Below, piece by piece: positions 1 to 64,000 of a DNA stretch of 64,000 nt. Location: contig CAIRCU010000032.1 in assembly GCA_903877165.1 (NCBI GenBank), positions 16,747 to 80,746 on the forward strand, written 5' to 3'. The translations under genes were made by a program, and so were the position numbers. The notes beneath the pieces were generated by a model, which searched no databases, had not been told where the DNA came from, and saw only the letters and a list, made by a program, of their open reading frames with translations. How positions within the stretch are numbered: the stretch's first letter is position 1; every line of letters starts with the position of its first letter. This DNA comes from Methanobacteriota archaeon (GTDB lineage: Archaea; Thermoplasmatota; E2; DHVEG-1).

Positions 1-1013
1 GCTGCCGCGGCAGCCGATGCACTCGTCGGTCTTGAACTCGCAGGTCCCGCAGTGTCCTTGGAGGTACTGCTCGGCGAATCGCGCTCGTTTCATGAACGGA
101 TGGTCCATGGCCTGCTTCAAGGTCAACGAACCTTTCACTGAGGGGCGGACGTTGACGAAGTCGATGAGGACTGCGGCGCACGGCCGGGCATAGCCTTCGA
201 CTGTGATGCACATGCTGTATTCGAGCTGTCGGCATCCCGCGCCGACCAGGGGCGTGTGCACGTTCCAGTTCAACTTGTATTCTTTGTGGTCGATCTCGAG
301 GAGTTGGGCTTTGACTTCTTCGACTTCGGGGCCGGGGAGGACCCAGTCGAGGTGTCGTTTGGCTCGCCCGCTGGGTGTCATGGTTTCCATGTTGGGGAAG
401 ATGTTGTTGTCGCGGCAGAATCGCCACATCGTTGGGATTTCCTCTCGGGTCAAACGATTCAAAACGAAGGATAACCCGAGGCGTACGGTCGGTCCTTTCG
501 TAAACCCAAGGTCCATGAGGTTCTTCAGACCCGTCTCGATGTTCTTGTACGCGCCTTTCTTTCCCGCCATGAGGTCCTGGGTCGCCTCCGTGATTGAATC
601 ATGTTTCAGGAGGATTGACGCGTTGTTTTTATAGAGGAATTCAGAAAGCTTGCGATCCATGTTCTGTCCGTTGGTGATGATGACGGGGATCATGCCGAGA
701 CCGTGGATGATTTCAACGAGTTCTTTGAAGCGGGGGTAGACGGTGGGTTCGCCGCCGCCGATGATGACGACGGAGCGTGCACCGAGGTCTTTGGCCTGGT
801 GGACGATGTTTACGAGCTCTTCGTAGGTCATCTCGTTGTCTTTGGGTTCGCCGCTTTCGCGGTAGCAGTACTCACAGCGCAGGTTGCACAGAAGGCTTGT
901 TTCCAGACGCAAGGCAAGCAGACGGTTGCTGTCCCGGGCCTGCCTGGCTTCTTTGTTGCTGTAGAGGTACCCTTCGAGGACGGGAGGGTGGTGATACTGG
1001 ACAGTGGGCATTA
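1..1013 (-). CDS. radical SAM / SPASM-domain enzyme, anSME/peptide-maturase-like (partial; C-terminus runs off the window start)
   Basis: Manual minus-strand translation from ATG at ~1011-1013 reads MPTVQYHHPPVLEGYLYS... CNLRCEYCY (CX3CX2C) ... VVIIGGGEPTVYP ... C-terminal Cys clusters CRQLEYSMC..RPCAAV and GHCGTCEFKTDECIGCRG (SPASM-like). No stop codon before the window edge. Absent from the ORF track only because no stop lies in the window. Confidence 0.7.
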
Positions 1014-1202
1014 CGAGAAAATAGGTGTTAACCTAGATATAGTTTTTCTATAACGGCTCTTATTATTTTTTTAGGGGTATTTAATTTACTGGTGGAAAGG
1101 CGCTGTCGGTTTCTCATTTTTTGTTGTTCGCGACGGTCGTACTGGAGGTCTCTTTGTTATTGCCTTTGATTTGTAATTGTTAAATATATTCTTTAGAATA
1201 CA

Positions 1203-1210
1203 TTTAAATA
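1203..1210 (+). promoter_or_regulatory. putative archaeal TATA box (tttaaata) upstream of the PQQ-repeat protein gene
   Basis: AT-rich intergenic 1014-1255. The tttaaata motif sits ~45 nt upstream of ATG 1256. Confidence 0.3.
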
Positions 1211-1255
1211 ACTTATAAGTGCTTCTATCATTTAGCTTTCAGGGGGACAATAACG

Positions 1256-3073
1256 ATGGAAGCAATAACACGAAGAAGCGTCTTCATCTATGGAATTGTA
1301 TTTCTTTTACTTGGTACAAGCATTCCTTTACAGGTTCGCAGTGGAATGACTGAGTCTATGATTCTTAGTCACTCTGGAGATGGGAATTATGACAATAATC
1401 ATTCTACAAGCGATATAGATTGGTGGCCGATGTTCGGTCACGATCTTGCTCGTAGTGGATATAGCACGTCGAAAGCACCAAACACAAAAGAGTTGTTATG
1501 GAAATTCGATGCAGGAAATCCAATTTATTCATCCCCAACGGTCGCGGATGGAAAAGTGTTCATCAGCTCTCATGGTGAACCTAAAATGTTTTGCTTAAAT
1601 GCGACCGACGGCATGAAGTTGTGGGAATTCGCAAGCTCTGAAGATATGAGTGCCGCTGCTATCATAAACGACAGAGTCTACTTTTGCTCTGACACTGGTT
1701 ACGCTTATTGCTTGAATGAAACTACTGGAACTATCATATGGTCTCTGTTAACTGATTCAACGACTCAGTTAACCTCATCGCCTGCGGTCATAGATGGAAA
1801 AGTTTACTTTGGTTCAAGTTACCATAAAATGTACTGCCTCAATGCTGATAACGGGACAGTCATCTGGATTTTCAATACAGGAACAAATGGTTACGTTGGC
1901 TCTTCACCCGCTGTTGTCAATAACAAGGTGTTTTTCGGATGTCAAAACAAGAAGATATACTGCCTGAACGCGACTACAGGTACACAGATCTGGAATTATA
2001 CAACTGGAAATGAAATAGACCTTTCCACTCCATGTATATGGAACGACAAACTTTACATAGCCTCAGAAGACAGCGACGTGTATTGTATAAATGTCTCCAC
2101 TGGCGAAAAAATTTGGAATTACTCGACAGGAGGAACCCTGGATTCATCTCCCGTTATCGCCTATGGAAATGTCTATATCGGCTCCTGGGACTGGAAATTC
2201 TATTGCTTAAATGCAACATCAGGCATAAAAAAATGGGATTATTACATCGGAGACGTGGTACTATCCGCTGCCGCCGTCGCCGACAATAAAGTATACGTTG
2301 GCGCCCATCATCAATTATTTTGTTTCAACGCAACGACCGGAGTCAAAATTTGGGAGTACGCAACAGGAAACTATGTGTATTCATCTCCCGCCATTGCCAA
2401 TCGCAAGGTCTACATTGGCTCTACCGACCATAAATTCTACTGTTTTCGAGATAACCACAATCCCAATGCACCAAATTCTGCCTATCCATCAAATGGATCA
2501 ACCGAAATACCGCTCAAAATAAACCTCAGCTGGGCTGGTGGTGACCCAGATATCGAAGATACTGTGACGTACGACGTTTATTTTGGGACAGCCACTCCTC
2601 CATTAAAAGTTGCAAGTAACCTTACAACAACTACGTTCAACCCAGGGCCGCTCTGGTACAATACAACGTATTTTTGGAAGATAATTGCCTGGGATAACCA
2701 TCATGCATCTACCTCTGGGCCGATCTGGAAATTTACTACGATCAAAGACGTTACACCGCCCAGTGTTGAAATTTCACAGCCGAAGACCGGTTATCTCTAT
2801 TACAATGACCAAGAGATCATGAAAAGAATCTTTTCAAAAAATACACTTATCATCGGGCCATTGAACATCACCGTCAATTCCACAGATAACCAGACGGGAG
2901 TCAACCGTGTCATGTTCTATATTGATGACCTCCTTAGCGCGAAAATTACCTCAACTCCCTATACCTGGCTTTGGTCCCAAAAAATGTTTTTCAAACATAA
3001 AATTACGATTATATCCTATGACAATGAAGGCAATAGTAACAAGGTTGAATTATCTGTAGTCAAATTTCTTTAA
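1256..3073 (+). CDS. secreted PQQ-like beta-propeller repeat protein with C-terminal fibronectin-III/Ig-like domains
   Basis: N-terminal hydrophobic signal/anchor. About 8 tandem blades with recurring YCLNATTG(T/V)xIW / SSPAV motifs. C-terminal FN3-like segment (TYDVYFGT...WKIIAWD). Coding GC (~42%) is far below the window average (~60%). Confidence 0.75.
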   Translation: MEAITRRSVFIYGIVFLLLGTSIPLQVRSGMTESMILSHSGDGNYDNNHSTSDIDWWPMFGHDLARSGYSTSKAPNTKELLWKFDAGNPIYSSPTVADGKVFISSHGEPKMFCLNATDGMKLWEFASSEDMSAAAIINDRVYFCSDTGYAYCLNETTGTIIWSLLTDSTTQLTSSPAVIDGKVYFGSSYHKMYCLNADNGTVIWIFNTGTNGYVGSSPAVVNNKVFFGCQNKKIYCLNATTGTQIWNYTTGNEIDLSTPCIWNDKLYIASEDSDVYCINVSTGEKIWNYSTGGTLDSSPVIAYGNVYIGSWDWKFYCLNATSGIKKWDYYIGDVVLSAAAVADNKVYVGAHHQLFCFNATTGVKIWEYATGNYVYSSPAIANRKVYIGSTDHKFYCFRDNHNPNAPNSAYPSNGSTEIPLKINLSWAGGDPDIEDTVTYDVYFGTATPPLKVASNLTTTTFNPGPLWYNTTYFWKIIAWDNHHASTSGPIWKFTTIKDVTPPSVEISQPKTGYLYYNDQEIMKRIFSKNTLIIGPLNITVNSTDNQTGVNRVMFYIDDLLSAKITSTPYTWLWSQKMFFKHKITIISYDNEGNSNKVELSVVKFL

Positions 3074-3122
3074 ATCGAACTACACTGTAAAATAAAAAAT
3101 AGTAATCTTCAGAATTGCGACG

Positions 3123-3210
3123 GGAGAAAAAAACCGATAGAACCTACCTTTCTTGCCCTATTAACTGCAATCCCTTCGAGAATCGAGAAAGAGCTCGTTG
3201 AGAGATGAAC
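3123..3210. repeat. imperfect direct repeat copy 1 (~75% identical to 5226..5309); contains a degenerate tRNA-Pro 3'-end-like segment (gagctcgttgagagatgaac)
   Basis: Manual alignment. gagaaaa..cgatagaacc.ac.ttt..ccctattaac..aatccct...gagaa...cgttgaga.tgaac is shared with the region immediately 3' of and overlapping the tRNA-Pro gene. Confidence 0.5.
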
Positions 3211-3295
3211 AATGCTAAAAATGAGGGAGTCTGGTTGAACGGGATTGGTGCCACGAACATCCTGTCTTTGTCAAGGATGAAGACGGAGGACTTTC

Positions 3296-4174
3296 TCAAT
3301 GTTTCGGTTTCACAGCTACAACGGTTCCGAAATGAATGATTTTCGCTAATCCGAGCATGTCGCCGATGACGACGGCCCCCATGTAGAAATAATCATCATT
3401 TTCCGGTCTGTATTTTTTCCCAAGCAAGAGTCGTTTTATCACGGAAGCGGTGAAAAAGTACGGACCCAGGCACGTTGATCGTGCGACCGATGGTAGGATT
3501 GTCTTCGTCAGGTCTTCTACGACGACGTCTTCGAACCCATTTTTTTCAAGCAAGGTCTTGAGGTCTTTCAGGCTGATGAGGTCTGGGAATCCTCTGGCTG
3601 GACGCCAAATGTCGAGGACTTTGCGGCTCAATGATGTGAGCGGTTCATCCCGGATGAACCCGTCAAGGATGACAAACCGGCCGCCAGGCTTAATGACTCG
3701 ATACATTTCCCGAATCATCTCTTCCTTGTTCTGGGCGTAGTTATGGGACTCTTGGGCAAAGGCGCCGTCAAAATAGTTATCAGGAAACTCCGTGTGACGA
3801 TAATTCTGCAGCAGGAATTGTGTATTGTTTGTGACTCCTTCTCGTCTCGCTAACTCCTGGGCGAGCGGAATCTGATTTCGCGTAATGGTGATGCCGATGA
3901 AGGTGCTCTTTGGGAAGAGCTTCGCCAGCTGCGTCGAGGGCCCGCCGACCCCGCAGCCCGCATCGAGAATCACCCAGGATTTATCCTCAGAGATTCCTAG
4001 CAATTTACCGGCATAGTAATTCATGTAGTGCAGCGATTCGTCGAAGGAATGAACTCCTTTAACATGCATGCCGAAGTGGATAGCATGCGCATCATCGCCC
4101 TGCCACCACTTGACGAAATGCGGCCAATGACGTTCGTAGAAATCTTCTACCCCGGATTCAGGATTGTCTCCCAT
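3296..4174 (-). CDS. class I SAM-dependent methyltransferase (gamma-tocopherol/MPBQ/sterol-MT-like)
   Basis: VILDAGCGVGGPSTQLA motif I. N-terminal FYERHW...W..H.G and C-terminal IKPGGRFVILD segments are typical of the gamma-TMT / Methyltransf_11 group. Confidence 0.7.
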   Translation of the reverse strand: MGDNPESGVEDFYERHWPHFVKWWQGDDAHAIHFGMHVKGVHSFDESLHYMNYYAGKLLGISEDKSWVILDAGCGVGGPSTQLAKLFPKSTFIGITITRNQIPLAQELARREGVTNNTQFLLQNYRHTEFPDNYFDGAFAQESHNYAQNKEEMIREMYRVIKPGGRFVILDGFIRDEPLTSLSRKVLDIWRPARGFPDLISLKDLKTLLEKNGFEDVVVEDLTKTILPSVARSTCLGPYFFTASVIKRLLLGKKYRPENDDYFYMGAVVIGDMLGLAKIIHFGTVVAVKPKH

Positions 4175-4185
4175 GGTTTCACCGT

Positions 4186-5103
4186 TTACAAGATACTTGC
4201 CACCACTAAACTGATGATGAAGAGATAATTGTGGAGCGCTGCAATAAGCAGCGTGAGTTTGGACGTCCGAAGAAAGAGAGTCGTATCATTATAATTTTTT
4301 AATGCGTTGACGACAGAGACCACCGCCAAGGGAACCGTGATGAAAACGACCGCGCTCCAAACGGGGATTAGCTTGCTGTATAAAAGGATCGCGTCGCTGA
4401 CGAAGATAAGAACAAGCATGACGCCATACGCCACGACCGTCCTCTTCTTCCCTAATACGATGACCAGATTGTTTTTCTTCACTTTCTTATCCGCGTCGTA
4501 ATCCGGTATGGAAAGGATCATCCCGACGATCAATCCAATGAACGTAAAGGGAATCGCAAAGAGCATGATGGCTGGATCCAGAACACGCGTCTGCACAAAA
4601 TAGGCTCCAAAGAGCATGACGGGTCCATAGCCAATGGCTTGCGCGATTTCGCCAAAACCTCGATAGCATAACTTCACCGGAGGCGCTGTATAGAAAAAGA
4701 CAAGGAAAAAACCAAGAAGGCCCAAGAGAAGAATTGTGACGCCATCGAGAACGAAGTTCAAGTACAATCCTATGATGGAAGCGAACACTAACAAGGCGAT
4801 GGAGACACGAAAAATCGTTTTCTCTGCAATTAGCCCTTCTTGAATGACCCGGCTTCCCCCGGAAAACGGTGTCGTCACCGGATTGAGGTCATCAGCCTTT
4901 AACACATGGTCGTAGTAATCATTCAATAAATCCGTGCTGACCAAGACGGCAGTCATCGCAATCCACGTTAACAAAAACAACCACCAATTAAAGACGCGAT
5001 GCGTGTAAAACGCAAACGCTGTGGCAACAAAAATCGGCGACGACCCCGAGATCACCATATGGAAGCGCGTTGCCCGAAACCATAATCTCAAGCCCATTGC
5101 CAA
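4186..5103 (-). CDS. UbiA-superfamily aromatic prenyltransferase (MenA-like; NDYYD motif)
   Basis: Polytopic membrane protein. Asp-rich motif LNDYYDHVLKADDLN. Second motif IPDYDADKK...IVLGKK. Confidence 0.75.
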   Translation of the reverse strand: MAMGLRLWFRATRFHMVISGSSPIFVATAFAFYTHRVFNWWLFLLTWIAMTAVLVSTDLLNDYYDHVLKADDLNPVTTPFSGGSRVIQEGLIAEKTIFRVSIALLVFASIIGLYLNFVLDGVTILLLGLLGFFLVFFYTAPPVKLCYRGFGEIAQAIGYGPVMLFGAYFVQTRVLDPAIMLFAIPFTFIGLIVGMILSIPDYDADKKVKKNNLVIVLGKKRTVVAYGVMLVLIFVSDAILLYSKLIPVWSAVVFITVPLAVVSVVNALKNYNDTTLFLRTSKLTLLIAALHNYLFIISLVVASIL

Positions 5104-5225
5104 AAAAATAACGTGAAATGAGTTATATAGCTTATTTAAATTGGAGAAAAAAGGAACCCTAGCCTTATATGATGTTCTTTAGGCATGCTCCTTAAAACCA
5201 GGCCATCTAGCAGGACAGTGAGGTC

Positions 5226-5309
5226 AGGAGAAAATCGATAGAACCCACTTTTTACCCTATTAACCGAAATCCCTCCTATAACGGAGAATGGGCCCGTTGA
5301 GATTTGAAC
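5226..5309. repeat. imperfect direct repeat copy 2 (overlaps the 3' end and downstream flank of tRNA-Pro)
   Basis: See 3123..3210. Shared segment aggagaaaatcgatagaacccactttttaccctattaaccgaaatccct...gagaatgggcccgttgagatttgaac. Confidence 0.5.
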
Positions 5310-5361
5310 TCAAGTCACTTGCACCCCAAGCAAGAAGGATACCAAGCTACCCCACGGGCCC
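5289..5361 (-). tRNA. tRNA-Pro (anticodon GGG)
   Basis: Reverse complement GGGCCCGTGGGGTAGCTTGGTATCCTTCTTGCTTGGGGTGCAAGTGACTTGAGTTCAAATCTCAACGGGCCCA. 7-bp acceptor stem, anticodon stem CTTGC/GCAAG with loop TTGGGGT (U33, G37), T-loop TTCAAAT, no encoded CCA. Confidence 0.85.
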
Positions 5362-5435
5362 AGGGGATACCGGGTGCTAAGGGTGCATGCTGACAAGCCT
5401 TAATATAGTTTATTCGATTCAACTCCCCTGGTACC

Positions 5436-5720
5436 ATGAACATCGACGTCATCACGCTCCTCGGCGTGGCTGCCGGCGCCGTCACCTCCATCGGCTTCAT
5501 CCCGCAACTGCTGAAAGGCTACCGCACGAAACGCCTCACTGACGTCTCGTACGGCATGCCACTGTTCCTCACGTTCGGTATGAGCCTCTGGCTCGCCTAC
5601 GGACTCTTCCGTAACGACCTCGCGATCATCCTTGCGAATGCCTTCGGCGTCAGCTGCAATCTGCTCCTCGTCATACTGAAACACCGGTACACATCCAACG
5701 ATAAAACTGACAATTCTTAA
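5436..5720 (+). CDS. SemiSWEET / PQ-loop (MtN3-like) small membrane transporter
   Basis: 94 aa with three TM helices. PQ motif GFIPQLLKGYRTK after TM1. Confidence 0.55.
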   Translation: MNIDVITLLGVAAGAVTSIGFIPQLLKGYRTKRLTDVSYGMPLFLTFGMSLWLAYGLFRNDLAIILANAFGVSCNLLLVILKHRYTSNDKTDNS

Positions 5721-5795
5721 ATACTAGGGTCCCGCATATCTCCACAGAAACGCTGTACGAGACCTAAAATCGACTCACGTAATGAAGCGGCAACC

Positions 5796-6425
5796 ATGAA
5801 TGAGAATCCACCTGCGGCCCGCCGGAAAACAACCATGGCGGTCATCCTCATCAAGCTCATCTCCAACACCTTCTGGGAGATAGCGGACTACTTCTCCTAC
5901 AGAAGTAAAAGCGCAGCCCGGCTCTACGACACCATGATCGGTGGCGAGTACCAAGAGGAGTACGAACATTGCGGCGTCGCCAGTGCCAAGAACATCCTAC
6001 ACATCGGCTCCGGTGCATACCCGCTTACCGAGATGGCGCTCGCCGCGGTCAGCAACGGCCAGGTCGTCGGCATCGACAAGAAACCCGCGACCGTCGCCAA
6101 AGGCACCAAAGTCATCCAACGCCGCGGCCTCTCCAACCATATCACCATCCAGCATGGCGACGGCAGAAACTATCCCGTCTCCAAGTACGATACGATTATC
6201 GTCTCCAGCTGCAGCATCCCAAAGATTCCAATCCTAGAACACCTCGCCAAAGCCGCGCAACCCAAGACGCACATCATCGTCCGGGAAGTCGACATCGCCT
6301 GCCCCTACATCGAAGACTTCCTCGCCTCTCACCCGAACATGGTGATCTCCGACCGGATCCGACACAACCCCTTCCCATTCATCTACCCCATCGGTTGGAT
6401 GACATTCCGGATTCAGAAACAATAA
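5796..6425 (+). CDS. putative SAM-dependent methyltransferase-like Rossmann-fold protein (paralog of 10923..11576)
   Basis: ILHIGSGAYPLTE (Gly-rich motif I), VVGIDKK (acidic post-I), IQHGDGRNYP, DTIIVSS. Motif-for-motif match with 10923..11576. Directly upstream of a UbiA gene. Confidence 0.45.
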   Translation: MNENPPAARRKTTMAVILIKLISNTFWEIADYFSYRSKSAARLYDTMIGGEYQEEYEHCGVASAKNILHIGSGAYPLTEMALAAVSNGQVVGIDKKPATVAKGTKVIQRRGLSNHITIQHGDGRNYPVSKYDTIIVSSCSIPKIPILEHLAKAAQPKTHIIVREVDIACPYIEDFLASHPNMVISDRIRHNPFPFIYPIGWMTFRIQKQ

Positions 6426-6466
6426 GATTATTAAGACCTCTAGGTTGTTTTTCCCCCTAACTACCC

Positions 6467-7480
6467 ATGACCCAAGAGCCCACCCGACCACGCTTCTTCC
6501 ACAATCCCTTACATTTCCTGGTGACCTGGAGATCGTTTCCCGTCTATGAGCTCCTCGGCTATATCTTCATGTTTTCAGCTTCTATCATGTTTGCGTTCGG
6601 CATCCATCGCTACGCCACACAGGACTACATCGTTATCATCCTTTCCGTGGCGACTATGTACTGCGGGTTCTTCGCCGCACTCATCTGGAATGATATCACG
6701 GATCAGGATATTGACACCGTCGTTCACCCGACGCGCCCCATCCCAGGCCGGCGTATTTCTCCCAAGACGTTCTTCGGGATAGCTTTGGTGTTCTCCGCCT
6801 TGACCTTCCTCTTCGCACTTATTCTCAGTCCATGGTGCTTCATTTTGGTGGGCGCCGCTGCGTTGTTCACCGCGGTCCATAACCGCTACTTGAAGAGACT
6901 CATCAAACTCCCGGCGTACTCCGAGATCTTCACCCCGGTGCAATGGCTGGTCGTCCCCCTGTTCGGGTTCTTCGTCGTCTGGACGGTTCTGCCACACTCC
7001 GCTGACATGTTCTTCACCCTGCCCTTGCTCGGCACGCTCTCCATAGCGAAGGCGGATCTGCTACCGATGGCGCTGCTGGTGCTGTTCACATATTTCGCGG
7101 ATGATGCACATGATGTCGCGGAAGGCATCCGTGACATGGAAGGCGACCGCATCTTAGGCGTGAAAACCTATGCCATTTCGTTTGGGCCACGGACCGCGGC
7201 CGCCGTGTCCTTCAGCATGGTCGTTCTCGCCGGCATCCTCGGCATCCTCCTGTACTATTTCACGCTCCTCTCAGAGGTCTTCCTCATCCCGTTCCTCATC
7301 TTCTGGGCGTACACCCTCATCTTTTTCTATCAACTCCTGAGAACAAAGGATCTGATACAACAAAAGAAGCTTGGGCGGATGGTCGGTCGAAAAGGCTACA
7401 ATTTCCTGTTGTTCTCTTACATCTTGATGTTCATCGATCTCGCTCTGCAGCTGACGCTGGCACTGTCTCGGTCCTGCTAG
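6467..7480 (+). CDS. UbiA-family prenyltransferase
   Basis: NDITDQDIDTVVHPTRPIPGRRISPK first Asp-rich motif. DDAHDVAEGIRDMEGD second motif. About 8 TM helices. Confidence 0.75.
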   Translation: MTQEPTRPRFFHNPLHFLVTWRSFPVYELLGYIFMFSASIMFAFGIHRYATQDYIVIILSVATMYCGFFAALIWNDITDQDIDTVVHPTRPIPGRRISPKTFFGIALVFSALTFLFALILSPWCFILVGAAALFTAVHNRYLKRLIKLPAYSEIFTPVQWLVVPLFGFFVVWTVLPHSADMFFTLPLLGTLSIAKADLLPMALLVLFTYFADDAHDVAEGIRDMEGDRILGVKTYAISFGPRTAAAVSFSMVVLAGILGILLYYFTLLSEVFLIPFLIFWAYTLIFFYQLLRTKDLIQQKKLGRMVGRKGYNFLLFSYILMFIDLALQLTLALSRSC

Positions 7481-8403
7481 TGCTGCGGAGATAAGAGTCT
7501 GACGAGGAGGGCCATCTGCGCCCACAGCCGGTTCTCTGCTTCATCAATGATGACGGACTGAGGGCCGTACGCGACGTCTTTGGTGACTTCTTCGCCGTAA
7601 CAGATGGGCATGCAATGCATGAAAATTGCATCCGGCTTCGCCTTCTTCATGGTCTCCTGAGTGATGGTATAGTTCTTGAAAGCCTTGAGTCGTTCTCGGC
7701 GCTCGTTTTCGTACCAGAGAGAAATCCAGGTGTCGGTCGCGACAATGTCTGAGCCGGCGACCGCGGCAAGGTCCTCGGTAATGGTCACAGACCGTTTCTT
7801 TTTTGCAGCGACTTCCTTGGCCGTGCGGATATAGTAGTCCTGCGGCCAGTATTTCTTTGGTGAGATGACCGTGACGTCCATACCCACCATAGCGCAACCA
7901 AGCATGTAGGAATGGGTGAGGTTGTCATCTCCATCTCCGATGAACGTAAAATGCAGGCCTTGGAGTCGGCCCTTTTTTTCTTTGATGGTCTGGAGGTCTG
8001 CGAGGATCTGACAGGGATGTTCGAGTATGTCCAAACCGTTGATGACCGGAACAGTAGCGTAGGTCGCGAACTCCTGAAGGTTCTTCTCTTCTATGGCACG
8101 GTACATGATAATGTCGGCATAACGGGAAATGACCAAGGCGATATCCTGGGGGGATTCCCGGGTACCGGTGCCGACCTCTTCTTGTGAGAGGTAGACTGCA
8201 TGGCCGCCCAGCATGGTCATGCCGACTTCGAAGGAGACCCGGGTGCGCGTCGAGGCGCGCTCAAAAAGCATAGCGAGGGTTTTACCTGGGAGGTATTGGA
8301 TCGGTTTGCCTTCGTGCTTCTCTCGTTTCAGCTGGATAGCATGGTCGATGATGAATTCGATGTCGTCTTCGACATCGAGGATGGAGAGGATGTTTTTCTT
8401 CAT
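7477..8403 (-). CDS. ornithine-carbamoyltransferase-family transcarbamylase (SMG motif replaced by SLW)
   Basis: STRTRVSFEVGM carbamoyl-phosphate motif. HPCQILADL. FIGDGDDNLTHSYMLG. FMHCMP (HCLP-like). The ornithine-binding D-x-x-x-SMG position reads DTWISLW. Confidence 0.7.
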   Translation of the reverse strand: MKKNILSILDVEDDIEFIIDHAIQLKREKHEGKPIQYLPGKTLAMLFERASTRTRVSFEVGMTMLGGHAVYLSQEEVGTGTRESPQDIALVISRYADIIMYRAIEEKNLQEFATYATVPVINGLDILEHPCQILADLQTIKEKKGRLQGLHFTFIGDGDDNLTHSYMLGCAMVGMDVTVISPKKYWPQDYYIRTAKEVAAKKKRSVTITEDLAAVAGSDIVATDTWISLWYENERRERLKAFKNYTITQETMKKAKPDAIFMHCMPICYGEEVTKDVAYGPQSVIIDEAENRLWAQMALLVRLLSPQH

Positions 8404-8462
8404 GAAAACCCGGCTCCTTTGAAACCCCCTGATGTATATTAACGTTGTGAAGAACGTACCTC

Positions 8463-9779
8463 TTAGTCTTCAGGGAGGATGGTCTCGCGCGGGATCCTGG
8501 TAACGTCGAGAGATTGTCTTGTGTATGAGACTCGTGGGCGTGGCGCGAGCTGCAGGGTGGTTGAGGATTTTTTCTTCCGAGGATGGGATTCGATGTCGAT
8601 GGTGATCCCAAGGCCGTGTGGCGGTTTGAGGATGGTGAGATGGACTGCGGTGTGGCCATGGCTTGGGGAGTGGCGCAGCGGTACGTTCTTGCAGAGTCCT
8701 TGAAGCGCGGTAGTCTGGCCGTCGTCGGTGAAGGTGCCGTCGACGCGGCCGGGTAGTTCACAGAGGATGTAAGCGCGGAAAAATTTCTGTTGGGTCGGGA
8801 TGTCGATGTATTCGTAGCCGTCAGTGGTGGAGGTGAACCGTAACTTGATGGTCTTGTTGCCGAGTTTGCCGGTGACTTCCATGTCGCTGGGGTAGTAGAT
8901 GTCGTAGTCTTTGAGGTAGATGACTTTGGTGTATCTGAAGTGGACGTCGCAGAATTCCCAATATTTTTTCCCGTCTGGGGTGACGTAAAGGGTGCCGAAG
9001 GCTGGTCCGTCGTTGACCCATAGGAGGCTGTTGCCGAAGAAGAAGCTCCAGCCGTTGTCGCAGACGCCCCAGAGCCAGTCGTAGCCCAGCATATTGTTCT
9101 CGGTGGCGAAGCCGATACGGCTGGGGAGACGGTGGTGGTGCTGTGAGAACCACCAGTAGAAGAGGCGCAGGTACGTGTCCAGGGTCGTGCGCATGCCGCT
9201 CAGTCGTTGCAGGGGTTTTTCGTACGACCAGTTCCCGTACGCATGTTCGAGGTAGCCTTTGCCGTCCAGCGTGAAGGTCTTACCCTGCAGGGTCATGGTG
9301 CCGGTGAGGGCGCAGTGGGGGATGAACCCGTAGCGGTAGTGGTTGAGGCCGATGGGGAGGATGCCGTTGGTGGTCTCCTGGGTGATCCAGTGCGGGAGGG
9401 CCCGGGCGTCCATGTCGATGTCGGTGCTAAAGCCTTTGGCGTCGTCCTGGTGGTGGAGGTGGTACTTGGGGTACAGCCCCTGGAACGTGGTCTGCTTGTA
9501 TCGTAGGTCGATCCTGTTTTTCGTGGTGGTCAGTTCGCTAAGGTTGTCGTTGAGGTCCTTGTGTAGGACGCATTTTCCTGTGGTGAGGTCGATGAGGACG
9601 TATTGGAAGAAGCAGGAGGGCGGATCTTGGGTGACTGCGAACGATGTCATGAGGTTCCAGGTGTGCTGGTCATCGCGTGTGGTGAAGAAGAGTTCGGACG
9701 TCCACCATTCCTTCTTGATGGGGTGGTGGTCGCCTTCGTCTTGCGGCGTCCAGGGGTTCGCTGGTTCCATGGGTTCCAT
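8463..9779 (-). CDS. hypothetical protein, possibly CrtC/AttH-like (lipocalin-like hydratase fold)
   Basis: N-terminal KKEWWTSELFFTT segment resembles the EWWY motif region of the CrtC/AttH family and the REWWYFTAVF of 15702..17051. W/Y-rich beta-type composition. Lies between UbiA gene clusters. Confidence 0.35.
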   Translation of the reverse strand: MEPMEPANPWTPQDEGDHHPIKKEWWTSELFFTTRDDQHTWNLMTSFAVTQDPPSCFFQYVLIDLTTGKCVLHKDLNDNLSELTTTKNRIDLRYKQTTFQGLYPKYHLHHQDDAKGFSTDIDMDARALPHWITQETTNGILPIGLNHYRYGFIPHCALTGTMTLQGKTFTLDGKGYLEHAYGNWSYEKPLQRLSGMRTTLDTYLRLFYWWFSQHHHRLPSRIGFATENNMLGYDWLWGVCDNGWSFFFGNSLLWVNDGPAFGTLYVTPDGKKYWEFCDVHFRYTKVIYLKDYDIYYPSDMEVTGKLGNKTIKLRFTSTTDGYEYIDIPTQQKFFRAYILCELPGRVDGTFTDDGQTTALQGLCKNVPLRHSPSHGHTAVHLTILKPPHGLGITIDIESHPRKKKSSTTLQLAPRPRVSYTRQSLDVTRIPRETILPED

Positions 9780-9828
9780 AGGTGCCGGGCTCTCGTCCGC
9801 CTCGAAACGAGACGGTGAAATATAACCT

Positions 9829-10866
9829 TTGTCACTTGAAGGGAGGCTCTTAAGATTTATATGCGATTCACGAATTCGTAAGACCCTTGAGAGACGCGAG
9901 AGGATGACGATTTCTACGAAATTATTCGCTCATCTTGAGGCCATGCGGCCGTACACCCTGCTGTGGTGCGGTCTCGTCAGCCTCACAGGCGCAGTCCTCG
10001 CATCGCAGACGCTGCCTACTACGGCGGCCCTGATTTTCCTTGTCCCCATCCTCGGCTGGATCGCAGGGTTGTACCTCGCGGATTATTCCGACCGAAATTT
10101 GGACCGCATCCAAAAACCACACCGTCCGATCCCCTCCGGGCGCATCAAACCAAGCGAGGCGCTCCTCGTCGGCGCCGTCTTCGCCCTCGTAGGGCTTGCG
10201 CTCACCTTCATGCTCAGCCTGATAAACGTTCTGCTGACCTTCCTTGCCGCCGGCCTCGTCTACGTGTACGCCCGCTGGACGAAACCACGAGGCCTCCTGG
10301 GGAATCTGACGAGGGGGCTGCTGACCATGACGACGTTCCTCTTCGGCGTCGCCGCCGTCCACCCCGTGTCATCGTTGTCCCTTCCGATATGGATTGTCGC
10401 CGTGGTCTTCTTCATCCATGACACGAACAGCAACATCATCGGCGCCCTGAGGGACGTGACCGGAGACCAGGCCGCCGGTTGCACCACCACCCCGGTCCGC
10501 TACGGCATGCACATCGCGCTGCTCATCTCCCTGGGACTCACCCTCCTCTACCTCGGCATCACCATCACCCTCGTTGGCTCTAGCACCCTGCTCTCCTACC
10601 CCTCCTTGTTTTTTCTCATCCTAAGCCTGGGAATCGTTCTTCTCGGTATCATGTATGTCCTCCTCTTCCATTCGATCCACGCGCCATCCCAAGGACGAAT
10701 GCTACGTGCCCATGAGCTGTTCGTCGGCGAGCGCATCCTGTTCGCCTCCGCGTTCATCGTCGGATTCTTCGGTCTCACTGCATTCGCCGTCATCCTGACC
10801 GCATCCTGTCTGCTGCTCACCCTCCTGTCGCAGCACCTCTTGCGCAAACGCTACGAACTCACGTAA
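9829..10866 (+). CDS. UbiA-family prenyltransferase
   Basis: DYSDRNLDRIQKPHRPIPSGRIKP motif. Second motif HDTNSNIIGALRDVTGD. Polytopic membrane protein. Confidence 0.7.
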   Translation: MSLEGRLLRFICDSRIRKTLERRERMTISTKLFAHLEAMRPYTLLWCGLVSLTGAVLASQTLPTTAALIFLVPILGWIAGLYLADYSDRNLDRIQKPHRPIPSGRIKPSEALLVGAVFALVGLALTFMLSLINVLLTFLAAGLVYVYARWTKPRGLLGNLTRGLLTMTTFLFGVAAVHPVSSLSLPIWIVAVVFFIHDTNSNIIGALRDVTGDQAAGCTTTPVRYGMHIALLISLGLTLLYLGITITLVGSSTLLSYPSLFFLILSLGIVLLGIMYVLLFHSIHAPSQGRMLRAHELFVGERILFASAFIVGFFGLTAFAVILTASCLLLTLLSQHLLRKRYELT

Positions 10867-10922
10867 CCCCAGGGTGGAACCAGCACCTTTAAAGCACCCG
10901 TACCATATCTCAAGAGGGAATC

Positions 10923-11576
10923 ATGCCGTCCTCATTCATGACTCGCGTCTTCTCCCTTGCCCACCGGGTCGTCTTCCAAGAGGTCGGCAACAAGATTCCG
11001 ACGAACGCTCTGAAAACACTCATGGACCTCGGCTTCATTGTTTTTGAAAAAATGGGCGTCAAATTCCCTGCCATCTCCAACATATACCTGCGGTTCTACG
11101 AATCAGTCGTCCAACAAGAAGCGATGCTCGCCCAGGTCTCCAAAGGAGACAGCGTCCTCGTCATCGGCAGTGGCTCGCTGCCGGCGACGCCAATCCTCAT
11201 CGCGCGGTACACCGACGCCCACATCGTCTCCATCGACCGGGACCCCCAGGCCGTGAAAGCCAGCACCGAGTACATCCGCCGCATCCACCTCGACGACCGA
11301 CTCACCATCGCCTACGGCGAAGGACTCACCTACCCCGCCAAGGACTTCTCCGCCGTCTTCATCCTCTACGGTGTCAAGAACACACAAGCGGTCTTGGCCT
11401 CACTCCCCGACAGGATCTCGGACCATTGTCGCGTGATTCTGCGTCTCATGAGCGATAAGAACCACCAACTCCTCGACGACCTCGACATCACCAGCTACTT
11501 CACCATTAAAAAACAGGTGCACACGACCGTGCTTGGTTCGTTCGAAGCACTCCTACTTGAGAAAAAAACAACCTAG
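10923..11576 (+). CDS. putative SAM-dependent methyltransferase-like Rossmann-fold protein (paralog of 5796..6425)
   Basis: VLVIGSGSLPATP, IVSIDRDP, IAYGEGLTYP, SAVFIL. Adjacent to a UbiA gene. Confidence 0.45.
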   Translation: MPSSFMTRVFSLAHRVVFQEVGNKIPTNALKTLMDLGFIVFEKMGVKFPAISNIYLRFYESVVQQEAMLAQVSKGDSVLVIGSGSLPATPILIARYTDAHIVSIDRDPQAVKASTEYIRRIHLDDRLTIAYGEGLTYPAKDFSAVFILYGVKNTQAVLASLPDRISDHCRVILRLMSDKNHQLLDDLDITSYFTIKKQVHTTVLGSFEALLLEKKTT

Positions 11577-11662
11577 AAGTGGAAATCCCGCTTGTAGTAC
11601 CGCCGGAACGTGTAGTTCGTCCCCCGGGGGAACGGATGGATGTCCGCTTGCTCTTTGATTGA

Positions 11663-13810
11663 TCATGGGATGCTTCTTGGTCCTTTCCCTTTGTACACTG
11701 CCTCTGTGAAGTTTATCTGGCGCATGCGCGGCTGTGATGCGACCTCTTCGAAGTAATGGGCGGATAGACCCGCTATCCTCCCGTAGATGAAGAATGCTTT
11801 TGCCATCGAAGGGTCGAGTTTCATATCTGCCACTATGGCTCCGATCACCCCGTCGACGTTGATTGGCAGGCTCATTCCTCTCACCTGTTCAAAGATCGTG
11901 CTCACTATCTTGGAGAGCTGTACATGCTCACCAGCGACACCGGTCTGAGCGGAAAGCGCCCACAGCACGTCTCGGCGCGGGTCTTTTGTATGCAATCGAT
12001 GGCCTAAGCCTTCGATGCGTTTTCCTTCTTCGACGTACGTCCTCATGATCTCTCTGGTGGCTTGCGCGATGTCGATGTTCTCCTTCTCTGATTTCCTGAT
12101 ACATTCGTTGAAAAGCGCTGCTGCCTTCGCACCAGCGCCACCATGCACATCGGTTATCGCGCCGACGCCTTGAGCCACAGCGACCTCAAAAGGCGCTCTC
12201 GTGGATGCCGCGATGAGCGTCGCTTGGGCAGACGGGGGAGTCACCCCGTGGTCCACGCAGGCGACAATCATTGCTTCAATCATCCGAGACTGCTGTTCAT
12301 TCACTGTTGGATTCCCGGTGACTGCACGGTAGATGACATGTGAAAATGGTTCATTTCCACTACTCCTTTCTAGGGCTTTTTCCGTGTCCAATATTCCGCT
12401 GAGGTACCGAGCAACCCGGCCGAGGCAGAAAATCGTTTTTTTCACAGCTCCCTCTGTTCCAGCCTCAGGGAACTTCGCGAGTTCCTCGTCAAGGACGAAA
12501 TATTTCACCAGTGTTTTTGAGATATCCTCATTTTTCATGCGTGTGACTTTCGGGATGGGTCTTTGTGCTGCGTCGACAGCGATCTTTCGCATTTCCTCGA
12601 GGATTTTTTTATCGGGGAACTCTCCTTTTACGAGGAGGTAGGCCGTCTCAAGAAAACCCTTTTTCTCCACGATGTCCTGTAAGGAGTACCCAGAGATCAT
12701 CAGGTTATTTGGCATGACCTTGGTAACGAGGGTCCCCCACCCAGGTTTCTTAAAGGGTGCATCCCAGATCGTCTTCATTTTTTTGTAGTAGTTCTCCACA
12801 TCGAAGTAGGTTTTTTTCACAAGTCTCTTCTGAACCTCGGTGATGAGATCGTACTGGCTGTTCACCACGGGGACACCCGCGTTTTGCAAAGCGGTCTTCT
12901 TTGACTGGAACGTCCCGTAGACCTGCCCGGGGGAGACGATGGCGCCTGCATGGCCCATAGTTTTTCCCTCAGGGGCGTGCGCCCCGGAGATTAACGCGAC
13001 GAGTGGCTTTGGGTATTTCTTCGGGTTTTTCTTGATGTCATCTGCGAGGAGCTCTTCTTGGCATCCGCCGATTTCACCGGCGACGACGACGAGGTCAGTG
13101 TTCTTATAAGCCATGGCGAGTGGGACGAGGTCGCGGAATGTCGAGCCTATAGCACCGTCTCCGCCGACGCCGATCACAGCGTTTTGTGCGATGCCGACGC
13201 TTGCTAGTGCATCTGAGAGATGATACAGGATGGCGCCGCTTCGAGAGATGATGGTGACCCCTTTTGGCCCAAAAGCCTCAGGGGAGACTTCCTCGGGATA
13301 GAACACATCAGGGAGCATCCCTGCTTTGATTCCCTCTGGAGGGAAGATGACTCCGGGGGTGTTCCCGCCGATGAGTACGGTTTTGTGTTTCCGTGCTGCG
13401 ACAAGGATATCGCGGACGTCTTTCAACGGGATCCCTTCGCTGATGAGGATGACGACAGGGATGTCTGCTTCGATGACGTCGATGGTCGCATCCTTCGCGG
13501 TGGAATAATGCCGCCAGATGCTCGCGACTGCGATGTTGGGATGTTCTTTGAGGCATTCGCTGATGGTGTCGTAGACCGGTATCGTCTCAAGGAGCCGTGT
13601 TCCTCCGCGACCTGGGGCGATACCTGCCGTGATGGTTGTTCCGTACTGCTGCATGAGCTCCGCGTGTCGTGTCCCTTGTCCTCCAAGGCCGACGACCACG
13701 GTTTCGATGATCCCGGTTTGTTTGATTTTTTTCGCAAGATCCGGTCGTTTGTTCTCGATGATGTAGTAGAGCATTCCTTGATCCGGGGGCACGAGCTTCA
13801 TGGCTTCCAC
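11663..13810 (-). CDS. aclA: ATP-citrate lyase large subunit (CoA-binding/ligase domains plus citrate-synthase-like citryl-CoA lyase domain)
   Basis: N-terminal [12 protein letters not shown] CoA-binding region. Succinyl-CoA-synthetase-alpha-like segment. C-terminal citrate-synthase-fold segment with DVHGGAG. Start overlaps the aclB stop. Confidence 0.7.
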
Positions 13811-15081
13811 CCCTTGGATTCAAGCGCTTTTTGGATGCCCTCGCGGATCACATCTGCCATGATCCGCTGGTTTCCCACGTAAATGGTCACGTATCGTAAT
13901 GCTTCCGGATTCTCCAGTTTCGCTCGTTCTAGGAACGTCCGTGCGCTGGGGAGATCGGTGCCGACCATCCTGCCATAGATAGGCACCATTCGTTTGCCGC
14001 TCTCATAGCGTTCTTTGACTGCTTGTACCATGCCGCGGATGAAGATGTCGCAGCTGGAGATACCGCCGAACCGTGAGGTGACGATGAGGTCGACGACTGG
14101 GTAATCCATGAGGAGGTGGAACATCTCAGCGACCCTGTTTTGTGGAGGCCCTCCGCCGCTGTCCATGAAATTCACGGGAACGACCCGGTCATGGAAGTAG
14201 CGATTACCGATGGTGGCTACCTCATCGATGGAGAAGATCCCGTATCCTGCGCCGCCGGGGATGAGGCCGACGTAGAGTTTCTTCGGGTCTTTCGTAAACG
14301 TCTCTGGTAAGAGATCGATGTACGGGAACCCCGCGGACTGCGCGCGCAGCTCGTTCTTCGTTCGTTCCGCCACGTCATGTCGTTTTTCTGTGATGCCAAG
14401 CATTTCAAGAAGCTCGACTTGTCTGAAGAGCGCGTTGTCGTCGAGTACGAGTTTTGCATCCGCTGCGACCGCACCCGTAGGGGTGATAATCAGGGGATTG
14501 ATTTCGCAGAGTCGGGCGTCGAACCGTTGATAGGTCGCGTACACCTGCGCGATGATATCTGCAAGGCTACCTGTGATATCTTTTTTATTCTTCAGTTGTG
14601 CAGCGAGGAACGCAGCGAGTTCGCGGGTTAGATTTTTCGAAAGCTCCTTGGCGTTATCCGGTAGTTCTCTCTTGATGATTGCCTCTGGTTTCTCCACCGC
14701 CACCTGCTCGATATCAACGCCTCCTGAGGCACTGACGATGACGACGTTGTTGAATGTGGCCGGGTCCATGGTGATGCCGATGTAGCACGCCCCGGCTTCC
14801 TCGACTACCTCTTCGAGGAGAATGCATTCCACGGGGAATCCTTTGATCACGAGCTTGAACAACTCCGTAGCTATTCTTTTTGCTTCCTCTCTGTTTTTCG
14901 CTTTTTTGATGCCGCCTGCTTTGCCTCTGCCGCCGACCAGCACCATGGATTTCAACATCACAGGGAATTCCATTGGTATTGCATCAAGCTCGTTGGGAGA
15001 ATGAATCACGCCGTACTGTTTCGGGGTGGGGATTCCCATGGTCTGAAAGACTTTTTTCGCCTCGTACTCGTACAGCTTCAT
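13798..15081 (-). CDS. aclB: ATP-citrate lyase small subunit (ATP-grasp, succinyl-CoA synthetase beta-like)
   Basis: MKLYEYEAKKVF...GIPTPK N-terminal ATP-grasp signature. GGRGKAGGIK. Forms a translationally coupled pair with 11663..13810. Confidence 0.7.
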   Translation of the reverse strand: MKLYEYEAKKVFQTMGIPTPKQYGVIHSPNELDAIPMEFPVMLKSMVLVGGRGKAGGIKKAKNREEAKRIATELFKLVIKGFPVECILLEEVVEEAGACYIGITMDPATFNNVVIVSASGGVDIEQVAVEKPEAIIKRELPDNAKELSKNLTRELAAFLAAQLKNKKDITGSLADIIAQVYATYQRFDARLCEINPLIITPTGAVAADAKLVLDDNALFRQVELLEMLGITEKRHDVAERTKNELRAQSAGFPYIDLLPETFTKDPKKLYVGLIPGGAGYGIFSIDEVATIGNRYFHDRVVPVNFMDSGGGPPQNRVAEMFHLLMDYPVVDLIVTSRFGGISSCDIFIRGMVQAVKERYESGKRMVPIYGRMVGTDLPSARTFLERAKLENPEALRYVTIYVGNQRIMADVIREGIQKALESKGWKP

Positions 15082-15614
15082 TTCTTCTGCTCTCCTTTCT
15101 TCTGCGTGGTCTTCTTTATCTCAAAATCGATGAAATCGCAGTGATGCACGATGATTGCCTCAGGCGTCCGGTTCATCGTGTCGCCCTCATGGGAGTGGGC
15201 GGCGATGATGAGGACGATCTCGGGTGGTAACCCCACATCCTGGGCTAGGGTCGCGCCGATCGCGGGATGACGCTGGGTCTGACTGCGGCGTTTCTCGACT
15301 TTCCCAGACACCAGCTCGTACTCCAGGAGCTTGCCGACGTCGTGGAGCAGCGCGCCGGCGATGAGGTAGTCTGTGTTGAGTTTCTCGTCGCGGACGGCCG
15401 CGACTGCTCCGGCAAGCTTCGTGATCCGCCTGGTGTGGTCGACGAGGCGGCCGGAGTCGGGGAAGAGCATGGTAAAGGGCACGTCTTCAAGCCTTGCCCA
15501 GTGGCCTTTGTCCTGCGCGGTCTTCCAGACGCGGCTGACCTTGTCGCGCAGATCCTTGTTCTGAATCAGAGATAATTCGGGGAACGTGCTCTCAAGACTC
15601 TCGTGTGATACCAT
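15078..15614 (-). CDS. HD-domain phosphohydrolase
   Basis: LLHDVGK and HH...D metal-binding motifs. Its stop overlaps the aclB start by 4 nt. Confidence 0.65.
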   Translation of the reverse strand: MVSHESLESTFPELSLIQNKDLRDKVSRVWKTAQDKGHWARLEDVPFTMLFPDSGRLVDHTRRITKLAGAVAAVRDEKLNTDYLIAGALLHDVGKLLEYELVSGKVEKRRSQTQRHPAIGATLAQDVGLPPEIVLIIAAHSHEGDTMNRTPEAIIVHHCDFIDFEIKKTTQKKGEQKK

Positions 15615-15701
15615 AAGCGGAAAGGCCTCCTACTCGATTCTCCGCAAGGTAATATCCTTGGCTTTTTAAAGATGCGCTCCTCGGAGAGGAACCGGTAAGA
15701 A

Positions 15702-17051
15702 GTGTACAGGAAGATATTAATAAAGAGAAAGCGGAATAAAAACCTAAGTCAACTGGTGAGAACCTTCATGCCTCGTAGATTGCGGACGATTGACGTGTGT
15801 ATCGTCGTTGGTTTATTGGTCGTTTCGACCGGTTTCCTCTACAAGGCAGAGTATCTTGCTCCTCTTTTCCCCACGTCTTCTCCACCAGTGACACCAGTTG
15901 ATACGAACACAACGTCTCCTGTGGTTGTGCCACCGACCTCCCTAGTCCCGTCGGTTCGTCGGGATGTTTCCGGGGATGATGAAGGTATGCATTTCGATAG
16001 CCTGCGCGTCTCGCGGGAATGGTGGTATTTCACCGCAGTGTTCAACGGTTCGAGTAACAATCTTGGTGAGTGGGCTGCTGCGATTGCGTTCGCCCATCTT
16101 GCGCCCGGGGATCTCCTGGGGACCGCGAAGCCCGACCTCCTGGTCGTCAGTCTTCTTGATTCGTCTGGTGCGCAGTACGGCGGCATGGTCAACAAACGGC
16201 ATTACCTAGGGATTCTGAAGAGCGGTACGCTCGTGGCGAGCACTCCTGGTGTGAAACTCAGCTATGATTCGTCTTGGGTGGAGGGCACGGCACCCTCGTG
16301 GCATGTGCACGCGGAGGATGCGGAGATCGACACGGCGCACACTGTGGTCATCGATCTGGATTATCATGCACAGGCGCTTCCGTTGTGGACGCTTGGGACG
16401 AAGGCGTTCGAACTTTCGAACAGCACACTAGCAAGTTATGTGTTCCTTGACTGTGAGATCTCCGGGACGGTGTCGATCGACGGCGTCGTTCATCAGGTCT
16501 CGGGTGTGGGCACGTATGAGCATACGTGGTCGCCGCGCGCCGTGACCCGAGCGGAGATCAACGGCTGGGACTGGTTCAGCATCAAGCTTGATAACGGCTG
16601 GATGGTCTATGCCTCGAACTATCTGCCGACGCCGCAGGCGCTGACTGAGAAAATCTCGGCGCTTCCTTCGTTTGGTACAATCGTCATCACCACGGATCAT
16701 GGGGAGACGTGCACGGAGCTGAAGAACCTGAATGTCAAGGTCACGACGCAGGATGAGAAGGTGTTCCCCTTGGTGAAGATGCCGTCTGCGTTTGATCTGG
16801 ATGCGTCGCCGAGCCTCAATCCGACGTACCTGGTGAGTCAGTCGCTGCTTCTCGGTACGGATTTGTCGTTGACGGCGAACGGCTCTGTTGTGAATTCGGT
16901 GGATAAGATTTGGAACTTCCCGACGTACGTGGGTATGAAGCTTGGGTACGTGGACATTAGCGGGGAGTTGTCGTGGTCTGATGCGACCGGCGAGCATGCT
17001 GTCCCCTTCAGCGGGATCGGCGTCTCGTGGAGCATGCGGGCGCTACTGTAA
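15702..17051 (+). CDS. membrane-anchored extracellular protein, CrtC/AttH-like domain with Thr/Pro-rich linker
   Basis: N-terminal TM helix. PVTPVDTNTTSPVVVPPTS linker. REWWYFTAVF motif and beta-rich body. Weak resemblance to 8463..9779. Confidence 0.35.
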   Translation: MYRKILIKRKRNKNLSQLVRTFMPRRLRTIDVCIVVGLLVVSTGFLYKAEYLAPLFPTSSPPVTPVDTNTTSPVVVPPTSLVPSVRRDVSGDDEGMHFDSLRVSREWWYFTAVFNGSSNNLGEWAAAIAFAHLAPGDLLGTAKPDLLVVSLLDSSGAQYGGMVNKRHYLGILKSGTLVASTPGVKLSYDSSWVEGTAPSWHVHAEDAEIDTAHTVVIDLDYHAQALPLWTLGTKAFELSNSTLASYVFLDCEISGTVSIDGVVHQVSGVGTYEHTWSPRAVTRAEINGWDWFSIKLDNGWMVYASNYLPTPQALTEKISALPSFGTIVITTDHGETCTELKNLNVKVTTQDEKVFPLVKMPSAFDLDASPSLNPTYLVSQSLLLGTDLSLTANGSVVNSVDKIWNFPTYVGMKLGYVDISGELSWSDATGEHAVPFSGIGVSWSMRALL

Positions 17052-17063
17052 GAGAATACTAAG

Positions 17064-17498
17064 TTATTTTTTTGGTGATACCGTGACTGTCCCGGTGTCT
17101 GCATCCAGTGTGACAGTGTCTCCGTTGTGGATCTGGTCGATGTCGATTTTATCGACGCAGGGGATGCCGGCGAGGATGACGCCTGTTGCGACAATCGTCT
17201 CGGTCTCCTTGTTGATGATGCCTTTGGGGCCGACCTTGTTCTTCGCCAGGCCGTAGATGACATAGGAGCCGACGGTGGAGCCTTTGCCGCAGGGGAAGAC
17301 GAGGATGGTGTCTTTGACGCTTTTTCCTTCGAGCGGATGGCCTTTTTCGATGACGATGCCGGTCTTGATGTTGACGCTGCCGTAGAAGCCGAGCGGTTCT
17401 TTGGAGACCAAGGCTGTGCCAGTGGCTTTCCCCGGGGAGATGATGCGTCCTTTCATCATGAGATTGCCTCCACGAGTGCGTCGAGGTTCGCGAAACAC
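17064..17498 (-). CDS. aconitase-X family small subunit (DUF126), putative phosphomevalonate dehydratase small subunit
   Basis: ~130-aa Gly-rich swivel-domain protein directly downstream of the AcnX large subunit. Probable true start is the internal MMKG (about 17459) abutting the upstream stop. Confidence 0.65.
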   Translation of the reverse strand: MFREPRRTRGGNLMMKGRIISPGKATGTALVSKEPLGFYGSVNIKTGIVIEKGHPLEGKSVKDTILVFPCGKGSTVGSYVIYGLAKNKVGPKGIINKETETIVATGVILAGIPCVDKIDIDQIHNGDTVTLDADTGTVTVSPKK

Positions 17499-18640
17499 AC
17501 GCTTTGTTTGCAGAAGCCGGGGAGGTAGTTGGCTGCTTTGCCGGAGGTGACCCCGGTAGTCTTGAAGCCCATATCTTCTATTGGTGAGACGACCATGCAG
17601 GTGTCAGCGACGATGTGGCCACCAGCTTTTTCTATGGTCTGGGTGTAGCCCATGCGGTCCGCTGCCTCTTTCATCATGCGTGAGGTGCAGACCCAGAGGG
17701 GTTTGCGCAGATGCTTTCCTTGGACTTTAGCGGCGACCGACCCTATTTCACGCAGTGAGGCATGCGGGCAGCCGAGGATGACGATGTCCGGTTCCTTGCC
17801 GGTGTTGAGCTTTGCGTAGGCGTCTTGGAGGTCTTTTTTGGTGACCGTGATGGTCTCCAGGTTGTCTTTCTTGACGAGGTCTGCTTCTGGGGTGAGGCCT
17901 TCGACGTGGTAGAGGGCGACGGCTCCTGAGGCCGCCATGGCCGCTCCGAGTGCCTTGAGCTGGTCGGTGTCCGCGTTCTTGATGCCGGTGAAATAGGGGA
18001 TCTTGTTCTTGATCTGTTTTCCGAGCGTGTAGCCGAGGGCGCCGAAGTCGGAGTCGAAGACGAGGTCTGTTTCGACGTTGATCTTGATGGAGGGTTGGCG
18101 TTCTTCCCAGCGGTGGAAGCCGTAGTTTGGGGTCTTGCCGCAGATGGCGGCGGCAAGCGCGGAGGGCCCTCCTTCACGGTTGGTGCGTGCGCCGATGACT
18201 GAGTTGGAAAATGAAATAGCCGAGGATTCTGACCAGGCGATGTGCTCGCGGAACCTGGGGAGGTTGCCGGCGAGGTACGGGGTACAGGTGGCGGTAATGA
18301 CGATGCCCATCTGTTTGAAGGCGTTCATGATGCGCATCTGGTTCTTTGCGAAAGCCTCGGGGAAGCCGAGTTTTTTCCAGTCTTCGAGGTCCATGCCTGC
18401 GGGGTTGAGGAAGGTGAGGACCTTGACTTTGGCTCCTTGTGCGGCGATGTCTTCGAGGAAGGTGGTGCCTGGTTCTTCGATGGATTTGTAGGAGACGCCG
18501 GCGACTTGGACAGATCCTACGGGGATCATCTTGTCTGCGCCGTAGATCTCGCCGAGGCGGACGAGGAGGCGGAACATGCGTTCGGCGACGGGGCCTGCTT
18601 CGCCGTTGAGGATTCCTTCTTCTTCTGTTGTTAAATACAT
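17456..18640 (-). CDS. aconitase-X family large subunit (DUF521), putative mevalonate-5-phosphate dehydratase large subunit
   Basis: 394 aa matching the AcnX/DUF521 architecture (GSVQVAGVSY...CTPYL...GCPHASL...). Paired with a DUF126 small subunit. Mevalonate kinase and a UbiD-like gene lie nearby. Confidence 0.7.
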   Translation of the reverse strand: MYLTTEEEGILNGEAGPVAERMFRLLVRLGEIYGADKMIPVGSVQVAGVSYKSIEEPGTTFLEDIAAQGAKVKVLTFLNPAGMDLEDWKKLGFPEAFAKNQMRIMNAFKQMGIVITATCTPYLAGNLPRFREHIAWSESSAISFSNSVIGARTNREGGPSALAAAICGKTPNYGFHRWEERQPSIKINVETDLVFDSDFGALGYTLGKQIKNKIPYFTGIKNADTDQLKALGAAMAASGAVALYHVEGLTPEADLVKKDNLETITVTKKDLQDAYAKLNTGKEPDIVILGCPHASLREIGSVAAKVQGKHLRKPLWVCTSRMMKEAADRMGYTQTIEKAGGHIVADTCMVVSPIEDMGFKTTGVTSGKAANYLPGFCKQSVCFANLDALVEAIS

Positions 18641-19121
18641 AGAACGTCGATCCTTCAGTGGGGTTGGGTATAGGCTCAGGTTATTTGAGGATTTTGGACG
18701 GTGGCATCAGCCGTCTCTTAAAAAAAATCACTTGTGTTTTTTGTTCCGAAAGACCTTGCATCATCCATCGAAACATTCATTAACCATAATGAATATCATT
18801 GTCTGTTCTCTATGAGGCCATCGGATACCCGAATACCTAGGTGGAAGGCCTAAACCCGGCCCGTGCATTCGCCCCCATAGATGAGACACGAATTCTCCTT
18901 GGTTTTCCTTTGATTTGACTGTCTGCGTCTTCGGTGTAATTTACTTCTGTGGACATTGTACTTCTGAGGGGACCAAAGAGATAAGATGGAGGAAAGAAAA
19001 TGGAAGACAAATCCCGACACCAATTCGAGCACGACGCTCGAAACGCAAGAGAAGACACCCTAGGTGGTAATAGAAAGAAATATAACCATCGTTCGGCGCT
19101 CCTACATCGGAGAGGAACCCT

Positions 19122-19544
19122 ATGAACAAGACGGCAATGGCAGGAATCAGCCTGGTCCTAGTTGTCCTCCTCATCAGTATCCCCCTCATCTCGGCTGTTA
19201 CAGTGAGTACAGCAACCTCTATTCCTATCACCCTCGGCGAGAAGGGCGCCTTGCGTGAACTTCTACGTCACCGGTTTTTTCTGCTCACTGGACTCATCAT
19301 GTTCAAAATCGATCATCAGGCTGTCGACAAGCCGTTTGTCCTCTGGTTTCATCCCTTGTTGGCATTCAGGATTGGCGGCGGGCCGATCTATCATCGGCAC
19401 TTCCTTGGCCCAGGCAACCTCTGGTACATCGATGCCTCGAGATTCGCAGGCTACGGCATCATCATTCCCCCAAAGCTACTCTTCTCGCACGGCACTGATG
19501 AATATTGGCTAGGGATCGGCAGCATCCTCTTCACCGGAAGCTGA
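19122..19544 (+). CDS. hypothetical small membrane/secreted protein
   Basis: N-terminal hydrophobic signal-like segment. No recognisable domain. Confidence 0.3.
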   Translation: MNKTAMAGISLVLVVLLISIPLISAVTVSTATSIPITLGEKGALRELLRHRFFLLTGLIMFKIDHQAVDKPFVLWFHPLLAFRIGGGPIYHRHFLGPGNLWYIDASRFAGYGIIIPPKLLFSHGTDEYWLGIGSILFTGS

Positions 19545-19596
19545 CCACCTTTCTCTTTCTTTTTTTCTATTACAATCCTTTTAACCAAAGGTACTT

Positions 19597-20796
19597 ATGG
19601 ATTCACTGAATCATAGTGTCGCGCTGACCATGAAACTCAAACAACAACCCACTGATTTCATCGTCGAAGAACTACCATCCAAAACCTGGTCCCAGGACAA
19701 ACAAGCCCACGCCGTCTACCGCATGGAAAAACAAGACGTCGACACCTTCGACGCCATCCGGACCATCGCCAGAAGGCTACGCCTCCCGCAAGCAGAAATC
19801 GGGTACGCCGGCCTCAAGGACAAACACGCCAAAAGCACCCAATACATCACCCTGCCGGCCCACTGCAACATTGACACCATGCACCTCCCCGGCATCACCC
19901 TGCGGCGTGTCGGCTACCTGCCCCAGAAGATACAGATCGGCGACCTTCAAGCTAACTCTTTCACCATCGTCATCCGCGACCTCCGAGCCACCGACCTCCA
20001 ACCACTCCCACGCAGGCTTGACAGCATCCGCTCCGACGGCATCCCCAACTACTTTGACAGCCAGCGCTTCGGCAGCGTCATCGACGGCGTCTTCATCGCC
20101 AAACTCCTCATCCAAGGCAGAGACGAAGCCGCGGTCAAACAAGTCCTCACCGCGTACCAGAAGTCAGAGCCGAAAGCCGTCAAAGACGAGAAACGCCGCA
20201 TCGCCATCCATTGGAACCAGCTCGACACACTCAAGGTCACCGACCGGATCCTCTCCTACATCATCACCGAATACACCACCACACACAGTTGGCAGAAGGC
20301 GTACCTCAGAATCCCAGGGCACCTCCGAGAGATCCACGCGAACGCGTACCAAAGCTACCTCTGGAACGAGACCCTCAAGACACTCCTCCGAGCAACCGTC
20401 GACACCAAAAGACTCCTCCCCGTGGACTACGCCGCAGGAACCCTACTCTTCCCCATAGACCTCACCATACAAGAAAAACAAGTCCTCCCTCAGATCCTGT
20501 ACACCCCAAGCGAGACCGCACTCTACTCCGGCTTGGAGCTCACCGCGTTTAAAAAAACCCTCGCCTCAGAAGGCATATCCCAATCGGACCTCGCCAGGCT
20601 TGCAGCCTTCGATCAGTACCTCAAGGCACGACCACGAGACACCATCATCCTTCCAACAAACCTGACATCGTCTGAGCCGCAGCCAGACGACCTCAACACC
20701 ACGCCCCACGAGCAGCGCTGGAAACTCCAGATCTCCTTCACTCTCCCCAAAGGAAGCTACGCAACCATCGTCACCAAACGTCTCTTCGGACACTAA
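19597..20796 (+). CDS. truD: tRNA pseudouridine synthase TruD/Pus7 family
   Basis: QPTDFIVEE N-terminal motif and catalytic GYAGLKDKHAKSTQ (GxKD) motif. Confidence 0.75.
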   Translation: MDSLNHSVALTMKLKQQPTDFIVEELPSKTWSQDKQAHAVYRMEKQDVDTFDAIRTIARRLRLPQAEIGYAGLKDKHAKSTQYITLPAHCNIDTMHLPGITLRRVGYLPQKIQIGDLQANSFTIVIRDLRATDLQPLPRRLDSIRSDGIPNYFDSQRFGSVIDGVFIAKLLIQGRDEAAVKQVLTAYQKSEPKAVKDEKRRIAIHWNQLDTLKVTDRILSYIITEYTTTHSWQKAYLRIPGHLREIHANAYQSYLWNETLKTLLRATVDTKRLLPVDYAAGTLLFPIDLTIQEKQVLPQILYTPSETALYSGLELTAFKKTLASEGISQSDLARLAAFDQYLKARPRDTIILPTNLTSSEPQPDDLNTTPHEQRWKLQISFTLPKGSYATIVTKRLFGH

Positions 20797-20803
20797 TATA
20801 GAT

Positions 20804-21121
20804 TTAGAGATCAGGAATCAAAGCCCGACAGTTCTGCACCAGGAACTCGATCTCCTCTTTCGATGCGTTATCAACATGGATTCCGCCCACGGCGACGGTT
20901 GTCTGACGATACTTCTCACAGGCTGCCTGCGCGATTATCGTCAACACCACCGTATCGTAATGACCCGCAAGCGACAGCACCTGCGATTTCTTCCCGGGCT
21001 CGCACACGACAGCGCCACCCACGTGCGGACGCTCACCACCACTAAGAATATAGAGCAGGTCCGAGCCGATAGATTGCTTCTTCACCCAGACCCGGTACTT
21101 CCCCTTACCTGAGGTAATCAT
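20804..21121 (-). CDS. hypothetical protein (105 aa) co-oriented with and overlapping the end of the UbiD-like gene
   Basis: ORF with native codon usage. Start overlaps the stop of 21105..22415. No recognisable motif. Confidence 0.3.
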   Translation of the reverse strand: MITSGKGKYRVWVKKQSIGSDLLYILSGGERPHVGGAVVCEPGKKSQVLSLAGHYDTVVLTIIAQAACEKYRQTTVAVGGIHVDNASKEEIEFLVQNCRALIPDL

Positions 21122-22415
21122 CCAGCCTCACAGGCTTGTACCGCACGACTTCGTACTTGCTTTTATCAACGCCCGCGGGAATCGTCGCATCCACACCGAC
21201 CTTCGAGGTCAGCGTCTTCTTGCCCTCCTCGTGCTTCGCGGAAGGGTCAAGGGAACTCCCAGGCTGATCGGCCTTCACCACGAGGTCCTTGTCGCCTTGG
21301 AATCGGGTCGCTATAGCCCATTCCACTGCAGTCGGACTGTAAATATCCACATCTGCATCCAAGACCACCACGTGCTTCATGCTCTTATGGCCGATGAACG
21401 CCGCCTCGATAGCCTTCTTCCCATCATCAGGACTGCGTTTCTCGATCTGCACGATGCCATGCAGCCACGAGCCGCCACCAAGGGTGATCAACACGTTCTT
21501 ACAGGTAGCCACTTTGCTGACCTCGTCGTAGATCGTCGGCTCCTTGGGCATCCCCATGAGGTTCTTATGCTCAAGACGCCCGGGTATGAGCGCCTGGTAC
21601 ATCGGATCCTTGCGATGCGTGATGCAATCCACAACAAAGACTGGTTCTTTGCGTTCGAAATCCCGCGTCTCCGTCAGATCCAAAAACGGACCCTCAGAAC
21701 CGACTTCCTTGGTCAACCGGCCTTCGATGACGAACTCGGACTCCGCAGGCACCTCAAGGTCCTTAGTCACGCACTTCACCATGGTCATCGAATCAAGAGC
21801 ATTCGCAATAGAGAACTCATCCACACCGGAGGGAGGACTCAGTGATGCAGCGACCATGACCGGCACAGAGCTCCCGATGCAGACCGCAAACTCCGTGTCC
21901 CCCGTGTTCTTGTCGTAGGTCGTGCGCGTCTGCCGGCCCTTGATCAACCGCGCCGTGAAACGGTCCTTACCTCGTTTCATGAGACGATGGTACGAGGCGT
22001 TCCGCCCGGTCTGCGGATCCTTCACAGTCGAGACGGTCGCAGTCGCATAGTATCCACCATCACCAGGTAAATGGAACAACAACGGCAGGTCGTCGAGGTC
22101 CGGGGTCTTCACCACAACCTCCTGGCACGGCGCCTTCGTTCCCACCGCTGGGAGCTTCGGATGCCGCAGCGCGCTCACCAGCAGCGGCAGCAGCTCTTCT
22201 TTCTTGACGCCGAACGCCTCAGCGATGATGTCACGGTTCGATGTGATCCCACCGAACACCGGGTACTTCGATCCAGCGACACGGTCGAAGATCACCGGCT
22301 GCTCACCAAGGGTGTTCATGATGTTGGCGATCTCGTACTTCGTGGAGACCTCCTTTTTGATTCGGACGAGTTTGCCCTCGCGCTCAAGCTGCGCTAGGAA
22401 CGGCCGCAGATGCAT
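21105..22415 (-). CDS. UbiD-family decarboxylase, candidate trans-anhydromevalonate-5-phosphate decarboxylase
   Basis: UbiD-like layout with SEGPFLDLTE segment. Start overlaps the mevalonate kinase stop. AcnX dehydratase pair lies 3 kb away. Confidence 0.6.
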   Translation of the reverse strand: MHLRPFLAQLEREGKLVRIKKEVSTKYEIANIMNTLGEQPVIFDRVAGSKYPVFGGITSNRDIIAEAFGVKKEELLPLLVSALRHPKLPAVGTKAPCQEVVVKTPDLDDLPLLFHLPGDGGYYATATVSTVKDPQTGRNASYHRLMKRGKDRFTARLIKGRQTRTTYDKNTGDTEFAVCIGSSVPVMVAASLSPPSGVDEFSIANALDSMTMVKCVTKDLEVPAESEFVIEGRLTKEVGSEGPFLDLTETRDFERKEPVFVVDCITHRKDPMYQALIPGRLEHKNLMGMPKEPTIYDEVSKVATCKNVLITLGGGSWLHGIVQIEKRSPDDGKKAIEAAFIGHKSMKHVVVLDADVDIYSPTAVEWAIATRFQGDKDLVVKADQPGSSLDPSAKHEEGKKTLTSKVGVDATIPAGVDKSKYEVVRYKPVRLDDYLR

Positions 22416-23374
22416 TATTCCACCTCAGCATGGGACATCCCGATGATCGTCTTGATCGTCTGGAAGCCCTCTTTTTCTATTGCGTTGGCGACGCGCTCCT
22501 GCACCGACTTCCCAGGGGTCAAGGCGATAATGTTACCACCGAGGCCACCGCCGGTGAGCTTCGCACCCAGCGCCCCGCACTTCACCGCGACCTGCACCAA
22601 GAAATCCAGTTCTCGGCTGCTCACCTCGATCTGCTGCAGGAGCCGATGGTTCTCGTTCATGAGCTTCCCGACCTCCTTATAATCGCCCTCCTCAAGCGCC
22701 CGGCGCGCGAGGTACGTAATGTTCTCCGCACGGCCGAAGATCTCGCCATATTTCTTCGCGTTCTTCTCCTTGCGGTCCTTCACGCCTGCGACCGCGGCCT
22801 GAGTGTTGGCGACCTTGCCGGTGTTCCCTATAACGATCTCCACCGGGGTGGATACCGAGATCTTCTCGATGACGTTCGGCTCACCTTTCTGGAACCAGAT
22901 CAAACCACCGAAGGTGGATGCGGTGTTATCGACACCGGAGGGCGTCCCATGGTAGCCTTTCTCACCTTCAAATGCGATATCGTTAATCTCCTCGTCGGAG
23001 AGCTTCATATTATAATACTCTGAGAGCGCACGGGCGACGGCTACGCAGGAGGCAGCGCTCGCACCGATGCCGCTGGAGGCCACCAGGTTGCCATCCAGGA
23101 TGATCTTAATGCCCTTGCTGGAGAGGTCGATGTTCATCTTCCGCAACATCTTGTTCAGCGAGTCGATCTGCTGGTCTTTCTTATCCTCCTTGTACTTCGG
23201 GGTCGCCGGGCGCAGGTCCTCCAGCTGGTACTGCGGTTTAGGGGAGGGCTCGATACGCGCCCTGGTGTACTGGCCGATAGCCGAGACGATCGAGGGAATG
23301 CCGTAGACGACGAAATGCTCGTTGAACAGAATAGCCTTTCCAAAGCCGATGCCTTGTCCTTTCATTCGAATCAC
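22415..23374 (-). CDS. mvk: mevalonate kinase (GHMP kinase)
   Basis: GKAILFNEHFVVYG N-terminal mevalonate-kinase motif. GHMP ATP-binding loop SSGIGASAAS. C-terminal KLTGGGLGG. Confidence 0.75.
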   Translation of the reverse strand: MIRMKGQGIGFGKAILFNEHFVVYGIPSIVSAIGQYTRARIEPSPKPQYQLEDLRPATPKYKEDKKDQQIDSLNKMLRKMNIDLSSKGIKIILDGNLVASSGIGASAASCVAVARALSEYYNMKLSDEEINDIAFEGEKGYHGTPSGVDNTASTFGGLIWFQKGEPNVIEKISVSTPVEIVIGNTGKVANTQAAVAGVKDRKEKNAKKYGEIFGRAENITYLARRALEEGDYKEVGKLMNENHRLLQQIEVSSRELDFLVQVAVKCGALGAKLTGGGLGGNIIALTPGKSVQERVANAIEKEGFQTIKTIIGMSHAEVE

Positions 23375-23423
23375 AAGTTTCTTCCCAGGGTTTCGGGTGA
23401 ATACCTCAAGAAGCTTATTATGT

Positions 23424-23960
23424 TTATGGGCCGGGACTCGGGTTTTCTCCTAGGCAGAGAGTACAATACTGTCGCATGGAGCAGTGACGGCAGCGGTGCG
23501 GGTCGTCATGGTTCAACGTCACCTTCCCTGTCCGCAACACCCGGCGCATCCGTTCCATGGATAATTCCAGGGAGTACCGCAGGCCAGGGTCGAACGGGAT
23601 CCTGGTCGGCTCCCGGTTGAGGACGAGGATGCCGTACGGGACGAACTCACCCGACGTCTCTTCGAGGAGCTGGCAGTAGGCGGCCAGCTGCAGGACATGG
23701 CTGGGCTGCGGATGCGGGTGATGGCCGCTCTTGACTTCCACGGGGACGAGGTGGCCGTCCTGACGCAGGATGTAGTCGGGTTTGCCTGCGAGCTGCAGGC
23801 GCGGCGAGAACAAGGGCTCGGCTGGGACCGTGAGGTCCGAGTAGAGGAGGGTGCCGGTGGGGATGCCCTCGTGGTCTTTCGTGGCTTGGAGGCGGCGGCG
23901 CAGGAGGCGGGCATAAACAAGGATGGTGAGACCGAGGACAACAAGCACGAGGGGCAACAA
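23424..23960 (-). CDS. Cas4-like PD-(D/E)XK nuclease, C-terminal part (motifs II, III, QxxxY and CX2CX5C cluster), begins with a TM helix
   Basis: GKPDYIL (motif II), VPVEVKSG (ExK), QLAAYCQLL (QxxxY), CRHCSMRQYC. TTG start in the track. Immediately follows 23966..24301 in a different frame. Confidence 0.55.
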   Translation of the reverse strand: MLPLVLVVLGLTILVYARLLRRRLQATKDHEGIPTGTLLYSDLTVPAEPLFSPRLQLAGKPDYILRQDGHLVPVEVKSGHHPHPQPSHVLQLAAYCQLLEETSGEFVPYGILVLNREPTRIPFDPGLRYSLELSMERMRRVLRTGKVTLNHDDPHRCRHCSMRQYCTLCLGENPSPGP

Positions 23961-23965
23961 TAAAT

Positions 23966-24301
23966 CTATAGGATCACCCCCAAAAGGAATATAAGGAGGG
24001 CGAGGAGCAGGATGAGCAGGCCGGCCGCAACCATTCGTGAGGCGCGGTGCTCATGGCTTTGGACGCGGTCGAGGGTCCCGCCGAGCTCATGATGCACCTG
24101 GGTCCCGTGCTCCAGAGCCGGGGAATCGGGTACGTGGCCGCAGCGCTGCAGGTACCAGGCGTTCGCACAATAGGTGTACTGGCCGATTTCGGAGGCGCTG
24201 AGGACCGGTGAAGTCCGTTGCGGGCGGGTTCCCATCAAGGATAGTGTAACGAGATGAGTGTATTTAATCCGGGGTTGGGGGTCAGCGAAAGTAAAAACCA
24301 T
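23966..24301 (-). CDS. Cas4-like nuclease, N-terminal part (Cys motif and motif I), ends with a TM helix
   Basis: SASEIGQYTYCANAWYLQRCG and GTQVHHELGG match the Cas4/DUF83 N-terminus. C-terminal tail is MVAAGLLILLLALLIFLLGVIL. Confidence 0.5.
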   Translation of the reverse strand: MVFTFADPQPRIKYTHLVTLSLMGTRPQRTSPVLSASEIGQYTYCANAWYLQRCGHVPDSPALEHGTQVHHELGGTLDRVQSHEHRASRMVAAGLLILLLALLIFLLGVIL

Positions 24302-24385
24302 GGTTCTCCGAGAAGTTTGGTAATTCCCAAACGTTTTCAGACACTATATAAGGCATCTTGGACATAGCAGTGGTAGTGATTCCCC

Positions 24386-26374
24386 ATGTCTAACGCAAGA
24401 ACCAAACTGCAAGCCGTCCTTTTCGTCGGCCTGCTGGTATGCGCAAGCCTCGCACTCCTGTTGACTTTCACCTCGGTGCCCTCAGCCGGGAAGTACACCT
24501 ACGCCCTGAACAGCTTCAAATCCTATGACGACCTCCTGGCGTTCTTGCGGCAGCGGGCGAGCACTGCAGGCGACCGCGAAGCCCTTTACACAAGTAAGAA
24601 CACCCTTGATGGCGCGGCGACCGGGAACGTCGCAGTGCCGCAGAGCACTGCAACATCGTCTCCGAGTCACTCCTCGACTAACGTCCAGGTCGCGGGCGTC
24701 GACGAACCCGACACCGTGAAGACTGACGGGACCTATATCTACACGCTTTCGAACAACACGATCTTCATCCTGCAAGCCTACCCCGCCACCGACGCAGCGA
24801 TCGTCGGCCGGATCACCCTGGATGAGAACCACTCCGCGCAGTCGTTCTTCGTCAACGGCGACCGGCTCATCGTCTTCTGCTCCGGCGGCTTCTACTACCC
24901 GGTCCTCTACGATGGAGTCATGAAGACCACCGAATCGCTCAACAGACCCTGGTACGGCAACAGCGGTGAGATGTCGATCCTTGTCTACGACCTCGGCGAC
25001 CGCGCCAGCCCTTCACTATCCAAAGAAGTGAAGATGGATGGGTACTTCTCCGATGCCCGCATGATCGGCTCCTACGTCTACGTCGTCTCCACGACCCCGA
25101 CATACATGATCTACAGCGAGCAGAACGGCAACGAGACCCTCCGAGTCCCCACGATCACCATCGACGGCCAAAGCCAGAACATCACCCCAAACGACATCTA
25201 TTACGTGGACGTCCCTGAGCTAGCAGACTCCATGACCCATGTCCTCAGCCTGAACCTCGACACAAGCGAAGTCAACGATAAAAGCTTCATGCTCGGCAGC
25301 TCCCAGACCATGTACGTCTCCCAGAACAACATCTACCTGGCGACCAGCCACTGGCCCGTCGTCCCCCTGGCCGTAGACAACACCGCCAGCTCCTCGGACA
25401 CCGAGACCACGGTCTTGCACAAGATCGCGATCAACGCCAGCTCCATCGACTATGTCGCCCAGGGCGAAGTCCCAGGCCACATCCTCAACCAGTTCGCGAT
25501 GGACGAGTACAACGGCTACTTCCGTATTGCAACTACTGAAGGCTACTACAACGGCGACACCTACCAGACCACCAACAACGTCTACATCCTCGACGCCAAC
25601 CTCAAAGAAGTCTCCTCACTCAAGAACATCGCCCCCGGCGAATCCATCTACGCAGTCCGGTTCCTCGGCGATCGCGCTTACCTCGTCACCTTCGTCGAAA
25701 TCGACCCGCTCTTTGCCTTGGACCTCTCGGACCCCCAAAACCCCCAGATCCTCGGCGAACTGAAGATCCCCGGGTACTCCACCTACCTGCACCCCTATGA
25801 CGAGACCCACATCATCGGCATCGGCCGCGACGTCAACCGCAGCATCGACGCGGACAAGATCCACACCCCAGGCGCCGTCTACTACACCGCAGTCCAGGGC
25901 CTCAAGCTCGCGCTCTTCGACGTCTCCGACATCACCAACCCCGTGGAAGAAGCCTCGGTCACCATCGGCGACCGCGGCACGGACAGCCCCGCTCTCTACG
26001 ACCACCATGCCTTCCTCTTCGACCGCGAGAAGAACCTGCTCGTCATCCCCGTAAGCCTCTACGAGATCCCGCAGAAGACCCTCAGCACCCTCAACGACAG
26101 CAACGCCACCGAACTCCTCCCGGACTGGGGGCAGTTCACCTTCCAGGGCGCGTACGTCTACCACCTGACCATAGAGAACGGTTTCCAGCTCCAAGGACGG
26201 ATCACCCACCAGGACGACACCCAGCCCACCAACGACTGGTACTGGGGCTACAGCAACACGGACATCACCAGGTCGCTGTACATCGGCAACATCCTGTACA
26301 CCGTCTCCCAAAGCAAGGTCAAGGCCAACAGCCTCGACGACCTGCAGGAGCTCGCCAGCATCAGGCTCGCCTAA
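24386..26374 (+). CDS. secreted beta-propeller domain protein (Beta_propel/PF09826-like)
   Basis: Signal/TM at N-terminus. VKTDGTYIYTL early motif. IYAVRFLGDRAYLVTFVEIDPLFALDLSDPQNPQILGELKIPGYSTYLHPYDETHIIGIG segment characteristic of that family. Confidence 0.5.
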   Translation: MSNARTKLQAVLFVGLLVCASLALLLTFTSVPSAGKYTYALNSFKSYDDLLAFLRQRASTAGDREALYTSKNTLDGAATGNVAVPQSTATSSPSHSSTNVQVAGVDEPDTVKTDGTYIYTLSNNTIFILQAYPATDAAIVGRITLDENHSAQSFFVNGDRLIVFCSGGFYYPVLYDGVMKTTESLNRPWYGNSGEMSILVYDLGDRASPSLSKEVKMDGYFSDARMIGSYVYVVSTTPTYMIYSEQNGNETLRVPTITIDGQSQNITPNDIYYVDVPELADSMTHVLSLNLDTSEVNDKSFMLGSSQTMYVSQNNIYLATSHWPVVPLAVDNTASSSDTETTVLHKIAINASSIDYVAQGEVPGHILNQFAMDEYNGYFRIATTEGYYNGDTYQTTNNVYILDANLKEVSSLKNIAPGESIYAVRFLGDRAYLVTFVEIDPLFALDLSDPQNPQILGELKIPGYSTYLHPYDETHIIGIGRDVNRSIDADKIHTPGAVYYTAVQGLKLALFDVSDITNPVEEASVTIGDRGTDSPALYDHHAFLFDREKNLLVIPVSLYEIPQKTLSTLNDSNATELLPDWGQFTFQGAYVYHLTIENGFQLQGRITHQDDTQPTNDWYWGYSNTDITRSLYIGNILYTVSQSKVKANSLDDLQELASIRLA

Positions 26375-26488
26375 CCACAAAGGAAAGGCGCTTCCTTCCC
26401 CAGGTGAGAGGGGGACAATCCTCTCTTTCTCCTCCTTTCCTCAACTCCCCTCTCACCTCCCATTTTTTCATCCCCTCCTGGGTCCACC

Positions 26489-26496
26489 GATATCGT
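26489..26496 (+). promoter_or_regulatory. putative TATA box (ttttataa) upstream of the aminotransferase gene
   Basis: gttttataagg motif ~70 nt upstream of ATG 26567. The same motif recurs upstream of trm11 at 33957. Confidence 0.3.
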
Positions 26497-26566
26497 TTTA
26501 TAAGGCAGAATGATAACAACAAACCACCAGGCCCCCAGGACGGCCTGTTTTCCAGGGTGACCCATC

Positions 26567-27886
26567 ATGCCGATTCGACCCACAGAAGTCCACCAGGTTC
26601 TCTCCAAGTACATGCTTGCGGACGGCTTCGACCTCGTCCTCGACCTGCGGAAAAGCCATGGCTGCCAGCTCTACGACTCCAGACACGGCAAATACCTCCT
26701 GGACTGCTTCTCGTTCTTCGGCACCGCCCCACTCGGCTGCAACCACCCGAAGATGACTGACCCAGCGTTCATCAAGAAAATGGGGGAAGTCGCGGTCAAC
26801 AACCCCTCCAACTCCGACGTCTACACCGTGGAGATGGCCGAGTTCGTCCACACGTTCTCCTCGATCGCCGTGCCCAAGCACTTCGAGCACCTCTTCTTCA
26901 TCAGCGGCGGCGCGCTTGCCGTCGAAAACGGACTCAAGGTCGCATTCGACTGGAAGGTCCGCAAGAACATCGCCGCGGACAAGGGCGAGAAAGGATCCCA
27001 GATCATCCACTTCAAGGACGCGTTCCACGGTCGGACCGGGTACACCGTGTCCATGACCAACACCTTCAACCTGAACAAGACCAAGTACTTCGCGAAATTC
27101 TCCTGGCCGCGCATCGACAACCCCAAGATTGTGTTCCCGATGACAGGGAAGAACCTTGAAGACGTGAAGCGGCGGGAGGCCGCTGCCCTTGACCAGATCC
27201 AGACCGCCATTCAGCAGAATCCGGATGACATCGCCGGGCTCATCATCGAACCGATCCAGTCCGAAGGCGGGGACAACCATTTCCGCCAGGAGTTTTTCCA
27301 CGCGCTCCGAAAGATATGTGACGAGCACGACATCATGTTCATCCTCGATGAGGTGCAGTCTGGCGTCGGCCTGACGGGTAAGATGTGGGCGTACCAGCAT
27401 TTCGGTTTCGAGCCAGACATCGTCGCGTTCGGCAAGAAGATGCAGGTCTGCGGCATCATGGTCAGCGACCGCGTCGACGAGGTGAAGGATAACGTCTTCC
27501 AGGTCCCCAGCCGGATCAACTCCACCTGGGGCGGTAACCTGGCGGACATGGTCCGCGCGCAGAAGTTCCTCGAGATCATCAAGGAGGAGCGGCTCGTCGA
27601 GAAGGCAGCGCAGAACGGCGTGCCCCTGCTGAAGGGACTTGAGGAGCTTCGGGTGAAGCACCCGGAGATGGTCTCCAACGTCCGCGGCCGTGGGCTGATG
27701 TGTGCCTTTGATCTACCGTCGGCGGAGCAGCGGGATGCGTTGAAAAAGAACCTGTATGAGAACGGAGTCGTTATCCTGGGCTGCGGCAGTAAGTCGATCC
27801 GGTTCCGGCCTCCGTTGACGATTGCTGAGGATGAGTTGAACGTGGCCCTGTCTGCCATCGATCACAGCATCAAAATCCTCGCCTAA
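26567..27886 (+). CDS. class III PLP aminotransferase, L-lysine 6-aminotransferase-like
   Basis: N-terminal VHQVLSKYMLADGFDLVLDL...GCQLYD pattern typical of LAT. Class III fold length. Confidence 0.65.
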   Translation: MPIRPTEVHQVLSKYMLADGFDLVLDLRKSHGCQLYDSRHGKYLLDCFSFFGTAPLGCNHPKMTDPAFIKKMGEVAVNNPSNSDVYTVEMAEFVHTFSSIAVPKHFEHLFFISGGALAVENGLKVAFDWKVRKNIAADKGEKGSQIIHFKDAFHGRTGYTVSMTNTFNLNKTKYFAKFSWPRIDNPKIVFPMTGKNLEDVKRREAAALDQIQTAIQQNPDDIAGLIIEPIQSEGGDNHFRQEFFHALRKICDEHDIMFILDEVQSGVGLTGKMWAYQHFGFEPDIVAFGKKMQVCGIMVSDRVDEVKDNVFQVPSRINSTWGGNLADMVRAQKFLEIIKEERLVEKAAQNGVPLLKGLEELRVKHPEMVSNVRGRGLMCAFDLPSAEQRDALKKNLYENGVVILGCGSKSIRFRPPLTIAEDELNVALSAIDHSIKILA

Positions 27887-27946
27887 AACAGGTACCTTAC
27901 AACAAGATGTTCTTGTTTTTCTTAGACTCATGGAGCCGGCAGTCTA

Positions 27947-29620
27947 TTAGTGTACTGGGGCGCTGCAGGCGATTTTCTCTTTGAGGATGCCAACGATTGC
28001 TTTCATTGGTACCCGCTGCTGCTCCGTGGTATCCCGGTCGCGGATGGTGACTTGGTGGTCGGAGAGGGTGTCGTGGTCGATGGTGATGCAGAACGGAGTG
28101 CCGACCTCGTCCATGCGTGCGTACCGCCGCCCGATGGTGCCTGTGGTATCAAAATACGTGTGGATGTAGGCATCCCGCAAGTCGCTGTTGATTTGCTCTG
28201 CAACCGAGACGAGTTTTTCATCATCGGTTAACGGGAAGACCCCGGCAGTGATCGGGGCGATGCATGCGGGGAACGAAAGGATGGTGTACTCTTCGTCCTT
28301 CTTCGAGACTTCCTTGTAGTTGTGCTCGATGAGGAAGTAGAGGACTCGGTCGATGCCAAACGAGGGTTCGATGACGTTGGGGATAAATTTCTCCCCCGGA
28401 GTCTTCTCCTCGACTTCGGTGACGTCGTACGCGTTGTCCGGGATTTTCACGGTTTTTTTGTCCACGGTCACGGTCAACGAACCCTTCGCAGGAGCCTCCA
28501 TGGTCTCCAGGATGGCTTTGATCTTCCCCGCCTCTTGTTTGAACAAGGGGCCCAGCACGTCCATTTTTGGGGTAATCTTGCGGCGTTTCACGACTTTGGG
28601 CTCATCGTACTTACGGACTGCGTACATGTCCACGCCTGAGGCCTGCAGGTGGGCGTTGAGGTCATACGCGGAGCGGTCCGCGATGCCGACGCATTCGATC
28701 CAGCCGAACCGCTCGCTGTAGAGTTCTGCGTCCCAGCATTCGGTGGCGTAGTGCGCAAGCTCATCGGACGCGTGTTTGCGGAACCGGAATTTCTTGGGGT
28801 CCACGCCCGCGGTGAGTAAAAAGGAGCTGGTGAGGTGCACGTAGTAAGCGAGTGCCTGGCTGTTGATGATGTGGCGGCTGACGGCTTCGCCAACGGTGAC
28901 GTTGTGCTCAGTTTCGTTGTCGAAAAGTTTGATCGGTTCGTTGACGATGGAGGGGAATTTGGGGTGGGTCTTGATCTTGGGGTCGATGAAGACTTCGGCT
29001 TCGGCCATGGAGAACTCACGCTGCCGCAGGGTGCCTTGTCTTGGTGAGATCTCGTTGCGGTAGCCTTTCCCGATTTGGACGACGCCGAAAGGCAGCCGCT
29101 CGCGGTTGTAGCGGTAGAGGAGGTGGAAGTTGGTGAAGATGCCCTGGGCGGTCTCGGGGCGTAGGAACGCAGCCCTGCCGTCGCCGATGCCTATGGTGGT
29201 GCCGAACATGAGGTTGACCGGATGCGGGTTGGTGAGGATTGTGCCGCAGCCCAGACACTTGATCTTCTTTTCTTTGAGGGCTTCCTCTACGGGTGTAGAA
29301 CCGATGATGTCTTCGACTTTGAATGATTTCTTGCACTTGGGGCAGTCGACGGTGAGGTCCGTGAATTCTTCGACGTGTCCGCTTGCTTTGAGGACTTCGA
29401 AAAGCGTGATGGTGGGCGTGCTGATTTCGACGCAGTTGTCTTTGAGGACGAAGAAGCGGCGCCAGAGGTTCTCGATGTTGAGTTTGAGCTGCGCGCCAAG
29501 CGGCCCGTAGTCGTAGAAGCCGGCGATGCCGCCGTAGATTTCGAACGACGGGTAGATGAACCCGCGTCGTTTCGCCATCGTACTAATCTTGTCGTAAATG
29601 TCTTGCGGCATCCTAAGCAA
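27947..29620 (-). CDS. glyS: glycine--tRNA ligase (archaeal/eukaryotic-type)
   Basis: RRGFIYPSFEIYGGIAGFYDYGPLG N-terminal signature. Class II aaRS length and zinc-ribbon-like CPKC insertion. Confidence 0.85.
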   Translation of the reverse strand: MLRMPQDIYDKISTMAKRRGFIYPSFEIYGGIAGFYDYGPLGAQLKLNIENLWRRFFVLKDNCVEISTPTITLFEVLKASGHVEEFTDLTVDCPKCKKSFKVEDIIGSTPVEEALKEKKIKCLGCGTILTNPHPVNLMFGTTIGIGDGRAAFLRPETAQGIFTNFHLLYRYNRERLPFGVVQIGKGYRNEISPRQGTLRQREFSMAEAEVFIDPKIKTHPKFPSIVNEPIKLFDNETEHNVTVGEAVSRHIINSQALAYYVHLTSSFLLTAGVDPKKFRFRKHASDELAHYATECWDAELYSERFGWIECVGIADRSAYDLNAHLQASGVDMYAVRKYDEPKVVKRRKITPKMDVLGPLFKQEAGKIKAILETMEAPAKGSLTVTVDKKTVKIPDNAYDVTEVEEKTPGEKFIPNVIEPSFGIDRVLYFLIEHNYKEVSKKDEEYTILSFPACIAPITAGVFPLTDDEKLVSVAEQINSDLRDAYIHTYFDTTGTIGRRYARMDEVGTPFCITIDHDTLSDHQVTIRDRDTTEQQRVPMKAIVGILKEKIACSAPVH

Positions 29621-29636
29621 TATCCTGGTGTTTGGT

Positions 29637-30488
29637 TTATTTGCGGGGTTTGAACATGCAGGAAATCAGGTCGATGTCCGTGACCATCCCGATAAGCTTG
29701 TTCTCCGGGTCGACGACCGGGACGTGGCTGATCTTGTTGCGGTACATCTTCCGGGCGATCTCGGAGATCGGGTCGTTCTTGAAGGCCTTGATGACGTTGG
29801 TGATCATGACTTCCTTGACCGGGACGGGTGGCAGGTCGACCTTGGTCGTGGAGTAGTAGAGCCTGATGGTGTCGCGGATGCCTTCCCAGGTCCAGTCGTC
29901 CTCGTCGCCGCCCATGCCCATGTTCGTCTGGGATACGCTTTCGCGGATGTGGCTGAGTTTGAAGAGGTCGCCTTCGCTGACGATGCCGGCGAGCTCGAGC
30001 TCCTTGTTGATGACGGGCAGCGCGGTCTCGTTGGTGACGTTGATGACTTCCATGATGAACGTGATCGGGTTGTCCTGGTAAACGGGCACGAGGTTACGGG
30101 TGAAGTAGTGGTCGACGATGTCGTCGAACTCATCGGGGAGGGCTTTGAGGATATCGCTGGGGCTGATGATGCCGATGAGGTTCTTGCGCTTGTCCACGAC
30201 CGGGAGACCGTGGATGCGGTTCTCGTAGAGGATCTTGGCCGCGTCGACGAGCTGATCGTCTTTTTGGACCATGTGAGGCTCCGTCGACATGATTAACGCG
30301 ATCTGCTCCTCGTCCGGATTCTTGAAGATGTCAGTGCGGGTGAGGACGCCGACGACGCGCTTGGTATCCTTCTTGAGGATCGGCATGCCTGAGACATTGT
30401 GTTTCGCGAGGGTTTTTAGGGCTTCTCGGATGGTTCCGGGGACGTATCCGACGATGAGGTCTTTGGACATCGCGTCTTCGACTATCAT
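29637..30488 (-). CDS. CBS-domain protein (four CBS repeats)
   Basis: Repeated hhGhPVVD CBS-type motifs. Start overlaps the stop of 30485..31516. Confidence 0.7.
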   Translation of the reverse strand: MIVEDAMSKDLIVGYVPGTIREALKTLAKHNVSGMPILKKDTKRVVGVLTRTDIFKNPDEEQIALIMSTEPHMVQKDDQLVDAAKILYENRIHGLPVVDKRKNLIGIISPSDILKALPDEFDDIVDHYFTRNLVPVYQDNPITFIMEVINVTNETALPVINKELELAGIVSEGDLFKLSHIRESVSQTNMGMGGDEDDWTWEGIRDTIRLYYSTTKVDLPPVPVKEVMITNVIKAFKNDPISEIARKMYRNKISHVPVVDPENKLIGMVTDIDLISCMFKPRK

Positions 30489-31516
30489 GGGCCTTCGACT
30501 CCAGGGTTTTGGCTTGGGGATATGAACAATGGATTTAAACTTTGTTTCTCCAAAACAACGATATGCTCCATTGGGTTGAGACCCTGAATACGGTCCGGTA
30601 TTCTTAACACTTTCCTTGGAGTAACCGTCACCATCTCCAGGAGGGATTCCGTCGAAAACACGCCGGCGGCCTGCAGTGTTCTGACGTCGTCCAAGACATT
30701 TGGTGACTGCAGCATGGCGTTGTCCGAGCCCAGCATCAGCGGGATGCCGCTGTCCTTGAAGGCTTTGTAGTCGACGGTGATGCCGAAGAACTGGTACGAG
30801 CGTGGGCAGAGGACCACCGGGACGCCGGCGTCGTATACCATCTTGAGGTCCGCGGGGGTGGCGGCAGTGCAGTGGATGAGGACGTCCGGTTCCAGCGACA
30901 GCACCCGTCCCATGTCTTCCCGTTTGGTCTCGCTGACGTGCAGGGCGAAGAGTTTCCTTGCTTTTTTCGTGTGCGCCACGAGATGGTCGAGGCTTCGGGC
31001 CGGCCAGTCCGTAATACTGCTCACCCCGATTCCCTGGGAAAGCTGTAGTAAGGCGGTGACCTCACGGGCCTTGTAGGTGAGACGTTGGGGTCGTGAAAAT
31101 ATCAACGGATGAACAGGGGATGAGGCGGTCGCGGCCTGGAGTTGTTCAAGGCCGGGCAGCCCGCCTTCGCGGAAGTCGCAGAACACGCCTGTGCCGCTGA
31201 CCTCTATGGTGTGCAGCGCGCGGCGCATGCTGGCGATGATCTCCTCTGGTGGTGCGCTGCGGAGCAGCCGATGCTTCAGGCCGTCCGGGGGACCGACGAG
31301 GGCTTTGACGTCATGCGGTAGTTCGATGCCACGATGCCGGATGAAGGCGTCCCCCAGATGCGTATGCGCGTTGACCAGGCCAGTGATGATGAACCCGGCC
31401 TTCTCGGCAGCCTGCGGCGATGTTCCCTCATGGAGTCTGACAGTTCGTTCCTCGATTTCGAGGTACGCCGGGCGGACGCCAGAGTCTGCAATCAAATCCC
31501 CCTGTATGAGCCGCAT
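30485..31516 (-). CDS. amidohydrolase-family metal-dependent hydrolase
   Basis: GLVNAHTHL HxH metal-binding motif. Later HVSE and D motifs of the amidohydrolase fold. Confidence 0.6.
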   Translation of the reverse strand: MRLIQGDLIADSGVRPAYLEIEERTVRLHEGTSPQAAEKAGFIITGLVNAHTHLGDAFIRHRGIELPHDVKALVGPPDGLKHRLLRSAPPEEIIASMRRALHTIEVSGTGVFCDFREGGLPGLEQLQAATASSPVHPLIFSRPQRLTYKAREVTALLQLSQGIGVSSITDWPARSLDHLVAHTKKARKLFALHVSETKREDMGRVLSLEPDVLIHCTAATPADLKMVYDAGVPVVLCPRSYQFFGITVDYKAFKDSGIPLMLGSDNAMLQSPNVLDDVRTLQAAGVFSTESLLEMVTVTPRKVLRIPDRIQGLNPMEHIVVLEKQSLNPLFISPSQNPGVEGP

Positions 31517-31662
31517 CCTATCCCATCGGTAAGACCAGGGGGGCTTTTATACCCTCGGTCCCCCATAGAAATATTTTTGAAGCCTCCCGGTGTTCTATTG
31601 GTTCCCACGGACCACCGCGAACACCATGATTTCCTGAATAGAGAGACACGCGGAGGGATCAT

Positions 31663-32748
31663 GTGGGGGATGAGGTGTGGCGAATGATGGAGAGTATTGA
31701 TGCTCGTATGGCGTTCGATAAATCGGGGATGCTTGAGGTCATCTCTAAGTTCCCGGATCAGATCAAGGAGGCTGTTGCGCTGGCGGGGACCGTGGAGCGG
31801 CTTCCGTTCTTGAAGATTGATAATATCGTTATCTCCGGGATGGGTGGCTCCGCCATCTCCGGGGATCTCGTGGAAAGCCTGTTTCGCGACAAGCTGGATG
31901 TACCTCTCATGGTGAACCGTGAACCGGACCTGCCGAAATGGGCGAACAAGGACACCCTCGCCATCTGCCTGAGTTATTCAGGGAATACGGAGGAGACGAT
32001 CGGTGCGTTCAAGGCAGCCAGCCAGAGGAAATGCAAGATCGTCAGCATCTCCACCGGCGGGAAGCTGGAGGAGTTGTCCGCGAAACGCGACGTTGTGTTC
32101 CTGAAGATTCCGTCGGGGATGCAGCCGCGGGCGGCGACACCGTTCCTGCTCTTCCCTACCATCATGCTGCTGCTGAAGGCTGGGTTGGCGAAGGCGAACA
32201 TCGAGGCTGACTTGCAGGAAACGATCGAGGTCACCAGGGAGTTCGTCACCGCGAACGGACCGAAAGTCCCGGAGGCATCGAACCCGGCGAAGCAGCTCGC
32301 CCGTAGGCTCTCTGGGGCGATCCCGCAGATCTATGGGTGGGGGCCGTACGCGCCGGTCGCGACCCGCTGGCGGCAGCAGTTCAACGAGAACAGCAAGATT
32401 ATCGCCCGCGCGGACATCGTCTCCGAATCCAACCACAACGACCTGGTCGGCTGGTCCCAGAGTCCGGAGTTCACCAAGTTCTTCACCTATATCTTGTTCC
32501 GTGACCGGGACTATGAATCGATTTCTCTTGCGACCCGGCTGGATTTCATGAGGAGCCTGGGGCAGAACGTCGCCAAGGATGTCGTCGAGGTAAGCCCGAA
32601 GGGTAAATCCCGGCTCGCGCGGATGATGCACCTCATGTGCCAGGGTGATTTCGCGAGCAACTATCTCGCGCTGCTGCGGGGTGTGGACCCAAGCCCCGTG
32701 GACATCGTCACGGAGCTGAAGCGCCGTCTGGCGGAGAAGCACGGCTGA
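31663..32748 (+). CDS. bifunctional phosphoglucose/phosphomannose isomerase (SIS domain, archaeal type)
   Basis: ISGMGGSAISGDL SIS motif. C-terminal archaeal PGI/PMI region. Likely true start at the internal MMESID. Confidence 0.7.
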   Translation: MGDEVWRMMESIDARMAFDKSGMLEVISKFPDQIKEAVALAGTVERLPFLKIDNIVISGMGGSAISGDLVESLFRDKLDVPLMVNREPDLPKWANKDTLAICLSYSGNTEETIGAFKAASQRKCKIVSISTGGKLEELSAKRDVVFLKIPSGMQPRAATPFLLFPTIMLLLKAGLAKANIEADLQETIEVTREFVTANGPKVPEASNPAKQLARRLSGAIPQIYGWGPYAPVATRWRQQFNENSKIIARADIVSESNHNDLVGWSQSPEFTKFFTYILFRDRDYESISLATRLDFMRSLGQNVAKDVVEVSPKGKSRLARMMHLMCQGDFASNYLALLRGVDPSPVDIVTELKRRLAEKHG

Positions 32749-32801
32749 ACAAAGGCATAAATACGCAAAGCCCGATTCCTTCAAGCAGACTTCATTGGTG
32801 G

Positions 32802-33941
32802 ATGAGAAGCACGCGACGTTCCAGTACCGTACAGACGATTCTGTATATCTTCCTGTGCGCAACCCTGTTGTGTAGCCTGGGTGCTCCCTGTCTTTCCGCG
32901 CAGAATGGCGACCAGCTGTCGATCGAGGTTCTGAACCTGGAGCAGACGACCTCCGGGGACAACGTGATGTACGAGGGTTCGACGTACACGGTCGGCATCG
33001 GAATCAGCGGCGGACTTGCTATCGTCCCGGATGTGACCATTGCGGTCCCGTGGGCGACGTACCTCACGACGAACGATACCCCGGTCCTTGAGTTCCCCGC
33101 CCCAAATTACGTGGATCACCAGAATTTTACCATGACTGCTTCCAAGCCGGGGTACGAGTCTACGAACCTCACGATTACCGTTTTACGTGGCGCGTTGCAT
33201 GTCACGACGCCGTCGACCAGCGTCCGTGAAGACGCGCAGCTGAAGGTCACGGTGACGGATCAGCGCGGCACCCCTATCGCCGACGCCCAGATCCTCGTGA
33301 AAGGCACGGCGGCTGCGATGACCGATTCCACCGGGCAGGTCATCATCAGCGCACCTGACGTCTCCCAGGACCAGGAGGTGGTCCTCTCTGCAACCAAGGA
33401 TGGGTACGTCACCGGCACCCGCACCGTGGTCGTCAGCAACACCCACAGCCAGCTGTTCACGGTGGACATGTCGCAGATCCTGCCGATCCTCGTCGCGGTG
33501 TTCGTGGTGATTTTCGCGGTCGGCCTGGTCCGCTGGCGGCAGATGCACCGCCCCTCACGCAGTGAGGAGGACTCCGGTGACCATGAGCCGCCGGGTGCGC
33601 GCGTCCGCAGCAGGTCGCTCCCCGATGATTTCAGTACACTGACCCATGGTCCTTCGAAAGTCGAGGAGATCCGCATCCCTATGTCGGAGAGGCGGAAGGA
33701 CACGACGGTTCTCCCCTCTGAGAAAGAATCCATGCATCATCCTGCTGAGAAGCACCTGGAGTACGATGAGTGGTTCCAGGGTACGGATTACGCGAAGTTC
33801 AAGCTGGATGAGATGACCGGGAAGATCGACAAGCAAAAAGACGGGAAATGGTTCGTAGGTGAGACCGACATCGAATCCAAGGTTGACGAGGCGCTGAAGA
33901 AGAAGTCGATGCCGAAGAAAACCAGCAAACACGACGAGTAG
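32802..33941 (+). CDS. membrane-anchored surface protein (signal peptide, Ig-like/CarboxypepD_reg-like region, C-terminal TM and charged tail)
   Basis: N-terminal signal. VTVTDQRGTPIADAQILVKGTAAAMTDSTGQVII beta-sandwich-like repeat. TM ILPILVAVFVVIFAVGLV. Confidence 0.35.
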   Translation: MRSTRRSSTVQTILYIFLCATLLCSLGAPCLSAQNGDQLSIEVLNLEQTTSGDNVMYEGSTYTVGIGISGGLAIVPDVTIAVPWATYLTTNDTPVLEFPAPNYVDHQNFTMTASKPGYESTNLTITVLRGALHVTTPSTSVREDAQLKVTVTDQRGTPIADAQILVKGTAAAMTDSTGQVIISAPDVSQDQEVVLSATKDGYVTGTRTVVVSNTHSQLFTVDMSQILPILVAVFVVIFAVGLVRWRQMHRPSRSEEDSGDHEPPGARVRSRSLPDDFSTLTHGPSKVEEIRIPMSERRKDTTVLPSEKESMHHPAEKHLEYDEWFQGTDYAKFKLDEMTGKIDKQKDGKWFVGETDIESKVDEALKKKSMPKKTSKHDE

Positions 33942-34004
33942 CGGCTTCTTCCATGTGTTTTATAAGGCTGGCAGATATCCTTCCTCGGAGTCAACATCAG
34001 GATT

Positions 34005-35006
34005 ATGGAGCTGCTCTTTGAACTGCTGAAAACCATACCGGATCTTCCGACGGATGAAGTCATCGCTTGTCTTGATGCCGAACGGATCACGCACACCACG
34101 TTTCAGAAATCTGCCGAGGTCCTCGTGGTCAATGCAAATGCTACGTTACCTGACGTGCGCAGGCTTGCTGCTCGGCTCTCTCATACCTCGGTGGTCGATG
34201 AGCTCTTGTTTTCCTGCCCGCCAAGCGAGCTTTCTTCCTTTGCGCAGGCGCATCCGCTGCCTGCTGGTGGGTCGTGTGCTGTCCGCGTCAAGAATCGTTC
34301 CACCCGCCATCACTCAGAACGGATCATCGACGCCCTCGCCGACGTCTACTCACAATACCATCCCATCAATCTGCAGACACCGGATCACGAGGTCCGGGCT
34401 GTCGTGACAGACGACGTGGTGTATGTCGGCAGGAGGCTGGCCGAGGTCGACACCGCCGCTTTCGAACTGCGGAAATCCCAGTACCGTCCGTTCTTCACCG
34501 GAATCACCATGCATCCTCGGCTCGCGCGCGCACTCGTCAACCTCTCGCGCGTCCGTGCAGGTGAGCTGTTCTGCGATCCGTTCTGCGGGTCTGGCGGCAT
34601 CCTGCTTGAGGCTGGGCTCATGGGGATGACGGTGATTGGCGGAGACGTCGAGTCGAAGATGACGACCGGGTGCACCAAGACACTTGAGCACTACGGCATC
34701 AGTAAGTTCCAGTTGTTTCCGACCGATATCGGTAAATTACCTGAGTACGTCCCCGATGTGGATGGGATCGCCACGGACTTCCCGTACGGGCGGTCGACGA
34801 CGACGAAAGGCGAAGAGCGTATGCAACTCTATGAGCGGTCCTTTCGTGCCATCGCATCGATGCTCAAACCAGGTCGCTATGCGGTCTGCGGTGTATCCGA
34901 AAAACAGTTCATAGCACTTGGAGAAAAATATCTCACGCTGCAAGCAGTCTATGATATTCGCGCCCATCGTAGCCTTACCCGTTCGTTTACTGTATTTAAA
35001 AAATAA
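34005..35006 (+). CDS. trm11: tRNA (guanine10-N2)-methyltransferase, Trm11/TrmG10 family (THUMP plus class I MTase)
   Basis: CDPFCGSGGILLEA motif I and DFPYG (D/NPPY-like) catalytic motif. N-terminal THUMP-like region. Confidence 0.75.
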   Translation: MELLFELLKTIPDLPTDEVIACLDAERITHTTFQKSAEVLVVNANATLPDVRRLAARLSHTSVVDELLFSCPPSELSSFAQAHPLPAGGSCAVRVKNRSTRHHSERIIDALADVYSQYHPINLQTPDHEVRAVVTDDVVYVGRRLAEVDTAAFELRKSQYRPFFTGITMHPRLARALVNLSRVRAGELFCDPFCGSGGILLEAGLMGMTVIGGDVESKMTTGCTKTLEHYGISKFQLFPTDIGKLPEYVPDVDGIATDFPYGRSTTTKGEERMQLYERSFRAIASMLKPGRYAVCGVSEKQFIALGEKYLTLQAVYDIRAHRSLTRSFTVFKK

Positions 35007-35046
35007 CAATTCCTCTGTGCCCAAAAGCTTTTCATCCTTTGCTCTG

Positions 35047-35979
35047 ATGCGGCTTGCACCTATGACGCAGTTGCGCATCCTCTTCCTCGGCACCAGCGGC
35101 AGCTGGCCGACCATCCAACGCAACGTCTCCTCCACCGCGATCCACCGCGGCAGCGAAGTCCTCCTCTTCGACTGCGGCGAAGGCACCCAGCGCCAATTCC
35201 AGCGCACCAGCCTCTCCTTCATGCAGATCACCAATATTTTCATCTCCCATTTCCACGGCGACCATTTCCTCGGATTGCCCGGCCTCATCCAGACCATGCA
35301 GCTCAACGACCGCAGCCAGCCCCTCCACCTCTACGGTCCGCCCGGGATGAACAAACTCACCGCCCAGCTCCTCACCCTAGGGTACTTCCGCCCGGCCTAC
35401 GAGATCATCTCCCATGAGATCGAGGACGGCGAAACGGTACAGTTCGATGGCTACGACATCAAAACCCTGGCGACAAAACACAATGTCCCGTCCCTCGCCT
35501 ACTGCCTTGAGGAGCATCAGCGGCCCGGGAAGTTCAACAAACCTAAGGCGCTCGCCCTCGGCATCCCCGAAGGACCCTTGTTCAGCAAACTCCAGCACGG
35601 ACAGACGGTCACGCTGAAGAACGGCAAGAAAATCACCCCGGACATGGTCCTCGGGACGGCTCGACGCGGCCGCAAGGTCGTCATCAGCGGCGACACGACC
35701 TACGACGAGGAGCTCATTTCCTTCGCCAAGCACGCGGACGTCCTCATCCATGAGGCGACCTTCGACTCCAGCTTCACCGAATCCGCGGAGTACGGCCACT
35801 CGACCGCTGCCCAGGCCGCGATGATCGCGAAACAAGCGGACGTCGAGGCGTTGTTCCTCATGCACATCAGCCCGCGGTACCTCGACCCAAAAATCCTTGA
35901 AGAAGAAGCCCGAACTGTGTTTCCGCATTCCTACGTCGCGAAGGATTTCCAGGAAGTCGAAGTCAGACTCAAACCCTGA
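35047..35979 (+). CDS. rnz: ribonuclease Z (tRNA 3'-processing metallo-beta-lactamase)
   Basis: ILFLGTSGSWP and HFHGDH motifs. C-terminal His motifs. Start taken at the internal ATG to avoid overlap with trm11. Confidence 0.8.
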   Translation: MRLAPMTQLRILFLGTSGSWPTIQRNVSSTAIHRGSEVLLFDCGEGTQRQFQRTSLSFMQITNIFISHFHGDHFLGLPGLIQTMQLNDRSQPLHLYGPPGMNKLTAQLLTLGYFRPAYEIISHEIEDGETVQFDGYDIKTLATKHNVPSLAYCLEEHQRPGKFNKPKALALGIPEGPLFSKLQHGQTVTLKNGKKITPDMVLGTARRGRKVVISGDTTYDEELISFAKHADVLIHEATFDSSFTESAEYGHSTAAQAAMIAKQADVEALFLMHISPRYLDPKILEEEARTVFPHSYVAKDFQEVEVRLKP

Positions 35980-35988
35980 ACCGCTACG

Positions 35989-37077
35989 TTATTTTTTCGA
36001 CCGTGAAATCGGTTTCTCCGCCACCCGCTCACATGGGTCTCCGAAGAAAATCTGAGTCAGATTAAACAGCTCCATATCCACAGTCTTGAGTTTCTCAACA
36101 GCTTCACTCAATTCCACGGGCACAATCTTATAACTGCGGAACGCGACCATCTTCCCCCAGCCTTTTGACATAACCAAATCCACAGCTGCGGCACCAAACC
36201 TTGTGGCAAGTACGCGGTCGTACGCAGTCGGCGATCCACCACGCTGCACGTGACCAAGCACTGTTACCCGCGTCTCAACCCCAAGCCGCTTCTCGATTTC
36301 CTTGCTGATGAGTTGTCCGATGCCGCCAAGCCGGACGTGCCCGAACTCGTCTTTTTCGCTGGAGATTGTCGCAAAATCCGCCATGCTCTTCGGCTTCGCG
36401 CCCTCCGCGACCACGACGATGCTGAAGTTCTTGCCGCTCTTCGCCCGGCACTCCAGGTGATTGCAGATCGTATCCAGGTCGAATGGCACCTCAGGTATCA
36501 GGATCTCGTCTGCGCCGCCCGCGATCCCGGAGACGGTCGCGATCCAGCCGGTATGCCGACCCATGACCTCCAGGACCATGATCCGATGATGTGACTCCGC
36601 CGTCGTATGCAACCGATCAATCGCCTCAGTCACAATCGACGTCGCCGTATCAAACCCAAACGTCGTATCCGTCCCGCAGATGTCGTTGTCAATCGTCTTC
36701 GGCACCCCAATAATAGGGACACCCATCTTATGCAGTTTCAAGGCGACGCCGAGCGTGTCCTCGCCGCCAATCGCAATCAGCGCGTCGATCTGCATCTTTT
36801 TGAGATTCTGCACGATCTTGTCGACGTCACCGGGGTTCTTGAACGGATTCGTCCGCGACGTCCCAAGGATCGTGCCGCCCCGCGGCAGAATCCCAGACAC
36901 CTCGCGCTCCGTCAACGGCATGGTATTGCCGTCGATGACGCCTTTCCAGCCGTTCAGAAAACCAGTGACCCGCCAGCCGAGCTTCAAAGACTTCCTCACG
37001 ACCGCACGGATCACCGCGTTCAACCCAGGGCAGTCGCCGCCACCCGTCAGAATCCCGATATTCATGGTCTGTCCCAT
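35989..37077 (-). CDS. pfkA: 6-phosphofructokinase (PfkA family)
   Basis: IGILTGGGDCPGLNAVIRAVV signature. GGDGS-type, MGR, and PKTIDND motifs. Confidence 0.75.
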   Translation of the reverse strand: MGQTMNIGILTGGGDCPGLNAVIRAVVRKSLKLGWRVTGFLNGWKGVIDGNTMPLTEREVSGILPRGGTILGTSRTNPFKNPGDVDKIVQNLKKMQIDALIAIGGEDTLGVALKLHKMGVPIIGVPKTIDNDICGTDTTFGFDTATSIVTEAIDRLHTTAESHHRIMVLEVMGRHTGWIATVSGIAGGADEILIPEVPFDLDTICNHLECRAKSGKNFSIVVVAEGAKPKSMADFATISSEKDEFGHVRLGGIGQLISKEIEKRLGVETRVTVLGHVQRGGSPTAYDRVLATRFGAAAVDLVMSKGWGKMVAFRSYKIVPVELSEAVEKLKTVDMELFNLTQIFFGDPCERVAEKPISRSKK

Positions 37078-37204
37078 ATGCGTCTTCCTCTTCCCTGACC
37101 CCGGTTATCTGTTCTCCTTGATTAAAACTTACGGTTACCGGCGGCATCGATGAAAACGAAGAAATACAGACAACCGATTTCCCATCCCTGAAAGGACCAT
37201 CGCC

Positions 37205-39916
37205 ATGACCGACGCACCGCAGCAAGACCGCTACACCTCTCAGACGCAAGACGAGCTGCTAAGTCTGCTGCAGACCTCGCCCTCCGGCCTCACCCCGGCC
37301 CAGGCGGCGGACCGCCTCAAGACCCATGGGCTGAACGAACTCGAGAAAAAAAAGAAAAAATCCCTCATCGTCAAAGTCTTCGATGCCATGACCGAGGCGA
37401 TGACGGTCATCCTCATCATCGCCGCCCTGCTCTCCTTCTTCATCATCCACGACCTCCTCGAGGCGATCGCGATCCTCGGCGTCGTCATCATCAACACCAT
37501 CATCAGCCTCTACCAGGAAGGCAAAGCAGAGAAAGCAGCAGAGGAACTCCAGAAGATCCTCTCCCCGCAGTGCAAGGTCGTCCGCGACGGCAACGTCGAG
37601 GTCATCGCCTCCAAGTTCCTCGTCCCCGGCGACCTCATCACCTTTGAAGCCGGCGACATCATCCCCGCAGACGCCCGCATCATCCACGCCGCCGGATTGC
37701 TCATCGACGAGGCCCACCTCACCGGAGAAAGCGACCCCATCAGCAAGAACCAACATCCGCTCCCCGGACCGGACCTGAAGCTCTACGAGATGGCCAACAT
37801 GGTCTTCGCGGGCAGCAAAGTCCTCAACGGGCACGGCAGAGCCCTCGTCGTCAGCACAGGCAGCCGCAGCGAAATCGGCAAAATCGCGAAAAACATCCAG
37901 GAGACAGAAGACGACCTCACCCCGCTGCAAAAGAAGATGAACCGCGAGGTCAAAGTCCTCGTCGCCTTAGCCATCGCCAGCCTCATCCTCGTCCTCGTCA
38001 TCGGCATCATGCACAGCCAGGACATCGGCCAGACCGTGCTGCTGGGCATCAGCATCCTCGTCGCCGTCTTCCCCGAAGGCCTCCCCGCCTCCATGACCAT
38101 CGCCCTCTCACTCGCCATGGAGCGGTTAGCCAACAACAGCGTCATCATCAAACGTCTCAGCAGCGTCGAGACCCTCGGCAACGTCGACTACATCTGCACG
38201 GACAAGACCGGGACGATCACCACACACGACATGACCGTCAAAGAGCTCTTCATCAGCAACCGCTTCCGCACAATGGCAGACGTCTTCAAGATGAATGCCG
38301 TAGGGGAAGCAGACGTCCTCCACGCCCTCTTCCTCACCAGCGTCAAAGGCTCCACTGCCACCGTCGAAGAACAGGATGGTTCCTTCACCAAAGAAGTCGG
38401 CGACCCCACCGAGATCGCACTCATCAAGGCATCCTACCTCAACGGCTTCAAACCACAGGATTTCGCCAACCACAAGACCCTGGACACCCTCCCGTTCTCC
38501 TCCGAGCTGATGTACTCCGCGCTCCTCACCCGGGACTCTCGCGGACGTCGCGACATCTCCCTCAAGGGCGCGCCTGAGAAGATACTCGGCCTCTGCTCCA
38601 CTTACTACATCGACGGCCGAGTGGAACCGCTCACCGACCACATACGTCAGACCATCCATAATCATCTGACTTCCCGCGCCGAGAAAGGCTTCCGCCTCAT
38701 CGGGTTCGCCACAAAACCCGGGGTCACCCTTGACACATTCGCTGGAGCAAAGATCGACAGCTGCACGTTCCTTGCCACCGCCGTCCTCTACGACCCGCCG
38801 AAAGACGAAGTCAAGACCATGATCCAGGAGACCAAGGATGCGCACATCACCGTTGTTATGATCACTGGCGACAGCAAGAAGACCGGGTTCTCCATCGCGG
38901 AGAGCGTCGGCATCGCCGAATCCATGGACCAGGCGGTAGAAGGCCGAGACCTTGAAGCCATGAGCGAGGAGGAGTTCGACCAGAAGGTCGAGTCCCTGCG
39001 TGTATACAGTCGGGTGGCGCCGCTGGACAAACTGCGCATCGTCGACAAGCTCAAAGGCAAAGACCATATCGTCGCGATGACCGGAGACGGCGTCAACGAC
39101 GCCCCCGCGTTGAAGAAGGCGGATGTCGGCATCGCCATGGGCCGGGCAGGGACTCAGGTCGCCCAGGAGGCAGCGGACATCATCCTGACCGATGACAACT
39201 TCTCCACGATCGTCCGTGGGGTGGCGGAAGGCCGTCGGGTGTACCAGAACCTCAAGCGCCTCATCCAATACCTGCTGACGAACAACATCGGGAAAGTCGT
39301 AGGCGTTCTCGCGACGCCGCTCCTGGGGTTCCCGGCGCCGCTGCTGCCGCTGCAGCTATTGTGGTCCAACGTCGTCATGGAAAGCTTCCCGGGAGTCGGT
39401 ATCAGTACGGACACCGCGGATCCGAATCAGATGCGACGGCAGCCGTCGAAGATCTCAGAGCCGATCATCTCGCGGCGTCAGCGGATGAGGATGGTCCTGG
39501 ACGGCGTCCTGTTCGGCGTCTGCATCATGCTCGGCTACATCGTCTCGTGGCTGTATCTCGTGGATATCCGTGGGATGGCCGCGTTCTCTTCGGAGGTTAT
39601 GGCGCTGTCAGGGACCGTGGCGTTCGCGGTAACGCTCATCTCCCCGCAGATCTATATCTTCGCACTGCGTGCGGGCAGCATCAAGGAGAAGTTCACGCGT
39701 AAGAACCTGTTGCTCAAGGCGTTCTTCGTGATCACGATTGCGATGGTGATTGGGATCATCTATGTGCCTGCGCTGAATGAGATCTTCAAGACCCAGCCGA
39801 TCACCGATATGGTCCTGATCCTGTGCATCGTGGTCCTGTCGTGTGTCACGACTCTGGTGCGGCTGCTGCTGGGGAACGCTGGGTTTAGCGAGGTAGAACC
39901 AGGGTCGGCGGAATGA
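37205..39916 (+). CDS. cation-transporting P-type ATPase (P2-type, Ca2+/Na+-ATPase-like)
   Basis: ICTDKTGTIT phosphorylation motif. MITGDSKKTG. TGDGVNDAPALKKADVGIAMG. About 10 TM helices. Confidence 0.85.
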   Translation: MTDAPQQDRYTSQTQDELLSLLQTSPSGLTPAQAADRLKTHGLNELEKKKKKSLIVKVFDAMTEAMTVILIIAALLSFFIIHDLLEAIAILGVVIINTIISLYQEGKAEKAAEELQKILSPQCKVVRDGNVEVIASKFLVPGDLITFEAGDIIPADARIIHAAGLLIDEAHLTGESDPISKNQHPLPGPDLKLYEMANMVFAGSKVLNGHGRALVVSTGSRSEIGKIAKNIQETEDDLTPLQKKMNREVKVLVALAIASLILVLVIGIMHSQDIGQTVLLGISILVAVFPEGLPASMTIALSLAMERLANNSVIIKRLSSVETLGNVDYICTDKTGTITTHDMTVKELFISNRFRTMADVFKMNAVGEADVLHALFLTSVKGSTATVEEQDGSFTKEVGDPTEIALIKASYLNGFKPQDFANHKTLDTLPFSSELMYSALLTRDSRGRRDISLKGAPEKILGLCSTYYIDGRVEPLTDHIRQTIHNHLTSRAEKGFRLIGFATKPGVTLDTFAGAKIDSCTFLATAVLYDPPKDEVKTMIQETKDAHITVVMITGDSKKTGFSIAESVGIAESMDQAVEGRDLEAMSEEEFDQKVESLRVYSRVAPLDKLRIVDKLKGKDHIVAMTGDGVNDAPALKKADVGIAMGRAGTQVAQEAADIILTDDNFSTIVRGVAEGRRVYQNLKRLIQYLLTNNIGKVVGVLATPLLGFPAPLLPLQLLWSNVVMESFPGVGISTDTADPNQMRRQPSKISEPIISRRQRMRMVLDGVLFGVCIMLGYIVSWLYLVDIRGMAAFSSEVMALSGTVAFAVTLISPQIYIFALRAGSIKEKFTRKNLLLKAFFVITIAMVIGIIYVPALNEIFKTQPITDMVLILCIVVLSCVTTLVRLLLGNAGFSEVEPGSAE

Positions 39917-39922
39917 TATTAA

Positions 39923-40405
39923 ATGGAGGAAAGCATGTCAGGTGATGGAGTGAGGGTTATGGAAGCGCGACCATCGTACGATGAGTACTTCATGGAGATG
40001 GCGCAAGTCGTCTCCAAGCGCAGCACGTGCCTGCGCCGCCGGGTAGGCGCGATCCTAGTCAAGGACAAACACATCCTGAGCACCGGCTACAACGGCGCCC
40101 CGAAGGGGATGAAGCATTGCGAGGAGGTCGGCTGCCTGCGGGAGGACCTGCATATCCCGTCCGGGGAGCGCCATGAGTTGTGCCGTGGTTTGCATGCGGA
40201 GCAGAACGCGATCATCCAGGCCGCGGTCTTCGGAACGTCGATTAAAGGCTCGATGCTGTATTGCACGAACGTCCCCTGCGTGGTCTGCGTGAAGATGCTG
40301 ATCAACGCGGGCGTGACAGAGATTGTCTACTCTGGAGACTATCCGGACGATTTGGCGAAGAAAATGCTGGACGAGAGCGGGTTAAAAATAAAAAGATTTA
40401 AATAA
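39923..40405 (+). CDS. dCMP deaminase (cytidine/deoxycytidylate deaminase family)
   Basis: HAEQNAI zinc-binding motif and PCVVCVKML second zinc motif. Confidence 0.75.
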
Positions 40406-40485
40406 TAACCATGGCTATAAAAATTTCATGAAAAATTGGAAAAATATATATACATCAGAATTGATTTATTTTTCGAGGAGAACGT

Positions 40486-40872
40486 ATGAAACGGAAGAAA
40501 TCGTTTGTGTTGGATGACAAAGACTACAAAGCAGTCCAGCTCTTCACCGAACTTGGGATGCCAAAGAACCTAGCCAAGACTCTTTTATATATCTCCCAGG
40601 TAGATGAATGCCGCTCCGCCGACGTCGAACAGGGAGCAGACCTCCGCCAACCCGAAGTCAGCGTTGCCATGCAAGAACTCCGACGCCGCGGCTGGGCCAA
40701 GAAGCGAGACATCAAGAAGAAAGGCAAAGGCCGCCCCGTCCACCTGTACAAGCTTACCGCCGACCTCCCCCAGATCTTGAAAAGCTTCGAGAAAGACAAG
40801 ATGAAGGAAGTGGAGAACATCCGCGGAGACCTCGATCAGCTTCACCAGCTCATCACCAGCATGGAAAAGTAG
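40486..40872 (+). CDS. winged-helix DNA-binding protein, putative transcriptional regulator
   Basis: Helix-turn-helix followed by KGKGRPVHLYKLT wing. Confidence 0.45.
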   Translation: MKRKKSFVLDDKDYKAVQLFTELGMPKNLAKTLLYISQVDECRSADVEQGADLRQPEVSVAMQELRRRGWAKKRDIKKKGKGRPVHLYKLTADLPQILKSFEKDKMKEVENIRGDLDQLHQLITSMEK

Positions 40873-40951
40873 GGGAACCATCAGCCCCCTTCTTTTCCGC
40901 AATTTCATCCTTCTCTGTATTATTACTGTGTCTTATCGATGAGGGTTTCCT

Positions 40952-42043
40952 ATGACATCTCGCGTCAAGACCGTCTTCTCCCATTGCCCAAACCCAGTGG
41001 ACGCGATCCTGGTGAAGAACGGCACCGAACCGATCCTGGATGAGAACTTCTTCTACCTCACGGGCCTCGTCCAGGGGATCTTTGAAGGCTGCCTCGCCGT
41101 CGCGTACCCCGACGGGCGCGTGGAGGCGGTCGTCTCCGAGCTCGAGGCGCAAAGCGCCAAGAGAACCACGGCTTCCGTCAGCGTCTACCGCACGAAACAA
41201 GAATTCAGGGACATACTCAGTCGGCTCCTCGGCCCTATGAGAAGCATTGGGATCAACGCGGAGGGGCTGACCGTCCGCGACCATGAATCCCTGAAAAAAC
41301 TTCTGACGAAGGCCGAGTTCGTCGACGTGTCAGCGGCGTTCACCGCCGCACGGCTCGTCAAAGACACCGAAGAGCTCGACCGGATCCGTACAGCCTGCGG
41401 GATCGCCGACCGGGTCGCCGAGGCGCTTCCGGACATTATTTCCGAGGGGATGACGGAGAACGGCCTGGCCGCGGAGATCGATTACAGCCTCCTCAAGGAG
41501 GGAGCGGACCGGCCATCGTTCGATACGATTTCGTCCTGCGGGGCGAACACCGCGGAGCCACACTACGGCCACGGGGACGTTCCCCTGAAGCCAGGTGACT
41601 TTGTGCTCTGTGATTTCGGGGCTCTGCATCAGCGGTATGCCAGTGATCTGACGCGGACATGGGTACTTGGGACTTCGACTGCGCAGCAGCGCGCGATGTA
41701 CGAGGTAGTCCTCCAGGCGCAGCAGAAGGCGTTCGACGCGATTGCCCCCGGGGTGCCTGCGGGTATGGTGGACGTTGCGGCGCGCACGGTCATCGACAGT
41801 TCTGCGTTCAAGGATCGGTTCATTCATTCCACGGGGCATAGCCTTGGGCTTGCGGTCCACGATGGTGAGCGGTTCAGTGCTGAGGCGAAATTCATGCTAC
41901 AGGAAAACATGGTGTTCACGGTGGAACCCGGGGTGTATCTTCCCGGTGTTGGTGGTGTTCGTCTCGAGGACGACATCCGGGTCACATCGCGTGGGTGCGA
42001 GGTGTTGACGAAGTCAGGCAAGGTCTTCACTGAGCTGTCGTGA
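40952..42043 (+). CDS. M24-family Xaa-Pro aminopeptidase/dipeptidase
   Basis: HSTGHSLGLAVHD and VFTVEPGVY...VRLEDD metal-binding motifs of the pita-bread fold. Confidence 0.75.
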   Translation: MTSRVKTVFSHCPNPVDAILVKNGTEPILDENFFYLTGLVQGIFEGCLAVAYPDGRVEAVVSELEAQSAKRTTASVSVYRTKQEFRDILSRLLGPMRSIGINAEGLTVRDHESLKKLLTKAEFVDVSAAFTAARLVKDTEELDRIRTACGIADRVAEALPDIISEGMTENGLAAEIDYSLLKEGADRPSFDTISSCGANTAEPHYGHGDVPLKPGDFVLCDFGALHQRYASDLTRTWVLGTSTAQQRAMYEVVLQAQQKAFDAIAPGVPAGMVDVAARTVIDSSAFKDRFIHSTGHSLGLAVHDGERFSAEAKFMLQENMVFTVEPGVYLPGVGGVRLEDDIRVTSRGCEVLTKSGKVFTELS

Positions 42044-42118
42044 AAAAAGGCTCATGGGAGCAGCCAGAGAATGCTGGCGGGTGCCCAGGAGAGTCTGTTG
42101 TGTGTCGGCTAGGCTGGT

Positions 42119-42358
42119 TTATTCCTTGACGCGTTTGTAGGTCCAGTTGATCTCCTGGTTGATTTTACGGTACAGTTGCGCGCCGCGTTCCAGGGTCTTT
42201 TTTTCTTCGAGGACCTCGAAGGCTTCGTCGGCGAGGATCTTGAGCGCCTCGCGGATTTCTTTGCGGTTCGACTTCAGCAGGTCGATGCCGACATGGAGCA
42301 GCTCATCGACAATCTCGGTGATGTTCTCTCCTTCGATGCTGATGTTGATTTTCACCAT
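42119..42358 (-). CDS. hypothetical small helical protein
   Basis: 79-aa ORF with native GC3 bias. No recognisable motif. Overlaps only the spurious 5' extension of the CDF ORF. Confidence 0.25.
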   Translation of the reverse strand: MVKINISIEGENITEIVDELLHVGIDLLKSNRKEIREALKILADEAFEVLEEKKTLERGAQLYRKINQEINWTYKRVKE

Positions 42359-42466
42359 CGTTTTTCCCTCAACGTTCGGACTGGTGGTTTCATGGGGTCG
42401 GATTCTTATATACCTTTGCGTCGAAACCTTTTTGAGGAACGCAGGTACTGCGTGGGAACTGTTGAC

Positions 42467-43366
42467 ATGAAGAACACGGTGTCGTCGGTGCGGATGGAAC
42501 GGCTCGCCGCGGTCACGACGCTGTCGCTTGTAGGCTTCGGCGTCGTGCAGATCCTCCTTGGGGAGATTGTCTCAAGGAGTGTCGTGTTGACTGCGAACGG
42601 AATCGACTGCATCGGGGATGGGTTCGTCTCCGGGATCGTCTGGGCCGGCTTGCTGTTTGTGAAGAAACCGGCGAACGAACGGTTCCACTTCGGGTACTAT
42701 AAGTTTGAGAATCTCGCATCGCTTGCCGCGGCAATCGTGATGTTCATCTTAGCGACGTACATCATCGTGCGGTCCTATTACCAGATGCTTACGCCGCAGC
42801 AGGTGCAGGCGCCGATGCTCGGGGCGGTCGTCGCCGCAGCGAGCGCAGTCGTCGCCCTCGGGCTCGGTGCGTACAAATATCGTCTCGGGAAACAAAGTAA
42901 GCTGAGTTCCGCACGGCTCGAAGCGGTGAACACGATAAAGGATGGGACGACGTCGTCGCTGACGGTGCTCACCCTGCTGTTGGTCTCGCTGGGGTACAAC
43001 TTCGATCCGTACGTAGGCTTCATTCTCGCGGCAATCATCTACACAGTCGGTGTGGCCGCGGTCAGGGAATCCGGGTTCATTCTGCTCGATGCCTGCGATG
43101 GGCAGTGCATGACGCTGGGCGGCGTGATCCAGCAGGTGGCGATGCAGATCCCTGGTGTGCAGAAGGCGCGGGTGGTGCGGCTGCGGCAGACCGGCCCAGT
43201 GTTCTTCGGTGAGATCGAACTCACGGTGCCTCGGAGTATGACGGTAATGCAGTTCGAGGCGATTCGCGAGGAGGTCATTGCACGGGCGAAGGAGCGGATG
43301 CCGAGCATCGAGCATCTCTCGGTCGTCTCGCGGCCCGCGGACGAGTCGCCGGGTGCGCAGGCGTGA
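42467..43366 (+). CDS. cation diffusion facilitator (CDF) family metal efflux transporter
   Basis: Six TM helices with C-terminal cytoplasmic domain. Start placed at internal ATG MKNTVSS. The upstream 97 codons of the track ORF overlap the opposite-strand gene. Confidence 0.75.
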   Translation: MKNTVSSVRMERLAAVTTLSLVGFGVVQILLGEIVSRSVVLTANGIDCIGDGFVSGIVWAGLLFVKKPANERFHFGYYKFENLASLAAAIVMFILATYIIVRSYYQMLTPQQVQAPMLGAVVAAASAVVALGLGAYKYRLGKQSKLSSARLEAVNTIKDGTTSSLTVLTLLLVSLGYNFDPYVGFILAAIIYTVGVAAVRESGFILLDACDGQCMTLGGVIQQVAMQIPGVQKARVVRLRQTGPVFFGEIELTVPRSMTVMQFEAIREEVIARAKERMPSIEHLSVVSRPADESPGAQA

Positions 43367-43789
43367 TTATTTGGTGTTGAGGCGTTCGTGGAGTTTGACG
43401 ACGGCTTCGACGACGGCTTTAGCGCGGTCAATGCGGTCTTGGGCTTGCAGTCTGGTCATCCCTGGTCCGGAGATGCCGAGTCCCACGGGTTTGCCGTATT
43501 CGACGGCGAGGTCCGCGATTTTCCGTGCGGCGTTCTGGATGACGATTTCGTCGTGACTGGTCTCGCCTTCGATGACGGCGCCGAGGGTGATGACGCCGTC
43601 GATGTCTTTGCGTTCAAGGAGTTTCTTGACGGCGAGTCCCATGTCGAAGACGCCGGGGACTTGGATGGTTCGGGTGATCTTGGCGCCGAGGAATTCCGCG
43701 TGTTCGGTCGCCTGCTGCAGCATCATCATGGTGATGTCGTAGTTGAACTCGGCGACGACGGCACCGATGCGTATGGGTTCTTTTGGCAT
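43367..43789 (-). CDS. ribH: 6,7-dimethyl-8-ribityllumazine synthase
   Basis: RIGAVVAEFNYDIT...ITLGAVIEGETSH lumazine synthase signature. Confidence 0.8.
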   Translation of the reverse strand: MPKEPIRIGAVVAEFNYDITMMMLQQATEHAEFLGAKITRTIQVPGVFDMGLAVKKLLERKDIDGVITLGAVIEGETSHDEIVIQNAARKIADLAVEYGKPVGLGISGPGMTRLQAQDRIDRAKAVVEAVVKLHERLNTK

Positions 43790-43819
43790 AGGGTCTTCCT
43801 ACCTTCTCTTTGTGTTGGT

Positions 43820-44728
<909 letters not shown>

Positions 44729-44750
<22 letters not shown>

Positions 44751-45436
44751 GCCTCGATGATTTCTTTTCCCTCTAGATAGGTGAGGTGGTGGTCGTCTGC
44801 GTAGCGTACCGCCTGGTCTTTGGCGAGGGCTTTGCCGCTGTCTCCCATCATCTCGCAGCCGGTGCCGACCGGGATGAGGCCCGCCATGAGCAGGAGGGCG
44901 ACGGTCAGTTCGGTGTGGCCTTGTCTGTTGGCGACGAGGCCTGGTGAGGCCGCGCAGATGGGGACGTGGCCGGGTGTGCGGAAGAGGCTGCCGAAGCGCT
45001 GGCGTGCCGCGGCCTGGTCGAGTCGTTGGATTTGGGCTGCGAGCTGGGCGAAGGCCTTGATGGTGAGGCTGCGGTCGATGTCCGTGATGCCGGTGAAGGT
45101 CTTGCGGTGGTTGATGTAGAGTGAGAAGGAGGATTTGGTGTCGTACGGGATGTCGTTGGCGACGAGTTGGCCCAGTACTGGGTAGTCTTTTTGGCTTGTT
45201 TTGAAGAGGTCGGTGAGGAAGGGGAGTCCAAGGTGGGTGGCGGTGTTGGGTGCGACCATGAGGATGATGAGGCCGCCGCCGTCTTTGCGCATCTGGCGGA
45301 CTGCTTCTGGTGTGGCGAACTGGGCTGCCATGACGAGGTCGGTTTCGCCTTCGCGGCTGACGCTATCGAAGATTTGGACGAAGCGGCCGGTGCGCAGGTC
45401 CTCACAGGCTTGTTGCAGTATCGTAGTGAGAATAAT
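44729..45436 (-). CDS. ribB: 3,4-dihydroxy-2-butanone 4-phosphate synthase
   Basis: DSVSREGETDLVMAAQFATPE and RQGHTELTVAL DHBP-synthase motifs. The conserved N-terminus lies upstream of the first ATG (45331). No ATG/GTG/TTG occurs before the in-frame stop at ~45446, so the 5' end is uncertain. Confidence 0.7.
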
Positions 45437-45488
45437 GACTCCACCCTAAGGGATGGCAAAGGTAGAGAGAAAATAAAACTTGGGGTGC

Positions 45489-45707
45489 TACTCAGAAATG
45501 GGTGGGCTGCTGATGGGTTGTTTGTGCGAGACGACATACCGGGTGGCGTAGCCGGCGATGCGGTTGCGCAGCAGCTTGGTGCTACCGATGGAGAACTTCG
45601 CGACCATCAGCTTGTTGTTCTGAAAATCAGTATTGAACTGGTCTGGGTATTTCTTGACGAGTTCGATAGCGACGTTCTTGATGTGTGCCGATCTGATGTT
45701 TCCCAGG
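45489..45707 (-). CDS. rps17e: ribosomal protein eS17 (S17e); apparent CTG at the start position
   Basis: Manual translation LGNIRSAHIKNVAIELVKKYPDQFNTDFQNNKLMVAKFSIGSTKLLRNRIAGYATRYVV... matches the eS17 family (MGNIR..., NKK..., LRNKIAGY). Not in the ORF track because no canonical start exists between the in-frame stop and the conserved N-terminus. Confidence 0.55.
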
Positions 45708-45822
45708 GTATCACCTTGTAGGGAGAGTGGTATAGCCTCATGTTATTTAAATCTATCCGGGCTGCCTCTGATAAAATCTATTTCGAAGTGTCGGTAATAG
45801 GCCGATCGTGCAAATCGTGGAC

Positions 45823-47082
45823 TTATACGCCGGAGGCTCCGTAGTAAGCTTTTCTGTCGAACTCTAAGCCGATCGTCATTTCTTCCTTGATGACCTCTCC
45901 GAGCCGCTTGATTCCCTCGCGGATCACATCATCATCAGAATACGAGAAGTTCAGCCGCATGCTGTTGCTGTTGCTGCCATCCGGGTAGAACGTGTCACCG
46001 ATCACGTACGCGACCTTCTGGGCCAGCGCACGCTTGAACATGTGCCGAGTGTTCACGGACTTCGGCAGCGTCACCCACAAGAACATGCCGCCGTTGGGCA
46101 CCGTCCACTTCGCATCCTTGGGGAAGTACTGCTGCAGCGCCTCGATCATCACGTCACGCTTGTGCTTGTACAACACGCGGATCGTCTCTACCTGCTTGTC
46201 TAGGTACCCGCCTTTCACGTACTCGTACGCCACGTACTGCGTGAACACGTTGCTGCACAGGTCCATGGACTGTTTCGTCTGCGCGAACTTCGTGATGATA
46301 TCCTCGGAGGCGACGACCCACGCGAGCCGGAACCCAGGCGCGAGGATCTTTGAGAACGTGCTGATGTAGATGACACGGCCCTTCGTATCGAACGACTTGA
46401 TCGGCGGGATCTGCTCCCCGTCGAAGATCAAATCCCCGTACGGGTCGTCCTCGATGATGAGGAAATCATAGTCCGATGCGATCTCCAGCAGCTCCTTGCG
46501 GTGCTCCACCGGGATCGACTCACCGGACGGGTTCTGGCACGTCGCCACCGTATACAAGAACTTCGGGATCACACCGGTGCGGTTCAACCGCTTCAGGTTC
46601 CGCCGAAGACTATCCATGTTGATGCCGCTATGGTCAATGGGGATCGACTCGCAGTTCGCGCCGAACGCCTGGAACGCCTGCAGAGCACCCAGATACGTCG
46701 GTGCGCTCGTGATGAACGTATCACCCATGTCAAGGAAGTTGAACGCCACGAAGCTAATCGCCTGCTGCGCCCCGCTCGTGATCAACAGGTCGTAGGGCGT
46801 GCAGTCGATCTTCTTCTCTTTGCGCATCCGGTCAGAAAGCACGCTGCGCAGCATCGGCAGACCCTCGGTCGTCCCGTACTGTAGCGCGTTGTTGATGTTG
46901 TTCTTAAAGACCTTCTCGATGCACTCATGGATCGCGTCGACAGGGAACGCCTGAGGGTTCGGCAGACCGCCCGCAAGCGAAATGAAATCCCCGCTCTGGG
47001 TGAGTTTCAGGAGTTCTCTGATTTCTGAGGATTTCAGAAGCTTAGACCGTGACGAAAACAGTCGGTCATAGTTTACGACCAT
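45823..47082 (-). CDS. class I/II PLP aminotransferase (LysN/ArAT/AspAT-like)
   Basis: SSEIRELLKL...GGLPNPQAFP N-terminal motif. Later K-containing SFSK and YV..G motifs. Start placed at internal MVVNYDRLFS. The track ORF extends to 47205. Confidence 0.7.
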   Translation of the reverse strand: MVVNYDRLFSSRSKLLKSSEIRELLKLTQSGDFISLAGGLPNPQAFPVDAIHECIEKVFKNNINNALQYGTTEGLPMLRSVLSDRMRKEKKIDCTPYDLLITSGAQQAISFVAFNFLDMGDTFITSAPTYLGALQAFQAFGANCESIPIDHSGINMDSLRRNLKRLNRTGVIPKFLYTVATCQNPSGESIPVEHRKELLEIASDYDFLIIEDDPYGDLIFDGEQIPPIKSFDTKGRVIYISTFSKILAPGFRLAWVVASEDIITKFAQTKQSMDLCSNVFTQYVAYEYVKGGYLDKQVETIRVLYKHKRDVMIEALQQYFPKDAKWTVPNGGMFLWVTLPKSVNTRHMFKRALAQKVAYVIGDTFYPDGSNSNSMRLNFSYSDDDVIREGIKRLGEVIKEEMTIGLEFDRKAYYGASGV

Positions 47083-47272
47083 ACCAATGACCCCGGGGGT
47101 GTAATTCAAGAGGTGGTATTTAGTAGTTTGTCCTCCCTTTCCCATGGAGCTATTAAAGAGACCGCCACGTCCATCCAGTCCTGCCCACTGATTATCCTTA
47201 CCCAATATCGCTAAAAAGAAAGGCTAAGAGCAACCAACGACCCACGACGCATACATCGAGGTAAAACGTGAA

Positions 47273-48199
47273 TTAGCTTGAGACGACCATGCCCCTGCCG
47301 ACGAGATGCACCTTCTTCGCGTTCAAATCCAGCAGCAGGAACCTCTCCGACGCCATGAACCCGACCGGCTTCTCCAACCCAAGCGTGATGCTCCCGTTGT
47401 TCACCGACGTCACCGACGCGGGCACCGTCTGCATCCCCACCGCGACATGGAACAGCCCGGTCTTCACCTCGGGGTAGTACCGGTTCTTCGTAAACGACAA
47501 GGTCACCGAGCTTGCTGTTCTCGCGGCGCCGTTTGCGCACAGCAGAGACCCACGCTTCATCTCCTCGACCGTCGCATCCTTGATAAGTAGGCCGACGCGG
47601 GATCCCGCAGCCGCCTCCTCGAAATCCATATCCTGCATCTGAATCGACCGCACCAAGACATCCTTATCCGCGGGCAGCAGCCGCAGCGTATCATGCCGAT
47701 GCACGGTCCCTTGCTTGACGAACCCAAGAATAACCTCGCCGACGCCCTTGACGCTGAACGAGTGATCCACAGAAACCACGGTCGGCGACGCAGCATCACG
47801 CACCACAGCCATCGACGATAAACACTCCAGAATCTCCGTCGGTTTGCGCTCCAGGATATGAAACGACGACAATATCGTCCCCTGCACCATCGCCGCGACC
47901 CGCTCACGGTCCGCATACAACGGCAGCACCAATATCCCCTCCCTCACCCCCATCGCGTCCAACAAGAGCACCGTCTCGCCGAACTCCGCGGAGATCACCT
48001 CGCACGATACCACGGCCGCGTCGATCGCCGACGCAATCTGACTTTTCACCGTAATCTTCTCCGCAGCCGGCGCCAGGAACGTGAAGATCCGCTCATCGGT
48101 CTTCCGGTTGAACATCAACACATCACTCGCAGTACCCTTCTTGCCCAGCTCCCGGGCCAACGCATCATCGTGAAAGACCCCAACTGCCAGATGGTCCAT
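47273..48199 (-). CDS. EF-Tu/aEF1A-like protein with degenerate GTP-binding domain
   Basis: Clear EF-Tu domain 2 and 3 pattern (VDHSFSVKGVGEVILGFVKQGTV...AAGSRVGLLIKDATVEEMKRGSLL). The G1 position reads GVFHDDAL instead of GHVDHGKS, with no DxxG/NKxD. Confidence 0.5.
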   Translation of the reverse strand: MDHLAVGVFHDDALARELGKKGTASDVLMFNRKTDERIFTFLAPAAEKITVKSQIASAIDAAVVSCEVISAEFGETVLLLDAMGVREGILVLPLYADRERVAAMVQGTILSSFHILERKPTEILECLSSMAVVRDAASPTVVSVDHSFSVKGVGEVILGFVKQGTVHRHDTLRLLPADKDVLVRSIQMQDMDFEEAAAGSRVGLLIKDATVEEMKRGSLLCANGAARTASSVTLSFTKNRYYPEVKTGLFHVAVGMQTVPASVTSVNNGSITLGLEKPVGFMASERFLLLDLNAKKVHLVGRGMVVSS

Positions 48200-48299
48200 G
48201 CCCCACCCCAACCACATCCCCCAGATAAAGATTAGCCCTAGATCATCGATACGTATATGAGTACACACCCATTTCTACACCAGAGAGGGGACCACCACC

Positions 48300-48749
48300 A
48301 TGGGAAAAAACAAATTATCAAAGACCGTCAGCCCACTCGAACTCGTGACCTCGGAGATCGTCGGCCCATCCAGCTCGCACACCGCAGGCGTCATGCGCAT
48401 CGGCAGGACCATCGCGCAGCACATCCACCCGGTCGGCACCGTCAAGATCCTTTTGTACAATTCGCTGGCGGACACCGGGGACGCGCACATGACCAAAAGC
48501 GCGCTCGTCGCAGGCCTCCTCGGCTGGGACGACAGCGACCCCCGCATCCCCTTCTCCTTCCGCTACGCAGAAGACGCAGGCCTCCAAATAAAATGGAGCC
48601 ACAAACGCGACGAGACCGTCCATCCCAACACCCTCCTCGCCACCCTCCAGGACGCCCACGGCACCCTGCACGTCTACAAAGGAGTCTCCCTGGGCGGCGG
48701 ACGATTCAAAGTCACCCAGCTCCACAACCACCCCACGGAGGCCCCATGA
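48300..48749 (+). CDS. sdaAB: L-serine dehydratase beta subunit, short form lacking the C-terminal ACT-like domain
   Basis: IVGPSSSHTAGVMRIG and HPNT...GVSLGGGRFKV motifs of SdaAB. 149 aa versus ~220. Its stop overlaps the sdaAA start (ATGA). Confidence 0.6.
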   Translation: MGKNKLSKTVSPLELVTSEIVGPSSSHTAGVMRIGRTIAQHIHPVGTVKILLYNSLADTGDAHMTKSALVAGLLGWDDSDPRIPFSFRYAEDAGLQIKWSHKRDETVHPNTLLATLQDAHGTLHVYKGVSLGGGRFKVTQLHNHPTEAP

Positions 48750-49711
48750 CCGACTACATCCTCCGCGACTTCATCACCCAGGCCAAACAACAGAAAAAAA
48801 CCATCGGAGACGTCGTCTTCGACTACGAAGAACACACCTTCCACCGCAAGAAACAAGACATCGTCAAGAGACTCCATGACTCCTTCATCATCTTCGAAAA
48901 AGCAGTCAAGACCGGCCTGGAAGGCAACTACGAGTTCACCAACCTCATGTTCAACCACGACGCCCGCAGACTCCAGACCACAAGCTACCGCATCCTTGGC
49001 GGATCCCTGCATACCGCCTGCGTCTACGCACTCGCCATCACCGAAAACAACCTCAATATGGGCCAGGTCATCGCCTGCCCCACCGCAGGCTCCTCGGGTA
49101 TCGTCCCCGCCTGCCTCCTCGCCGTCTCCCAGGAATACGGCAGCAGCGACATGGAGAAATACAAGGCCCTGCTCGCCGCGGCCGCCGTCGAACTCTCCAT
49201 CGTGAAGAATGCGTCGATCTCCGGTGCGGTCCACGGCTGCCAAGCTGAGTGCGGCTCCGCCGCCGCCATGGCCGCAGCCGGACTCGTACAACTGCTCAAC
49301 CCTCATCATGCGACCAACCCTGACATGGTCGAGGCCGCAGCCGCGCTCGCGTTGAAAAACTCGCTAGGACTGGTCTGCGACCCGGTCGCGGGCGTCGTCT
49401 CCGTCCCCTGTCGGAAACGCAACGCGACTTCGGTGGGTACCGCGTTCATCTCCGCGCAGCTCGCGCTCTCCGGCATCACCTCGTACATCCCGTTCGACGA
49501 GGTCGCCAGTGCCATGCATGAGATCGGCGACCACATGGACACCCGGCTCAAAGAGACCGCGCGCGGCGGCCTGGCGCGGACCAAGACCGGGCGCGAATGG
49601 GAAGCCGTCAAAGACCACCTGGTCCACGAGGCGATAGTGAAGAAGAAAAGCTACTGCGACATCCTCGTTGAGAAAGCAAAGAAGAGCCAGGGCGGCTCCA
49701 AGCGGCCCTGA
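48746..49711 (+). CDS. sdaAA: L-serine dehydratase alpha subunit (4Fe-4S)
   Basis: CPTAGSSGIVPACL, SISGAVHGCQAECGSAAAMAAAG and LGLVCDPVAGVVSVPCRKRNA motifs. Start at the internal ATG of track ORF 48257..49711. Confidence 0.75.
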   Translation: MTDYILRDFITQAKQQKKTIGDVVFDYEEHTFHRKKQDIVKRLHDSFIIFEKAVKTGLEGNYEFTNLMFNHDARRLQTTSYRILGGSLHTACVYALAITENNLNMGQVIACPTAGSSGIVPACLLAVSQEYGSSDMEKYKALLAAAAVELSIVKNASISGAVHGCQAECGSAAAMAAAGLVQLLNPHHATNPDMVEAAAALALKNSLGLVCDPVAGVVSVPCRKRNATSVGTAFISAQLALSGITSYIPFDEVASAMHEIGDHMDTRLKETARGGLARTKTGREWEAVKDHLVHEAIVKKKSYCDILVEKAKKSQGGSKRP

Positions 49712-49730
49712 CCCGTTGTCTTGAATGGTC

Positions 49731-50759
49731 TTACGGTTGGTAGTTAGTGGCCTTCAGCTCCATGGCCAGGTTGCTGACCATGCCAGCGGAGATGTTCGCG
49801 AACTGCCCCGTGGTCTTGATGATATGACCCGCTTCAGGAGCATAGTACATGTACCCAAGGCCGCCGAACAACGAGATGTTGTATGCCGTGAACGTCCCTG
49901 CGGGAACCGTCACGCTCTCCGTCCCGGTACAGTAGAAGAGTTCCGGGGTCGCGGTGATGTTGATGGAGTTCCCGTGCAGGTAGGTGTTCATGACATGGGC
50001 GATATCGACGGTGGGCAGGATGTCGTAGAGGACATCGGAGATGTGCTGTGTTTCTTCCACGGTCATCCCCGTCATGTTGGCGACCGGGCCAATCAGGTTC
50101 CAAGTACGGATGAAATGGTTCACGCGGTTGATGACCGAAAACCAGGGTGAGTCGATTGTCCCGCTCAACGTGACCTTGGATGCGGGAAGACCCCAGACGC
50201 TGCTCTCATTGAGGGGGAACGTCAGGAGCGTGTAGGGCGTGTCAAACGCGATGTCGCTGTTCATGGTCATGGAGAAGGGAATCCTTGCGGGGAGTCGTGG
50301 GAGATAGGGCTGTTCATGGATGTAGCTGACCAGTTTCCCCTTCAGAACCAGGTTCATCGCCTTGACGCCAATGTCGGCCTTGGCGATGGAGATGGTCCCT
50401 CCCAGCGTCGTCTTCTTCAGGGTTCCAGAGACGTTGACCGGCCCGTCGGCCGTCATCGTGTACAGCGCGAAATTCCCGGTGATCGCAGTCGAGCTTATCT
50501 GGAGCTGGTACGTGTCGTTCGTCTCCGCGATCACCGTCGTGGTGAAGTCCGCGATTGACAAGTAGACGGAGAGTGAGAAGTTCTCCTGCTCAACGTTCAC
50601 GGTGAGATTGTCGATGCGGTACGTCCAGTAATTATTAACGGACCAGACGGGGACGTCAGCGCTCGTCGTCTGGGGACGTAGCGGTGTTGCGGTTTGGGCG
50701 AGGCAAAGTGGTGTAGAAAGCAGCATACATAGTAAGAGTATCGAGATTTTTTTCTTCAT
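49731..50759 (-). CDS. secreted hypothetical protein (paralog of 51130..52617 N-terminal region)
   Basis: Signal peptide MKKKISILLLCMLLSTPLCLA. VPVWSVNNYWTYRIDNL and FPLNESSVWG segments align with LPTWYPGDTWTYSIDPL and FPLNVGDQWH of the neighbouring gene. Confidence 0.4.
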   Translation of the reverse strand: MKKKISILLLCMLLSTPLCLAQTATPLRPQTTSADVPVWSVNNYWTYRIDNLTVNVEQENFSLSVYLSIADFTTTVIAETNDTYQLQISSTAITGNFALYTMTADGPVNVSGTLKKTTLGGTISIAKADIGVKAMNLVLKGKLVSYIHEQPYLPRLPARIPFSMTMNSDIAFDTPYTLLTFPLNESSVWGLPASKVTLSGTIDSPWFSVINRVNHFIRTWNLIGPVANMTGMTVEETQHISDVLYDILPTVDIAHVMNTYLHGNSINITATPELFYCTGTESVTVPAGTFTAYNISLFGGLGYMYYAPEAGHIIKTTGQFANISAGMVSNLAMELKATNYQP

Positions 50760-51129
50760 AAGCCTTCCTCCTTTCTGTCAAGGATGAGAGAGGACATGTG
50801 CCTTTATAAAATTATCCATACGTCTAATAGAAGTGGAATCACTCTTCCGTTCCATTTTTATGTAAAATTATACCAGTATTGAGAGGTTTATTGTGATAGA
50901 CAAAGGGACTTAAGCGAAGAAGAACACGGCGCAGGCATTACGGTACGGTTCGTTTTCGGTGAGGACCGCGACGATACGTTCATCCTGCAAGGTACCTACG
51001 GCATCGATGAGCGGCAGCAGCGTGGCAACGAGTCGACTCTGAAAGAAAACCTTCCGCGCCCGCATTTTATCCAACTCCAAACATTTAAAAGGACTCGGGT
51101 CGATAGCTACGTACTTTGGGGCATCACCT

Positions 51130-52617
51130 ATGAAACACCTCGGCGTCATCATCCTGATACTCATCCTTGGATCCGGTTCTGCGTTCGCTGCCGTCGGCAC
51201 GCCACAACCCACTAGTCACTCTCAATCCGCCTCCCTGTCTGCGTCCGTGGACCTCCCCACCTGGTACCCAGGCGATACCTGGACGTACAGCATCGACCCC
51301 TTGTACTCCAGCGGCGAGAACGGCACGTTCTCAGGGACCGTTGAAAACTTCCAGCAGACCGTCGTCGGCGTCCACGACGACGTCTACGACCTGGTAGTCT
51401 CCGCAGACATCAGCGGAACCTTCACCAGCGGCTCGCTCTCCGGTGACCTCACCGGGACGATCACAGGCACATCCACGACACGGCGCTCGGACCTCGCCCA
51501 AGGAGCGAGCATCCTTGCCTCGTCCGGCACCATCACCCCTGACTTTCCCCCCATCCCCCTCCCGTACACCGCGGACGTCACGTACGCATCGACACCGCTG
51601 CTTGAGCTCTTCGACTTCCCCTTGAATGTCGGGGACCAGTGGCATATCCACTGCCAGAGCACGACCACCGGCTCCATCGACATCTCAGGCCTCCTGGATC
51701 AATCCCTGGACGGCAACCAGACCATCGACGAGGACGTCTCCTGCCCGCAACAGGCGACTATCACGGTGCCGGCCGGCAGCTTTACTTCTTTTGAAATCGC
51801 CCGCGATACAACCGACGGTTGGTACTCCTCAGAGGCCGGCAATCTCGTCAAATCGACCATCGACCAGTCCGATGCGAACGGCACGGTCCACGCGGTCCTC
51901 ACCCTGCAGTCCTTCAACCGTAGCATCCAGCCTCTTACGGTCTCAGAGAACCTATCGCCCTCTGTGCTATTCCCCGGTGAGTCCGTCATCGTCTCCGGTC
52001 GATGCCTCAACGCTGGTACCGGGACGCCCGTCATCAACGCAGCGGTCACGGTTACCATCCCCGCCACGGGTGATTCCTGGACCACGAGCACGAATAACAA
52101 CGGAGACTACACCTACACGTTCGATGCCCCGGTCGTCCAGGACGATACACCGTCAGGGCGGGAGACCGGCTCCAGCGGCGTCGTCGTCCTCTGCCACAGC
52201 GGTAGCTTGGATGGTTACTGCGTTCGAACGCTCACCACTCTAGGCAACACCCCACCGCTCACTCCCAGCATCAACGGGCCAGCGACGGGGAAAGCCGGCG
52301 AGAAGTACACCTGCGCCATCTCCAGCACCGATGCGGAGCACGACGATTTGATGTACCTTGTGGACTGGGGTGACAACACCACGCAATGGATCGGGCCAAG
52401 CGCGTCCGGTGCGAACATCACCGCGACCCACACCTACACGAACAAGGGGATGTACCTGATTCGCGCGATGGCAAAAGACAGCCATGGTGCGGAGAGCGCC
52501 TGGGGCAGCCTTCAGGTGAAGATGCCGCTTTCATTTTCCTATCAGCCGAGATTCCGCTTCTTCGAACGGTTCCCTCATGCCTTCCTGTTGCTGCGGCTCT
52601 TCCTTCAAGCAAAATAA
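51130..52617 (+). CDS. secreted hypothetical protein with C-terminal PKD-like domain (paralog of 49731..50759)
   Basis: Signal peptide. Shared N-terminal domain. PKD-like YLVDWGDNTTQW...THTYTNKGMY segment. Confidence 0.4.
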   Translation: MKHLGVIILILILGSGSAFAAVGTPQPTSHSQSASLSASVDLPTWYPGDTWTYSIDPLYSSGENGTFSGTVENFQQTVVGVHDDVYDLVVSADISGTFTSGSLSGDLTGTITGTSTTRRSDLAQGASILASSGTITPDFPPIPLPYTADVTYASTPLLELFDFPLNVGDQWHIHCQSTTTGSIDISGLLDQSLDGNQTIDEDVSCPQQATITVPAGSFTSFEIARDTTDGWYSSEAGNLVKSTIDQSDANGTVHAVLTLQSFNRSIQPLTVSENLSPSVLFPGESVIVSGRCLNAGTGTPVINAAVTVTIPATGDSWTTSTNNNGDYTYTFDAPVVQDDTPSGRETGSSGVVVLCHSGSLDGYCVRTLTTLGNTPPLTPSINGPATGKAGEKYTCAISSTDAEHDDLMYLVDWGDNTTQWIGPSASGANITATHTYTNKGMYLIRAMAKDSHGAESAWGSLQVKMPLSFSYQPRFRFFERFPHAFLLLRLFLQAK

Positions 52618-52734
52618 AACCGTTTCAGGAGTAGTATAACAACCATAGTTATTATCTCAATTTCTCTATTATGCGACATTTTTACCATTTAAAATCAGGC
52701 GATATATTAATATATACTAACCTCATTAATTCGT

Positions 52735-55092
52735 GTGGGGAAGAAGATGAGAGCCACAAGATTTGTTTGGAAAGCAGCCGTTCTTGGAAGCGTCTTTCTT
52801 TGTTTAAGCAGCTGTTTTGCACCGGTACTTGCCCAATCACCACAATCACCCAGCACGGATCATCCAGTATTGTCAGGAGGAAACTCTGAAAAAACCGCTC
52901 AGGTGACCTGCTATGTCATCAGTTCGCAAGGAGTGAAACAACAACAAACATCGACACTCTCTAGAACTGATGCCGAATGGCTAATGGCAAAGCTTAAGAC
53001 ACTGCGCGCTGCGACATCCGGAAGTCCTTCAAACCCGATCTCCCTGCAGAACGAGGTTCTTTCGTTTGCTGAAACGCATCACCTCCTCCCGCAAGGCGTC
53101 TCTGCAGCTTCTCTATCCGCACAATTAGCGACCACACCAGAATTTGCTCGAAAACACCTTATCTTCCCAGCGAGCTTTGGGAGCACCTCGGAATGGGTCT
53201 GCAACTTCGCGACCACGGGCGAAGGATCCGCTAAGCCTATCATCATTCTCCCAAGATTAATCCCCATTCTTCTCATCCCGATTCCACGTGCGTTCGTATC
53301 CTGGTCAACCCCGGATGGGATCACTTCGGTCGGTGGGCTCATTTCTCACACAGGGTTCATCGCCTACGGAGTGCAAAAAGGGATCGCCTTGGGGTTCTGG
53401 GGTATCGGGTTCAGCATCTTCCTACCTCCAGTTGATGCCTACGGGATTTTCGGGTACGCTCTGTTCGCAAAAGTGACCGCTCAGTATTATGAGTTCTACC
53501 CGCCGAATAACCCACCGGAGATTACACAGACTGACCCCGCTGATGGCCAGCAAATGGTGCCTATGACGACGACGAAACTGCAGTTTAGCATCTCTGATTA
53601 TGATGGGGATCTCATGAGTTTCAACGTCACCACCAGCCCGGACATCGGTTCTGGGAGTGGTGGGTTAAAGCCTGGTGGCGTCTATTCCATCCCGGTCCAA
53701 GGCCTCCAAGACCTCACGCGATACACCTGGCGAATAACCGTGACCGATGGGAAAGACACGGTGAGTAAGACTCAATCCTTCATCACTGAACCAGTAGCTC
53801 CCATTATTTCGAACGTCCTCCCTGAGGATAATGACAACGCAGTCCCTGTGGACCTCTCGCAGCTGCAATTCTACCTGAAAGACTATCAAGGGGATGCGAT
53901 GAGCTATACGGTGATGACGTCTCCTGACATTGGATCTGGCTCTGGGACTAACATCCATGATGGTACGGTGACCATCCCGGTGCATGGCCTCACCATGGCT
54001 TCAGCCTATCGATGGTATGTAAATGTCACCGACGGGACGCATTGGAATCGTAAGGTTTTCAGGTTCCAGACCTCTTATCCTGAACAGTTCAATCCGTTTG
54101 ACTACGGCTGGCACTACAGAAAGACGCTGACGATTAATCATGAGCTGGTCGATGAGAGCCTCAGTAACTTCCCTGTGCTCGTGAGCATCACTGACAATGA
54201 TTTAAAACAGAAGGCGCAGACGGACGGCAGTGATATTTTATTTATGAACGCAACAGGCGTCTCCCACAAATCATATTTCGAAATCGAGACATATCAGGGG
54301 TCGACAGGCACGCTGACCGCATGGGTCAACATACCAACTGTTTCACCAGATGCCGATGTCACGTTCTATATGTACTACGGCAATCCCGATGCCCTCACCA
54401 TTGAGGAGAAAGAAAAGACGTGGGATAATAATTACCTGGTTGTTCAACACATGCATCAGGATTCGGCAGCGAACTTCAAGGACTCCACGCATTATCACAA
54501 CGACATTATTTCTCAGACCGGGAGTCCCTCGTATCAGCAAATAGGGAAAATTGGGTATTGCGTTGGTTTTCACGGGTCAGACGCCCTTTCCTTCGCCTCG
54601 TCGATCTATAATATAGCCCCTGCGACCGTTGAGGTCTGGGGAAAGACAGAGACGACCTCGTCGGATCAGTACCTGTTCTGTGATGGTGGTGAAACCAGTC
54701 GCTCCTATGGGTTCTATTGGTATATCCAAGGCGGCCAATTTGGCACCACGATGATGAACCTGCCGAAATGGGTCGGTCAAGATGGCATCGCGACTGCCGT
54801 GCCTGGCCAATGGTATTTCTGCGCGAGCACCTGGGACGGCACGGACTCCGATGGTCATTTCGTGATTAACGACCAGGTCTTTACGAAAACTAGCGGCATC
54901 GACAATCGGAATGAGCCCGCCAATAATGCGAAGATCGGGCAATGTTCTGAAGGTCAGTACGGGTTCCATGGTCTCATCGATGAAGTCCGATTGTCCAAAG
55001 TCGCCCGAGACGTGGGATGGCTGACCACCGAGTATACCAACTCTATCAACCCCACGGCCTTTGTCGTGGTCGGAGCAGAAGAGGGGCCTTAA
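52735..55092 (+). CDS. large secreted protein with two tandem Ig/FN3-like repeats, a DUF2341-like domain and a C-terminal LamG/concanavalin-like domain
   Basis: Signal peptide. Repeats FSISDYDGDLMSFNVTTSPDIGSGSGG... and FYLKDYQGDAMSYTVMTSPDIGSGSGT.... GWHYRKTLTINHELV...FPVLVSITD...YMYYGNPDA (DUF2341 pattern). WYFCASTWDG...IDEVRLSKVARDVGWLTTEYTN (LamG-type). Confidence 0.55.
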   Translation: MGKKMRATRFVWKAAVLGSVFLCLSSCFAPVLAQSPQSPSTDHPVLSGGNSEKTAQVTCYVISSQGVKQQQTSTLSRTDAEWLMAKLKTLRAATSGSPSNPISLQNEVLSFAETHHLLPQGVSAASLSAQLATTPEFARKHLIFPASFGSTSEWVCNFATTGEGSAKPIIILPRLIPILLIPIPRAFVSWSTPDGITSVGGLISHTGFIAYGVQKGIALGFWGIGFSIFLPPVDAYGIFGYALFAKVTAQYYEFYPPNNPPEITQTDPADGQQMVPMTTTKLQFSISDYDGDLMSFNVTTSPDIGSGSGGLKPGGVYSIPVQGLQDLTRYTWRITVTDGKDTVSKTQSFITEPVAPIISNVLPEDNDNAVPVDLSQLQFYLKDYQGDAMSYTVMTSPDIGSGSGTNIHDGTVTIPVHGLTMASAYRWYVNVTDGTHWNRKVFRFQTSYPEQFNPFDYGWHYRKTLTINHELVDESLSNFPVLVSITDNDLKQKAQTDGSDILFMNATGVSHKSYFEIETYQGSTGTLTAWVNIPTVSPDADVTFYMYYGNPDALTIEEKEKTWDNNYLVVQHMHQDSAANFKDSTHYHNDIISQTGSPSYQQIGKIGYCVGFHGSDALSFASSIYNIAPATVEVWGKTETTSSDQYLFCDGGETSRSYGFYWYIQGGQFGTTMMNLPKWVGQDGIATAVPGQWYFCASTWDGTDSDGHFVINDQVFTKTSGIDNRNEPANNAKIGQCSEGQYGFHGLIDEVRLSKVARDVGWLTTEYTNSINPTAFVVVGAEEGP

Positions 55093-55115
55093 TCAGATTC
55101 CCCCCTCTCTTCCCT

Positions 55116-56075
55116 TTATTTTTTCTTTGAAAGGATGAAGCATTGGCTATCGCCGAGATTGGAGAGAAGCAGGCTTGCGCCGAGGACTTTTCCGACCTTG
55201 AAGTTGCCTAAAATTTTCTTTGCTTTAAGGTAGTAAAGTCGATAGATATTCGAGGCGTAATCCCCTGACGAATAATGCTCCACCAGGAAGAAGGGGCGAG
55301 TAATGTTTAGGATCCCTTCCTTTGAAAAATTGAAAATATGCCGTGGGACACTATGACAAAGCCATTTTTTCCCGAATAGATGAGCCGGGAGGCTTTGACT
55401 GTTCGGGATTGACAACAAAAAGATGCCATTTTCTGATAAGCGTGCCGCGACGTCTTGAACCATTTCCTTAGGATCGGGGACATGTTCTAAGACATGACTT
55501 AGGACGATGAGATCGTATTGTCGTTCAGCGGGCAGTTCATGCAATTGAAGTTTTCTCATTGAGATGCCCACGGATTCGCCAAGCTTCTCAATGTTGGGAA
55601 AGATATCGATACCTTCGAGGTTACTTTTAGGAATTTGAAAATATTTGTTTAGGTTTTTTAGTAACGCGCCTCCTCCACACCCGACGTCCAAAACATGCTG
55701 AAAACTTCTCTCATGATGAACACAGTAATTTTTCAGGTCAAGAAGCCGGTTATCTACATCTTTACTAAATGCTTGGAAAAGGAATTTATCAATGACATTC
55801 ATAGTTCGGTTCTTTAGAAAGAATCTGTCCAGGTTCGTGTATCGAATCGTCGGGTCTTGTGGCTGATAAGCACCATAGCTTGAGGCGTTCATCTGATAAA
55901 AACTTGGAATTTCATCATCATCTGGTAAAGGATTTAAAAAATACGACCTGCAATGTGAACAGAGGTACAAATGAAATTCTCTGTTTGACGTATGAAACTC
56001 CTCATCCTTTGTCGTATAGCGAAGAGCAATGTTATTGCCGGCGCACAAAGGGCAGGAAGCAAGTGTCTTGGACAT
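55116..56075 (-). CDS. class I SAM-dependent methyltransferase with N-terminal C4 zinc-ribbon
   Basis: CPLCAGN...CSHCRSYF zinc ribbon. LDVGCGGGALLKNL motif I. Coding GC ~40%, well below the window average. Confidence 0.6.
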   Translation of the reverse strand: MSKTLASCPLCAGNNIALRYTTKDEEFHTSNREFHLYLCSHCRSYFLNPLPDDDEIPSFYQMNASSYGAYQPQDPTIRYTNLDRFFLKNRTMNVIDKFLFQAFSKDVDNRLLDLKNYCVHHERSFQHVLDVGCGGGALLKNLNKYFQIPKSNLEGIDIFPNIEKLGESVGISMRKLQLHELPAERQYDLIVLSHVLEHVPDPKEMVQDVAARLSENGIFLLSIPNSQSLPAHLFGKKWLCHSVPRHIFNFSKEGILNITRPFFLVEHYSSGDYASNIYRLYYLKAKKILGNFKVGKVLGASLLLSNLGDSQCFILSKKK

Positions 56076-56176
56076 CGAAGAGCATATCTTCCAAGTTGTT
56101 TTAAACTCTTCGAGAATTCATTTTCCTCAGCCCCAAGTCAGCGAAAACACCGTCAGCTTCTTTCTGTAAAAGGGTA

Positions 56177-56250
56177 TGGGCCCGGCAGGATTTGAACCTG
56201 CGACCAACTGGTTATGAGCCAGTCGCTCCACCGGTCTAAGCTACGGGCCC
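56177..56250 (-). tRNA. tRNA with CAT anticodon (elongator Met or Ile2)
   Basis: Reverse complement GGGCCCGTAGCTTAGACCGGTGGAGCGACTGGCTCATAACCAGTTGGTCGCAGGTTCAAATCCTGCCGGGCCCA. Anticodon stem ACTGG/CCAGT with loop CTCATAA. T-stem GCAGG/CCTGC. G1:C72 excludes an archaeal initiator. Confidence 0.85.
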
Positions 56251-56314
56251 TCGAAGGAGAAGTCAGCCTAAATCATTCTTCTACTACTTAAGATTTTAAA
56301 GATCCTGGATGTCC

Positions 56315-56968
56315 TCACAGCCAGGTGACGACCCTGCCTGGGTCCGGACGCTTGACCGACGCAGGAGTCTCCGCCGCATACCCAAGCAGACACCCATCCA
56401 GGACAAATATTCCGTACGGCAGACCCAGCAACTCACAAAACTTCCGATCGTCGCTCATCCCCTGCGTCGCGGTCACTAGCTGAAACCCAAGCCCCAGCGC
56501 CGTCGCCTCTAACCACATGTTCTGCAGGCAGTGCGCAAGCGAACAATGCTCTACGTGCGGAATCGCCCGCTCCTCAGCCACCACCAGATAATACGGCGCT
56601 TTCGAAAGAATCGGTGCATCCTCCTTCTCCCCTATCTGCAGGACTTTCAGGTACGCTTGAGCCCGGCTCCTGGCATGGGCATCAAGCTGCATCTCCTGCT
56701 CAAGACGTTGCCTCGTCGCCTTCATACCTCGTCTGAGTAGCTCCGTTGCCTGGGCCATGACCGGGCTTTCGCGTGGCACCACGGCCACCCGGCGGAAATC
56801 CTCCCGAGAAACTCCCAAGCCTGAGTACGGCGCGAGCAGCCCAGCCCGCACCACTCGTTCAACTAGGTCCCTGGGTGGGGCCTGCGGGGTGAACCGCCGG
56901 ACTGTCCGACGAGACGCTATGACCTCTTCAAGGACCTTGTCACAATCAATCTTCTCTGACGTCACCAT
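56315..56968 (-). CDS. nitroreductase-family protein
   Basis: ASRRTVRRFTPQ FMN-nitroreductase N-terminal motif. ~215 aa. Confidence 0.7.
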   Translation of the reverse strand: MVTSEKIDCDKVLEEVIASRRTVRRFTPQAPPRDLVERVVRAGLLAPYSGLGVSREDFRRVAVVPRESPVMAQATELLRRGMKATRQRLEQEMQLDAHARSRAQAYLKVLQIGEKEDAPILSKAPYYLVVAEERAIPHVEHCSLAHCLQNMWLEATALGLGFQLVTATQGMSDDRKFCELLGLPYGIFVLDGCLLGYAAETPASVKRPDPGRVVTWL

Positions 56969-57093
56969 TCACATCACCATGAACGCCAAAACACCGCATG
57001 AATCTTTTAATAATTTGCGATACACAATCCGAAAGTAAAAAAAGGAGAAAGAGAGGGCAAGCGGGTAGGCTTCCGCTCGCCCCTTCCCATGAA

Positions 57094-58965
57094 CTATCCA
57101 TCCCGATGGAACAAATACGCGAGCAGGGGGAACCGTTCGCACAGTCGTTCCCAAAAGCTTGGGATGCCCTTGCTAAGCGGGGTTGTCATGGAGATGCTGA
57201 TCGTTCCAAAGTCGCTATGATCCTCCGCGTTGACTACCTTGACCGTGCCACTGTAGCTGCCACCGGTAATGCTGAGAGCGGTTGGCGCCACAACCGTGAC
57301 CGTGATGGTCTTAGTGCCGTCCGCAGGTTTGAGGTTGTCACCGCTCGAGGGTGAAAACGACCAGGTGCCCCACGTCGGCCATTCCAGCACCTTCCAGTCC
57401 AGCCGTGAGTTCGCATCGCCGATGTTTTTAACCGTGAAGCTGCCTGTCACCGTCGCTCCTTTCTTCACATTCGTCCATATGAGGCTGCCGGCAGCGTCCA
57501 AGTTCGGGTTCAAGGTCTTCAACGAACAGATGACGACCGCGGCTTCTACAACCGTGTAGTTCGCGCTCACCGGGTACCCTTCGATGTACCAGGTGCAGTT
57601 AATGCCTGGGTCTGGTGAGCCGACGACGACGCTGTACTCATCATGCGAGACGTTCTTCGCATCGTTGTGATCCGTCGCCGCTGGTGTATTGAGGTTGAAG
57701 TCCGGGTCGGAGAATGCGATCTTCAGATCCTGTTGGTTGACTCCGGCGCAAGTGACGAAATGGCCCTCTCCCTTTTCAATCGTCGGGTTGTAGTACTCGG
57801 TTTTAAACGTCCAGTCGAAGAAGGTCGGTCCGGGGATTCCGTTCATCCAGCCCTGTCCTGGCGGATAGGGGTCCGCAGAGGATTGCACATAGAACCATTC
57901 GTAGTGGTACTGGTCAGGGGCGGGGACTTCCAGGACGTCGAAGTAGTACGTGGATCCAGCGACGAGGGGGACCGCGGGGAAGGGGAACTGTATCCAGGTG
58001 GGCACAGCGAGGTTCCCGGGGTTCAGGACCGAGGAAGCTATGGGTGCGGCTGGCGATGGTGCGTTGTAGAGGTTGATCTGAACATCGCACGGCGGCCCGT
58101 TGCTGACGAGGCAGACTTCGATGGCATCCAGCCGGTTGACGGACGGCACGAAGCTTTGGTAGTCCCACCAGGTCGTCGGCTGCAGATTATCATTACTGCT
58201 CATGACAGCCGGCATCATCTGGTCGATGAGTAAACTCCCTTGGCTGGAGGTGTAGTCGCTGAGCAGGAGGATGACGTCTTGACTGCTGGTGATGTTGGTG
58301 CAGATGTTGGAGAACGTCGGGTTCTGATAGGTGTGCTCCACGAACATCGTTGAGAGGCCGGCCGTGGCGAACCAGTTGGTGAGGCCTGTCTGCATATCGC
58401 TGACGTACGTGGTGCCTTTGGATGTCGTCTGCATTGAGTTGGCGAGTTTTTCGATGAGTAAGGGTGCGTTCGCTCTCGCATGGTCGTCGCCCGCGCCGTA
58501 ATCCTTGACGAGGTCGAACTCGTTCTGCCCGTCGCCCGCGGTGCCGTTGGGGTCCTCGAACTTGCTGTCGTACCACCACAGGCAGTTGGCGATTGCCGTG
58601 GGGCCGCAGTAGCACCATTTCGCGACGTCGTCCCCGGCGACGACGCTATCCAGATGGGCGTTGGGGCCTGGGGCGATGCAGTTCTCGGCGACGTTGAGGA
58701 CGTCGTCCCCGGCGACCACGGAATCAATGATCCCGTTGGGTCCGGCGGTGATTTTCTTCCAGGTGTCCTGTTTCTGGTCGAAGTCCGGCATCCCGCCGGG
58801 GGTGTGCGGCGCGTAATTTGGATACGGTGATTTCCAGTACCAAGCCGAGGTCGTGGCCGCGGGTGTTGGGCGTGAACTCATGGCGAGCGAGACTCCTGCG
58901 AACAGGAGGGTGCCGACCACGAGGAGACTAAAAGCTGCCTTTTTCTTGAGTGGGTATGATACCAT
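57094..58965 (-). CDS. secreted protein with putative C39-like papain-fold cysteine peptidase core
   Basis: Signal peptide. WCYCGPTAIANCLWWY resembles the C39/C39-like active-site Cys motif (xCGPaclamil.YY). Duplicated DSVVAGDDV segments. No TM at the C-terminus. Confidence 0.35.
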   Translation of the reverse strand: MVSYPLKKKAAFSLLVVGTLLFAGVSLAMSSRPTPAATTSAWYWKSPYPNYAPHTPGGMPDFDQKQDTWKKITAGPNGIIDSVVAGDDVLNVAENCIAPGPNAHLDSVVAGDDVAKWCYCGPTAIANCLWWYDSKFEDPNGTAGDGQNEFDLVKDYGAGDDHARANAPLLIEKLANSMQTTSKGTTYVSDMQTGLTNWFATAGLSTMFVEHTYQNPTFSNICTNITSSQDVILLLSDYTSSQGSLLIDQMMPAVMSSNDNLQPTTWWDYQSFVPSVNRLDAIEVCLVSNGPPCDVQINLYNAPSPAAPIASSVLNPGNLAVPTWIQFPFPAVPLVAGSTYYFDVLEVPAPDQYHYEWFYVQSSADPYPPGQGWMNGIPGPTFFDWTFKTEYYNPTIEKGEGHFVTCAGVNQQDLKIAFSDPDFNLNTPAATDHNDAKNVSHDEYSVVVGSPDPGINCTWYIEGYPVSANYTVVEAAVVICSLKTLNPNLDAAGSLIWTNVKKGATVTGSFTVKNIGDANSRLDWKVLEWPTWGTWSFSPSSGDNLKPADGTKTITVTVVAPTALSITGGSYSGTVKVVNAEDHSDFGTISISMTTPLSKGIPSFWERLCERFPLLAYLFHRDG

Positions 58966-59289
58966 GTTCCTTGCCTCCCCTTAACAGTCTTTATACTAAT
59001 GGTGGCACATTATAATAAACTTTTCACTGGTTTTCGACAGTCGCCGAAGCCCTTTTCATAGACCAGATATAATACATTCATAACAAAATAGTGCCCTTGC
59101 TTTCCACCCTACGCGGCTTTCTTGGAGAAATTATCCCCGAAGACCATAAGCCATTGGTCGAACGTCACACCCGATTCAATCCCCTTTTTCTCAGCTCACC
59201 AGACGATCCCCTCACTCGATTGCCACCGGAGTTCTTTCACCCCGCGGAACAAAGATTAATACCCGCCCGATGGTACATGCCCCCTTGCT

Positions 59290-60318
59290 ATGCGGGAGCT
59301 GCCCACCCTGGCCCGATACCCGTTCCTTGCGGACACCCGGCAGTACATCAAAGACCACGGTCCCGCCATCACGGACCTGCTTCACGACTTACTGTACGAG
59401 CGCGCACGGCTCACCAGCATCGAACGCCTCGACAACGCACTTTCGGACAGCGACGTCGGTGAACGCAGCCTCGCCACCGACGCGGACTGCATCATGGAGA
59501 TCCTCTCCTACCCCCTCGCCCGCATGGTCACGGTCTGCATCAGCGACCCCTACTTCCAACGCCGCTACGCACTCGGCGAGGCGTACCACACCTACAAGTA
59601 CCTCCTCACCGAGCCCACCTCCTTCCTCTCTGCGGTCGCCAAGGAACTGGGACTTTCCGTCCACTACACCCCGGAGACCAGACTGCGCCTCTTCTTCAAA
59701 GACTACCTCAGGTACGCTCCCACCACGTACAAAGAATGGAAGATGGTCAACCGCGAGGTCGCCGGCGGCTACATCGCTCTCTCCCACAAAGACCTCGCCA
59801 GAGTCGTCCAAGAGACGCTGCGCGCCCGCATCAACACCGAGCTGTCCGGCCGCCCCTGTGACGAAGACGTCAACCGCATCTTCATGGAAGACATCCGCCG
59901 CCTCCAGACCATCCTGCAGCAGCGCCAGCGCCGCCAGGATGCCGTCCCCGTCGGCAAACTCCACCCCGAGCACCTCCCTCCCTGCATGACCGACCTGCTG
60001 GCTGCGACCCAGGCCGGCGAGAACGTCCCCCACATGGGCCGCTTCGCCCTCGTCGCCTTCCTCAACAGCCTGAAACTCAGTCCTACCGACATCCTCAAGC
60101 TCTTCAGTACCGCCCCGGACTTCGAAGAAGAAAAATCACGGTACCAGATCGACCACATCACCGGTGCCACCTCCTCGACGTCGTACAAATGCCCGGGTTG
60201 CGACAAGATGCGCACCTACGGGATTTGCCCTACTGAAAAAATGGATGGGCTCTGCCGGCGTACCCGTCATCCCCTCAACTACTATAGCGCGAAATGGCGC
60301 CAGGAGAAGAAACAATGA
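59290..60318 (+). CDS. priL: DNA primase large subunit PriL (Fe-S)
   Basis: HMGRFALVAFL motif. C-terminal Cys cluster (PPCM...CPGCDK...C...C). ~340 aa. Confidence 0.65.
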   Translation: MRELPTLARYPFLADTRQYIKDHGPAITDLLHDLLYERARLTSIERLDNALSDSDVGERSLATDADCIMEILSYPLARMVTVCISDPYFQRRYALGEAYHTYKYLLTEPTSFLSAVAKELGLSVHYTPETRLRLFFKDYLRYAPTTYKEWKMVNREVAGGYIALSHKDLARVVQETLRARINTELSGRPCDEDVNRIFMEDIRRLQTILQQRQRRQDAVPVGKLHPEHLPPCMTDLLAATQAGENVPHMGRFALVAFLNSLKLSPTDILKLFSTAPDFEEEKSRYQIDHITGATSSTSYKCPGCDKMRTYGICPTEKMDGLCRRTRHPLNYYSAKWRQEKKQ

Positions 60319-60914
60319 ACACGTTTGTGACCTTCGAAGGCATCGACGGCTCAGGGAAATCCACGGTCTCCGGACGCGTCTGCGAAGAACTCAAGCGACG
60401 AGTTCTCAAGGTCGTGCTCACCGCAGAGCCGACCAAGACCCCAATCGGCGAGTTCGTCAACACCTGCATCCGCACCAACGCCAACCCGTACCTGACCGCA
60501 TTCACTTTCATCGCGGACCGCATCCAGCACTGTGCTCAGATCACCCAATGGCTCGACGAAGGCAAGATAGTCCTCTGCGACCGATACGCCGAGTCCACCT
60601 ATGCGTACCAAGGCGCCCAGCTCCAAGGAACCATCCGCTCTCCGATGAAATGGCTACAGGACCTCTCCAACGGCAAGATCATCATTCCGGACCGGACGTT
60701 CCTCTTCGTCATCCCGCCTGTCAAGGCGGTCGCCCGCATCCAGCAACGTACGGAACTCATTCCCTTTGAACGTCAGGCGTTTCTGGAACGCGTCCACCGC
60801 AACTACCTTCGTCTCTGCACTGGTCCGCGGTTCACCCGGCTTGATGCGACTCTTCCCATTGAGACCCTCGTCTTACAGTGCGTGCAGACAATCATCGGAG
60901 GGAAAAATGAGTAA
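60315..60914 (+). CDS. tmk: thymidylate kinase
   Basis: FVTFEGIDGSGKST P-loop. DRY motif. Start at the internal ATG MNTFV overlapping the priL stop. Confidence 0.8.
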   Translation: MNTFVTFEGIDGSGKSTVSGRVCEELKRRVLKVVLTAEPTKTPIGEFVNTCIRTNANPYLTAFTFIADRIQHCAQITQWLDEGKIVLCDRYAESTYAYQGAQLQGTIRSPMKWLQDLSNGKIIIPDRTFLFVIPPVKAVARIQQRTELIPFERQAFLERVHRNYLRLCTGPRFTRLDATLPIETLVLQCVQTIIGGKNE

Positions 60915-60976
60915 AGATATCACATTTGATAGAATTAATTATATCATATTTGGTATAAACTTATGGTGAGCCAGGA

Positions 60977-61648
60977 ATGAACAACGCCTACAAACTTATC
61001 ATATTTGATATGGACGGCACGTTGCTGAAAGACCATTTTATTTACGCTTACGCTGACCACTGCGGCTTTCGCCCTCAACTCACAGACACCATGATCCACC
61101 CGCGTGCCGAACCCTACATGACCAGCATCGCGGTCGCACGGCTCCTCAAGGATCGAGACAGCAAGGAAATGCTTTCCGTCTTCGGCCGAGTTCCCATGCA
61201 AACCCACCTTACTTCTCTGTTTGACGCCATCAATCAGACCGGGATGAAAACTGCAGTCATCAGCGCCAGCTACCACTTCATTGTCGAACGCCTCCGCACA
61301 AACCTTGGTCTCACCTACGGTTTTTCTAACACCTTGATCCTTGACAAGAGCATCGCCACTGGAGAGATCCGCATCCACAACCGAGAAAAAATCCCGTATC
61401 TTGGAAAAATCTACTCCATCAATAAAGGAGCGATACTAGAGGAACTCTGCAAAAATCTTGGCATTTCAACAACAGAGGTCATCGCTATCGGCGATGGGCC
61501 GATTGACCGCAGCATGATAGAAAAAGCAGGCCTCGGTGTGGCATTCAACGCCAACCCCGACGTCCAACAAGTCGCCGCCCTTCAGACATCTGATCTACGG
61601 GATCTCATCCCGTACGTGACAGGAGAACAACACAAACCATTACATTAG
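60977..61648 (+). CDS. HAD-superfamily hydrolase, phosphoserine phosphatase (SerB)-like
   Basis: IIFDMDGTL motif I. IAIGDGPIDRSM plus AGLGVAFNA motifs III/IV. Confidence 0.6.
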   Translation: MNNAYKLIIFDMDGTLLKDHFIYAYADHCGFRPQLTDTMIHPRAEPYMTSIAVARLLKDRDSKEMLSVFGRVPMQTHLTSLFDAINQTGMKTAVISASYHFIVERLRTNLGLTYGFSNTLILDKSIATGEIRIHNREKIPYLGKIYSINKGAILEELCKNLGISTTEVIAIGDGPIDRSMIEKAGLGVAFNANPDVQQVAALQTSDLRDLIPYVTGEQHKPLH

Positions 61649-61877
61649 TTGTCTTTGTGTTCACGTGCAAGCGAACGTGCATGCTGGCCAACGATAAAGA
61701 GCCGAGCGATAAACGTGATTTCATTTGCTTCCTCCTGACTTGAAACCTGGCCGACGATCATCATCACATCGAAGGTTCGATTACCGTATTAAAGCGTTTG
61801 TTGTACAGCTCATACCCGCTTCAAAAACAACGCCGCCACCGCAAATAATTTCTTATCAGATTTGATATGAATGTGAT

Positions 61878-64000
61878 TTACATCCACGAGTCAAGACCCG
61901 TCTGTTCTGTCGCCACAAGATTCGACAATCCAAAGGCTCCCTGGATGTAATTCTCTATCATCTTTTTGTACCAATCTAAGTCGATCTCCTGGCGATCTTT
62001 CACCAAATCCACGGGATACATATAGTCAATAGGCTTCACACCACTTTTCGAAGGCTTGGGGATTCCTGGCAGCGGCCTCTTCGTCACCACGAACCGTAGC
62101 TTCATCCGACTGCGAATCCGTTGGCCCAGCAGTTTCTCAAGCGCCTCGGAGCGGACGCTGAACGCCGAGCTTGAACCGTTCTTCGTCGTCTTATACTGCC
62201 GTTCCGGCTGCACCGACTGAATCAATGTCAGATCATTGAGGTTCACTCGAGTCAGATCCAGGGAAGCGACCGTCTCCTTCGTCGCAGCCTTGATGCTGTT
62301 CTTCACCGCGGAGCGGGCGCTCTCCTCGTCATCCCACTCAGGGTTCTCACGCAGGACACGGAACATGATCTCTTCAAGGGCGATTCGTGCGATGTTCGCC
62401 TTGTCCGATCCCTTGAAATTGTTGCCTTTCGTGACCATCTCGAGATGGCCTTTATACTCATCAAAAATCAGGTAGTTCTTATGCTTTACGAAGATCATGG
62501 CATCGTGCTTTTCCGCCTCCAGCTCGAACTCCGGGTACTGCAGTAATGACTGCCACTTGGTGTTGCAGTCCTTGATCGCCTTATGCGCGACCTCAGGTTT
62601 CGTAATCCATTTCGTCTCATCTGGGGCGGTTGTGATGCCGAGGGCTTTAACGAAATCAGGGAGGTTTCCTGCGGACTTTGAACAGCCGAGGTAAATCCCA
62701 TCGGTATCCCCGTAGACGACACGGATGTTCTGCGCGTTGAGCATGGAGAGCGTATCCGCAAGGATCATCTGCCCTCGAGTCGTGATCGCGGCCGCCCCCC
62801 AGAGGTTGAACTGCCGACCGCTGACCAAAGGTGCAGCGAGGATACCATGGGTACCGGCATTGCGCGCGCCTTTCACACTCTGATACATCATCTGGAGACG
62901 ACTGAGGTCCACGGTCTTGCCTTTCGCCTGGGACGCTTTCAGTTCTTGTTTGATGGCCTTGATCATGCTCATGATGCCCGTCATGGACCGGTTGACAACC
63001 CCGGGATTTCTGTCAATCCGCACGCCAATCATCACCCCGGTGTCCGCGTAGGGGTCTTCTGGGCCGATGGGTCGCCAGCGGACGTCCACGCTGTCCAGGA
63101 AGGCTTGCGGGAGTTTCTTCAGCCACACCCAAGCGTCCGGCTGCTCGTCATGCTTCGCGAGTTTCACGGTGTCCGCGCCGATGTTCATGGCTTTCAGAAT
63201 CGTGGGGTACATCGCGCCGACGTCAGCGACGACGACGTTATACCAGGGGATGAAATGGGACTTGGCCTCGGTGTCCGGCTTCAGCGTCATACCGCCGGGC
63301 ATGTGGTAGTTGACCACGTCCTCATCATCCTCCGAGCTGTTCTCTTTGTAGATGACGGCAGGGTATTGGACCCAGTCGGGCATCTCGTCGCCGTATTTGA
63401 GGACTCGGATGAAATCTTTAGAGAGCTGGTCCCGTTTCTTGCGTGCTTCGGTGACGAGGTCGTGTTTGGTACGGCAACTGGGGAAGTAATGGACGAGGGT
63501 CTGGGCGATGGATTTCACGCGGCAGATCGGCGGCATGATTTTCTTGAGGTAGGCGCTGCGCAGGAGCGCCATGTGATCCCACATGTTGACGGCGCCGGTT
63601 GAGAGCACCATGTTGAAGGGCAGTCCGGTGGTGAAGGCGAGCGGGAGCGACTGTTCGAGAAGGTTGATAGTAACGCCGAGCTGTTCTTGGATGTCGTGGC
63701 GGTTGTAGGCCAGCGTCCGGTCATCGAGTTTGATCTCTGAAGGGGTGAGGTAGATGCGATCCTTGAGGTTGATGCCGAGGAACGGCGCGAGCGCTTTGAG
63801 GCGGTAATCGTCGAGGAACGGGTAGAATTTACGGGCGGCGATGTAGGTGTCGAAGCAGCTGGGGTAAAACTGCATGATGTCGTCGCGCATGACGCCGAAG
63901 TGGAAGCTGCGGTCGGGGCGCGTCTGGGTGGTGGTGAAGGTGGTGAACGCCTCTTTCTCGCGTTTGGAGAGCTGGTCGGCGGCGTGCTGCAGCAGCCAGG
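61878..64000 (-). CDS. polB: family B DNA polymerase (partial; N-terminus beyond the window end)
   Basis: VVADVGAMYPTIL (motif A, DxxSLYPSI-like). YGDTDGIYL (motif C, YGDTD). The reading frame stays open upstream of the first ATG through position 64000. Confidence 0.8.
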   Translation of the reverse strand, partial: WLLQHAADQLSKREKEAFTTFTTTQTRPDRSFHFGVMRDDIMQFYPSCFDTYIAARKFYPFLDDYRLKALAPFLGINLKDRIYLTPSEIKLDDRTLAYNRHDIQEQLGVTINLLEQSLPLAFTTGLPFNMVLSTGAVNMWDHMALLRSAYLKKIMPPICRVKSIAQTLVHYFPSCRTKHDLVTEARKKRDQLSKDFIRVLKYGDEMPDWVQYPAVIYKENSSEDDEDVVNYHMPGGMTLKPDTEAKSHFIPWYNVVVADVGAMYPTILKAMNIGADTVKLAKHDEQPDAWVWLKKLPQAFLDSVDVRWRPIGPEDPYADTGVMIGVRIDRNPGVVNRSMTGIMSMIKAIKQELKASQAKGKTVDLSRLQMMYQSVKGARNAGTHGILAAPLVSGRQFNLWGAAAITTRGQMILADTLSMLNAQNIRVVYGDTDGIYLGCSKSAGNLPDFVKALGITTAPDETKWITKPEVAHKAIKDCNTKWQSLLQYPEFELEAEKHDAMIFVKHKNYLIFDEYKGHLEMVTKGNNFKGSDKANIARIALEEIMFRVLRENPEWDDEESARSAVKNSIKAATKETVASLDLTRVNLNDLTLIQSVQPERQYKTTKNGSSSAFSVRSEALEKLLGQRIRSRMKLRFVVTKRPLPGIPKPSKSGVKPIDYMYPVDLVKDRQEIDLDWYKKMIENYIQGAFGLSNLVATEQTGLDSWM

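Follow-up and report, generated by a model that had tools for sequence, protein, structure and literature searches.

New transcarbamylase specificities have repeatedly been hidden under the annotation of ornithine transcarbamylase (OTC), as happened with AOTCase, SOTCase, PTCase and YgeW. The features that discriminate OTC itself (ArgF/ArgI/ArcB, EC 2.1.3.3) are the DxxxSMG motif and the lysine of FxKxSxRT, which pairs with the α-carboxylate of ornithine (PMC4581275). In putrescine transcarbamylase (PTC; PtcA/AgcB of E. faecalis, structures 4a8p and 3txx), an unknotted enzyme derived from OTC, the SMG loop is replaced: Y233 fills the site of the ornithine α-carboxylate 'flat as a tile', and exchanging YGLY for VSMG inverts the preference between putrescine and ornithine (PMC3282769). 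YTCase (YgeW-type), DPTCase, DBTCase and UGTCase were likewise recognised by departures from the motifs and by gene context before their substrates were.

We analysed a 64-kb stretch of archaeal DNA (the window) encoding a protein of this fold in which the SMG loop is replaced by a sequence with a tryptophan. We refer to this protein and its relatives as W-type; wherever the source databases name members of this clade, they label them OTC. The features of the locus are the following.

5436–5720, plus strand: PQ-loop/SemiSWEET-like membrane protein, 94 aa, with orthologues in 10 of 21 loci
5796–6425, plus strand: NAS/CntL-like SAM-dependent enzyme, 209 aa, preceding the co-oriented UbiA gene
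6467–7480, plus strand: UbiA-family prenyltransferase, 337 aa, the most constant neighbour of the transcarbamylase gene, with which it converges
7477–8403, minus strand: W-type OTC-fold transcarbamylase, 308 aa, ATG start (ORF and Pfam)
7714–7734, minus strand: DTWISLW in place of the OTC DxxxSMG (direct translation)
8463–9779, minus strand: CrtC/AttH-like lipocalin-domain protein, 438 aa, 59 nt upstream of the transcarbamylase gene
9829–10866, plus strand: second UbiA-family prenyltransferase, DGGGP-synthase-like with scores under the family cut-offs, start codon uncertain
10923–11576, plus strand: second NAS/CntL-like SAM-dependent enzyme, 217 aa
15702–17051, plus strand: CrtC/AttH-like paralogue, 449 aa, of the same BLAST family as the 438-aa protein

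Motifs, fold and family assignment

Direct translation of the transcarbamylase gene places RASTRTR at 8239–8259, HPCQ at 8008–8019 and HCMP at 7606–7617, all on the minus strand, and the protein matches the Pfam domains OTCace_N (1.2e-44) and OTCace (3.6e-51). The nearest solved OTC structures are those of P. furiosus (1a1s) and M. tuberculosis ArgF. The alignment with 1a1s (E 1.2e-77) pairs DVWASMGQE with DTWISLWYE and HCLPAHRG with HCMPICYG, which, together with the translation, confirms the STRTR, HPCQ and HCMP motifs and the DTWISLW at the DxxxSMG position from which the original prediction started. HCMP alone is not diagnostic, and we rejected it as a mark of specificity, because it is also present in canonical SMG OTCs (L024, L025 and L046).

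The carbamoyl-phosphate (CP) site of the window protein is intact (S51, T52, R53, T54, R102, H129, Q132, C264 and R292) and includes STRTR, HPCQ, HCMP, the β4 Arg (R102) and the C-terminal Arg (R292) of OTC. The OTC ornithine ligands Asn167 and Asp231 are present as well. The site of the second substrate is remodelled at R49, D159, D160, L162, L229, W230, Y231, M265 and I267, and both OTC discriminators, DxxxSMG and the FxKxSxRT lysine, are missing. In the alignment, W230 takes the place of G237 in E. coli OTC and of Y233 in the E. faecalis PTC. W-type proteins (305–308 aa) thus share with OTC an unknotted two-domain fold (TM 0.9), a length of about 305 aa, STRTR, HPCQ, HCxP, R106, R319, D231, S235 and N167 (E. 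coli OTC numbering), but differ from it by S(L/F/I/Y)W, by an Arg instead of the FxKxSxRT Lys, and by 166D, 168L, 274M and 276I.

The original prediction proposed to model the structure and to align the protein with the characterised families. An alignment-based AF2 model (pLDDT 95.8; a single-sequence AlphaFold run with pLDDT 38 was discarded) has the unknotted fold of OTC and PTC and matches their structures at TM 0.9, with only unknotted enzymes of these two kinds among its top structural hits. Among the family tests, the OTC equivalog thresholds are exceeded (TIGR00658, 352.7 against a cut-off of 280.85; NF001986, 365.4 against 306), and those for PTC, AOTC, SOTC and YgeW are not.

Several features are shared with PTC. 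The model superposes on PTC with a TM of 0.93, and PTC has an aromatic residue (Y233) at the position of W230, a hydrophobic one (L232) at that of L229, has lost the OTC lysine and has kept D227, the equivalent of D231. However, PTC reads YGLY where the window protein reads ISLW, and Gln50 and Gln164 where W-type proteins have Arg and Asn; the lysine two residues before STRT is gone in both, but it is Gln in PTC and Arg here. We rejected PTCase membership: the TIGR04384 score is 274.7 against a cut-off of 500, I-S-L-W fits the signature (Y/W)(G/W)(V/L/I)X at the third position alone, and the C-terminal helix 13 of about 20 residues is missing, the model ending with helix 288–304. Other families are more distant. 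The knotted group (AOTC, SOTC and YgeW), marked by a proline-rich loop that forms the knot and by an extended 120s loop, was rejected: NF003384 scores 163.5 against 288, the YgeW models score 37–39 against cut-offs of 453–500, and the alignment with P. furiosus OTC is free of insertions. YTCase is knotted and has long insertions, whereas W-type proteins have neither. DPTCase and DBTCase carry HDLP and (T/S)RWQ(T/S)(T/M)G, both absent from W-type proteins, and are ruled out by HCMP and D224. Aspartate transcarbamylase was discarded as well, RxQxER being absent from the 240s loop and the TIGR00670 score being 149.6 against 236.95.

An invariant tryptophan and a canonical sister clade

S-x-W is present in all 118 full-length homologues (67–100% identity), which shows that DTWISLW is not due to chance or to a sequencing error. 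A search from the divergent member L017 gave S-x-W in all 76 among the matches listed, a set that partly overlaps with the 118 homologues, and the motif S/T-x-W occurs in 235 of the 238 related sequences collected, from metagenome-assembled genomes (MAGs) of Thermoplasmatota. Clustering at 90% identity divides the clade into at least 190 groups. Position 237 (E. coli numbering) is never Trp in the 116 other, diverse representatives of OTC-family clusters, and is Gly in 92% of them. The CP and catalytic residues S-x-R-T, R106, H133, Q136, C273 and R319 are invariant in the 118 members, as are D231 (D224 in the window protein), N167 (N161) and S235, and the mean column identity within the clade is 70%. 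The motif of L017 is ALRTR instead of STRTR, and that of L020 is SVRTH.

The W clade (NJ bootstrap 100) is sister to a clade of canonical DxxxSMG OTCs of Thermoplasmatota (bootstrap 100), the bootstrap value of their grouping being 99. These canonical proteins (L022/P0271 and others) are the nearest relatives of the W-type, with 53–55% identity, and all 120 have K53, Q82, N166, N167, D231, S235, M236, G237 and L274. The W clade is characterised by the changes K53R, N166D, M168L, G237W, L274M and A276I, with further pocket differences at R165D, M236L/F and Q238Y/F, the replacement of SMG by S(L/F/I/Y)W across the clade, a Gly in place of Q82 and an invariant Arg newly present in the 80s loop. 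The FxKxSxRT lysine position is Arg in 118/118 W-clade proteins, and Lys in 120/120 of the sister clade and 93% of the representatives; R49 of the window protein retains the positive charge of K53. Ahead of N161, the window protein has two extra Asp residues. Seven sites are fixed differently between the two clades with the W clade holding the derived state, and 6 of these lie within two residues of known ligands of the second substrate (hypergeometric p = 1.2e-6). In all, about eight pocket positions were fixed in a different state at once, which suggests a changed constraint rather than a relaxed one.

The original prediction named as counter-evidence the same substitution in close relatives whose genomes have no other argF. 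Close relatives do share S-x-W, and another, canonical argF exists in the genome of one of them: the MAG CAZQMI01 encodes a W-type protein (L020) inside the cluster described below and a canonical OTC (L022) elsewhere, on contigs with a tetranucleotide correlation of 0.95. This is the one MAG in which both paralogues were found together, and contamination is possible. The patterns used in the genome scan were able to detect a single one of the 120 proteins of the canonical clade, and it lies in a W-bearing genome. Matching by NCBI protein accession series and assembly accessions gave no further genome, a comparison made uninformative by the few named assemblies per list. By their composition, all 120 proteins of the canonical clade come from low-GC relatives, and the high-GC lineage of the window lies outside that sample. 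We saw no arginine genes around the canonical paralogue in the loci examined, so in these archaea the absence of such neighbours has no discriminating value.

Gene neighbourhood

The transcarbamylase lies outside any arginine-biosynthesis context, as originally described: no domain of the arginine or arginine-deiminase pathways was found among the approximately 48 larger ORFs scanned in the 64-kb window, and no arginine genes were seen in the W-type loci compared. Its flanking by UbiA genes also held, one at 6467–7480 and one at 9829–10866, both on the plus strand. The stop codons of the first UbiA gene and of the transcarbamylase gene overlap (CTAG at 7477–7480), and the second UbiA gene is divergent from the CrtC-like gene. 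The transcarbamylase gene was also said to be co-transcribed with the CrtC/AttH-like gene. The two are on the same strand, 59 nt apart, but co-transcription is uncertain: a TATA-like TTAATATA lies in the gap, some 33 nt ahead of the start codon, and the transcarbamylase gene may thus have its own promoter. The label 'CrtC/AttH-like' is adequate at the level of the family, in which 9 of 18 members match PF07143 (best 1.8e-6), but not for the window copy itself, which has no match. Searched against the PDB, the 438-aa sequence by itself had no match, and a profile yielded only 'Putative AttH' (E = 0.14).

We compared systematically 21 W-type loci, i.e. the window and 20 fetched ones. UbiA and NAS/CntL-like genes are found within about 2 kb of the W-type gene in 21/21 loci (median distances 1.2–1.9 kb), a CrtC-like gene in 19 and a B12-radical-SAM gene in 15. 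The neighbouring proteins are just 25–70% identical across loci, the gene order is rearranged in four of them (L002, L016, L019 and L020), and the same arrangement occurs on contigs from further assemblies. The cluster adjoins genes of the mevalonate pathway and of ATP-citrate lyase, and encodes no source of carbamoyl phosphate. The company of W-type genes is thus UbiA, NAS-like and CrtC-like genes, whereas that of OTC is housekeeping or arginine genes. This neighbourhood, with its two kinds of UbiA, points to an uncharacterised modification of isoprenoids or lipids in uncultured archaea, whose lipids serve as sediment biomarkers. Our literature searches on carbamoylated archaeal lipids, on clusters of NAS and UbiA genes, and on arginine metabolism in Thermoprofundales returned nothing relevant. 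The synteny is conserved within one archaeal group and may be partly attributable to shared descent. The sole W-type gene found outside the cluster, L017, neighbours an Amidohydro_3 gene, and its MAG bears the label Pseudomonadota; the sequence is divergent and isolated, without close relatives, and so provides no usable second context.

Possible second substrates

The reading we favour, with a probability of roughly 0.55, is that the W-type is a neofunctionalised transcarbamylase that belongs to an isoprenoid-modifying cluster and carbamoylates another amine. The rebuilt pocket, the canonical OTC sister and the company of isoprenoid-lipid genes make an amine other than ornithine probable. On this reading, the protein would be an active, trimeric, unknotted and CP-dependent transcarbamylase. 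It would have arisen by duplication of a canonical OTC in sediment Thermoplasmatota, including those of MAGs SM1-50, M9B2D and M11B2D, which we take to belong to Marine Benthic Group D, and its second substrate would have changed after the duplication. Carbamoyl phosphate would be bound as in OTC by STRTR, R102, HPCQ, C264 and R292, and a primary amine would attack the carbamoyl carbon with release of phosphate. The part of the pocket that reads the α-carboxylate end of ornithine appears to have been rebuilt around an invariant Trp at the position of PTC Tyr233, and the substrate is thus most likely an amine whose α-carboxylate is absent or differently placed. This amine might be made by, or destined for, the UbiA, NAS/CntL-like, CrtC-like and often B12-radical-SAM enzymes of the cluster, to which the transcarbamylase would be functionally linked; among these, the NAS/CntL-like enzymes would resemble aminocarboxypropyl transferases and the CrtC-like proteins would be of lipocalin/hydratase type. 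Arginine metabolism would be left to the canonical SMG paralogue.

If the substrate does differ, reconstructions of the arginine pathway in these widespread sediment archaea are wrong at the OTC step, and the NCBI OTC equivalog model needs an exception rule. The sister paralogues also make a clean natural experiment on the residues that set the second-substrate specificity of OTC-fold enzymes. A more specific and rather doubtful proposal is a candidate pathway, not described before, of abundant sediment Thermoplasmatota ending in a ureido-bearing archaeal lipid or isoprenoid, in which the W-type enzyme caps a free amine with a carbamoyl group. In such a pathway, UbiA would build or elongate an isoprenoid or ether-lipid intermediate, the CrtC-like protein would hydrate it, the NAS/CntL-like enzymes would add an aminocarboxypropyl or aminoalkyl group, and carbamoylation would follow. 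The hydrophobic and aromatic residues that replace the SMG loop (L/F229, W230, Y/F231, I267 and Y269) would then ensheathe the non-polar portion of the substrate. Such an enzyme would be the first of the OTC family to act on an amine that is lipid-linked or amphiphilic.

The best-surviving alternative, which we consider unlikely though serious, is that the protein is still a genuine OTC, as a second isozyme or, in some lineages, as the sole one, with a lineage-specific variant of SMG, the same substrate, and neighbouring lipid genes that are unrelated or merely co-inherited. Several observations count against a changed substrate and thus in its favour. The OTC equivalog cut-offs are passed, all CP ligands are conserved, and so are D231, S235 and N167, which hold the α-amino/carboxylate end of ornithine. 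In a yeast-growth scan of human OTC, whose authors list the SMG loop among the more tolerant regions, the single equivalents are tolerated (K88R 0.95, N198D 0.71, M268L 0.94, L304M 0.59, and G269V/R/E/A 0.53–0.88, G269W being outside the variants tested). The canonical paralogue also lacks an arginine-gene context, and both types occur together in one MAG only. Against this alternative stand position 237, with 92% Gly and no Trp in 116 representatives, the SMG kept in 120/120 sister proteins, and the joint refixation of about eight pocket positions. A bulky aromatic at the position of W230 is what excludes ornithine in PTC (PMC3282769), the clustering with UbiA and NAS-like genes survives rearrangements in 21/21 loci, and CAZQMI01 has a fully canonical OTC alongside. 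The suggestion in the original prediction that specificity may differ from ornithine gains partial support from the invariant clade, its canonical sister, the one genome with both types, the pocket-clustered changes and the conserved context; the tolerance of human OTC to single equivalents and the co-occurrence in a single MAG weigh on the other side.

It is improbable that the W-type is instead a catabolic, PTC-like enzyme performing the phosphorolysis of an N-carbamoylated diamine or polyamine (e.g. N-carbamoylputrescine) to yield carbamoyl phosphate for ATP, with unlinked neighbours. Some W-bearing MAGs are assigned to Marine Benthic Group D, whose members degrade detrital protein by fermentation, a lifestyle that would fit such an enzyme. 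The aromatic at the Y233 position, the Leu/Phe at that of L232 and the loss of the OTC lysine would also fit, and the two extra Asp before N161 would suit a cationic substrate. Yet the PTC signature (I-S-L-W instead), helix 13 and the TIGR04384 threshold all fail, Asn at 167 and Arg at the second residue ahead of STRT stand where PTC has Gln, and the agmatine-deiminase pathway that accompanies PTC is missing: neither agmatine deiminase nor carbamate kinase was seen in any W-type locus compared.

ArgK is an OTC isozyme in the phaseolotoxin cluster, and by analogy the W-type might be an isozyme that confers self-resistance, its biosynthetic cluster making an inhibitor of ordinary OTC. A divergent OTC paralogue in a conserved non-arginine cluster, with a canonical OTC elsewhere in at least one genome, would fit this, but we find it very improbable: genes typical of the synthesis of an ornithine-analogue toxin, such as those for an ATP-grasp/peptide ligase or an amidinotransferase, are absent from the cluster, which consists of membrane prenyltransferases beside mevalonate-pathway and ATP-citrate-lyase genes. 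Least credible of all is an inactive or regulatory pseudoenzyme, for which the loss of hallmark specificity residues and the ALRTR and SVRTH of L017 and L020 might speak, but the 118 members show no variation at any of the CP-binding and catalytic residues, the clade is highly conserved (mean column identity 70%) and the fold is modelled with confidence.

Motifs, fold and distribution of the W-type transcarbamylase

The transcarbamylase of the window contains both domains of the OTC/ATC family, OTCace_N (1.2e-44) and OTCace (3.6e-51). Its translation bore out in every detail the motifs of the original prediction, which had STRTR, HPCQ and HCMP in place and DTWISLW at the position of DxxxSMG.

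Features of the window transcarbamylase (ORF translation; motifs by direct translation of this ORF)
7477-8403, minus strand: transcarbamylase ORF, 308 aa
8239-8259, minus strand: RASTRTR
8008-8019, minus strand: HPCQ
7714-7734, minus strand: DTWISLW
7606-7617, minus strand: HCMP

OTCs are told from their relatives by DxxxSMG and by the lysine of FxKxSxRT (PMC4581275). The closest solved structure is the OTC of P. furiosus (1a1s, E 1.2e-77), whose DVWASMGQE, HCLPAHRG, GDG-NNVAHS and QLRRGETIADTARV align, respectively, with DTWISLWYE, HCMPICYG, GDGDDNLTHS and GTGTRESPQDIALV of the window protein. The latter passes the NCBIfam equivalog model of OTC (TIGR00658, 352.7 vs a cut-off of 280.85) and falls far under the cut-offs for putrescine, N-acetylornithine, aspartate and YgeW transcarbamylases. 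A confident AlphaFold model built from 118 homologues (pLDDT 95.8) fits the structures of unknotted OTCs and of putrescine transcarbamylase (PTC) at a TM of ~0.9.

In the PTC of E. faecalis the loop reads 227-DVWYGLY-233, with Y233 lying flat like a tile over the site of the ornithine alpha-carboxylate, and replacing YGLY by VSMG makes the enzyme prefer ornithine over putrescine (PMC3282769). The window protein resembles PTC in having W230 at the exact position of Y233, six residues past the conserved Asp, and L229 at that of L232. We nevertheless rejected its identification as a PTC, since the loop does not fit the (Y/W)(G/W)(V/L/I)X signature, the C-terminal helix 13 is absent, Arg and Asn stand at the positions of PTC Gln50 and Gln164, and the score of 274.7 is below the PTC model cut-off of 500.

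The best 120 homologues in a collection of 5.8 billion proteins (67-100% identity) come from Thermoplasmatota metagenome-assembled genomes and metagenomes. They are labelled "ornithine carbamoyltransferase" wherever the source supplies a functional name, and one W-type member is named just "hypothetical protein". All share DTW(I/V)S(L/F/Y/I/M)W(Y/F), HCMPI, GDG(D/N)DN and FER-S-RT, as do the 76 proteins listed from a search with the most divergent member, some of which overlap the first set. HMMER, run exhaustively against 1.84 billion cluster representatives, revealed a sharp gap between this W clade and the rest. Apart from one clade fragment, the nearest representatives beyond it have at most 50% identity and nearly all have DxxxSMG; of 116 such representatives, 92% have Gly and none has Trp at position 237 (E. 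coli OTC numbering).

The remodelled loop has a second polymorphic site within the clade, residue 226 of the window protein (E. coli W233), which is His in 26 of 118 W-type proteins and elsewhere the near-universal Trp of D-x-W. One lone, divergent W-type gene (DTWVTIWY) lies on a contig labelled Pseudomonadota (L017, JBDRGF010000024.1, 767-3555), outside the UbiA cluster; it follows an Amidohydro_3 gene immediately downstream and adjoins a Sel1-repeat protein. It has ALRTR instead of STRTR, possibly a 75-aa N-terminal extension, and a closest relative at just 68% identity; either misbinning or horizontal transfer into a bacterium could account for it.

A canonical sister paralogue

Our scan of GTDB species genomes yielded 21 W-type loci and one other homologue, on contig CAZQMI010000102, 54% identical to the window protein. 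This homologue is canonical at every diagnostic position, with FEKSSTRTR, GDGRNNMANS, DTWVSMG and HCLPA. Another contig of the same assembly has a W-type gene within its usual cluster, and the tetranucleotide correlation between the two contigs is 0.95. A search from the canonical protein retrieved a second large Thermoplasmatota clade, 120 proteins at 76-100% identity, all with K53, Q82, N166, N167, D231, S235, M236, G237 and L274. Neighbour-joining of 87 sequences, with E. coli PyrB as the root, recovered the W and canonical clades as monophyletic groups (100% bootstrap each) and as sisters (99%). The peptide patterns of the genome scan detect only one of the 120 canonical proteins, so the sole canonical gene visible to it lay in a W-bearing genome. 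This is suggestive, in one assembly, of the coexistence of the W type with a canonical OTC; matching by accession numbers and assembly identifiers gave no further genomes with both. The canonical paralogue lies between FEN1 and PurP, a housekeeping context as constant as that of the W type.

The two clades are fixed differently at 18 columns. In seven of these the canonical clade has the state of the family at large, which makes the W state derived: K53R, N166D, M168L, G237W, L274M, A276I and F313I (E. coli numbering). Six of the seven are no more than two residues away from one of the published ligands of the second substrate, K53, N167, D231, S235, M236 and L274 (PMC4581275; hypergeometric p = 1.2e-6). 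The same regions hold further W-clade changes (M236 to F/L/Y, Q238 to Y/F, R165 to D, Q82 to G), and the 80s loop has a new invariant Arg. The carbamoyl-phosphate ligands S55, T56, R57, T58, R106, H133, Q136, C273 and R319 are invariant in the W clade, as are D231, S235 and N167. Judged from these sequences, this points to an active enzyme with a changed second-substrate constraint and not to decay.

The gene cluster

The transcarbamylase lies at the centre of mirror-image pairs, each made of a UbiA prenyltransferase gene and a gene for a ~210-aa SAM enzyme.

Neighbours of the transcarbamylase in the window
59 nt upstream, same strand: CrtC/AttH-like family protein, 438 aa
5796-7480, plus strand: pair of NAS/CntL-like SAM enzyme and UbiA, on one side of the CrtC-like/transcarbamylase pair
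9829-11576, plus strand: second such pair, on the other side
15702-17051, plus strand: second CrtC/AttH-like paralogue, 449 aa, grouped by BLAST with the 438-aa protein

Nine of 18 members of the 438-aa family match the CrtC N-terminal lipocalin domain (best 1.8e-6). The 449-aa paralogue, 6 kb away and adjoining the AcnX mevalonate-pathway genes, has no Pfam match. The SAM-enzyme profile hits staphylopine CntL (4.6e-21) and thermonicotianamine synthase (6e-12) much more strongly than methyltransferases (2e-6 or worse); the SAM enzymes of the two pairs are only ~18-20% identical, which makes the duplication old. Farther out are MenA-like and UbiE-like genes, a PQ-loop/SemiSWEET protein, an ATP-citrate-lyase-like pair and the archaeal mevalonate-pathway genes AcnX, UbiD and GHMP kinase.

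Families among the 21 W-type loci (window and 20 fetched loci; all ORFs clustered)
UbiA: 21/21
NAS/CntL-like: 21/21
CrtC-like: 19/21
B12-binding radical SAM: 15/21
PQ-loop protein: 10/21

Across these loci, neighbour proteins share just 25-70% identity with their window counterparts, gene order and orientation are altered in four loci (L002, L016, L019, L020), and genes beyond the cluster are wholly different, which argues that the clustering is maintained and not merely inherited. Contigs of further assemblies have the same layout of CrtC-like, NAS-like, transcarbamylase and convergent UbiA genes.

The convergent UbiA gene meets the 3' end of the transcarbamylase, and their stop codons share the palindrome CTAG (7477-7480), leaving no space for a terminator. 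This overlap is kept across many species (L001, L003, L004, L006-L008, L018, L058-L064), at 4-18 bp outside the window. The 59-nt spacer 5' of the transcarbamylase (8404-8462, minus strand) may hold a promoter of the gene's own: TTAATATA, ~33 nt ahead of the ATG, is a possible archaeal TATA box, and GGAG, 12-15 nt ahead of the same codon, a possible ribosome-binding site. Between the NAS/CntL-like and ATP-citrate-lyase-like genes, the spacer (11577-11662, minus strand) encodes ...GTNYTFRRYYKRDFHF*, a match to the C-terminal ~19 residues of the B12-binding radical-SAM protein that occupies this place in the closest relative, L001 (...GTNYTFRRYYKKDFGF). The window lineage appears to have deleted that gene, leaving a C-terminal relic. 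Two stretches, 2001-4000 and 54001-56000, fall to a GC content of 0.45-0.47, vs ~0.57 for the window in general. The latter takes in the 3' part of the gene for a 785-aa Laminin_G_3/DUF2341 surface-type protein, together with ~885 bp at the start of a methyltransferase gene. Both stretches may be acquired segments.

Candidate substrates and alternative readings

The original prediction held that the substrate may differ from ornithine given the loop and the non-arginine context. Neither the window nor any locus showed arginine-biosynthesis, arginine-deiminase or carbamate-kinase genes. We favour, with a probability of roughly 55%, a duplicated OTC that kept its carbamoyl-phosphate chemistry and took a new amine substrate tied to the isoprenoid and SAM enzymes of its cluster. 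An amine whose alpha-carboxylate is missing or not in its normal place is favoured by Trp at the PTC tile position and by two added Asp beside N161 (window numbering). D224, S228, N161 and R49 are retained and, with the new 80s-loop Arg, would leave room for an amino-acid-like head group, and the many hydrophobic or aromatic replacements would suit an amphiphilic substrate. That the enzyme carbamoylates an isoprenoid lipid, at an aminocarboxypropyl or aminoalkyl group, is a doubtful, tentative proposal.

A true OTC isozyme is a serious rival, which we hold to be unlikely. In a yeast-growth scan of 1,570 human OTC variants, residues 265-280, including SMG, were comparatively tolerant (bioRxiv 10.1101/2022.10.26.513893), and single changes equivalent to those of the W type were tolerated: K88R scored 0.95, N198D 0.71, M268L 0.94 and L304M 0.59, and at the Gly position G269V 0.53, G269R 0.75, G269E 0.83 and G269A 0.88 (supplement of the same study). 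Hence, a changed loop motif alone does not prove lost OTC activity. This growth assay saturates at modest activity, and G269W and combined changes are outside the variants scored. A PTC-like catabolic enzyme bearing no relation to the cluster seems quite improbable, a self-resistance OTC very improbable, and a pseudoenzyme slightly more so.

The W type would best be regarded as a specificity group of the unknotted OTC branch that is new and uncharacterised, and now annotated as OTC. We found no account of the clade or its gene cluster in the searchable literature, and the finding merits follow-up.

Other departures were seen among the non-clade representatives. Five near ones (P0121, P0136, P0145, P0165, P0171) combine DxxxSMG with HDLP instead of HCLP; HDLP marks diaminopropionate/diaminobutyrate transcarbamylases in the 2015 family review, and the combination falls outside its rules. 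Others depart from SMG, with His at the Gly position (SMH/GMH; P0168, P0235, P0242) or Tyr at the Met position (SYH/SYG; P0220, P0224, P0251, P0263), and these two groups may be further unrecognised specificity variants.

Follow-up and report, generated by a model that had tools for sequence, protein, structure and literature searches.

Cas4 proteins (PF01930, TIGR00372; structures 4IC1, 4R5Q, 8D3L and 7MI4) share with the locus described here a nuclease fold, an N-terminal helix with a cysteine, and the motifs D, ExK, QxxxY and CX2CX5C. The locus differs from them in that it is accompanied by no cas1, cas2 or CRISPR array, and in that its fold is interrupted by two transmembrane (TM) helices and encoded as two polypeptides. 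A further likeness is to the solo-Cas4 genes, which are stand-alone members of the family found outside cas loci and vertical in archaeal lineages. A monophyletic solo-Cas4 is also noted in many Chloroflexi (Hudaiberdiev et al. 2017, PMC5704561), and the solo-Cas4 of M. mazei was expressed and studied as a SUMO-fusion protein (PMC12501428). The words 'transmembrane', 'split' and 'frameshift' are absent from the solo-Cas4 paper (PMC5704561), and its single use of 'membrane' is an unrelated one in a gene-name legend. Our literature search found no published description of a membrane-inserted Cas4-like family.

An earlier note on this DNA had remarked that a membrane-inserted Cas4 would be unusual and had suggested a search for contiguous homologs with a TM insertion. 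Such homologs were found, with 2, 4 or ~10 TM helices at the same insertion point (P0009, P0139-P0141 and P0147; the 4-TM P0153/L066-L067 from Methanomassiliicoccus; and the ~10-TM P0152 and P0160). Membrane-inserted Cas4-like nucleases are therefore a real family, and the note's idea that such a protein is unusual is supported. The N- and C-terminal nuclease parts of these proteins are homologous to those encoded in the window (the whole 64-kb stretch of archaeal DNA analysed here), but they are single polypeptides, whereas the version in the window is cut in the hairpin loop. Their neighbours include an RNase H gene, a recombinase and ribosomal protein genes, which give no consistent functional clue.

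For the junction between the two genes, the closest described cases are pairs coupled by a -4 nt overlap (ATGA), which likewise have a Shine-Dalgarno (SD) site inside the upstream gene and whose products are, as here, likely subunits of one complex (Huber et al. 2023, PMC10666635). Overlaps of this kind are enriched among subunits of heteromeric complexes (PMC10666635). Their starts are ATG, GTG or TTG, in contrast to the ATA (ATAG/ATAA) considered here, and AUA is absent from the archaeal start codons listed in PMC7531240 (AUG, GUG and UUG). Conserved AUA starts with extended SD sites are described in S. aureus, with 10-30% of AUG activity (PMC13009471). The AUA/AUU starts of that species (infC, ccpN, cvfC1) resemble our case in the near-cognate codon, the unusually long SD and the conservation across species. 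They are, however, bacterial and uncoupled to an upstream stop, whereas the present case is archaeal and a prediction from sequence. Finally, SNIPE, a GIY-YIG nuclease bound to the membrane, cleaves phage DNA while it is being injected, and its tethering prevents cleavage of the cell's own DNA (PMC13190303). The likeness to SNIPE, an N-out/C-in TM tether with a cytoplasmic catalytic domain, is one of analogy only: the nuclease folds are unrelated, and SNIPE is a defence-system gene whereas the pair in the window lies in housekeeping synteny.

We consider it probable, at roughly 0.7, that the locus encodes a naturally split, two-gene, membrane-inserted nuclease of the Cas4 family (PD-(D/E)XK, 4Fe-4S) in which the second gene, ORF2, has a coupled ATA start.

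Two reading frames and one predicted Cas4 fold

ORF1 (23966..24235; all features lie on the minus strand unless stated otherwise) encodes 89 aa followed by TAG, and gives the N-terminal piece of the Cas4 fold, ending in a TM helix. Read mechanically, the frame is longer (24301..23966, 111 aa), but homologs of 88-93 aa begin MGT(R/H), and the true start is for this reason placed at ATG 24235; judged by these homologs, the 111-aa frame that begins at 24301 is extended too far. What may be an archaeal TATA box, ATTAAATA (24261..24268), ends 25 nt before this ATG, a spacing that would fit a leaderless or short-leader mRNA for ORF1. The N-terminal Cas4 helix SASEIGQYTYC (24167..24199) bears the first [4Fe-4S] cysteine, Cys23, and its Y-x-Y/F-C motif is kept in every ORF1 homolog inspected. 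The C-terminal membrane anchor TM1, MVAAGLLILLLALLIFLLGVIL (23969..24034), is predicted from hydropathy and from an AF2 helix: the hydrophobic tail is 22 aa long with a mean Kyte-Doolittle hydropathy of 3.15, and in the joined-chain model it is matched by helix 39-86. Across relatives, this region keeps T-rich second codon positions when read in the ORF1 frame, and the dN/dS of ORF1 is 0.22-0.26.

ORF2 (23424..23969, with its stop at 23426-23424) encodes the PD-(D/E)XK nuclease core, in 181 aa if read from ATA and 178 aa from TTG 23960. It begins with the predicted anchor TM2, LLLPLVLVVLGLTILVYARLL (23901..23963), a hydrophobic head of 21 aa (mean hydropathy 2.50) matched by AF2 helix 93-123 of the joined-chain model; the RRR after it agrees with the positive-inside rule. 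Further along are the catalytic residues (D/ExK/QxxxY) and the remaining three cysteines, in GKPDY (23786-23772), VEVK (23741-23730), QLAAY (23690-23676) and the CX2CX5C motif CRHCSMRQYC (23492-23463; C160, C163 and C169). In 20 homologs, the D, E, K, Q and Y and these three cysteines are invariant. ORF2 alone scores 40.1 bits against PF01930 and 39.6 bits against PF12705, and its dN/dS is 0.11-0.23.

The Cas4-like identity proposed in the earlier note is borne out by profile scores, motifs and fold matches, as is its division of the Cas4 motifs between two ORFs, with one hydrophobic helix in each that would together form a hairpin. All the RecB-type catalytic motifs that mark the family, D, (D/E)xK and QxxxY, are present, together with the four conserved cysteines of a predicted 4Fe-4S cluster. 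When ORF1 and ORF2 are joined, TIGR00372 (cas4) gives 82.9 bits (cutoff 65), PF12705 gives 55.4 bits over residues 34-280, and positions 5-158 of the 161 in the Cas4 model PDLC01447 align to residues 12-259, so that the PF12705 and PDLC01447 alignments cover both halves; the PF01930 score is 40.1-42.9 bits (cutoff 22.7). An AF2 model of the two chains joined as one, of moderate confidence (pLDDT 74, pTM 0.50), contains a pair of long helices, residues 39-86 and 93-123, that run antiparallel, and the top Foldseek PDB matches are the Cas4 structures 8d3l, 8d3q, 7mi4 and 4ic1 (E 1e-4 to 4e-3). These comparisons and the model suggest that ORF1 and ORF2 together make one Cas4 fold. Judged by homology and the single-chain model, the TM1-TM2 hairpin would bring the two chains together in the membrane as one fold facing the cytoplasm, and the Fe-S cluster would be shared between the ORF1 and ORF2 chains.

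The genomic surroundings are those of a housekeeping locus. No CRISPR-like repeat array occurs in the 64-kb window, and of its 54 long ORFs only ORF2 matches any Cas model, which confirms for this stretch the earlier statement that no array or other cas gene is nearby; neither cas1/cas2 nor an array adjoins the pair, as it would a Cas4 of CRISPR adaptation. The neighbours are a beta-propeller protein, mevalonate kinase, UbiD and AcnX. This synteny with mevalonate-pathway genes is conserved, and it gives no mechanistic clue to the role of the nuclease. A defence-island context was rejected, since PADLOC returns only Cas4 models for the protein and the neighbours are housekeeping genes.

The junction and the start of ORF2

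Re-reading the DNA upheld all the sequence-level statements of the earlier note on the split ORFs, apart from one coordinate. ORF1 stops at TAG (23968-23966), ORF2 lies in the -1 frame relative to it, and 5 nt separate this stop from TTG 23960. The C5 run is real but sits at 23977-23981 of the plus strand, not at ~23976-23980. A 1-nt change does fuse the frames, if one G is inserted in the run (giving ...LIFLLGGDPIDLLLPLV...); deletion of one G creates a TGA instead. On the coding strand, the run (G5) is the 5' part of an SD site, GGGGTGATCC (annotated as GGGGGTGATCC, 23971..23981), which lies within the end of ORF1 and is complementary to the archaeal 16S 3' end AUCACCUCCU as given in PMC7531240.

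The proposed start of ORF2, ATA (23969-23967), overlaps the ORF1 stop as ATAG (23966..23969). The pair thus has the 4-nt stop/start overlap of coupled genes, with ATA standing where a canonical ATG, GTG or TTG would be expected. The same order of SD, 3 nt and a start codon overlapping the ORF1 stop is seen in relatives as ATGA, GTGA, TTGA or CTGA, and the junctions across 80 loci are of these types or TGATG or TAATG, with ATAG in the window. In the closest relatives, ORF1 has 89 aa and ORF2 179 aa, the overlaps are GTGA or ATGA, and the synteny is that of the window. Chloroflexus islandicus has a pair with a canonical start. Among Thermoplasmatota, the window included, ATA is found at the junction in about 38 of 43 loci, and G-R-GGTGAT followed by 3 nt and ATA in about 36-38 of 43 junctions; elsewhere in the loci, the 8-nt SD occurs at near chance frequency. 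The overlap is ATAG or ATAA in 33 of 41 Thermoplasmatota loci, and all 33 overlap cases have an A just before TAG/TAA, a count that overstates the number of independent events because the loci are related. The last ORF1 codon meanwhile varies among CTA, TTA, GTA, CGA and CCA. In three loci (L022, L026 and L037) ATA is retained even though the ORF1 stop is displaced.

Codon periodicity follows the ORF1 frame right up to the junction and the ORF2 frame from there on, the ORF2-frame signal starting 2-3 codons after ATA. In four species, the first in-frame ATG, GTG or TTG of ORF2 comes only at codon 147 (L020 and L039), 70 (L035) or 80 (L038); no such codon lies upstream in frame either and the ORF2 motifs are intact, which implies initiation at ATA. 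ORF2 in this lineage thus appears to start at ATA, and this initiation is probably coupled to ORF1 termination. The use of ATA does not seem to be general: the window contains no second SD+ATAG/ATAA junction that is without a canonical start, the one at 22418 being TAATG.

These features suggest how the two genes might be translated together. A ribosome placed by the strong SD GGGGTGATCC inside the end of ORF1 would stand 3 nt short of a start codon that is in a 4-nt overlap with the ORF1 stop. Since ATA is a near-cognate start, ORF2 would be initiated inefficiently, and probably for the most part by ribosomes coming straight from ORF1 termination, and the pair would be translationally coupled. 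It may be speculated that such coupling stops the catalytic subunit from outnumbering its partner. In the window, the TTG three codons downstream of ATA could also start ORF2.

Alternative explanations

The alternative that deserves most attention, though we regard it as rather unlikely, keeps the split pair but has ORF2 start by ordinary initiation at the canonical TTG (23958..23960) or the TTG after it, leaving ATA as an isoleucine-like relic. The tandem TTG TTG lies 3-4 codons after ATA and would preserve TM2, so that ATA is not required in the window, and several relatives have TTG, ATG or GTG 2-5 codons after ATA. The TTG is, however, 13 nt from GGTGA, against the 4-8 nt that precede the starts of the window's own genes and the 4 nt to ATA. 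Nor is a canonical codon conserved near this position (in at least seven species the earliest falls within TM2 or well past it), and ATA itself persists at loci with a displaced ORF1 stop. A quite different possibility is that programmed frameshifting, by -1 at U UUG GGG G or by +2 at the stop, yields one protein of ~270 aa whose TM hairpin is internal. SD sites within a gene can promote such shifts, prfB and dnaX being examples; moreover, CTT TTG GGG in the window matches X XXY YYZ in the ORF1 frame, the ORF2 frame is open for 27 codons upstream, and contiguous homologs exist. We nevertheless consider this very unlikely. Neither the heptamer nor the G run is conserved, most relatives having GAGGTGAT with a different framing, and at ten loci (L003, L004, L017, L021, L023, L030, L031, L034, L035 and L038) an ORF2-frame TGA directly before GGTGAT leaves only four non-slippery codons and rules out a -1 slip there; a -1 shift at the G run was rejected on these grounds. 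Where relatives have ATGA, GTGA or TGATG at the junction, the two genes form a coupled pair of the ordinary kind. A +2 hop from CUA-UAG onto AUA was set aside because it fails with CGA or CCA as last codon and with the displaced stops of L026 and L037. An RNA hairpin, whether stimulatory or SD-masking, can be drawn in the window between GGGGGUGAU and GUUGCCCC, but the local structure is not significant (z -0.23) and RNAalifold finds 0 pairs conserved in 26 sequences. Slippage at the homopolymer is not borne out, the G/C run being unconserved and part of the SD site; for transcriptional slippage in particular, G5 is short and the homopolymer is missing in most relatives. Read-through of TAG as pyrrolysine was also rejected, as the ORF1 frame past the TAG does not encode nuclease.

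The earlier note had offered a frameshifted pseudogene or a sequencing error as further explanations. That a once-contiguous membrane Cas4 gene was inactivated by a 1-nt deletion would agree with the existence of contiguous homologs and with the +1 insertion that restores a single frame, but it is highly improbable. Of 80 species-level loci (Thermoplasmatota, Methanothrix and Chloroflexota), 76 have an ORF1 homolog immediately before ORF2, which is in the -1 frame in ~65 of them, so that the split is common to dozens of species in two domains. In addition, dN/dS is 0.11-0.26 across both ORFs, indicating purifying selection, every catalytic and Cys residue is intact, and the arrangement of SD and start at the junction is kept in relatives. 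Some technologies do make errors in homopolymers, but the chance of a sequencing or assembly error here is negligible: five independent assemblies have the identical junction, all five contigs with DNA available reading TTTTGGGGGTGATCCTATAG and differing from the window at two other sites only, both synonymous SNPs, and the exact ORF1 protein is found on 12 contigs from at least three studies. These comparisons indicate that the locus is a naturally split gene and not a broken one. The test set by the earlier note, in which a confirmed stop would mean a pseudogene, therefore posed a false dichotomy.

Implications for the Cas4 family

On the reading that we prefer, that of a naturally split membrane-inserted nuclease with a coupled ATA start, our best guess for its role is a housekeeping nuclease acting on DNA at the membrane. 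A considerably bolder version, which we hold to be doubtful, is that at least 35 Thermoplasmatota species obligatorily start the catalytic subunit of a split Cas4 at AUA, by terminating ribosomes that are held by a 10-nt SD duplex. A single ribosome would then make TM1 and TM2 one right after the other and they would enter the membrane as a hairpin, the 4Fe-4S cluster would be shared, and the product would be a previously unrecognised housekeeping nuclease working on DNA at the membrane, for example DNA crossing it.

Gene callers label ORF1 'hypothetical' and ORF2 an N-terminally truncated or wrongly extended 'Cas4', with the consequence that in hundreds of genomes neither the membrane anchor nor the partner subunit is recognised. 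The present analysis marks out a family of nucleases, in Thermoplasmatota, methanogens and Chloroflexota, that have a Cas4 fold with 2 to ~10 TM helices inside it, and leads one to ask what a Cas4 tethered to the membrane might do outside CRISPR. It also makes a comparative-genomic case for conserved AUA initiation in archaea, and provides a predicted natural example of an Fe-S nuclease domain split over two membrane-anchored chains.

Predicted structure of the split nuclease

Two minus-strand genes at this locus encode a conserved split, membrane-anchored Cas4-like nuclease. Read mechanically, ORF1 (the N-terminal half) extends over 24301..23966 (111 aa) and ORF2 (the C-terminal half), taken to begin at TTG 23960 and ending with the stop codon 23426-23424, encodes 178 aa; it lies 5 nt beyond ORF1, in the -1 frame with respect to it. 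Because ORF1 in the nearest relatives (70-88% identity) is exactly 89 aa long and starts MGT(R/H), the true ORF1 start in the window is ATG 24235. ORF1 contains the motif SASEIGQYTYC and ends in a hydrophobic helix, TM1 (C-terminus MVAAGLLILLLALLIFLLGVIL), while ORF2 opens with a second one, TM2 (N-terminus LLLPLVLVVLGLTILVYARLL-RRR), followed by GKPDY, VEVK, QLAAY and CRHCSMRQYC. The joined sequence scores 82.9 bits against TIGR00372 cas4 (curated cutoff 65), aligns with PF12705 over residues 34-280 in a single stretch and matches positions 5-158 of 161 in the PADLOC Cas4 model with residues 12-259. Motifs and profile alignments thus span both halves, and the earlier note's description of a Cas4-like nuclease in two ORFs with hydrophobic helices at the junction is accurate.

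AF2 modelling of the two ORFs as one chain (mean pLDDT 74, pTM 0.50) gives an N-terminal helix, long helices at 39-86 and 93-123 in which TM1 and TM2 lie, and an alpha/beta core. Foldseek ranks Cas4 of the type I-C and Geobacter Cas4-Cas1-Cas2 complexes and SSO0001 as its closest PDB structures, ahead of MGME1, ACE1 and Dna2; a profile search of PDB sequences returned 8D3L and 4R5Q. Basic residues flank the cytoplasmic helix ends (HEHRASR ahead of TM1, RLLRRR past TM2), which fits a predicted in-out-in hairpin that leaves both nuclease parts on the cytoplasmic side. Between the helices, the 'loop' consists only of the last residues of ORF1 and the first of ORF2. The first cluster cysteine lies in ORF1 and the remaining three in ORF2, and therefore the Fe-S cluster predicted from Cas4 homology would bridge the two chains.

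Conservation of the split and initiation of ORF2

The earlier note had offered a sequencing error, a pseudogene or a frameshift at a C5 run (placed here at 23977-23981, plus strand) to account for the split, and none of these readings survives. At least three studies contributed the 12 contigs that encode an identical ORF1 protein, and all five with available DNA read TTTTGGGGGTGATCCTATAG at the junction, which rules out a sequencing or assembly error; elsewhere these five show two differences from the window, both synonymous third-position changes in ORF2. We scanned one genome per species, giving 80 loci from Thermoplasmatota, Methanothrix and relatives, Methanomassiliicoccus and Chloroflexota. 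In 76 of the 80 an ORF1 homologue lies directly upstream of an ORF2 homologue (tblastn), with ORF2 in the -1 frame in approximately 65 of these, and the nearest relatives share the order beta-propeller gene, ORF1, ORF2, mevalonate kinase. Values of dN/dS against three relatives are 0.22-0.26 for ORF1 and 0.11-0.23 for ORF2, so that the pseudogene reading is ruled out by these low values together with the retention of the split.

Divided into ORF1 codons, the junction sequence is CTT TTG GGG GTG ATC CTA TAG ATT TAT TGT TGC, and divided into ORF2 codons it is TTT GGG GGT GAT CCT ATA GAT TTA TTG TTG CCC. Inserting one G in the run fuses the frames (...LIFLLGGDPIDLLLPLV...) and removing one creates a TGA; the hypothetical fused protein, used as a query, retrieves hardly anything except proteins of 150-201 aa covering the ORF2 part. 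Fusion of the two frames by ribosomal frameshifting could draw on the slippery T TTG GGG in the ORF1 frame of the window, but this heptamer and its G run are missing from most relatives. In ten loci a TGA in the ORF2 frame directly precedes GGTGAT, and therefore just four non-slippery codons are left for any shift. Moreover, the local RNA fold is no better than that of shuffled sequence (z -0.23) and RNAalifold found no conserved pair across 26 junctions; we consider frameshifting to be wrong. A +2 hop from CUA to AUA fails where the last codon is CGA or CCA.

The junction DNA is instead probably that of a translation start. Chloroflexota and Methanothrix junctions are mostly ATGA or TGATG, the classical overlap of coupled genes, and the Thermoplasmatota junction is strikingly conserved as G-R-GGTGAT, three variable nucleotides, and ATAG or ATAA. 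The conserved archaeal 16S rRNA 3' end is AUCACCUCCU (PMC7531240), to which GAGGTGAT is complementary; the window version, GGGGTGATCC, is this Shine-Dalgarno (SD) site with a single G-U pair, which makes the 'homopolymer' the 5' part of an SD sequence. The codon three nucleotides past the SD is ATA in approximately 38 of 43 Thermoplasmatota junctions, including those of the window and locus L040, and otherwise GTG (L001, L086/87), ATG (L036, L088/89), TTG (L030) or CTG (L091 and L092, the two closest relatives of the window). The ORF2 start codon varies within the window's sub-clade (ATA, CTG, GTG, ATG), and in L091/L092 (1155-1175) the overlap is CTGA and the first canonical start lies past TM2. 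An A precedes the ORF1 stop (TAG/TAA) in 33 of 33 cases, despite a variable last codon (CTA, TTA, GTA, CGA, CCA), and ATA is kept at this position in L022, L026 and L037 although the ORF1 stop sits elsewhere. In L037 (5985-6005) ORF1 extends 15 nt beyond the SD-ATA site, to a terminal T8 run (TTTTTTTTGA) that would itself be slippery. Within 23940-23981 (minus) base pairing is possible between the SD (GGGGGUGAU) and GUUGCCCC, located 20 nt downstream, and would enclose ATA/TAG in the loop; this pairing is statistically non-significant and is absent as a conserved feature in relatives.

Positional entropy shows, in the ORF1 frame ahead of the junction, the T-rich and little-varying second codon position typical of hydrophobic helices; this signal moves to the ORF2 frame 2-3 codons past ATA, and TM2 is therefore translated from essentially that point. 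From the window alone, a start at TTG 23960 is possible, but GGTGA sits 4-8 nt ahead of the start codon in the window's own genes and lies 4 nt from ATA and 13 nt from TTG. In many species the first ATG/GTG/TTG past ATA falls within TM2. In L020, L039, L035 and L038 it comes at codon 147, 147, 70 and 80, beyond the catalytic residues, with no in-frame canonical start upstream either and all ORF2 motifs intact; judged from their sequences, canonical initiation cannot make these four proteins. Conserved AUA/AUU starts with extended SD motifs support 10-30% of AUG activity in S. aureus (PMC13009471), and -4 nt overlaps are enriched among subunits of heteromeric complexes (PMC10666635). From spacing, periodicity, the canonical-start gaps and these precedents we infer SD-directed initiation at ATA: ORF2, the second cistron, most likely begins at this non-canonical codon, which overlaps the stop of the first, with the SD inside the end of ORF1 directing initiation, probably by terminating ribosomes.

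A wider membrane-inserted family

Of 1.84 billion representatives, searched exhaustively, 1398 match at E<=1e-3. Among the best 150, classed approximately from lengths and matched ranges, about 22 are contiguous proteins of 243-318 aa whose match covers residues ~6-260 without a break (P0009, P0139-P0141, P0147 and others), about 25 have 320-400 aa, about 10 have 495-596 aa and about 85 match ORF2 alone. The contiguous homologues with a hydrophobic insertion that the earlier note had proposed looking for therefore exist, with 2, 4 or ~10 hydrophobic helices at the same insertion point in the Cas4 fold. Cas4-like nucleases with membrane insertions thus form a family of considerable size, and the split form is a derived variant of it. 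Methanomassiliicoccus carries a contiguous version of ~327 aa with four inserted TM helices (L066 5455-6457, L067 4257-5256), and the metagenomic P0152 and P0160 (534-596 aa) have about ten between the Cys helix and the nuclease core. We found no description of such a family in the literature searched, in which journal coverage is incomplete; in a Cas4 phylogenomics paper (PMC5704561) the terms 'transmembrane', 'split' and 'frameshift' are absent and 'membrane' occurs once, in an unrelated gene-name legend.

Genomic setting and possible role

An array scan found no CRISPR-like array in the 64-kb window and Cas models found no other match among its 54 long ORFs, in agreement with the earlier note. 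Neighbours kept across Thermoplasmatota are a PF09826 beta-propeller, mevalonate kinase, a UbiD-like decarboxylase, a PAC_bac-like protein, TruD and AcnX. The divergent PF09826 gene (24386-26374, plus; 662 aa, full domain, E 9e-167) encodes a signal-anchor-like N-terminus and holds the same position in 25 loci. Directly downstream of ORF2 lie the GHMP mevalonate kinase (22415-23374, minus) and the UbiD-like decarboxylase (21108-22415, minus; TAATG overlap, SD GAGGTGGA), in a mevalonate-pathway cluster (17459-23374, minus) that also holds the small PAC_bac-like protein and aconitase X (AcnX, ~17459-18640, minus). Synteny of the nuclease pair with this cluster is retained in 15-20 Thermoplasmatota species, and the setting is an archaeal mevalonate-pathway neighbourhood, housekeeping rather than a defence island. 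Across the window, the 54 long ORFs include five with matches to the PADLOC model 'mad2' (best E 2.5e-20) and one with a match to 'dCTPase' (4.8e-41), and several ORFs have methyltransferase domains. There are genes for tRNA-Met(CAT) (56177-56250, minus; initiator, elongator or tRNA-Ile2) and tRNA-Pro(GGG) (5288-5362, minus) and none for rRNA. Two imperfect 54-nt direct repeats (58624-58752; 74% identical, 75 nt apart) within a long minus-strand ORF (57097-58965) are probably a repeated protein motif.

Fourteen Chloroflexota loci have an SSB gene ~1 kb upstream. The contiguous 274-aa P0139 (L094 4576-5825, on the complete archaeal chromosome CP037968.1) shares a 4-nt overlap with the RNase H gene upstream of it, and TrmO comes next; these neighbours hint at a link to nucleic-acid metabolism. 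In SNIPE, a membrane-tethered GIY-YIG nuclease, anchoring prevents cutting of the cell's own DNA (PMC13190303). By analogy, and speculatively, tethering may restrict the nuclease pair to DNA at or crossing the membrane.

Follow-up and report, generated by a model that had tools for sequence, protein, structure and literature searches.

Extracellular-protein genes around a tRNA-Met anchor in an uncultured Thermoplasmatota archaeon, with a candidate exchanged surface-protein segment

With moderate confidence, the region analysed here is read as a mostly native neighbourhood of extracellular-protein genes, arranged around a tRNA-Met/PriL anchor and carrying three separate histories. The only part that looks foreign and recently exchanged covers ~2.7-3.5 kb beside the tRNA, namely the outer region of a lectin-like surface protein and a methyltransferase gene. 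The host, an uncultured Thermoplasmatota archaeon, is recognised by the archaeal PriL and PolB genes of the window (the whole stretch of 64,000 nucleotides that was analysed) and by the related loci, all of which come from Thermoplasmatota metagenome-assembled genomes (MAGs). Thermoplasmatota are abundant uncultured archaea of sediment and soil, and their cell surfaces are almost uncharacterised. The locus offers three handles on them: a widespread secreted family with a predicted papain-like peptidase fold and no database model, a ~790-aa surface-protein family that is tied to glycan clusters and whose hypervariable lectin-like end appears to be exchanged between lineages, and a C-terminal tail that recurs and may indicate how surface proteins are held. 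Current ideas are not overturned. Rather, testable annotations are gained for hundreds of 'hypothetical' proteins, together with a likely example of recombination-driven surface variation in archaea.

Gene layout and the parA/parB pair

The six genes, the 370-nt spacer and the tRNA-Met(CAT) of the initial annotation were all recovered at the coordinates it had given (Table 1). A domain scan was run on 36 ORFs of the window. Among the domains that had been proposed, DUF2341, Laminin_G_3, PKD, SAM methyltransferase and nitroreductase were supported by HMMs, but Peptidase_C39 was not. Hydrophobic N-terminal signal-like segments were present in all four secreted-protein candidates and in neither the methyltransferase nor the nitroreductase. 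Typical genes have a GC3 of ~0.75. The lower GC reported for 52.6-56.2 kb is real but narrower than described: parA, parB and the 623-aa gene are native (GC3 0.77-0.78), and the deviation is confined to the DUF2341-LamG gene and the methyltransferase.

Table 1. Features of the region, with positions in the window
Feature	Position	Strand	Basis and character
parA	49731-50759	-	ORF, 342 aa; secreted, signal peptide, no C-terminal anchor; GC3 0.78, native
Divergent spacer parA/parB	50760-51129	.	Exactly 370 nt; read directly from the sequence
parB	51130-52617	+	ORF, 495 aa, secreted; GC3 0.77, native
parB C-terminal tail (...FRFFERFPHAFLLLRLFLQAK)	52537-52614	+	Uncatalogued, amphipathic
785-aa surface protein gene	52735-55092	+	Pfam, AF2 model, fold matches, family alignment
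Conserved core module (aa 133-257)	53131-53505	+	Best-conserved part; no Pfam model; AF2 pLDDT <40
Low-GC block	53506-56176	.	47.6% GC; Ig + DUF2341 + LamG, methyltransferase, spacer up to the tRNA
Methyltransferase	55116-56075	-	Class I SAM-dependent, cytoplasmic; N-terminal CxxC...CxxC four-Cys zinc-ribbon-like motif
tRNA-Met(CAT)	56177-56250	-	ARAGORN; Rfam 70.4 bits; G1-C72 end pair
Nitroreductase-family protein	56315-56968	-	PF00881 E=2e-20; cytoplasmic, native composition
623-aa secreted papain-fold (clan CA) cysteine-peptidase-like protein	57094-58965	-	ORF; AF2 fold
623-aa protein C-terminal tail (...SFWERLCERFPLLAYLFHRDG)	57097-57168	-	AF2: helix 604-611, kink at Pro, helix 613-619
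Codons of predicted His402 (GHFVTCAGV) and Asp420 (AFSDP)	57706-57762	-	On consecutive strands
Codon of predicted nucleophile Cys120 (motif CYCGPTA)	58606-58608	-	N-terminus of helix 120-136

The description of parA and parB as divergent signal-peptide paralogs agrees with the ORF coordinates and with BLASTP (E=1e-11, 23% identity across all of parA). parB consists of a parA-like domain, a CarboxypepD_reg-like sandwich, a PKD domain and a C-terminal tail; the PKD domain, already assigned to one paralog, passed marginally (PKD_4, 29.1 bits for a cut-off of 27). The 17 parA homologues form a narrow family without a name. Two weak signals were obtained for it: a sub-threshold DUF3108_like match limited to the TVPAGTF strand (E=0.01-0.03 in 8 of 16 members) and a match of the parA-type domain to the putative lipoprotein PDB 4fvs (E=0.09). 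In the spacer, which is poorly conserved with the sister lineage L046, AT-rich TATA-like boxes lie ~40-55 nt 5' of each start (TTTATAAAA at ~50803 and ATTTAAAAGG at ~51083) and are putative promoters. Both genes, of native composition, adjoin serine-dehydratase (SDH) genes in three lineages (L046 and L051 included), and S8 and CARDB genes as well in L051. parA/parB is a native, divergently transcribed pair fixed at the serine-dehydratase genes, one product being free and the other tailed.

The DUF2341-LamG surface protein and its methyltransferase neighbour

The 785-aa protein starts with a signal peptide, a small alpha/beta domain and a hydrophobic Pro/Gly-rich core (aa 133-257), and its second half comprises two Ig-like domains (aa 262-351 and 357-446), DUF2341 (aa 461-565) and LamG (aa 566-785). 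The combination of tandem Ig repeats, DUF2341 and LamG had been proposed from the sequence and was borne out, the Ig-like pair by the AlphaFold model (pLDDT ~90) and an internal repeat, DUF2341 (PF10102; 31.6 bits, cut-off 23.4, residues 497-563) and Laminin_G_3 (PF13385; 41.7 bits, cut-off 27.6) by Pfam. The modelled DUF2341 beta-sandwich has a pLDDT >90. In Foldseek searches the LamG fold matched AbnA domain 4 (target-normalised TM-score 0.68) and trans-sialidase lectin domains, and it also resembles carbohydrate-binding modules (lectin/CBM-type). The core module was found in only 128 representative clusters among 1.84 billion proteins, always at about residues 130-260. Identities within the family are 66-78% in the core and ~65% in the Ig domains, and only 21-30% to most members in LamG. 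As judged from this alignment, LamG is the hypervariable, fast-changing end of a conserved ~790-aa surface-protein family. Five of eight genomic contexts of the family lie within sugar-nucleotide, flippase or glycosyltransferase clusters.

Large DUF2341 proteins are included in the type IV pilus (Epd) loci of Methanococcus (PMC4858521, PMC10133366), and the ExbB/MotA-like 'GIT' A subunits of bacteria carry DUF2341 at their N-terminus (PMC12505986). The 785-aa protein shares with these proteins DUF2341 and Laminin_G_3 above the Pfam thresholds and a predicted extracellular location. Unlike the 'GIT' A subunits, it has neither the MotA/ExbB channel domain nor an ExbD partner, no MotA/ExbB or ExbD domain being found in it or in the 36 window ORFs scanned. 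In contrast to the Epd loci, its gene has no pilin, ATPase or TadC neighbours (type IV pilus components, i.e. pilins and PilB/TadC-type proteins, were absent among the scanned window ORFs), and its signal is Sec-type, not class III. It also differs from both by the clade-specific core (aa 133-257), the two Ig domains and the glycan-biosynthesis surroundings of its kin. The remark that this architecture is tied to MotA/TolQ-ExbD systems, absent here, is right as literature but beside the point for an archaeal family whose recurrent neighbours are glycan-biosynthesis genes.

The low-GC zinc-ribbon methyltransferase described next to tRNA-Met was confirmed by its composition (GC 0.42, GC3 0.45), its CxxC pair and a gap of 101 nt between its start and the tRNA. 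It is convergent with the DUF2341-LamG gene (GC 0.51, GC3 0.58). It matches Methyltransf_23 (E=1.5e-21, 77.3 bits, cut-off 27), and its closest solved structure is the putative methyltransferase 3cc8 (E=3e-11). It adjoins a ~790-aa family gene in three lineages; in L053 the two are not adjacent, though the LamG there is 59% identical. Given that LamG is fast-changing and that the family is found in glycan-biosynthesis clusters, the methyltransferase may be an enzyme that modifies glycans and moves together with its LamG type. The glycan substrate is a guess, because the nearest solved relatives are generic small-molecule methyltransferases.

The tRNA-Met anchor and the adjoining block

The tRNA-Met gene is 100% identical to the L046 copy and neighbours the primase gene PriL in each of the 12 relatives scanned. 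It serves as a conserved anchor of synteny, and its 3' flank is a synteny breakpoint. Its proposed role as a boundary is supported by the content of this flank, which differs in every lineage examined: the methyltransferase followed by the DUF2341-LamG gene in the window and L046, small ORFs including an integrase-like one in L049, Lrp, aminotransferase and AOR in L001, MIP and a P-type ATPase on contig P0006, and an aminotransferase or EF-Tu-domain gene in distant relatives. The genome that holds L001 and L051 is ordered AT...SDH-parA-parB-(16.7 kb)-tRNA-NitroR-p623-PriL, and the corresponding slot of the window measures 3.5 kb. Among relatives the breakpoint lies at the 3' flank, and the parA/parB pair and the 623-aa gene are colinear.

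Within the slot, divergence from L046 is strongly mosaic. The low-GC block is 90.6% identical in nucleotides (2418/2669), against 52.3% for the left flank and 70.7% for the right (chi-square p=6e-114). Its edges are the tRNA and a sharp amino-acid breakpoint at codon 257/258 of the DUF2341 gene, where the switch is completed within ~50 nt. The methyltransferase (90.5% amino-acid identity) is more similar than PolB (87%), and the 101-nt non-coding spacer between methyltransferase and tRNA is 86% identical. At four-fold degenerate sites (third codon positions at which all four bases encode the same residue), identity is 0.74 and 0.66 in the block genes and ~0.50 in flanking genes; PriL and SDHa are also raised (0.70 and 0.65), probably through strong codon bias, and the measure is therefore imperfect. 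The GC3 deviation of the pair recurs in L046, and only this close lineage (L046/L048) carries the block among the comparators.

This pattern suggests that the block is a cassette exchanged between lineages by recombination, later than the lineage split. Since there is neither recombination machinery nor an integrase or att repeat, the process is read from divergence alone. A low-GC pair made of a ~790-aa family gene and a convergent SAM methyltransferase occupies the slot between parB and the tRNA 3' end; the segment that starts with the first Ig domain and ends at the tRNA would have been swapped among lineages after they diverged. The most likely route would be homologous recombination anchored at one end on the conserved core of the gene and at the other on the tRNA, and the surface protein would display a lectin-like LamG binding a glycan.

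A larger event had been proposed at the outset, in which the whole 49.7-59.0 kb is one classical island integrated site-specifically in tRNA-Met and bringing adhesion and secretion functions. The tRNA adjacency with a low-GC tract and the variable 3' flank are in its favour, as is the weak Phage_integrase match (E=0.0045) of the L049 ORF adjoining the equivalent tRNA, since integrating elements may use this site. However, no integrase or recombinase domain was detected in any ORF of 45.8-63.9 kb, nor any PHROG match; a 25-nt probe of the tRNA 3' end matched only the tRNA itself at up to 3 mismatches, and no relevant repeats were found within 47-60 kb. Moreover, the genes are spread to the left and to the right of the tRNA, a native GC3 is seen in parA, parB and the 623-aa gene, whose colinearity with neighbouring housekeeping genes extends to relatives, and one block edge falls inside a gene instead of at an att site. 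The single-island reading is largely refuted by the native flanks, the missing integrase and att site and the intragenic boundary, and is very unlikely. What survives of it is the exchange or foreign origin of 52.7-56.2 kb, the only part of deviant composition and patchy distribution; the flanking parA, parB, nitroreductase and 623-aa genes are native and conserved in relatives.

The mosaic could also arise with no exchange, if low GC and high similarity reflected gene-specific constraint in the form of strong purifying selection, atypical codon usage or locally infrequent mutation. At the protein level the methyltransferase and the Ig/DUF2341 domains are indeed well conserved, and the equally low GC3 of the two lineages could be a trait that is maintained. 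Constraint is nevertheless an unlikely explanation, given that four-fold sites (0.74) and the non-coding spacer are unusually similar despite an unbiased GC3, and that the N-terminal third of the same gene has dropped to 46% amino-acid identity, the genome average being ~80%, across so abrupt a switch. An assembly or binning chimera is highly unlikely. All sequences compared are metagenome assemblies, but the L046-type arrangement has identical junctions in the independent samples JGI 3300027896 and 3300003852 (and partially in Logan SRR5272259), the window genes are recorded on an 84-kb contig, and the breakpoint is in-frame within an intact ORF.

Cassette replacement at surface-polysaccharide and antigen loci proceeds by homologous recombination between conserved flanks, as in bacterial capsule and O-antigen switching. 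Like such replacements and like tRNA-linked islands or islets, the block is a deviant segment at a tRNA 3' end with lineage-variable, envelope-related content and with sharp divergence breakpoints within conserved sequence at both edges. It differs from these systems by the lack of an integrase and of an att repeat, by its size of only ~2.7-3.5 kb, by its archaeal host and by a breakpoint in a coding gene, so that the outer domains alone would be swapped.

The C-terminal tail and the papain-fold protein

parB and the 623-aa protein end in a common amphipathic tail, with a consensus of roughly F-x-E-R-L-L-E-R-F-P-x-x-F-P-x-L-R-x-L-L-G, i.e. a pair of amphipathic helices that meet at an (R/H)FP motif. 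Like the archaeosortase/exosortase signals (PGF-CTERM, VPXXXP-CTERM, Heimdall-CTERM), it is a short conserved motif at the very C-terminal end of secreted proteins that are otherwise unrelated, comes immediately after an Ig or PKD domain and occurs in many genes per lineage. Unlike them, it has neither a hydrophobic transmembrane stretch nor a basic end cluster. Its Kyte-Doolittle hydropathy (19-residue window) is 0.55-0.65, whereas a PGF-type control has 2.1. The tails matched no NCBIfam CTERM model even at E<=10, while the control tail matched Heimdall-CTERM at 8e-8.

It is tentatively proposed, as two linked readings that are rather doubtful when taken jointly, that the tail is a signal, not described so far, by which surface proteins of Thermoplasmatota are anchored or sorted and that ectodomain and methyltransferase form a swappable glycan cassette. 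The tail signal may differ from the transmembrane type of PGF-CTERM and act, for example, as a docking helix or by anchoring in the plane of the membrane. Ig-DUF2341-LamG and the methyltransferase may constitute a 'glycan recognition plus glycan modification' cassette, swapped via recombination at the conserved core and the tRNA. If true, surface variation in these wall-less archaea would be comparable to bacterial capsule and O-antigen switching. A tighter link, in which the six genes are one functional system, with the secreted peptidase, for example, acting in maturation or anchoring of the tailed and lectin-like proteins and the methyltransferase modifying them, is quite unlikely. The clustering of four secreted proteins, two of them sharing the tail, next to a papain-fold peptidase loosely recalls sortase/archaeosortase logic. 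Yet co-occurrence of the genes is confined to one sister lineage, DUF2341-LamG genes belong to glycan clusters elsewhere and parA/parB have their own neighbours in L051; the peptidase is itself tailed, and most members of its family lack the tail and finish with another kind of Ig domain.

The 623-aa protein is a predicted papain-like cysteine peptidase of clan CA. An N-terminal signal/anchor helix precedes a peptidase core with a beta-sandwich insert (~aa 240-400), an Ig/CARDB-like domain (aa 489-595) and the tail. The model combines a papain-like fold with a conserved Cys at a helix N-terminus and His and Asp on the following strands, as in clan CA. Cys120 is present in 33 of 35 family members, and both members with Ser instead also have His402 replaced by Arg. 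The C39-like call of the initial annotation did not hold at the HMM level (Peptidase_C39_2, PF13529: 11.4 bits for a threshold of 24, E=0.5), but it did at the level of the fold (clan CA, Cys120/His402/Asp420). A PDB sequence search with the family gave no peptidase match at E<=1; the C-terminal Ig region of the family profile was matched by the PKD-like domain of PDB 4xed. Relatives in clan CA include C39-like proteins (PDB 3erv, PCAT C39 domains), staphopain (C47), streptopain/interpain (C10), IdeS (C66) and PeiR (C71). In contrast to these peptidases, the 623-aa protein has no significant Pfam, NCBIfam or PDB sequence match, its core holds the insert of ~160 residues, and the C-terminal Ig-like domain and tail are additional. 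Nor is it linked to an ABC transporter or to any evident double-glycine substrate. Its gene is paired with that of the nitroreductase in five lineages; lying between the tRNA and PriL, this pair is native and clade-specific.

Gene content and synteny around tRNA-Met

The locus consists of resident surface-protein genes and a small low-GC cassette, apparently exchanged between lineages, at a synteny breakpoint flanking tRNA-Met. Its families are unannotated, yet they belong to known kinds. Its overall interest is modest, the parts worth pursuing being the mosaic cassette, the association of one family with glycan clusters and an uncatalogued C-terminal tail. The initial annotation had placed all ORFs, the tRNA and the 370-nt spacer at exactly the coordinates recovered here, and its PKD, DUF2341, LamG, methyltransferase and nitroreductase calls are backed by the Pfam families PKD_4, DUF2341, Laminin_G_3, Methyltransf_23 and Nitroreductase. 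No Pfam family was matched at E<=0.01 by parA, one of two divergent paralogous genes, or by the 623-aa protein. All four candidate secreted proteins carry hydrophobic N-terminal segments, which are absent from the methyltransferase and the nitroreductase. Rfam found no RNA family other than the tRNA in the region. The flanking genes are archaeal (primase large subunit PriL, PolB, thymidylate kinase), and every related locus (L-numbers) comes from a Thermoplasmatota metagenome-assembled genome.

Features of the locus, occurrences of the shared tail and amino acid identity to the sister-lineage locus L046
Feature	Position	Strand	Size or remark	Identity to L046
parA	49731-50759	-	342 aa	66%
parA-parB spacer			370 nt	
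parB	51130-52617	+	495 aa	71%
DUF2341-LamG ORF	52735-55092	+	785 aa	75%
Best-conserved stretch of the 785-aa family	53131-53505	+	residues 133-257	
Methyltransferase	55116-56075	-	319 aa	90.5%
tRNA-Met(CAT)	56177-56250	-	Rfam-confirmed	
Nitroreductase	56315-56968	-		
623-aa ORF	57094-58965	-		78%
PriL				86%
PolB				87%
Tail, parB	52537-52614	+		
Tail, 623-aa protein	57097-57168	-		
Tailed protein, L011	806-2149		unrelated secreted protein	
Tailed protein, L017	11467-12015		unrelated secreted protein	
Tailed protein, L018	11876-13231		unrelated secreted protein	
Tailed protein, L051	8356-9837		unrelated secreted protein	

The tRNA-Met gene lies directly upstream of PriL in 12 of 12 relatives scanned, and the two form a conserved anchor. 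Throughout the close clade (the window, the sister lineage L046/L048, L049, L001 and the P0006 contig) the nitroreductase and 623-aa genes stand between them. Gene content on the 3' flank of the tRNA varies from lineage to lineage: methyltransferase, DUF2341-LamG, parB, parA and serine dehydratase in the window and L046; small ORFs in L049; Lrp, aminotransferase and AOR in L001; MIP and a P-type ATPase in the P0006 contig; an aminotransferase or EF-Tu-domain gene in more distant relatives. One of the L049 ORFs (12960-13730, -; 256 aa) has a weak Phage_integrase match (E=0.0045) and abuts the 3' end of tRNA-Met (12716-12791); the following ORF matches a PHROG of unknown function, and the contig stops about 1.3 kb beyond. 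The tRNA may therefore serve as an integration site for an element.

Larger-scale colinearity with the window is kept in L051 and L001, which adjoin on a single 785-kb contig. There the order runs from an aminotransferase (91% identical to that of the window) to serine dehydratase, parA, parB, a 16.7-kb slot, tRNA-Met, nitroreductase, the 623-aa gene and PriL. The slot holds CARDB, S8 peptidase, PKD, FG-GAP and metabolic genes; the equivalent slot in the window is just 3.5 kb long and contains DUF2341-LamG and the methyltransferase. Thus parA and parB, like the nitroreductase and 623-aa genes, are resident, and the variable slot is 52.6-56.2 kb. Of the proposal that 49731-58965 was acquired as a single secreted-protein island at tRNA-Met, a low-GC cassette at the tRNA-flanking breakpoint survives, but not the inclusion of these four genes.

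Smaller differences were also seen among the loci. L046 has an additional 150-aa secreted CARDB-like ORF (16568-17020) between parB and the DUF2341 gene, where the window (52618-52734) has only a 117-nt AT-rich spacer. Serine dehydratase, which relatives split into a beta (149 aa) and an alpha (about 320 aa) subunit, is in the window one 484-aa ORF (48257-49711, +); its start and that of the divergent EF-Tu-domain gene overlap. PolB of L053 (1591-5796) contains an intein with Intein_splicing and LAGLIDADG matches, and the two-piece PolB matches in L002 and L024 suggest the same situation. The PolB gene of the window, within which the window ends, gives one continuous match to L046.

A segment shared with the sister lineage

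Third-codon-position GC (GC3) is about 0.75 in typical genes, including parA (0.78), parB (0.77) and the 623-aa gene (0.77). It is 0.58 in DUF2341-LamG and 0.45 in the methyltransferase, a deviation repeated in the L046 orthologues. The methyltransferase also surpasses all compared genes in amino acid identity to L046. Nucleotide alignment to L046 gives 89-95% identity over approximately 53.5-56.2 kb and 65-85% elsewhere. For the block 53,506-56,176, identity is 90.6% (2418/2669), against 52.3% for DUF2341 codons 1-257 and 70.7% on the nitroreductase side (chi-square p=6e-114); the 101-nt non-coding spacer is 86% identical and the tRNA 100%. At four-fold degenerate sites (third codon positions at which no substitution alters the residue), the methyltransferase reaches an identity of 0.74 and the DUF2341 gene as a whole 0.66; PolB, HAD, nitroreductase, parB and the 623-aa gene are all at about 0.50.

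Inside the DUF2341 gene the change is sudden, from about 46% identity with the positional orthologue P0138 over residues 1-257 to 90-97% from PPEITQTDPADGQQ onward. This jump, together with the similarity of the block to L046, suggests that a segment was exchanged between the lineages after their split. Its ends coincide with two conserved sequences, the best-conserved stretch of the 785-aa family and the tRNA. No integrase is present here, and neither an att-type repeat of the tRNA 3' end nor other meaningful direct or inverted repeats were found in 47-60 kb.

A second low-GC tract adjoining a tRNA occupies 1256-5362 (tRNA-Pro, 5288-5362). Besides a 605-aa PQQ beta-propeller and Big_7 protein (GC3 0.43), it encodes a methyltransferase and a UbiA prenyltransferase (GC3 about 0.59).

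The DUF2341-LamG protein and its methyltransferase neighbour

The 785-aa protein has more than 300 full-length matches (40-50% identity across 93-100% of the length), which make up a family of about 790 aa; all those with a source name are labelled as Thermoplasmatota or Euryarchaeota archaea. The window protein has no self-match in the protein search (best match 75%), and its ATG-start version is likewise missing from the collection; an 84-kb contig is the recorded source of the neighbours of its gene. In its AF2 model (mean pLDDT 75) the confidently predicted parts are a pair of Ig-like domains (262-351, 357-446), the DUF2341 sandwich (461-565) and LamG (566-785). The best-conserved stretch of the family, residues 133-257 (...PIIILPRLIPILLIPIPR...GIALGFWGIGFSIFLPP...), is hydrophobic and rich in Pro, Gly and aromatic residues, dozens of which are invariant. 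This core occurs in only 128 clusters among 1.84 billion representatives and invariably spans about residues 130-260. No known Pfam domain matches it, and a plain transmembrane segment was rejected as the stretch is too proline-rich for helices (AF2 pLDDT <40).

Compared with other members, the window protein is 66-78% identical in the core (just 52% for P0138), about 65% in the Ig domains and about 55% in DUF2341. In LamG, identity is only 21-30%, except for P0138 (95%), P0139 (61%) and P0140 (59%), which points to LamG as the hypervariable end of the family. In Foldseek, LamG matches carbohydrate-binding LamG modules (AbnA domain 4, trans-sialidase lectin domains and a pilus-tip lectin module). 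Eight independent genomic contexts were compared. In five (L056, L057, L058, L060, L061) the gene lies at about 7001-9400 within a cluster that encodes sugar-nucleotide enzymes, Wzx-type flippases and glycosyltransferases, and it frequently forms a tandem of two or three paralogues; in two (L053, L059) it follows a NosD/PKD beta-helix protein. From these glycan clusters and the LamG fold matches, we infer a glycan-binding surface protein. DUF2341 has been linked to bacterial ExbB/MotA systems (PMC12505986) and to Methanococcus pilus loci (PMC4858521, PMC10133366). These comparisons are inapplicable because the partner genes present in those systems are absent from the window, where no scanned ORF is an ExbB/MotA or pilus gene.

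The context with a methyltransferase is found in three lineages (the window, L046/L048 and L055). A constant partnership with DUF2341-LamG was ruled out, most family members having no such neighbour; in L053 an unrelated zinc-ribbon/DUF5640 protein occupies the position. A metagenome scan with the methyltransferase returned two loci only. A viral link was likewise rejected, with only generic methyltransferase PHROG matches and no relative in IMG/VR viral contigs. Given the glycan-cluster contexts of the 785-aa family, our guess is that the enzyme modifies a glycan.

The 623-aa protein, parA and parB, and a shared C-terminal tail

The 623-aa protein has more than 350 homologues (45-80% identity over the first 480 or so residues), the named ones from Thermoplasmatota or Euryarchaeota archaea. 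Cys120 (CYCGPTA) starts helix 120-136, and two consecutive strands carry His402 (GHFVTCAGV) and Asp420 (AFSDP). Among 35 aligned members, Cys and His are each kept in 33 and Asp in all; Cys-to-Ser and His-to-Arg coincide in the only two exceptions (P0050 and P0080), which is what a catalytic pair, as predicted, would show. These two are probably inactive pseudo-peptidases. The core is interrupted by a beta-sandwich (about 240-400); after it come an Ig/CARDB-like domain (489-595) and then a short tail. The earlier C39-like call holds for the clan but not for Pfam family membership (Peptidase_C39_2, E=0.5 only), and a PDB sequence search with the family profile gave an Ig/PKD match only. The 623-aa gene also has an internal tandem 75-nt (25-aa) repeat at 58624-58752 (-), shortly before the codon of the predicted catalytic Cys (...DSVVAGDDV... 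twice). A PHROG scan revealed no viral link of the secreted proteins, and the literature searched on DUF2341, archaeosortase in Thermoplasmata and extracellular cysteine peptidases contains no description of these families or of the tail.

parA aligns to the N-terminal 250 residues of parB (BLASTP, E=1e-11, 23% identity). The family is narrow (17 matches), and the divergent pair beside serine dehydratase is kept in three lineages. The only hints at a wider family are a DUF3108-like match below threshold, which 8 of 16 members show on the TVPAGTF strand, and a marginal match of the parA family profile to PDB 4fvs in a sequence search (E=0.09). TATA-like boxes in the spacer, at plausible distances from both starts, are putative promoters. 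Our best guess is that parA is the free and parB the tethered version of one binding module.

In the window only parB and the 623-aa protein end in ...ERFP.... The tail (consensus roughly F.ERLLERFP..FP.LR.LLG) ends 26 of 120 listed 623-aa homologues, the others ending in a Big_7 domain with ...VWKFF. In the related loci examined it is also carried by parB orthologues and by unrelated PKD proteins, and its place is always the extreme C-terminus. No description of it was found in the searchable literature. A PGF-type tail from L051, used as a control, matches Heimdall-CTERM at 8e-8, whereas the window tail matches no NCBIfam CTERM model even at E<=10. With a Kyte-Doolittle hydropathy (19-residue window) of 0.55-0.65, where the control has 2.13, the tail is too weakly hydrophobic to cross a membrane. 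AF2 models a helix, a Pro kink and a helix; both helices are amphipathic, the first strongly so (helical hydrophobic moment 0.5-0.7), and the tail may act as an anchor or docking signal.
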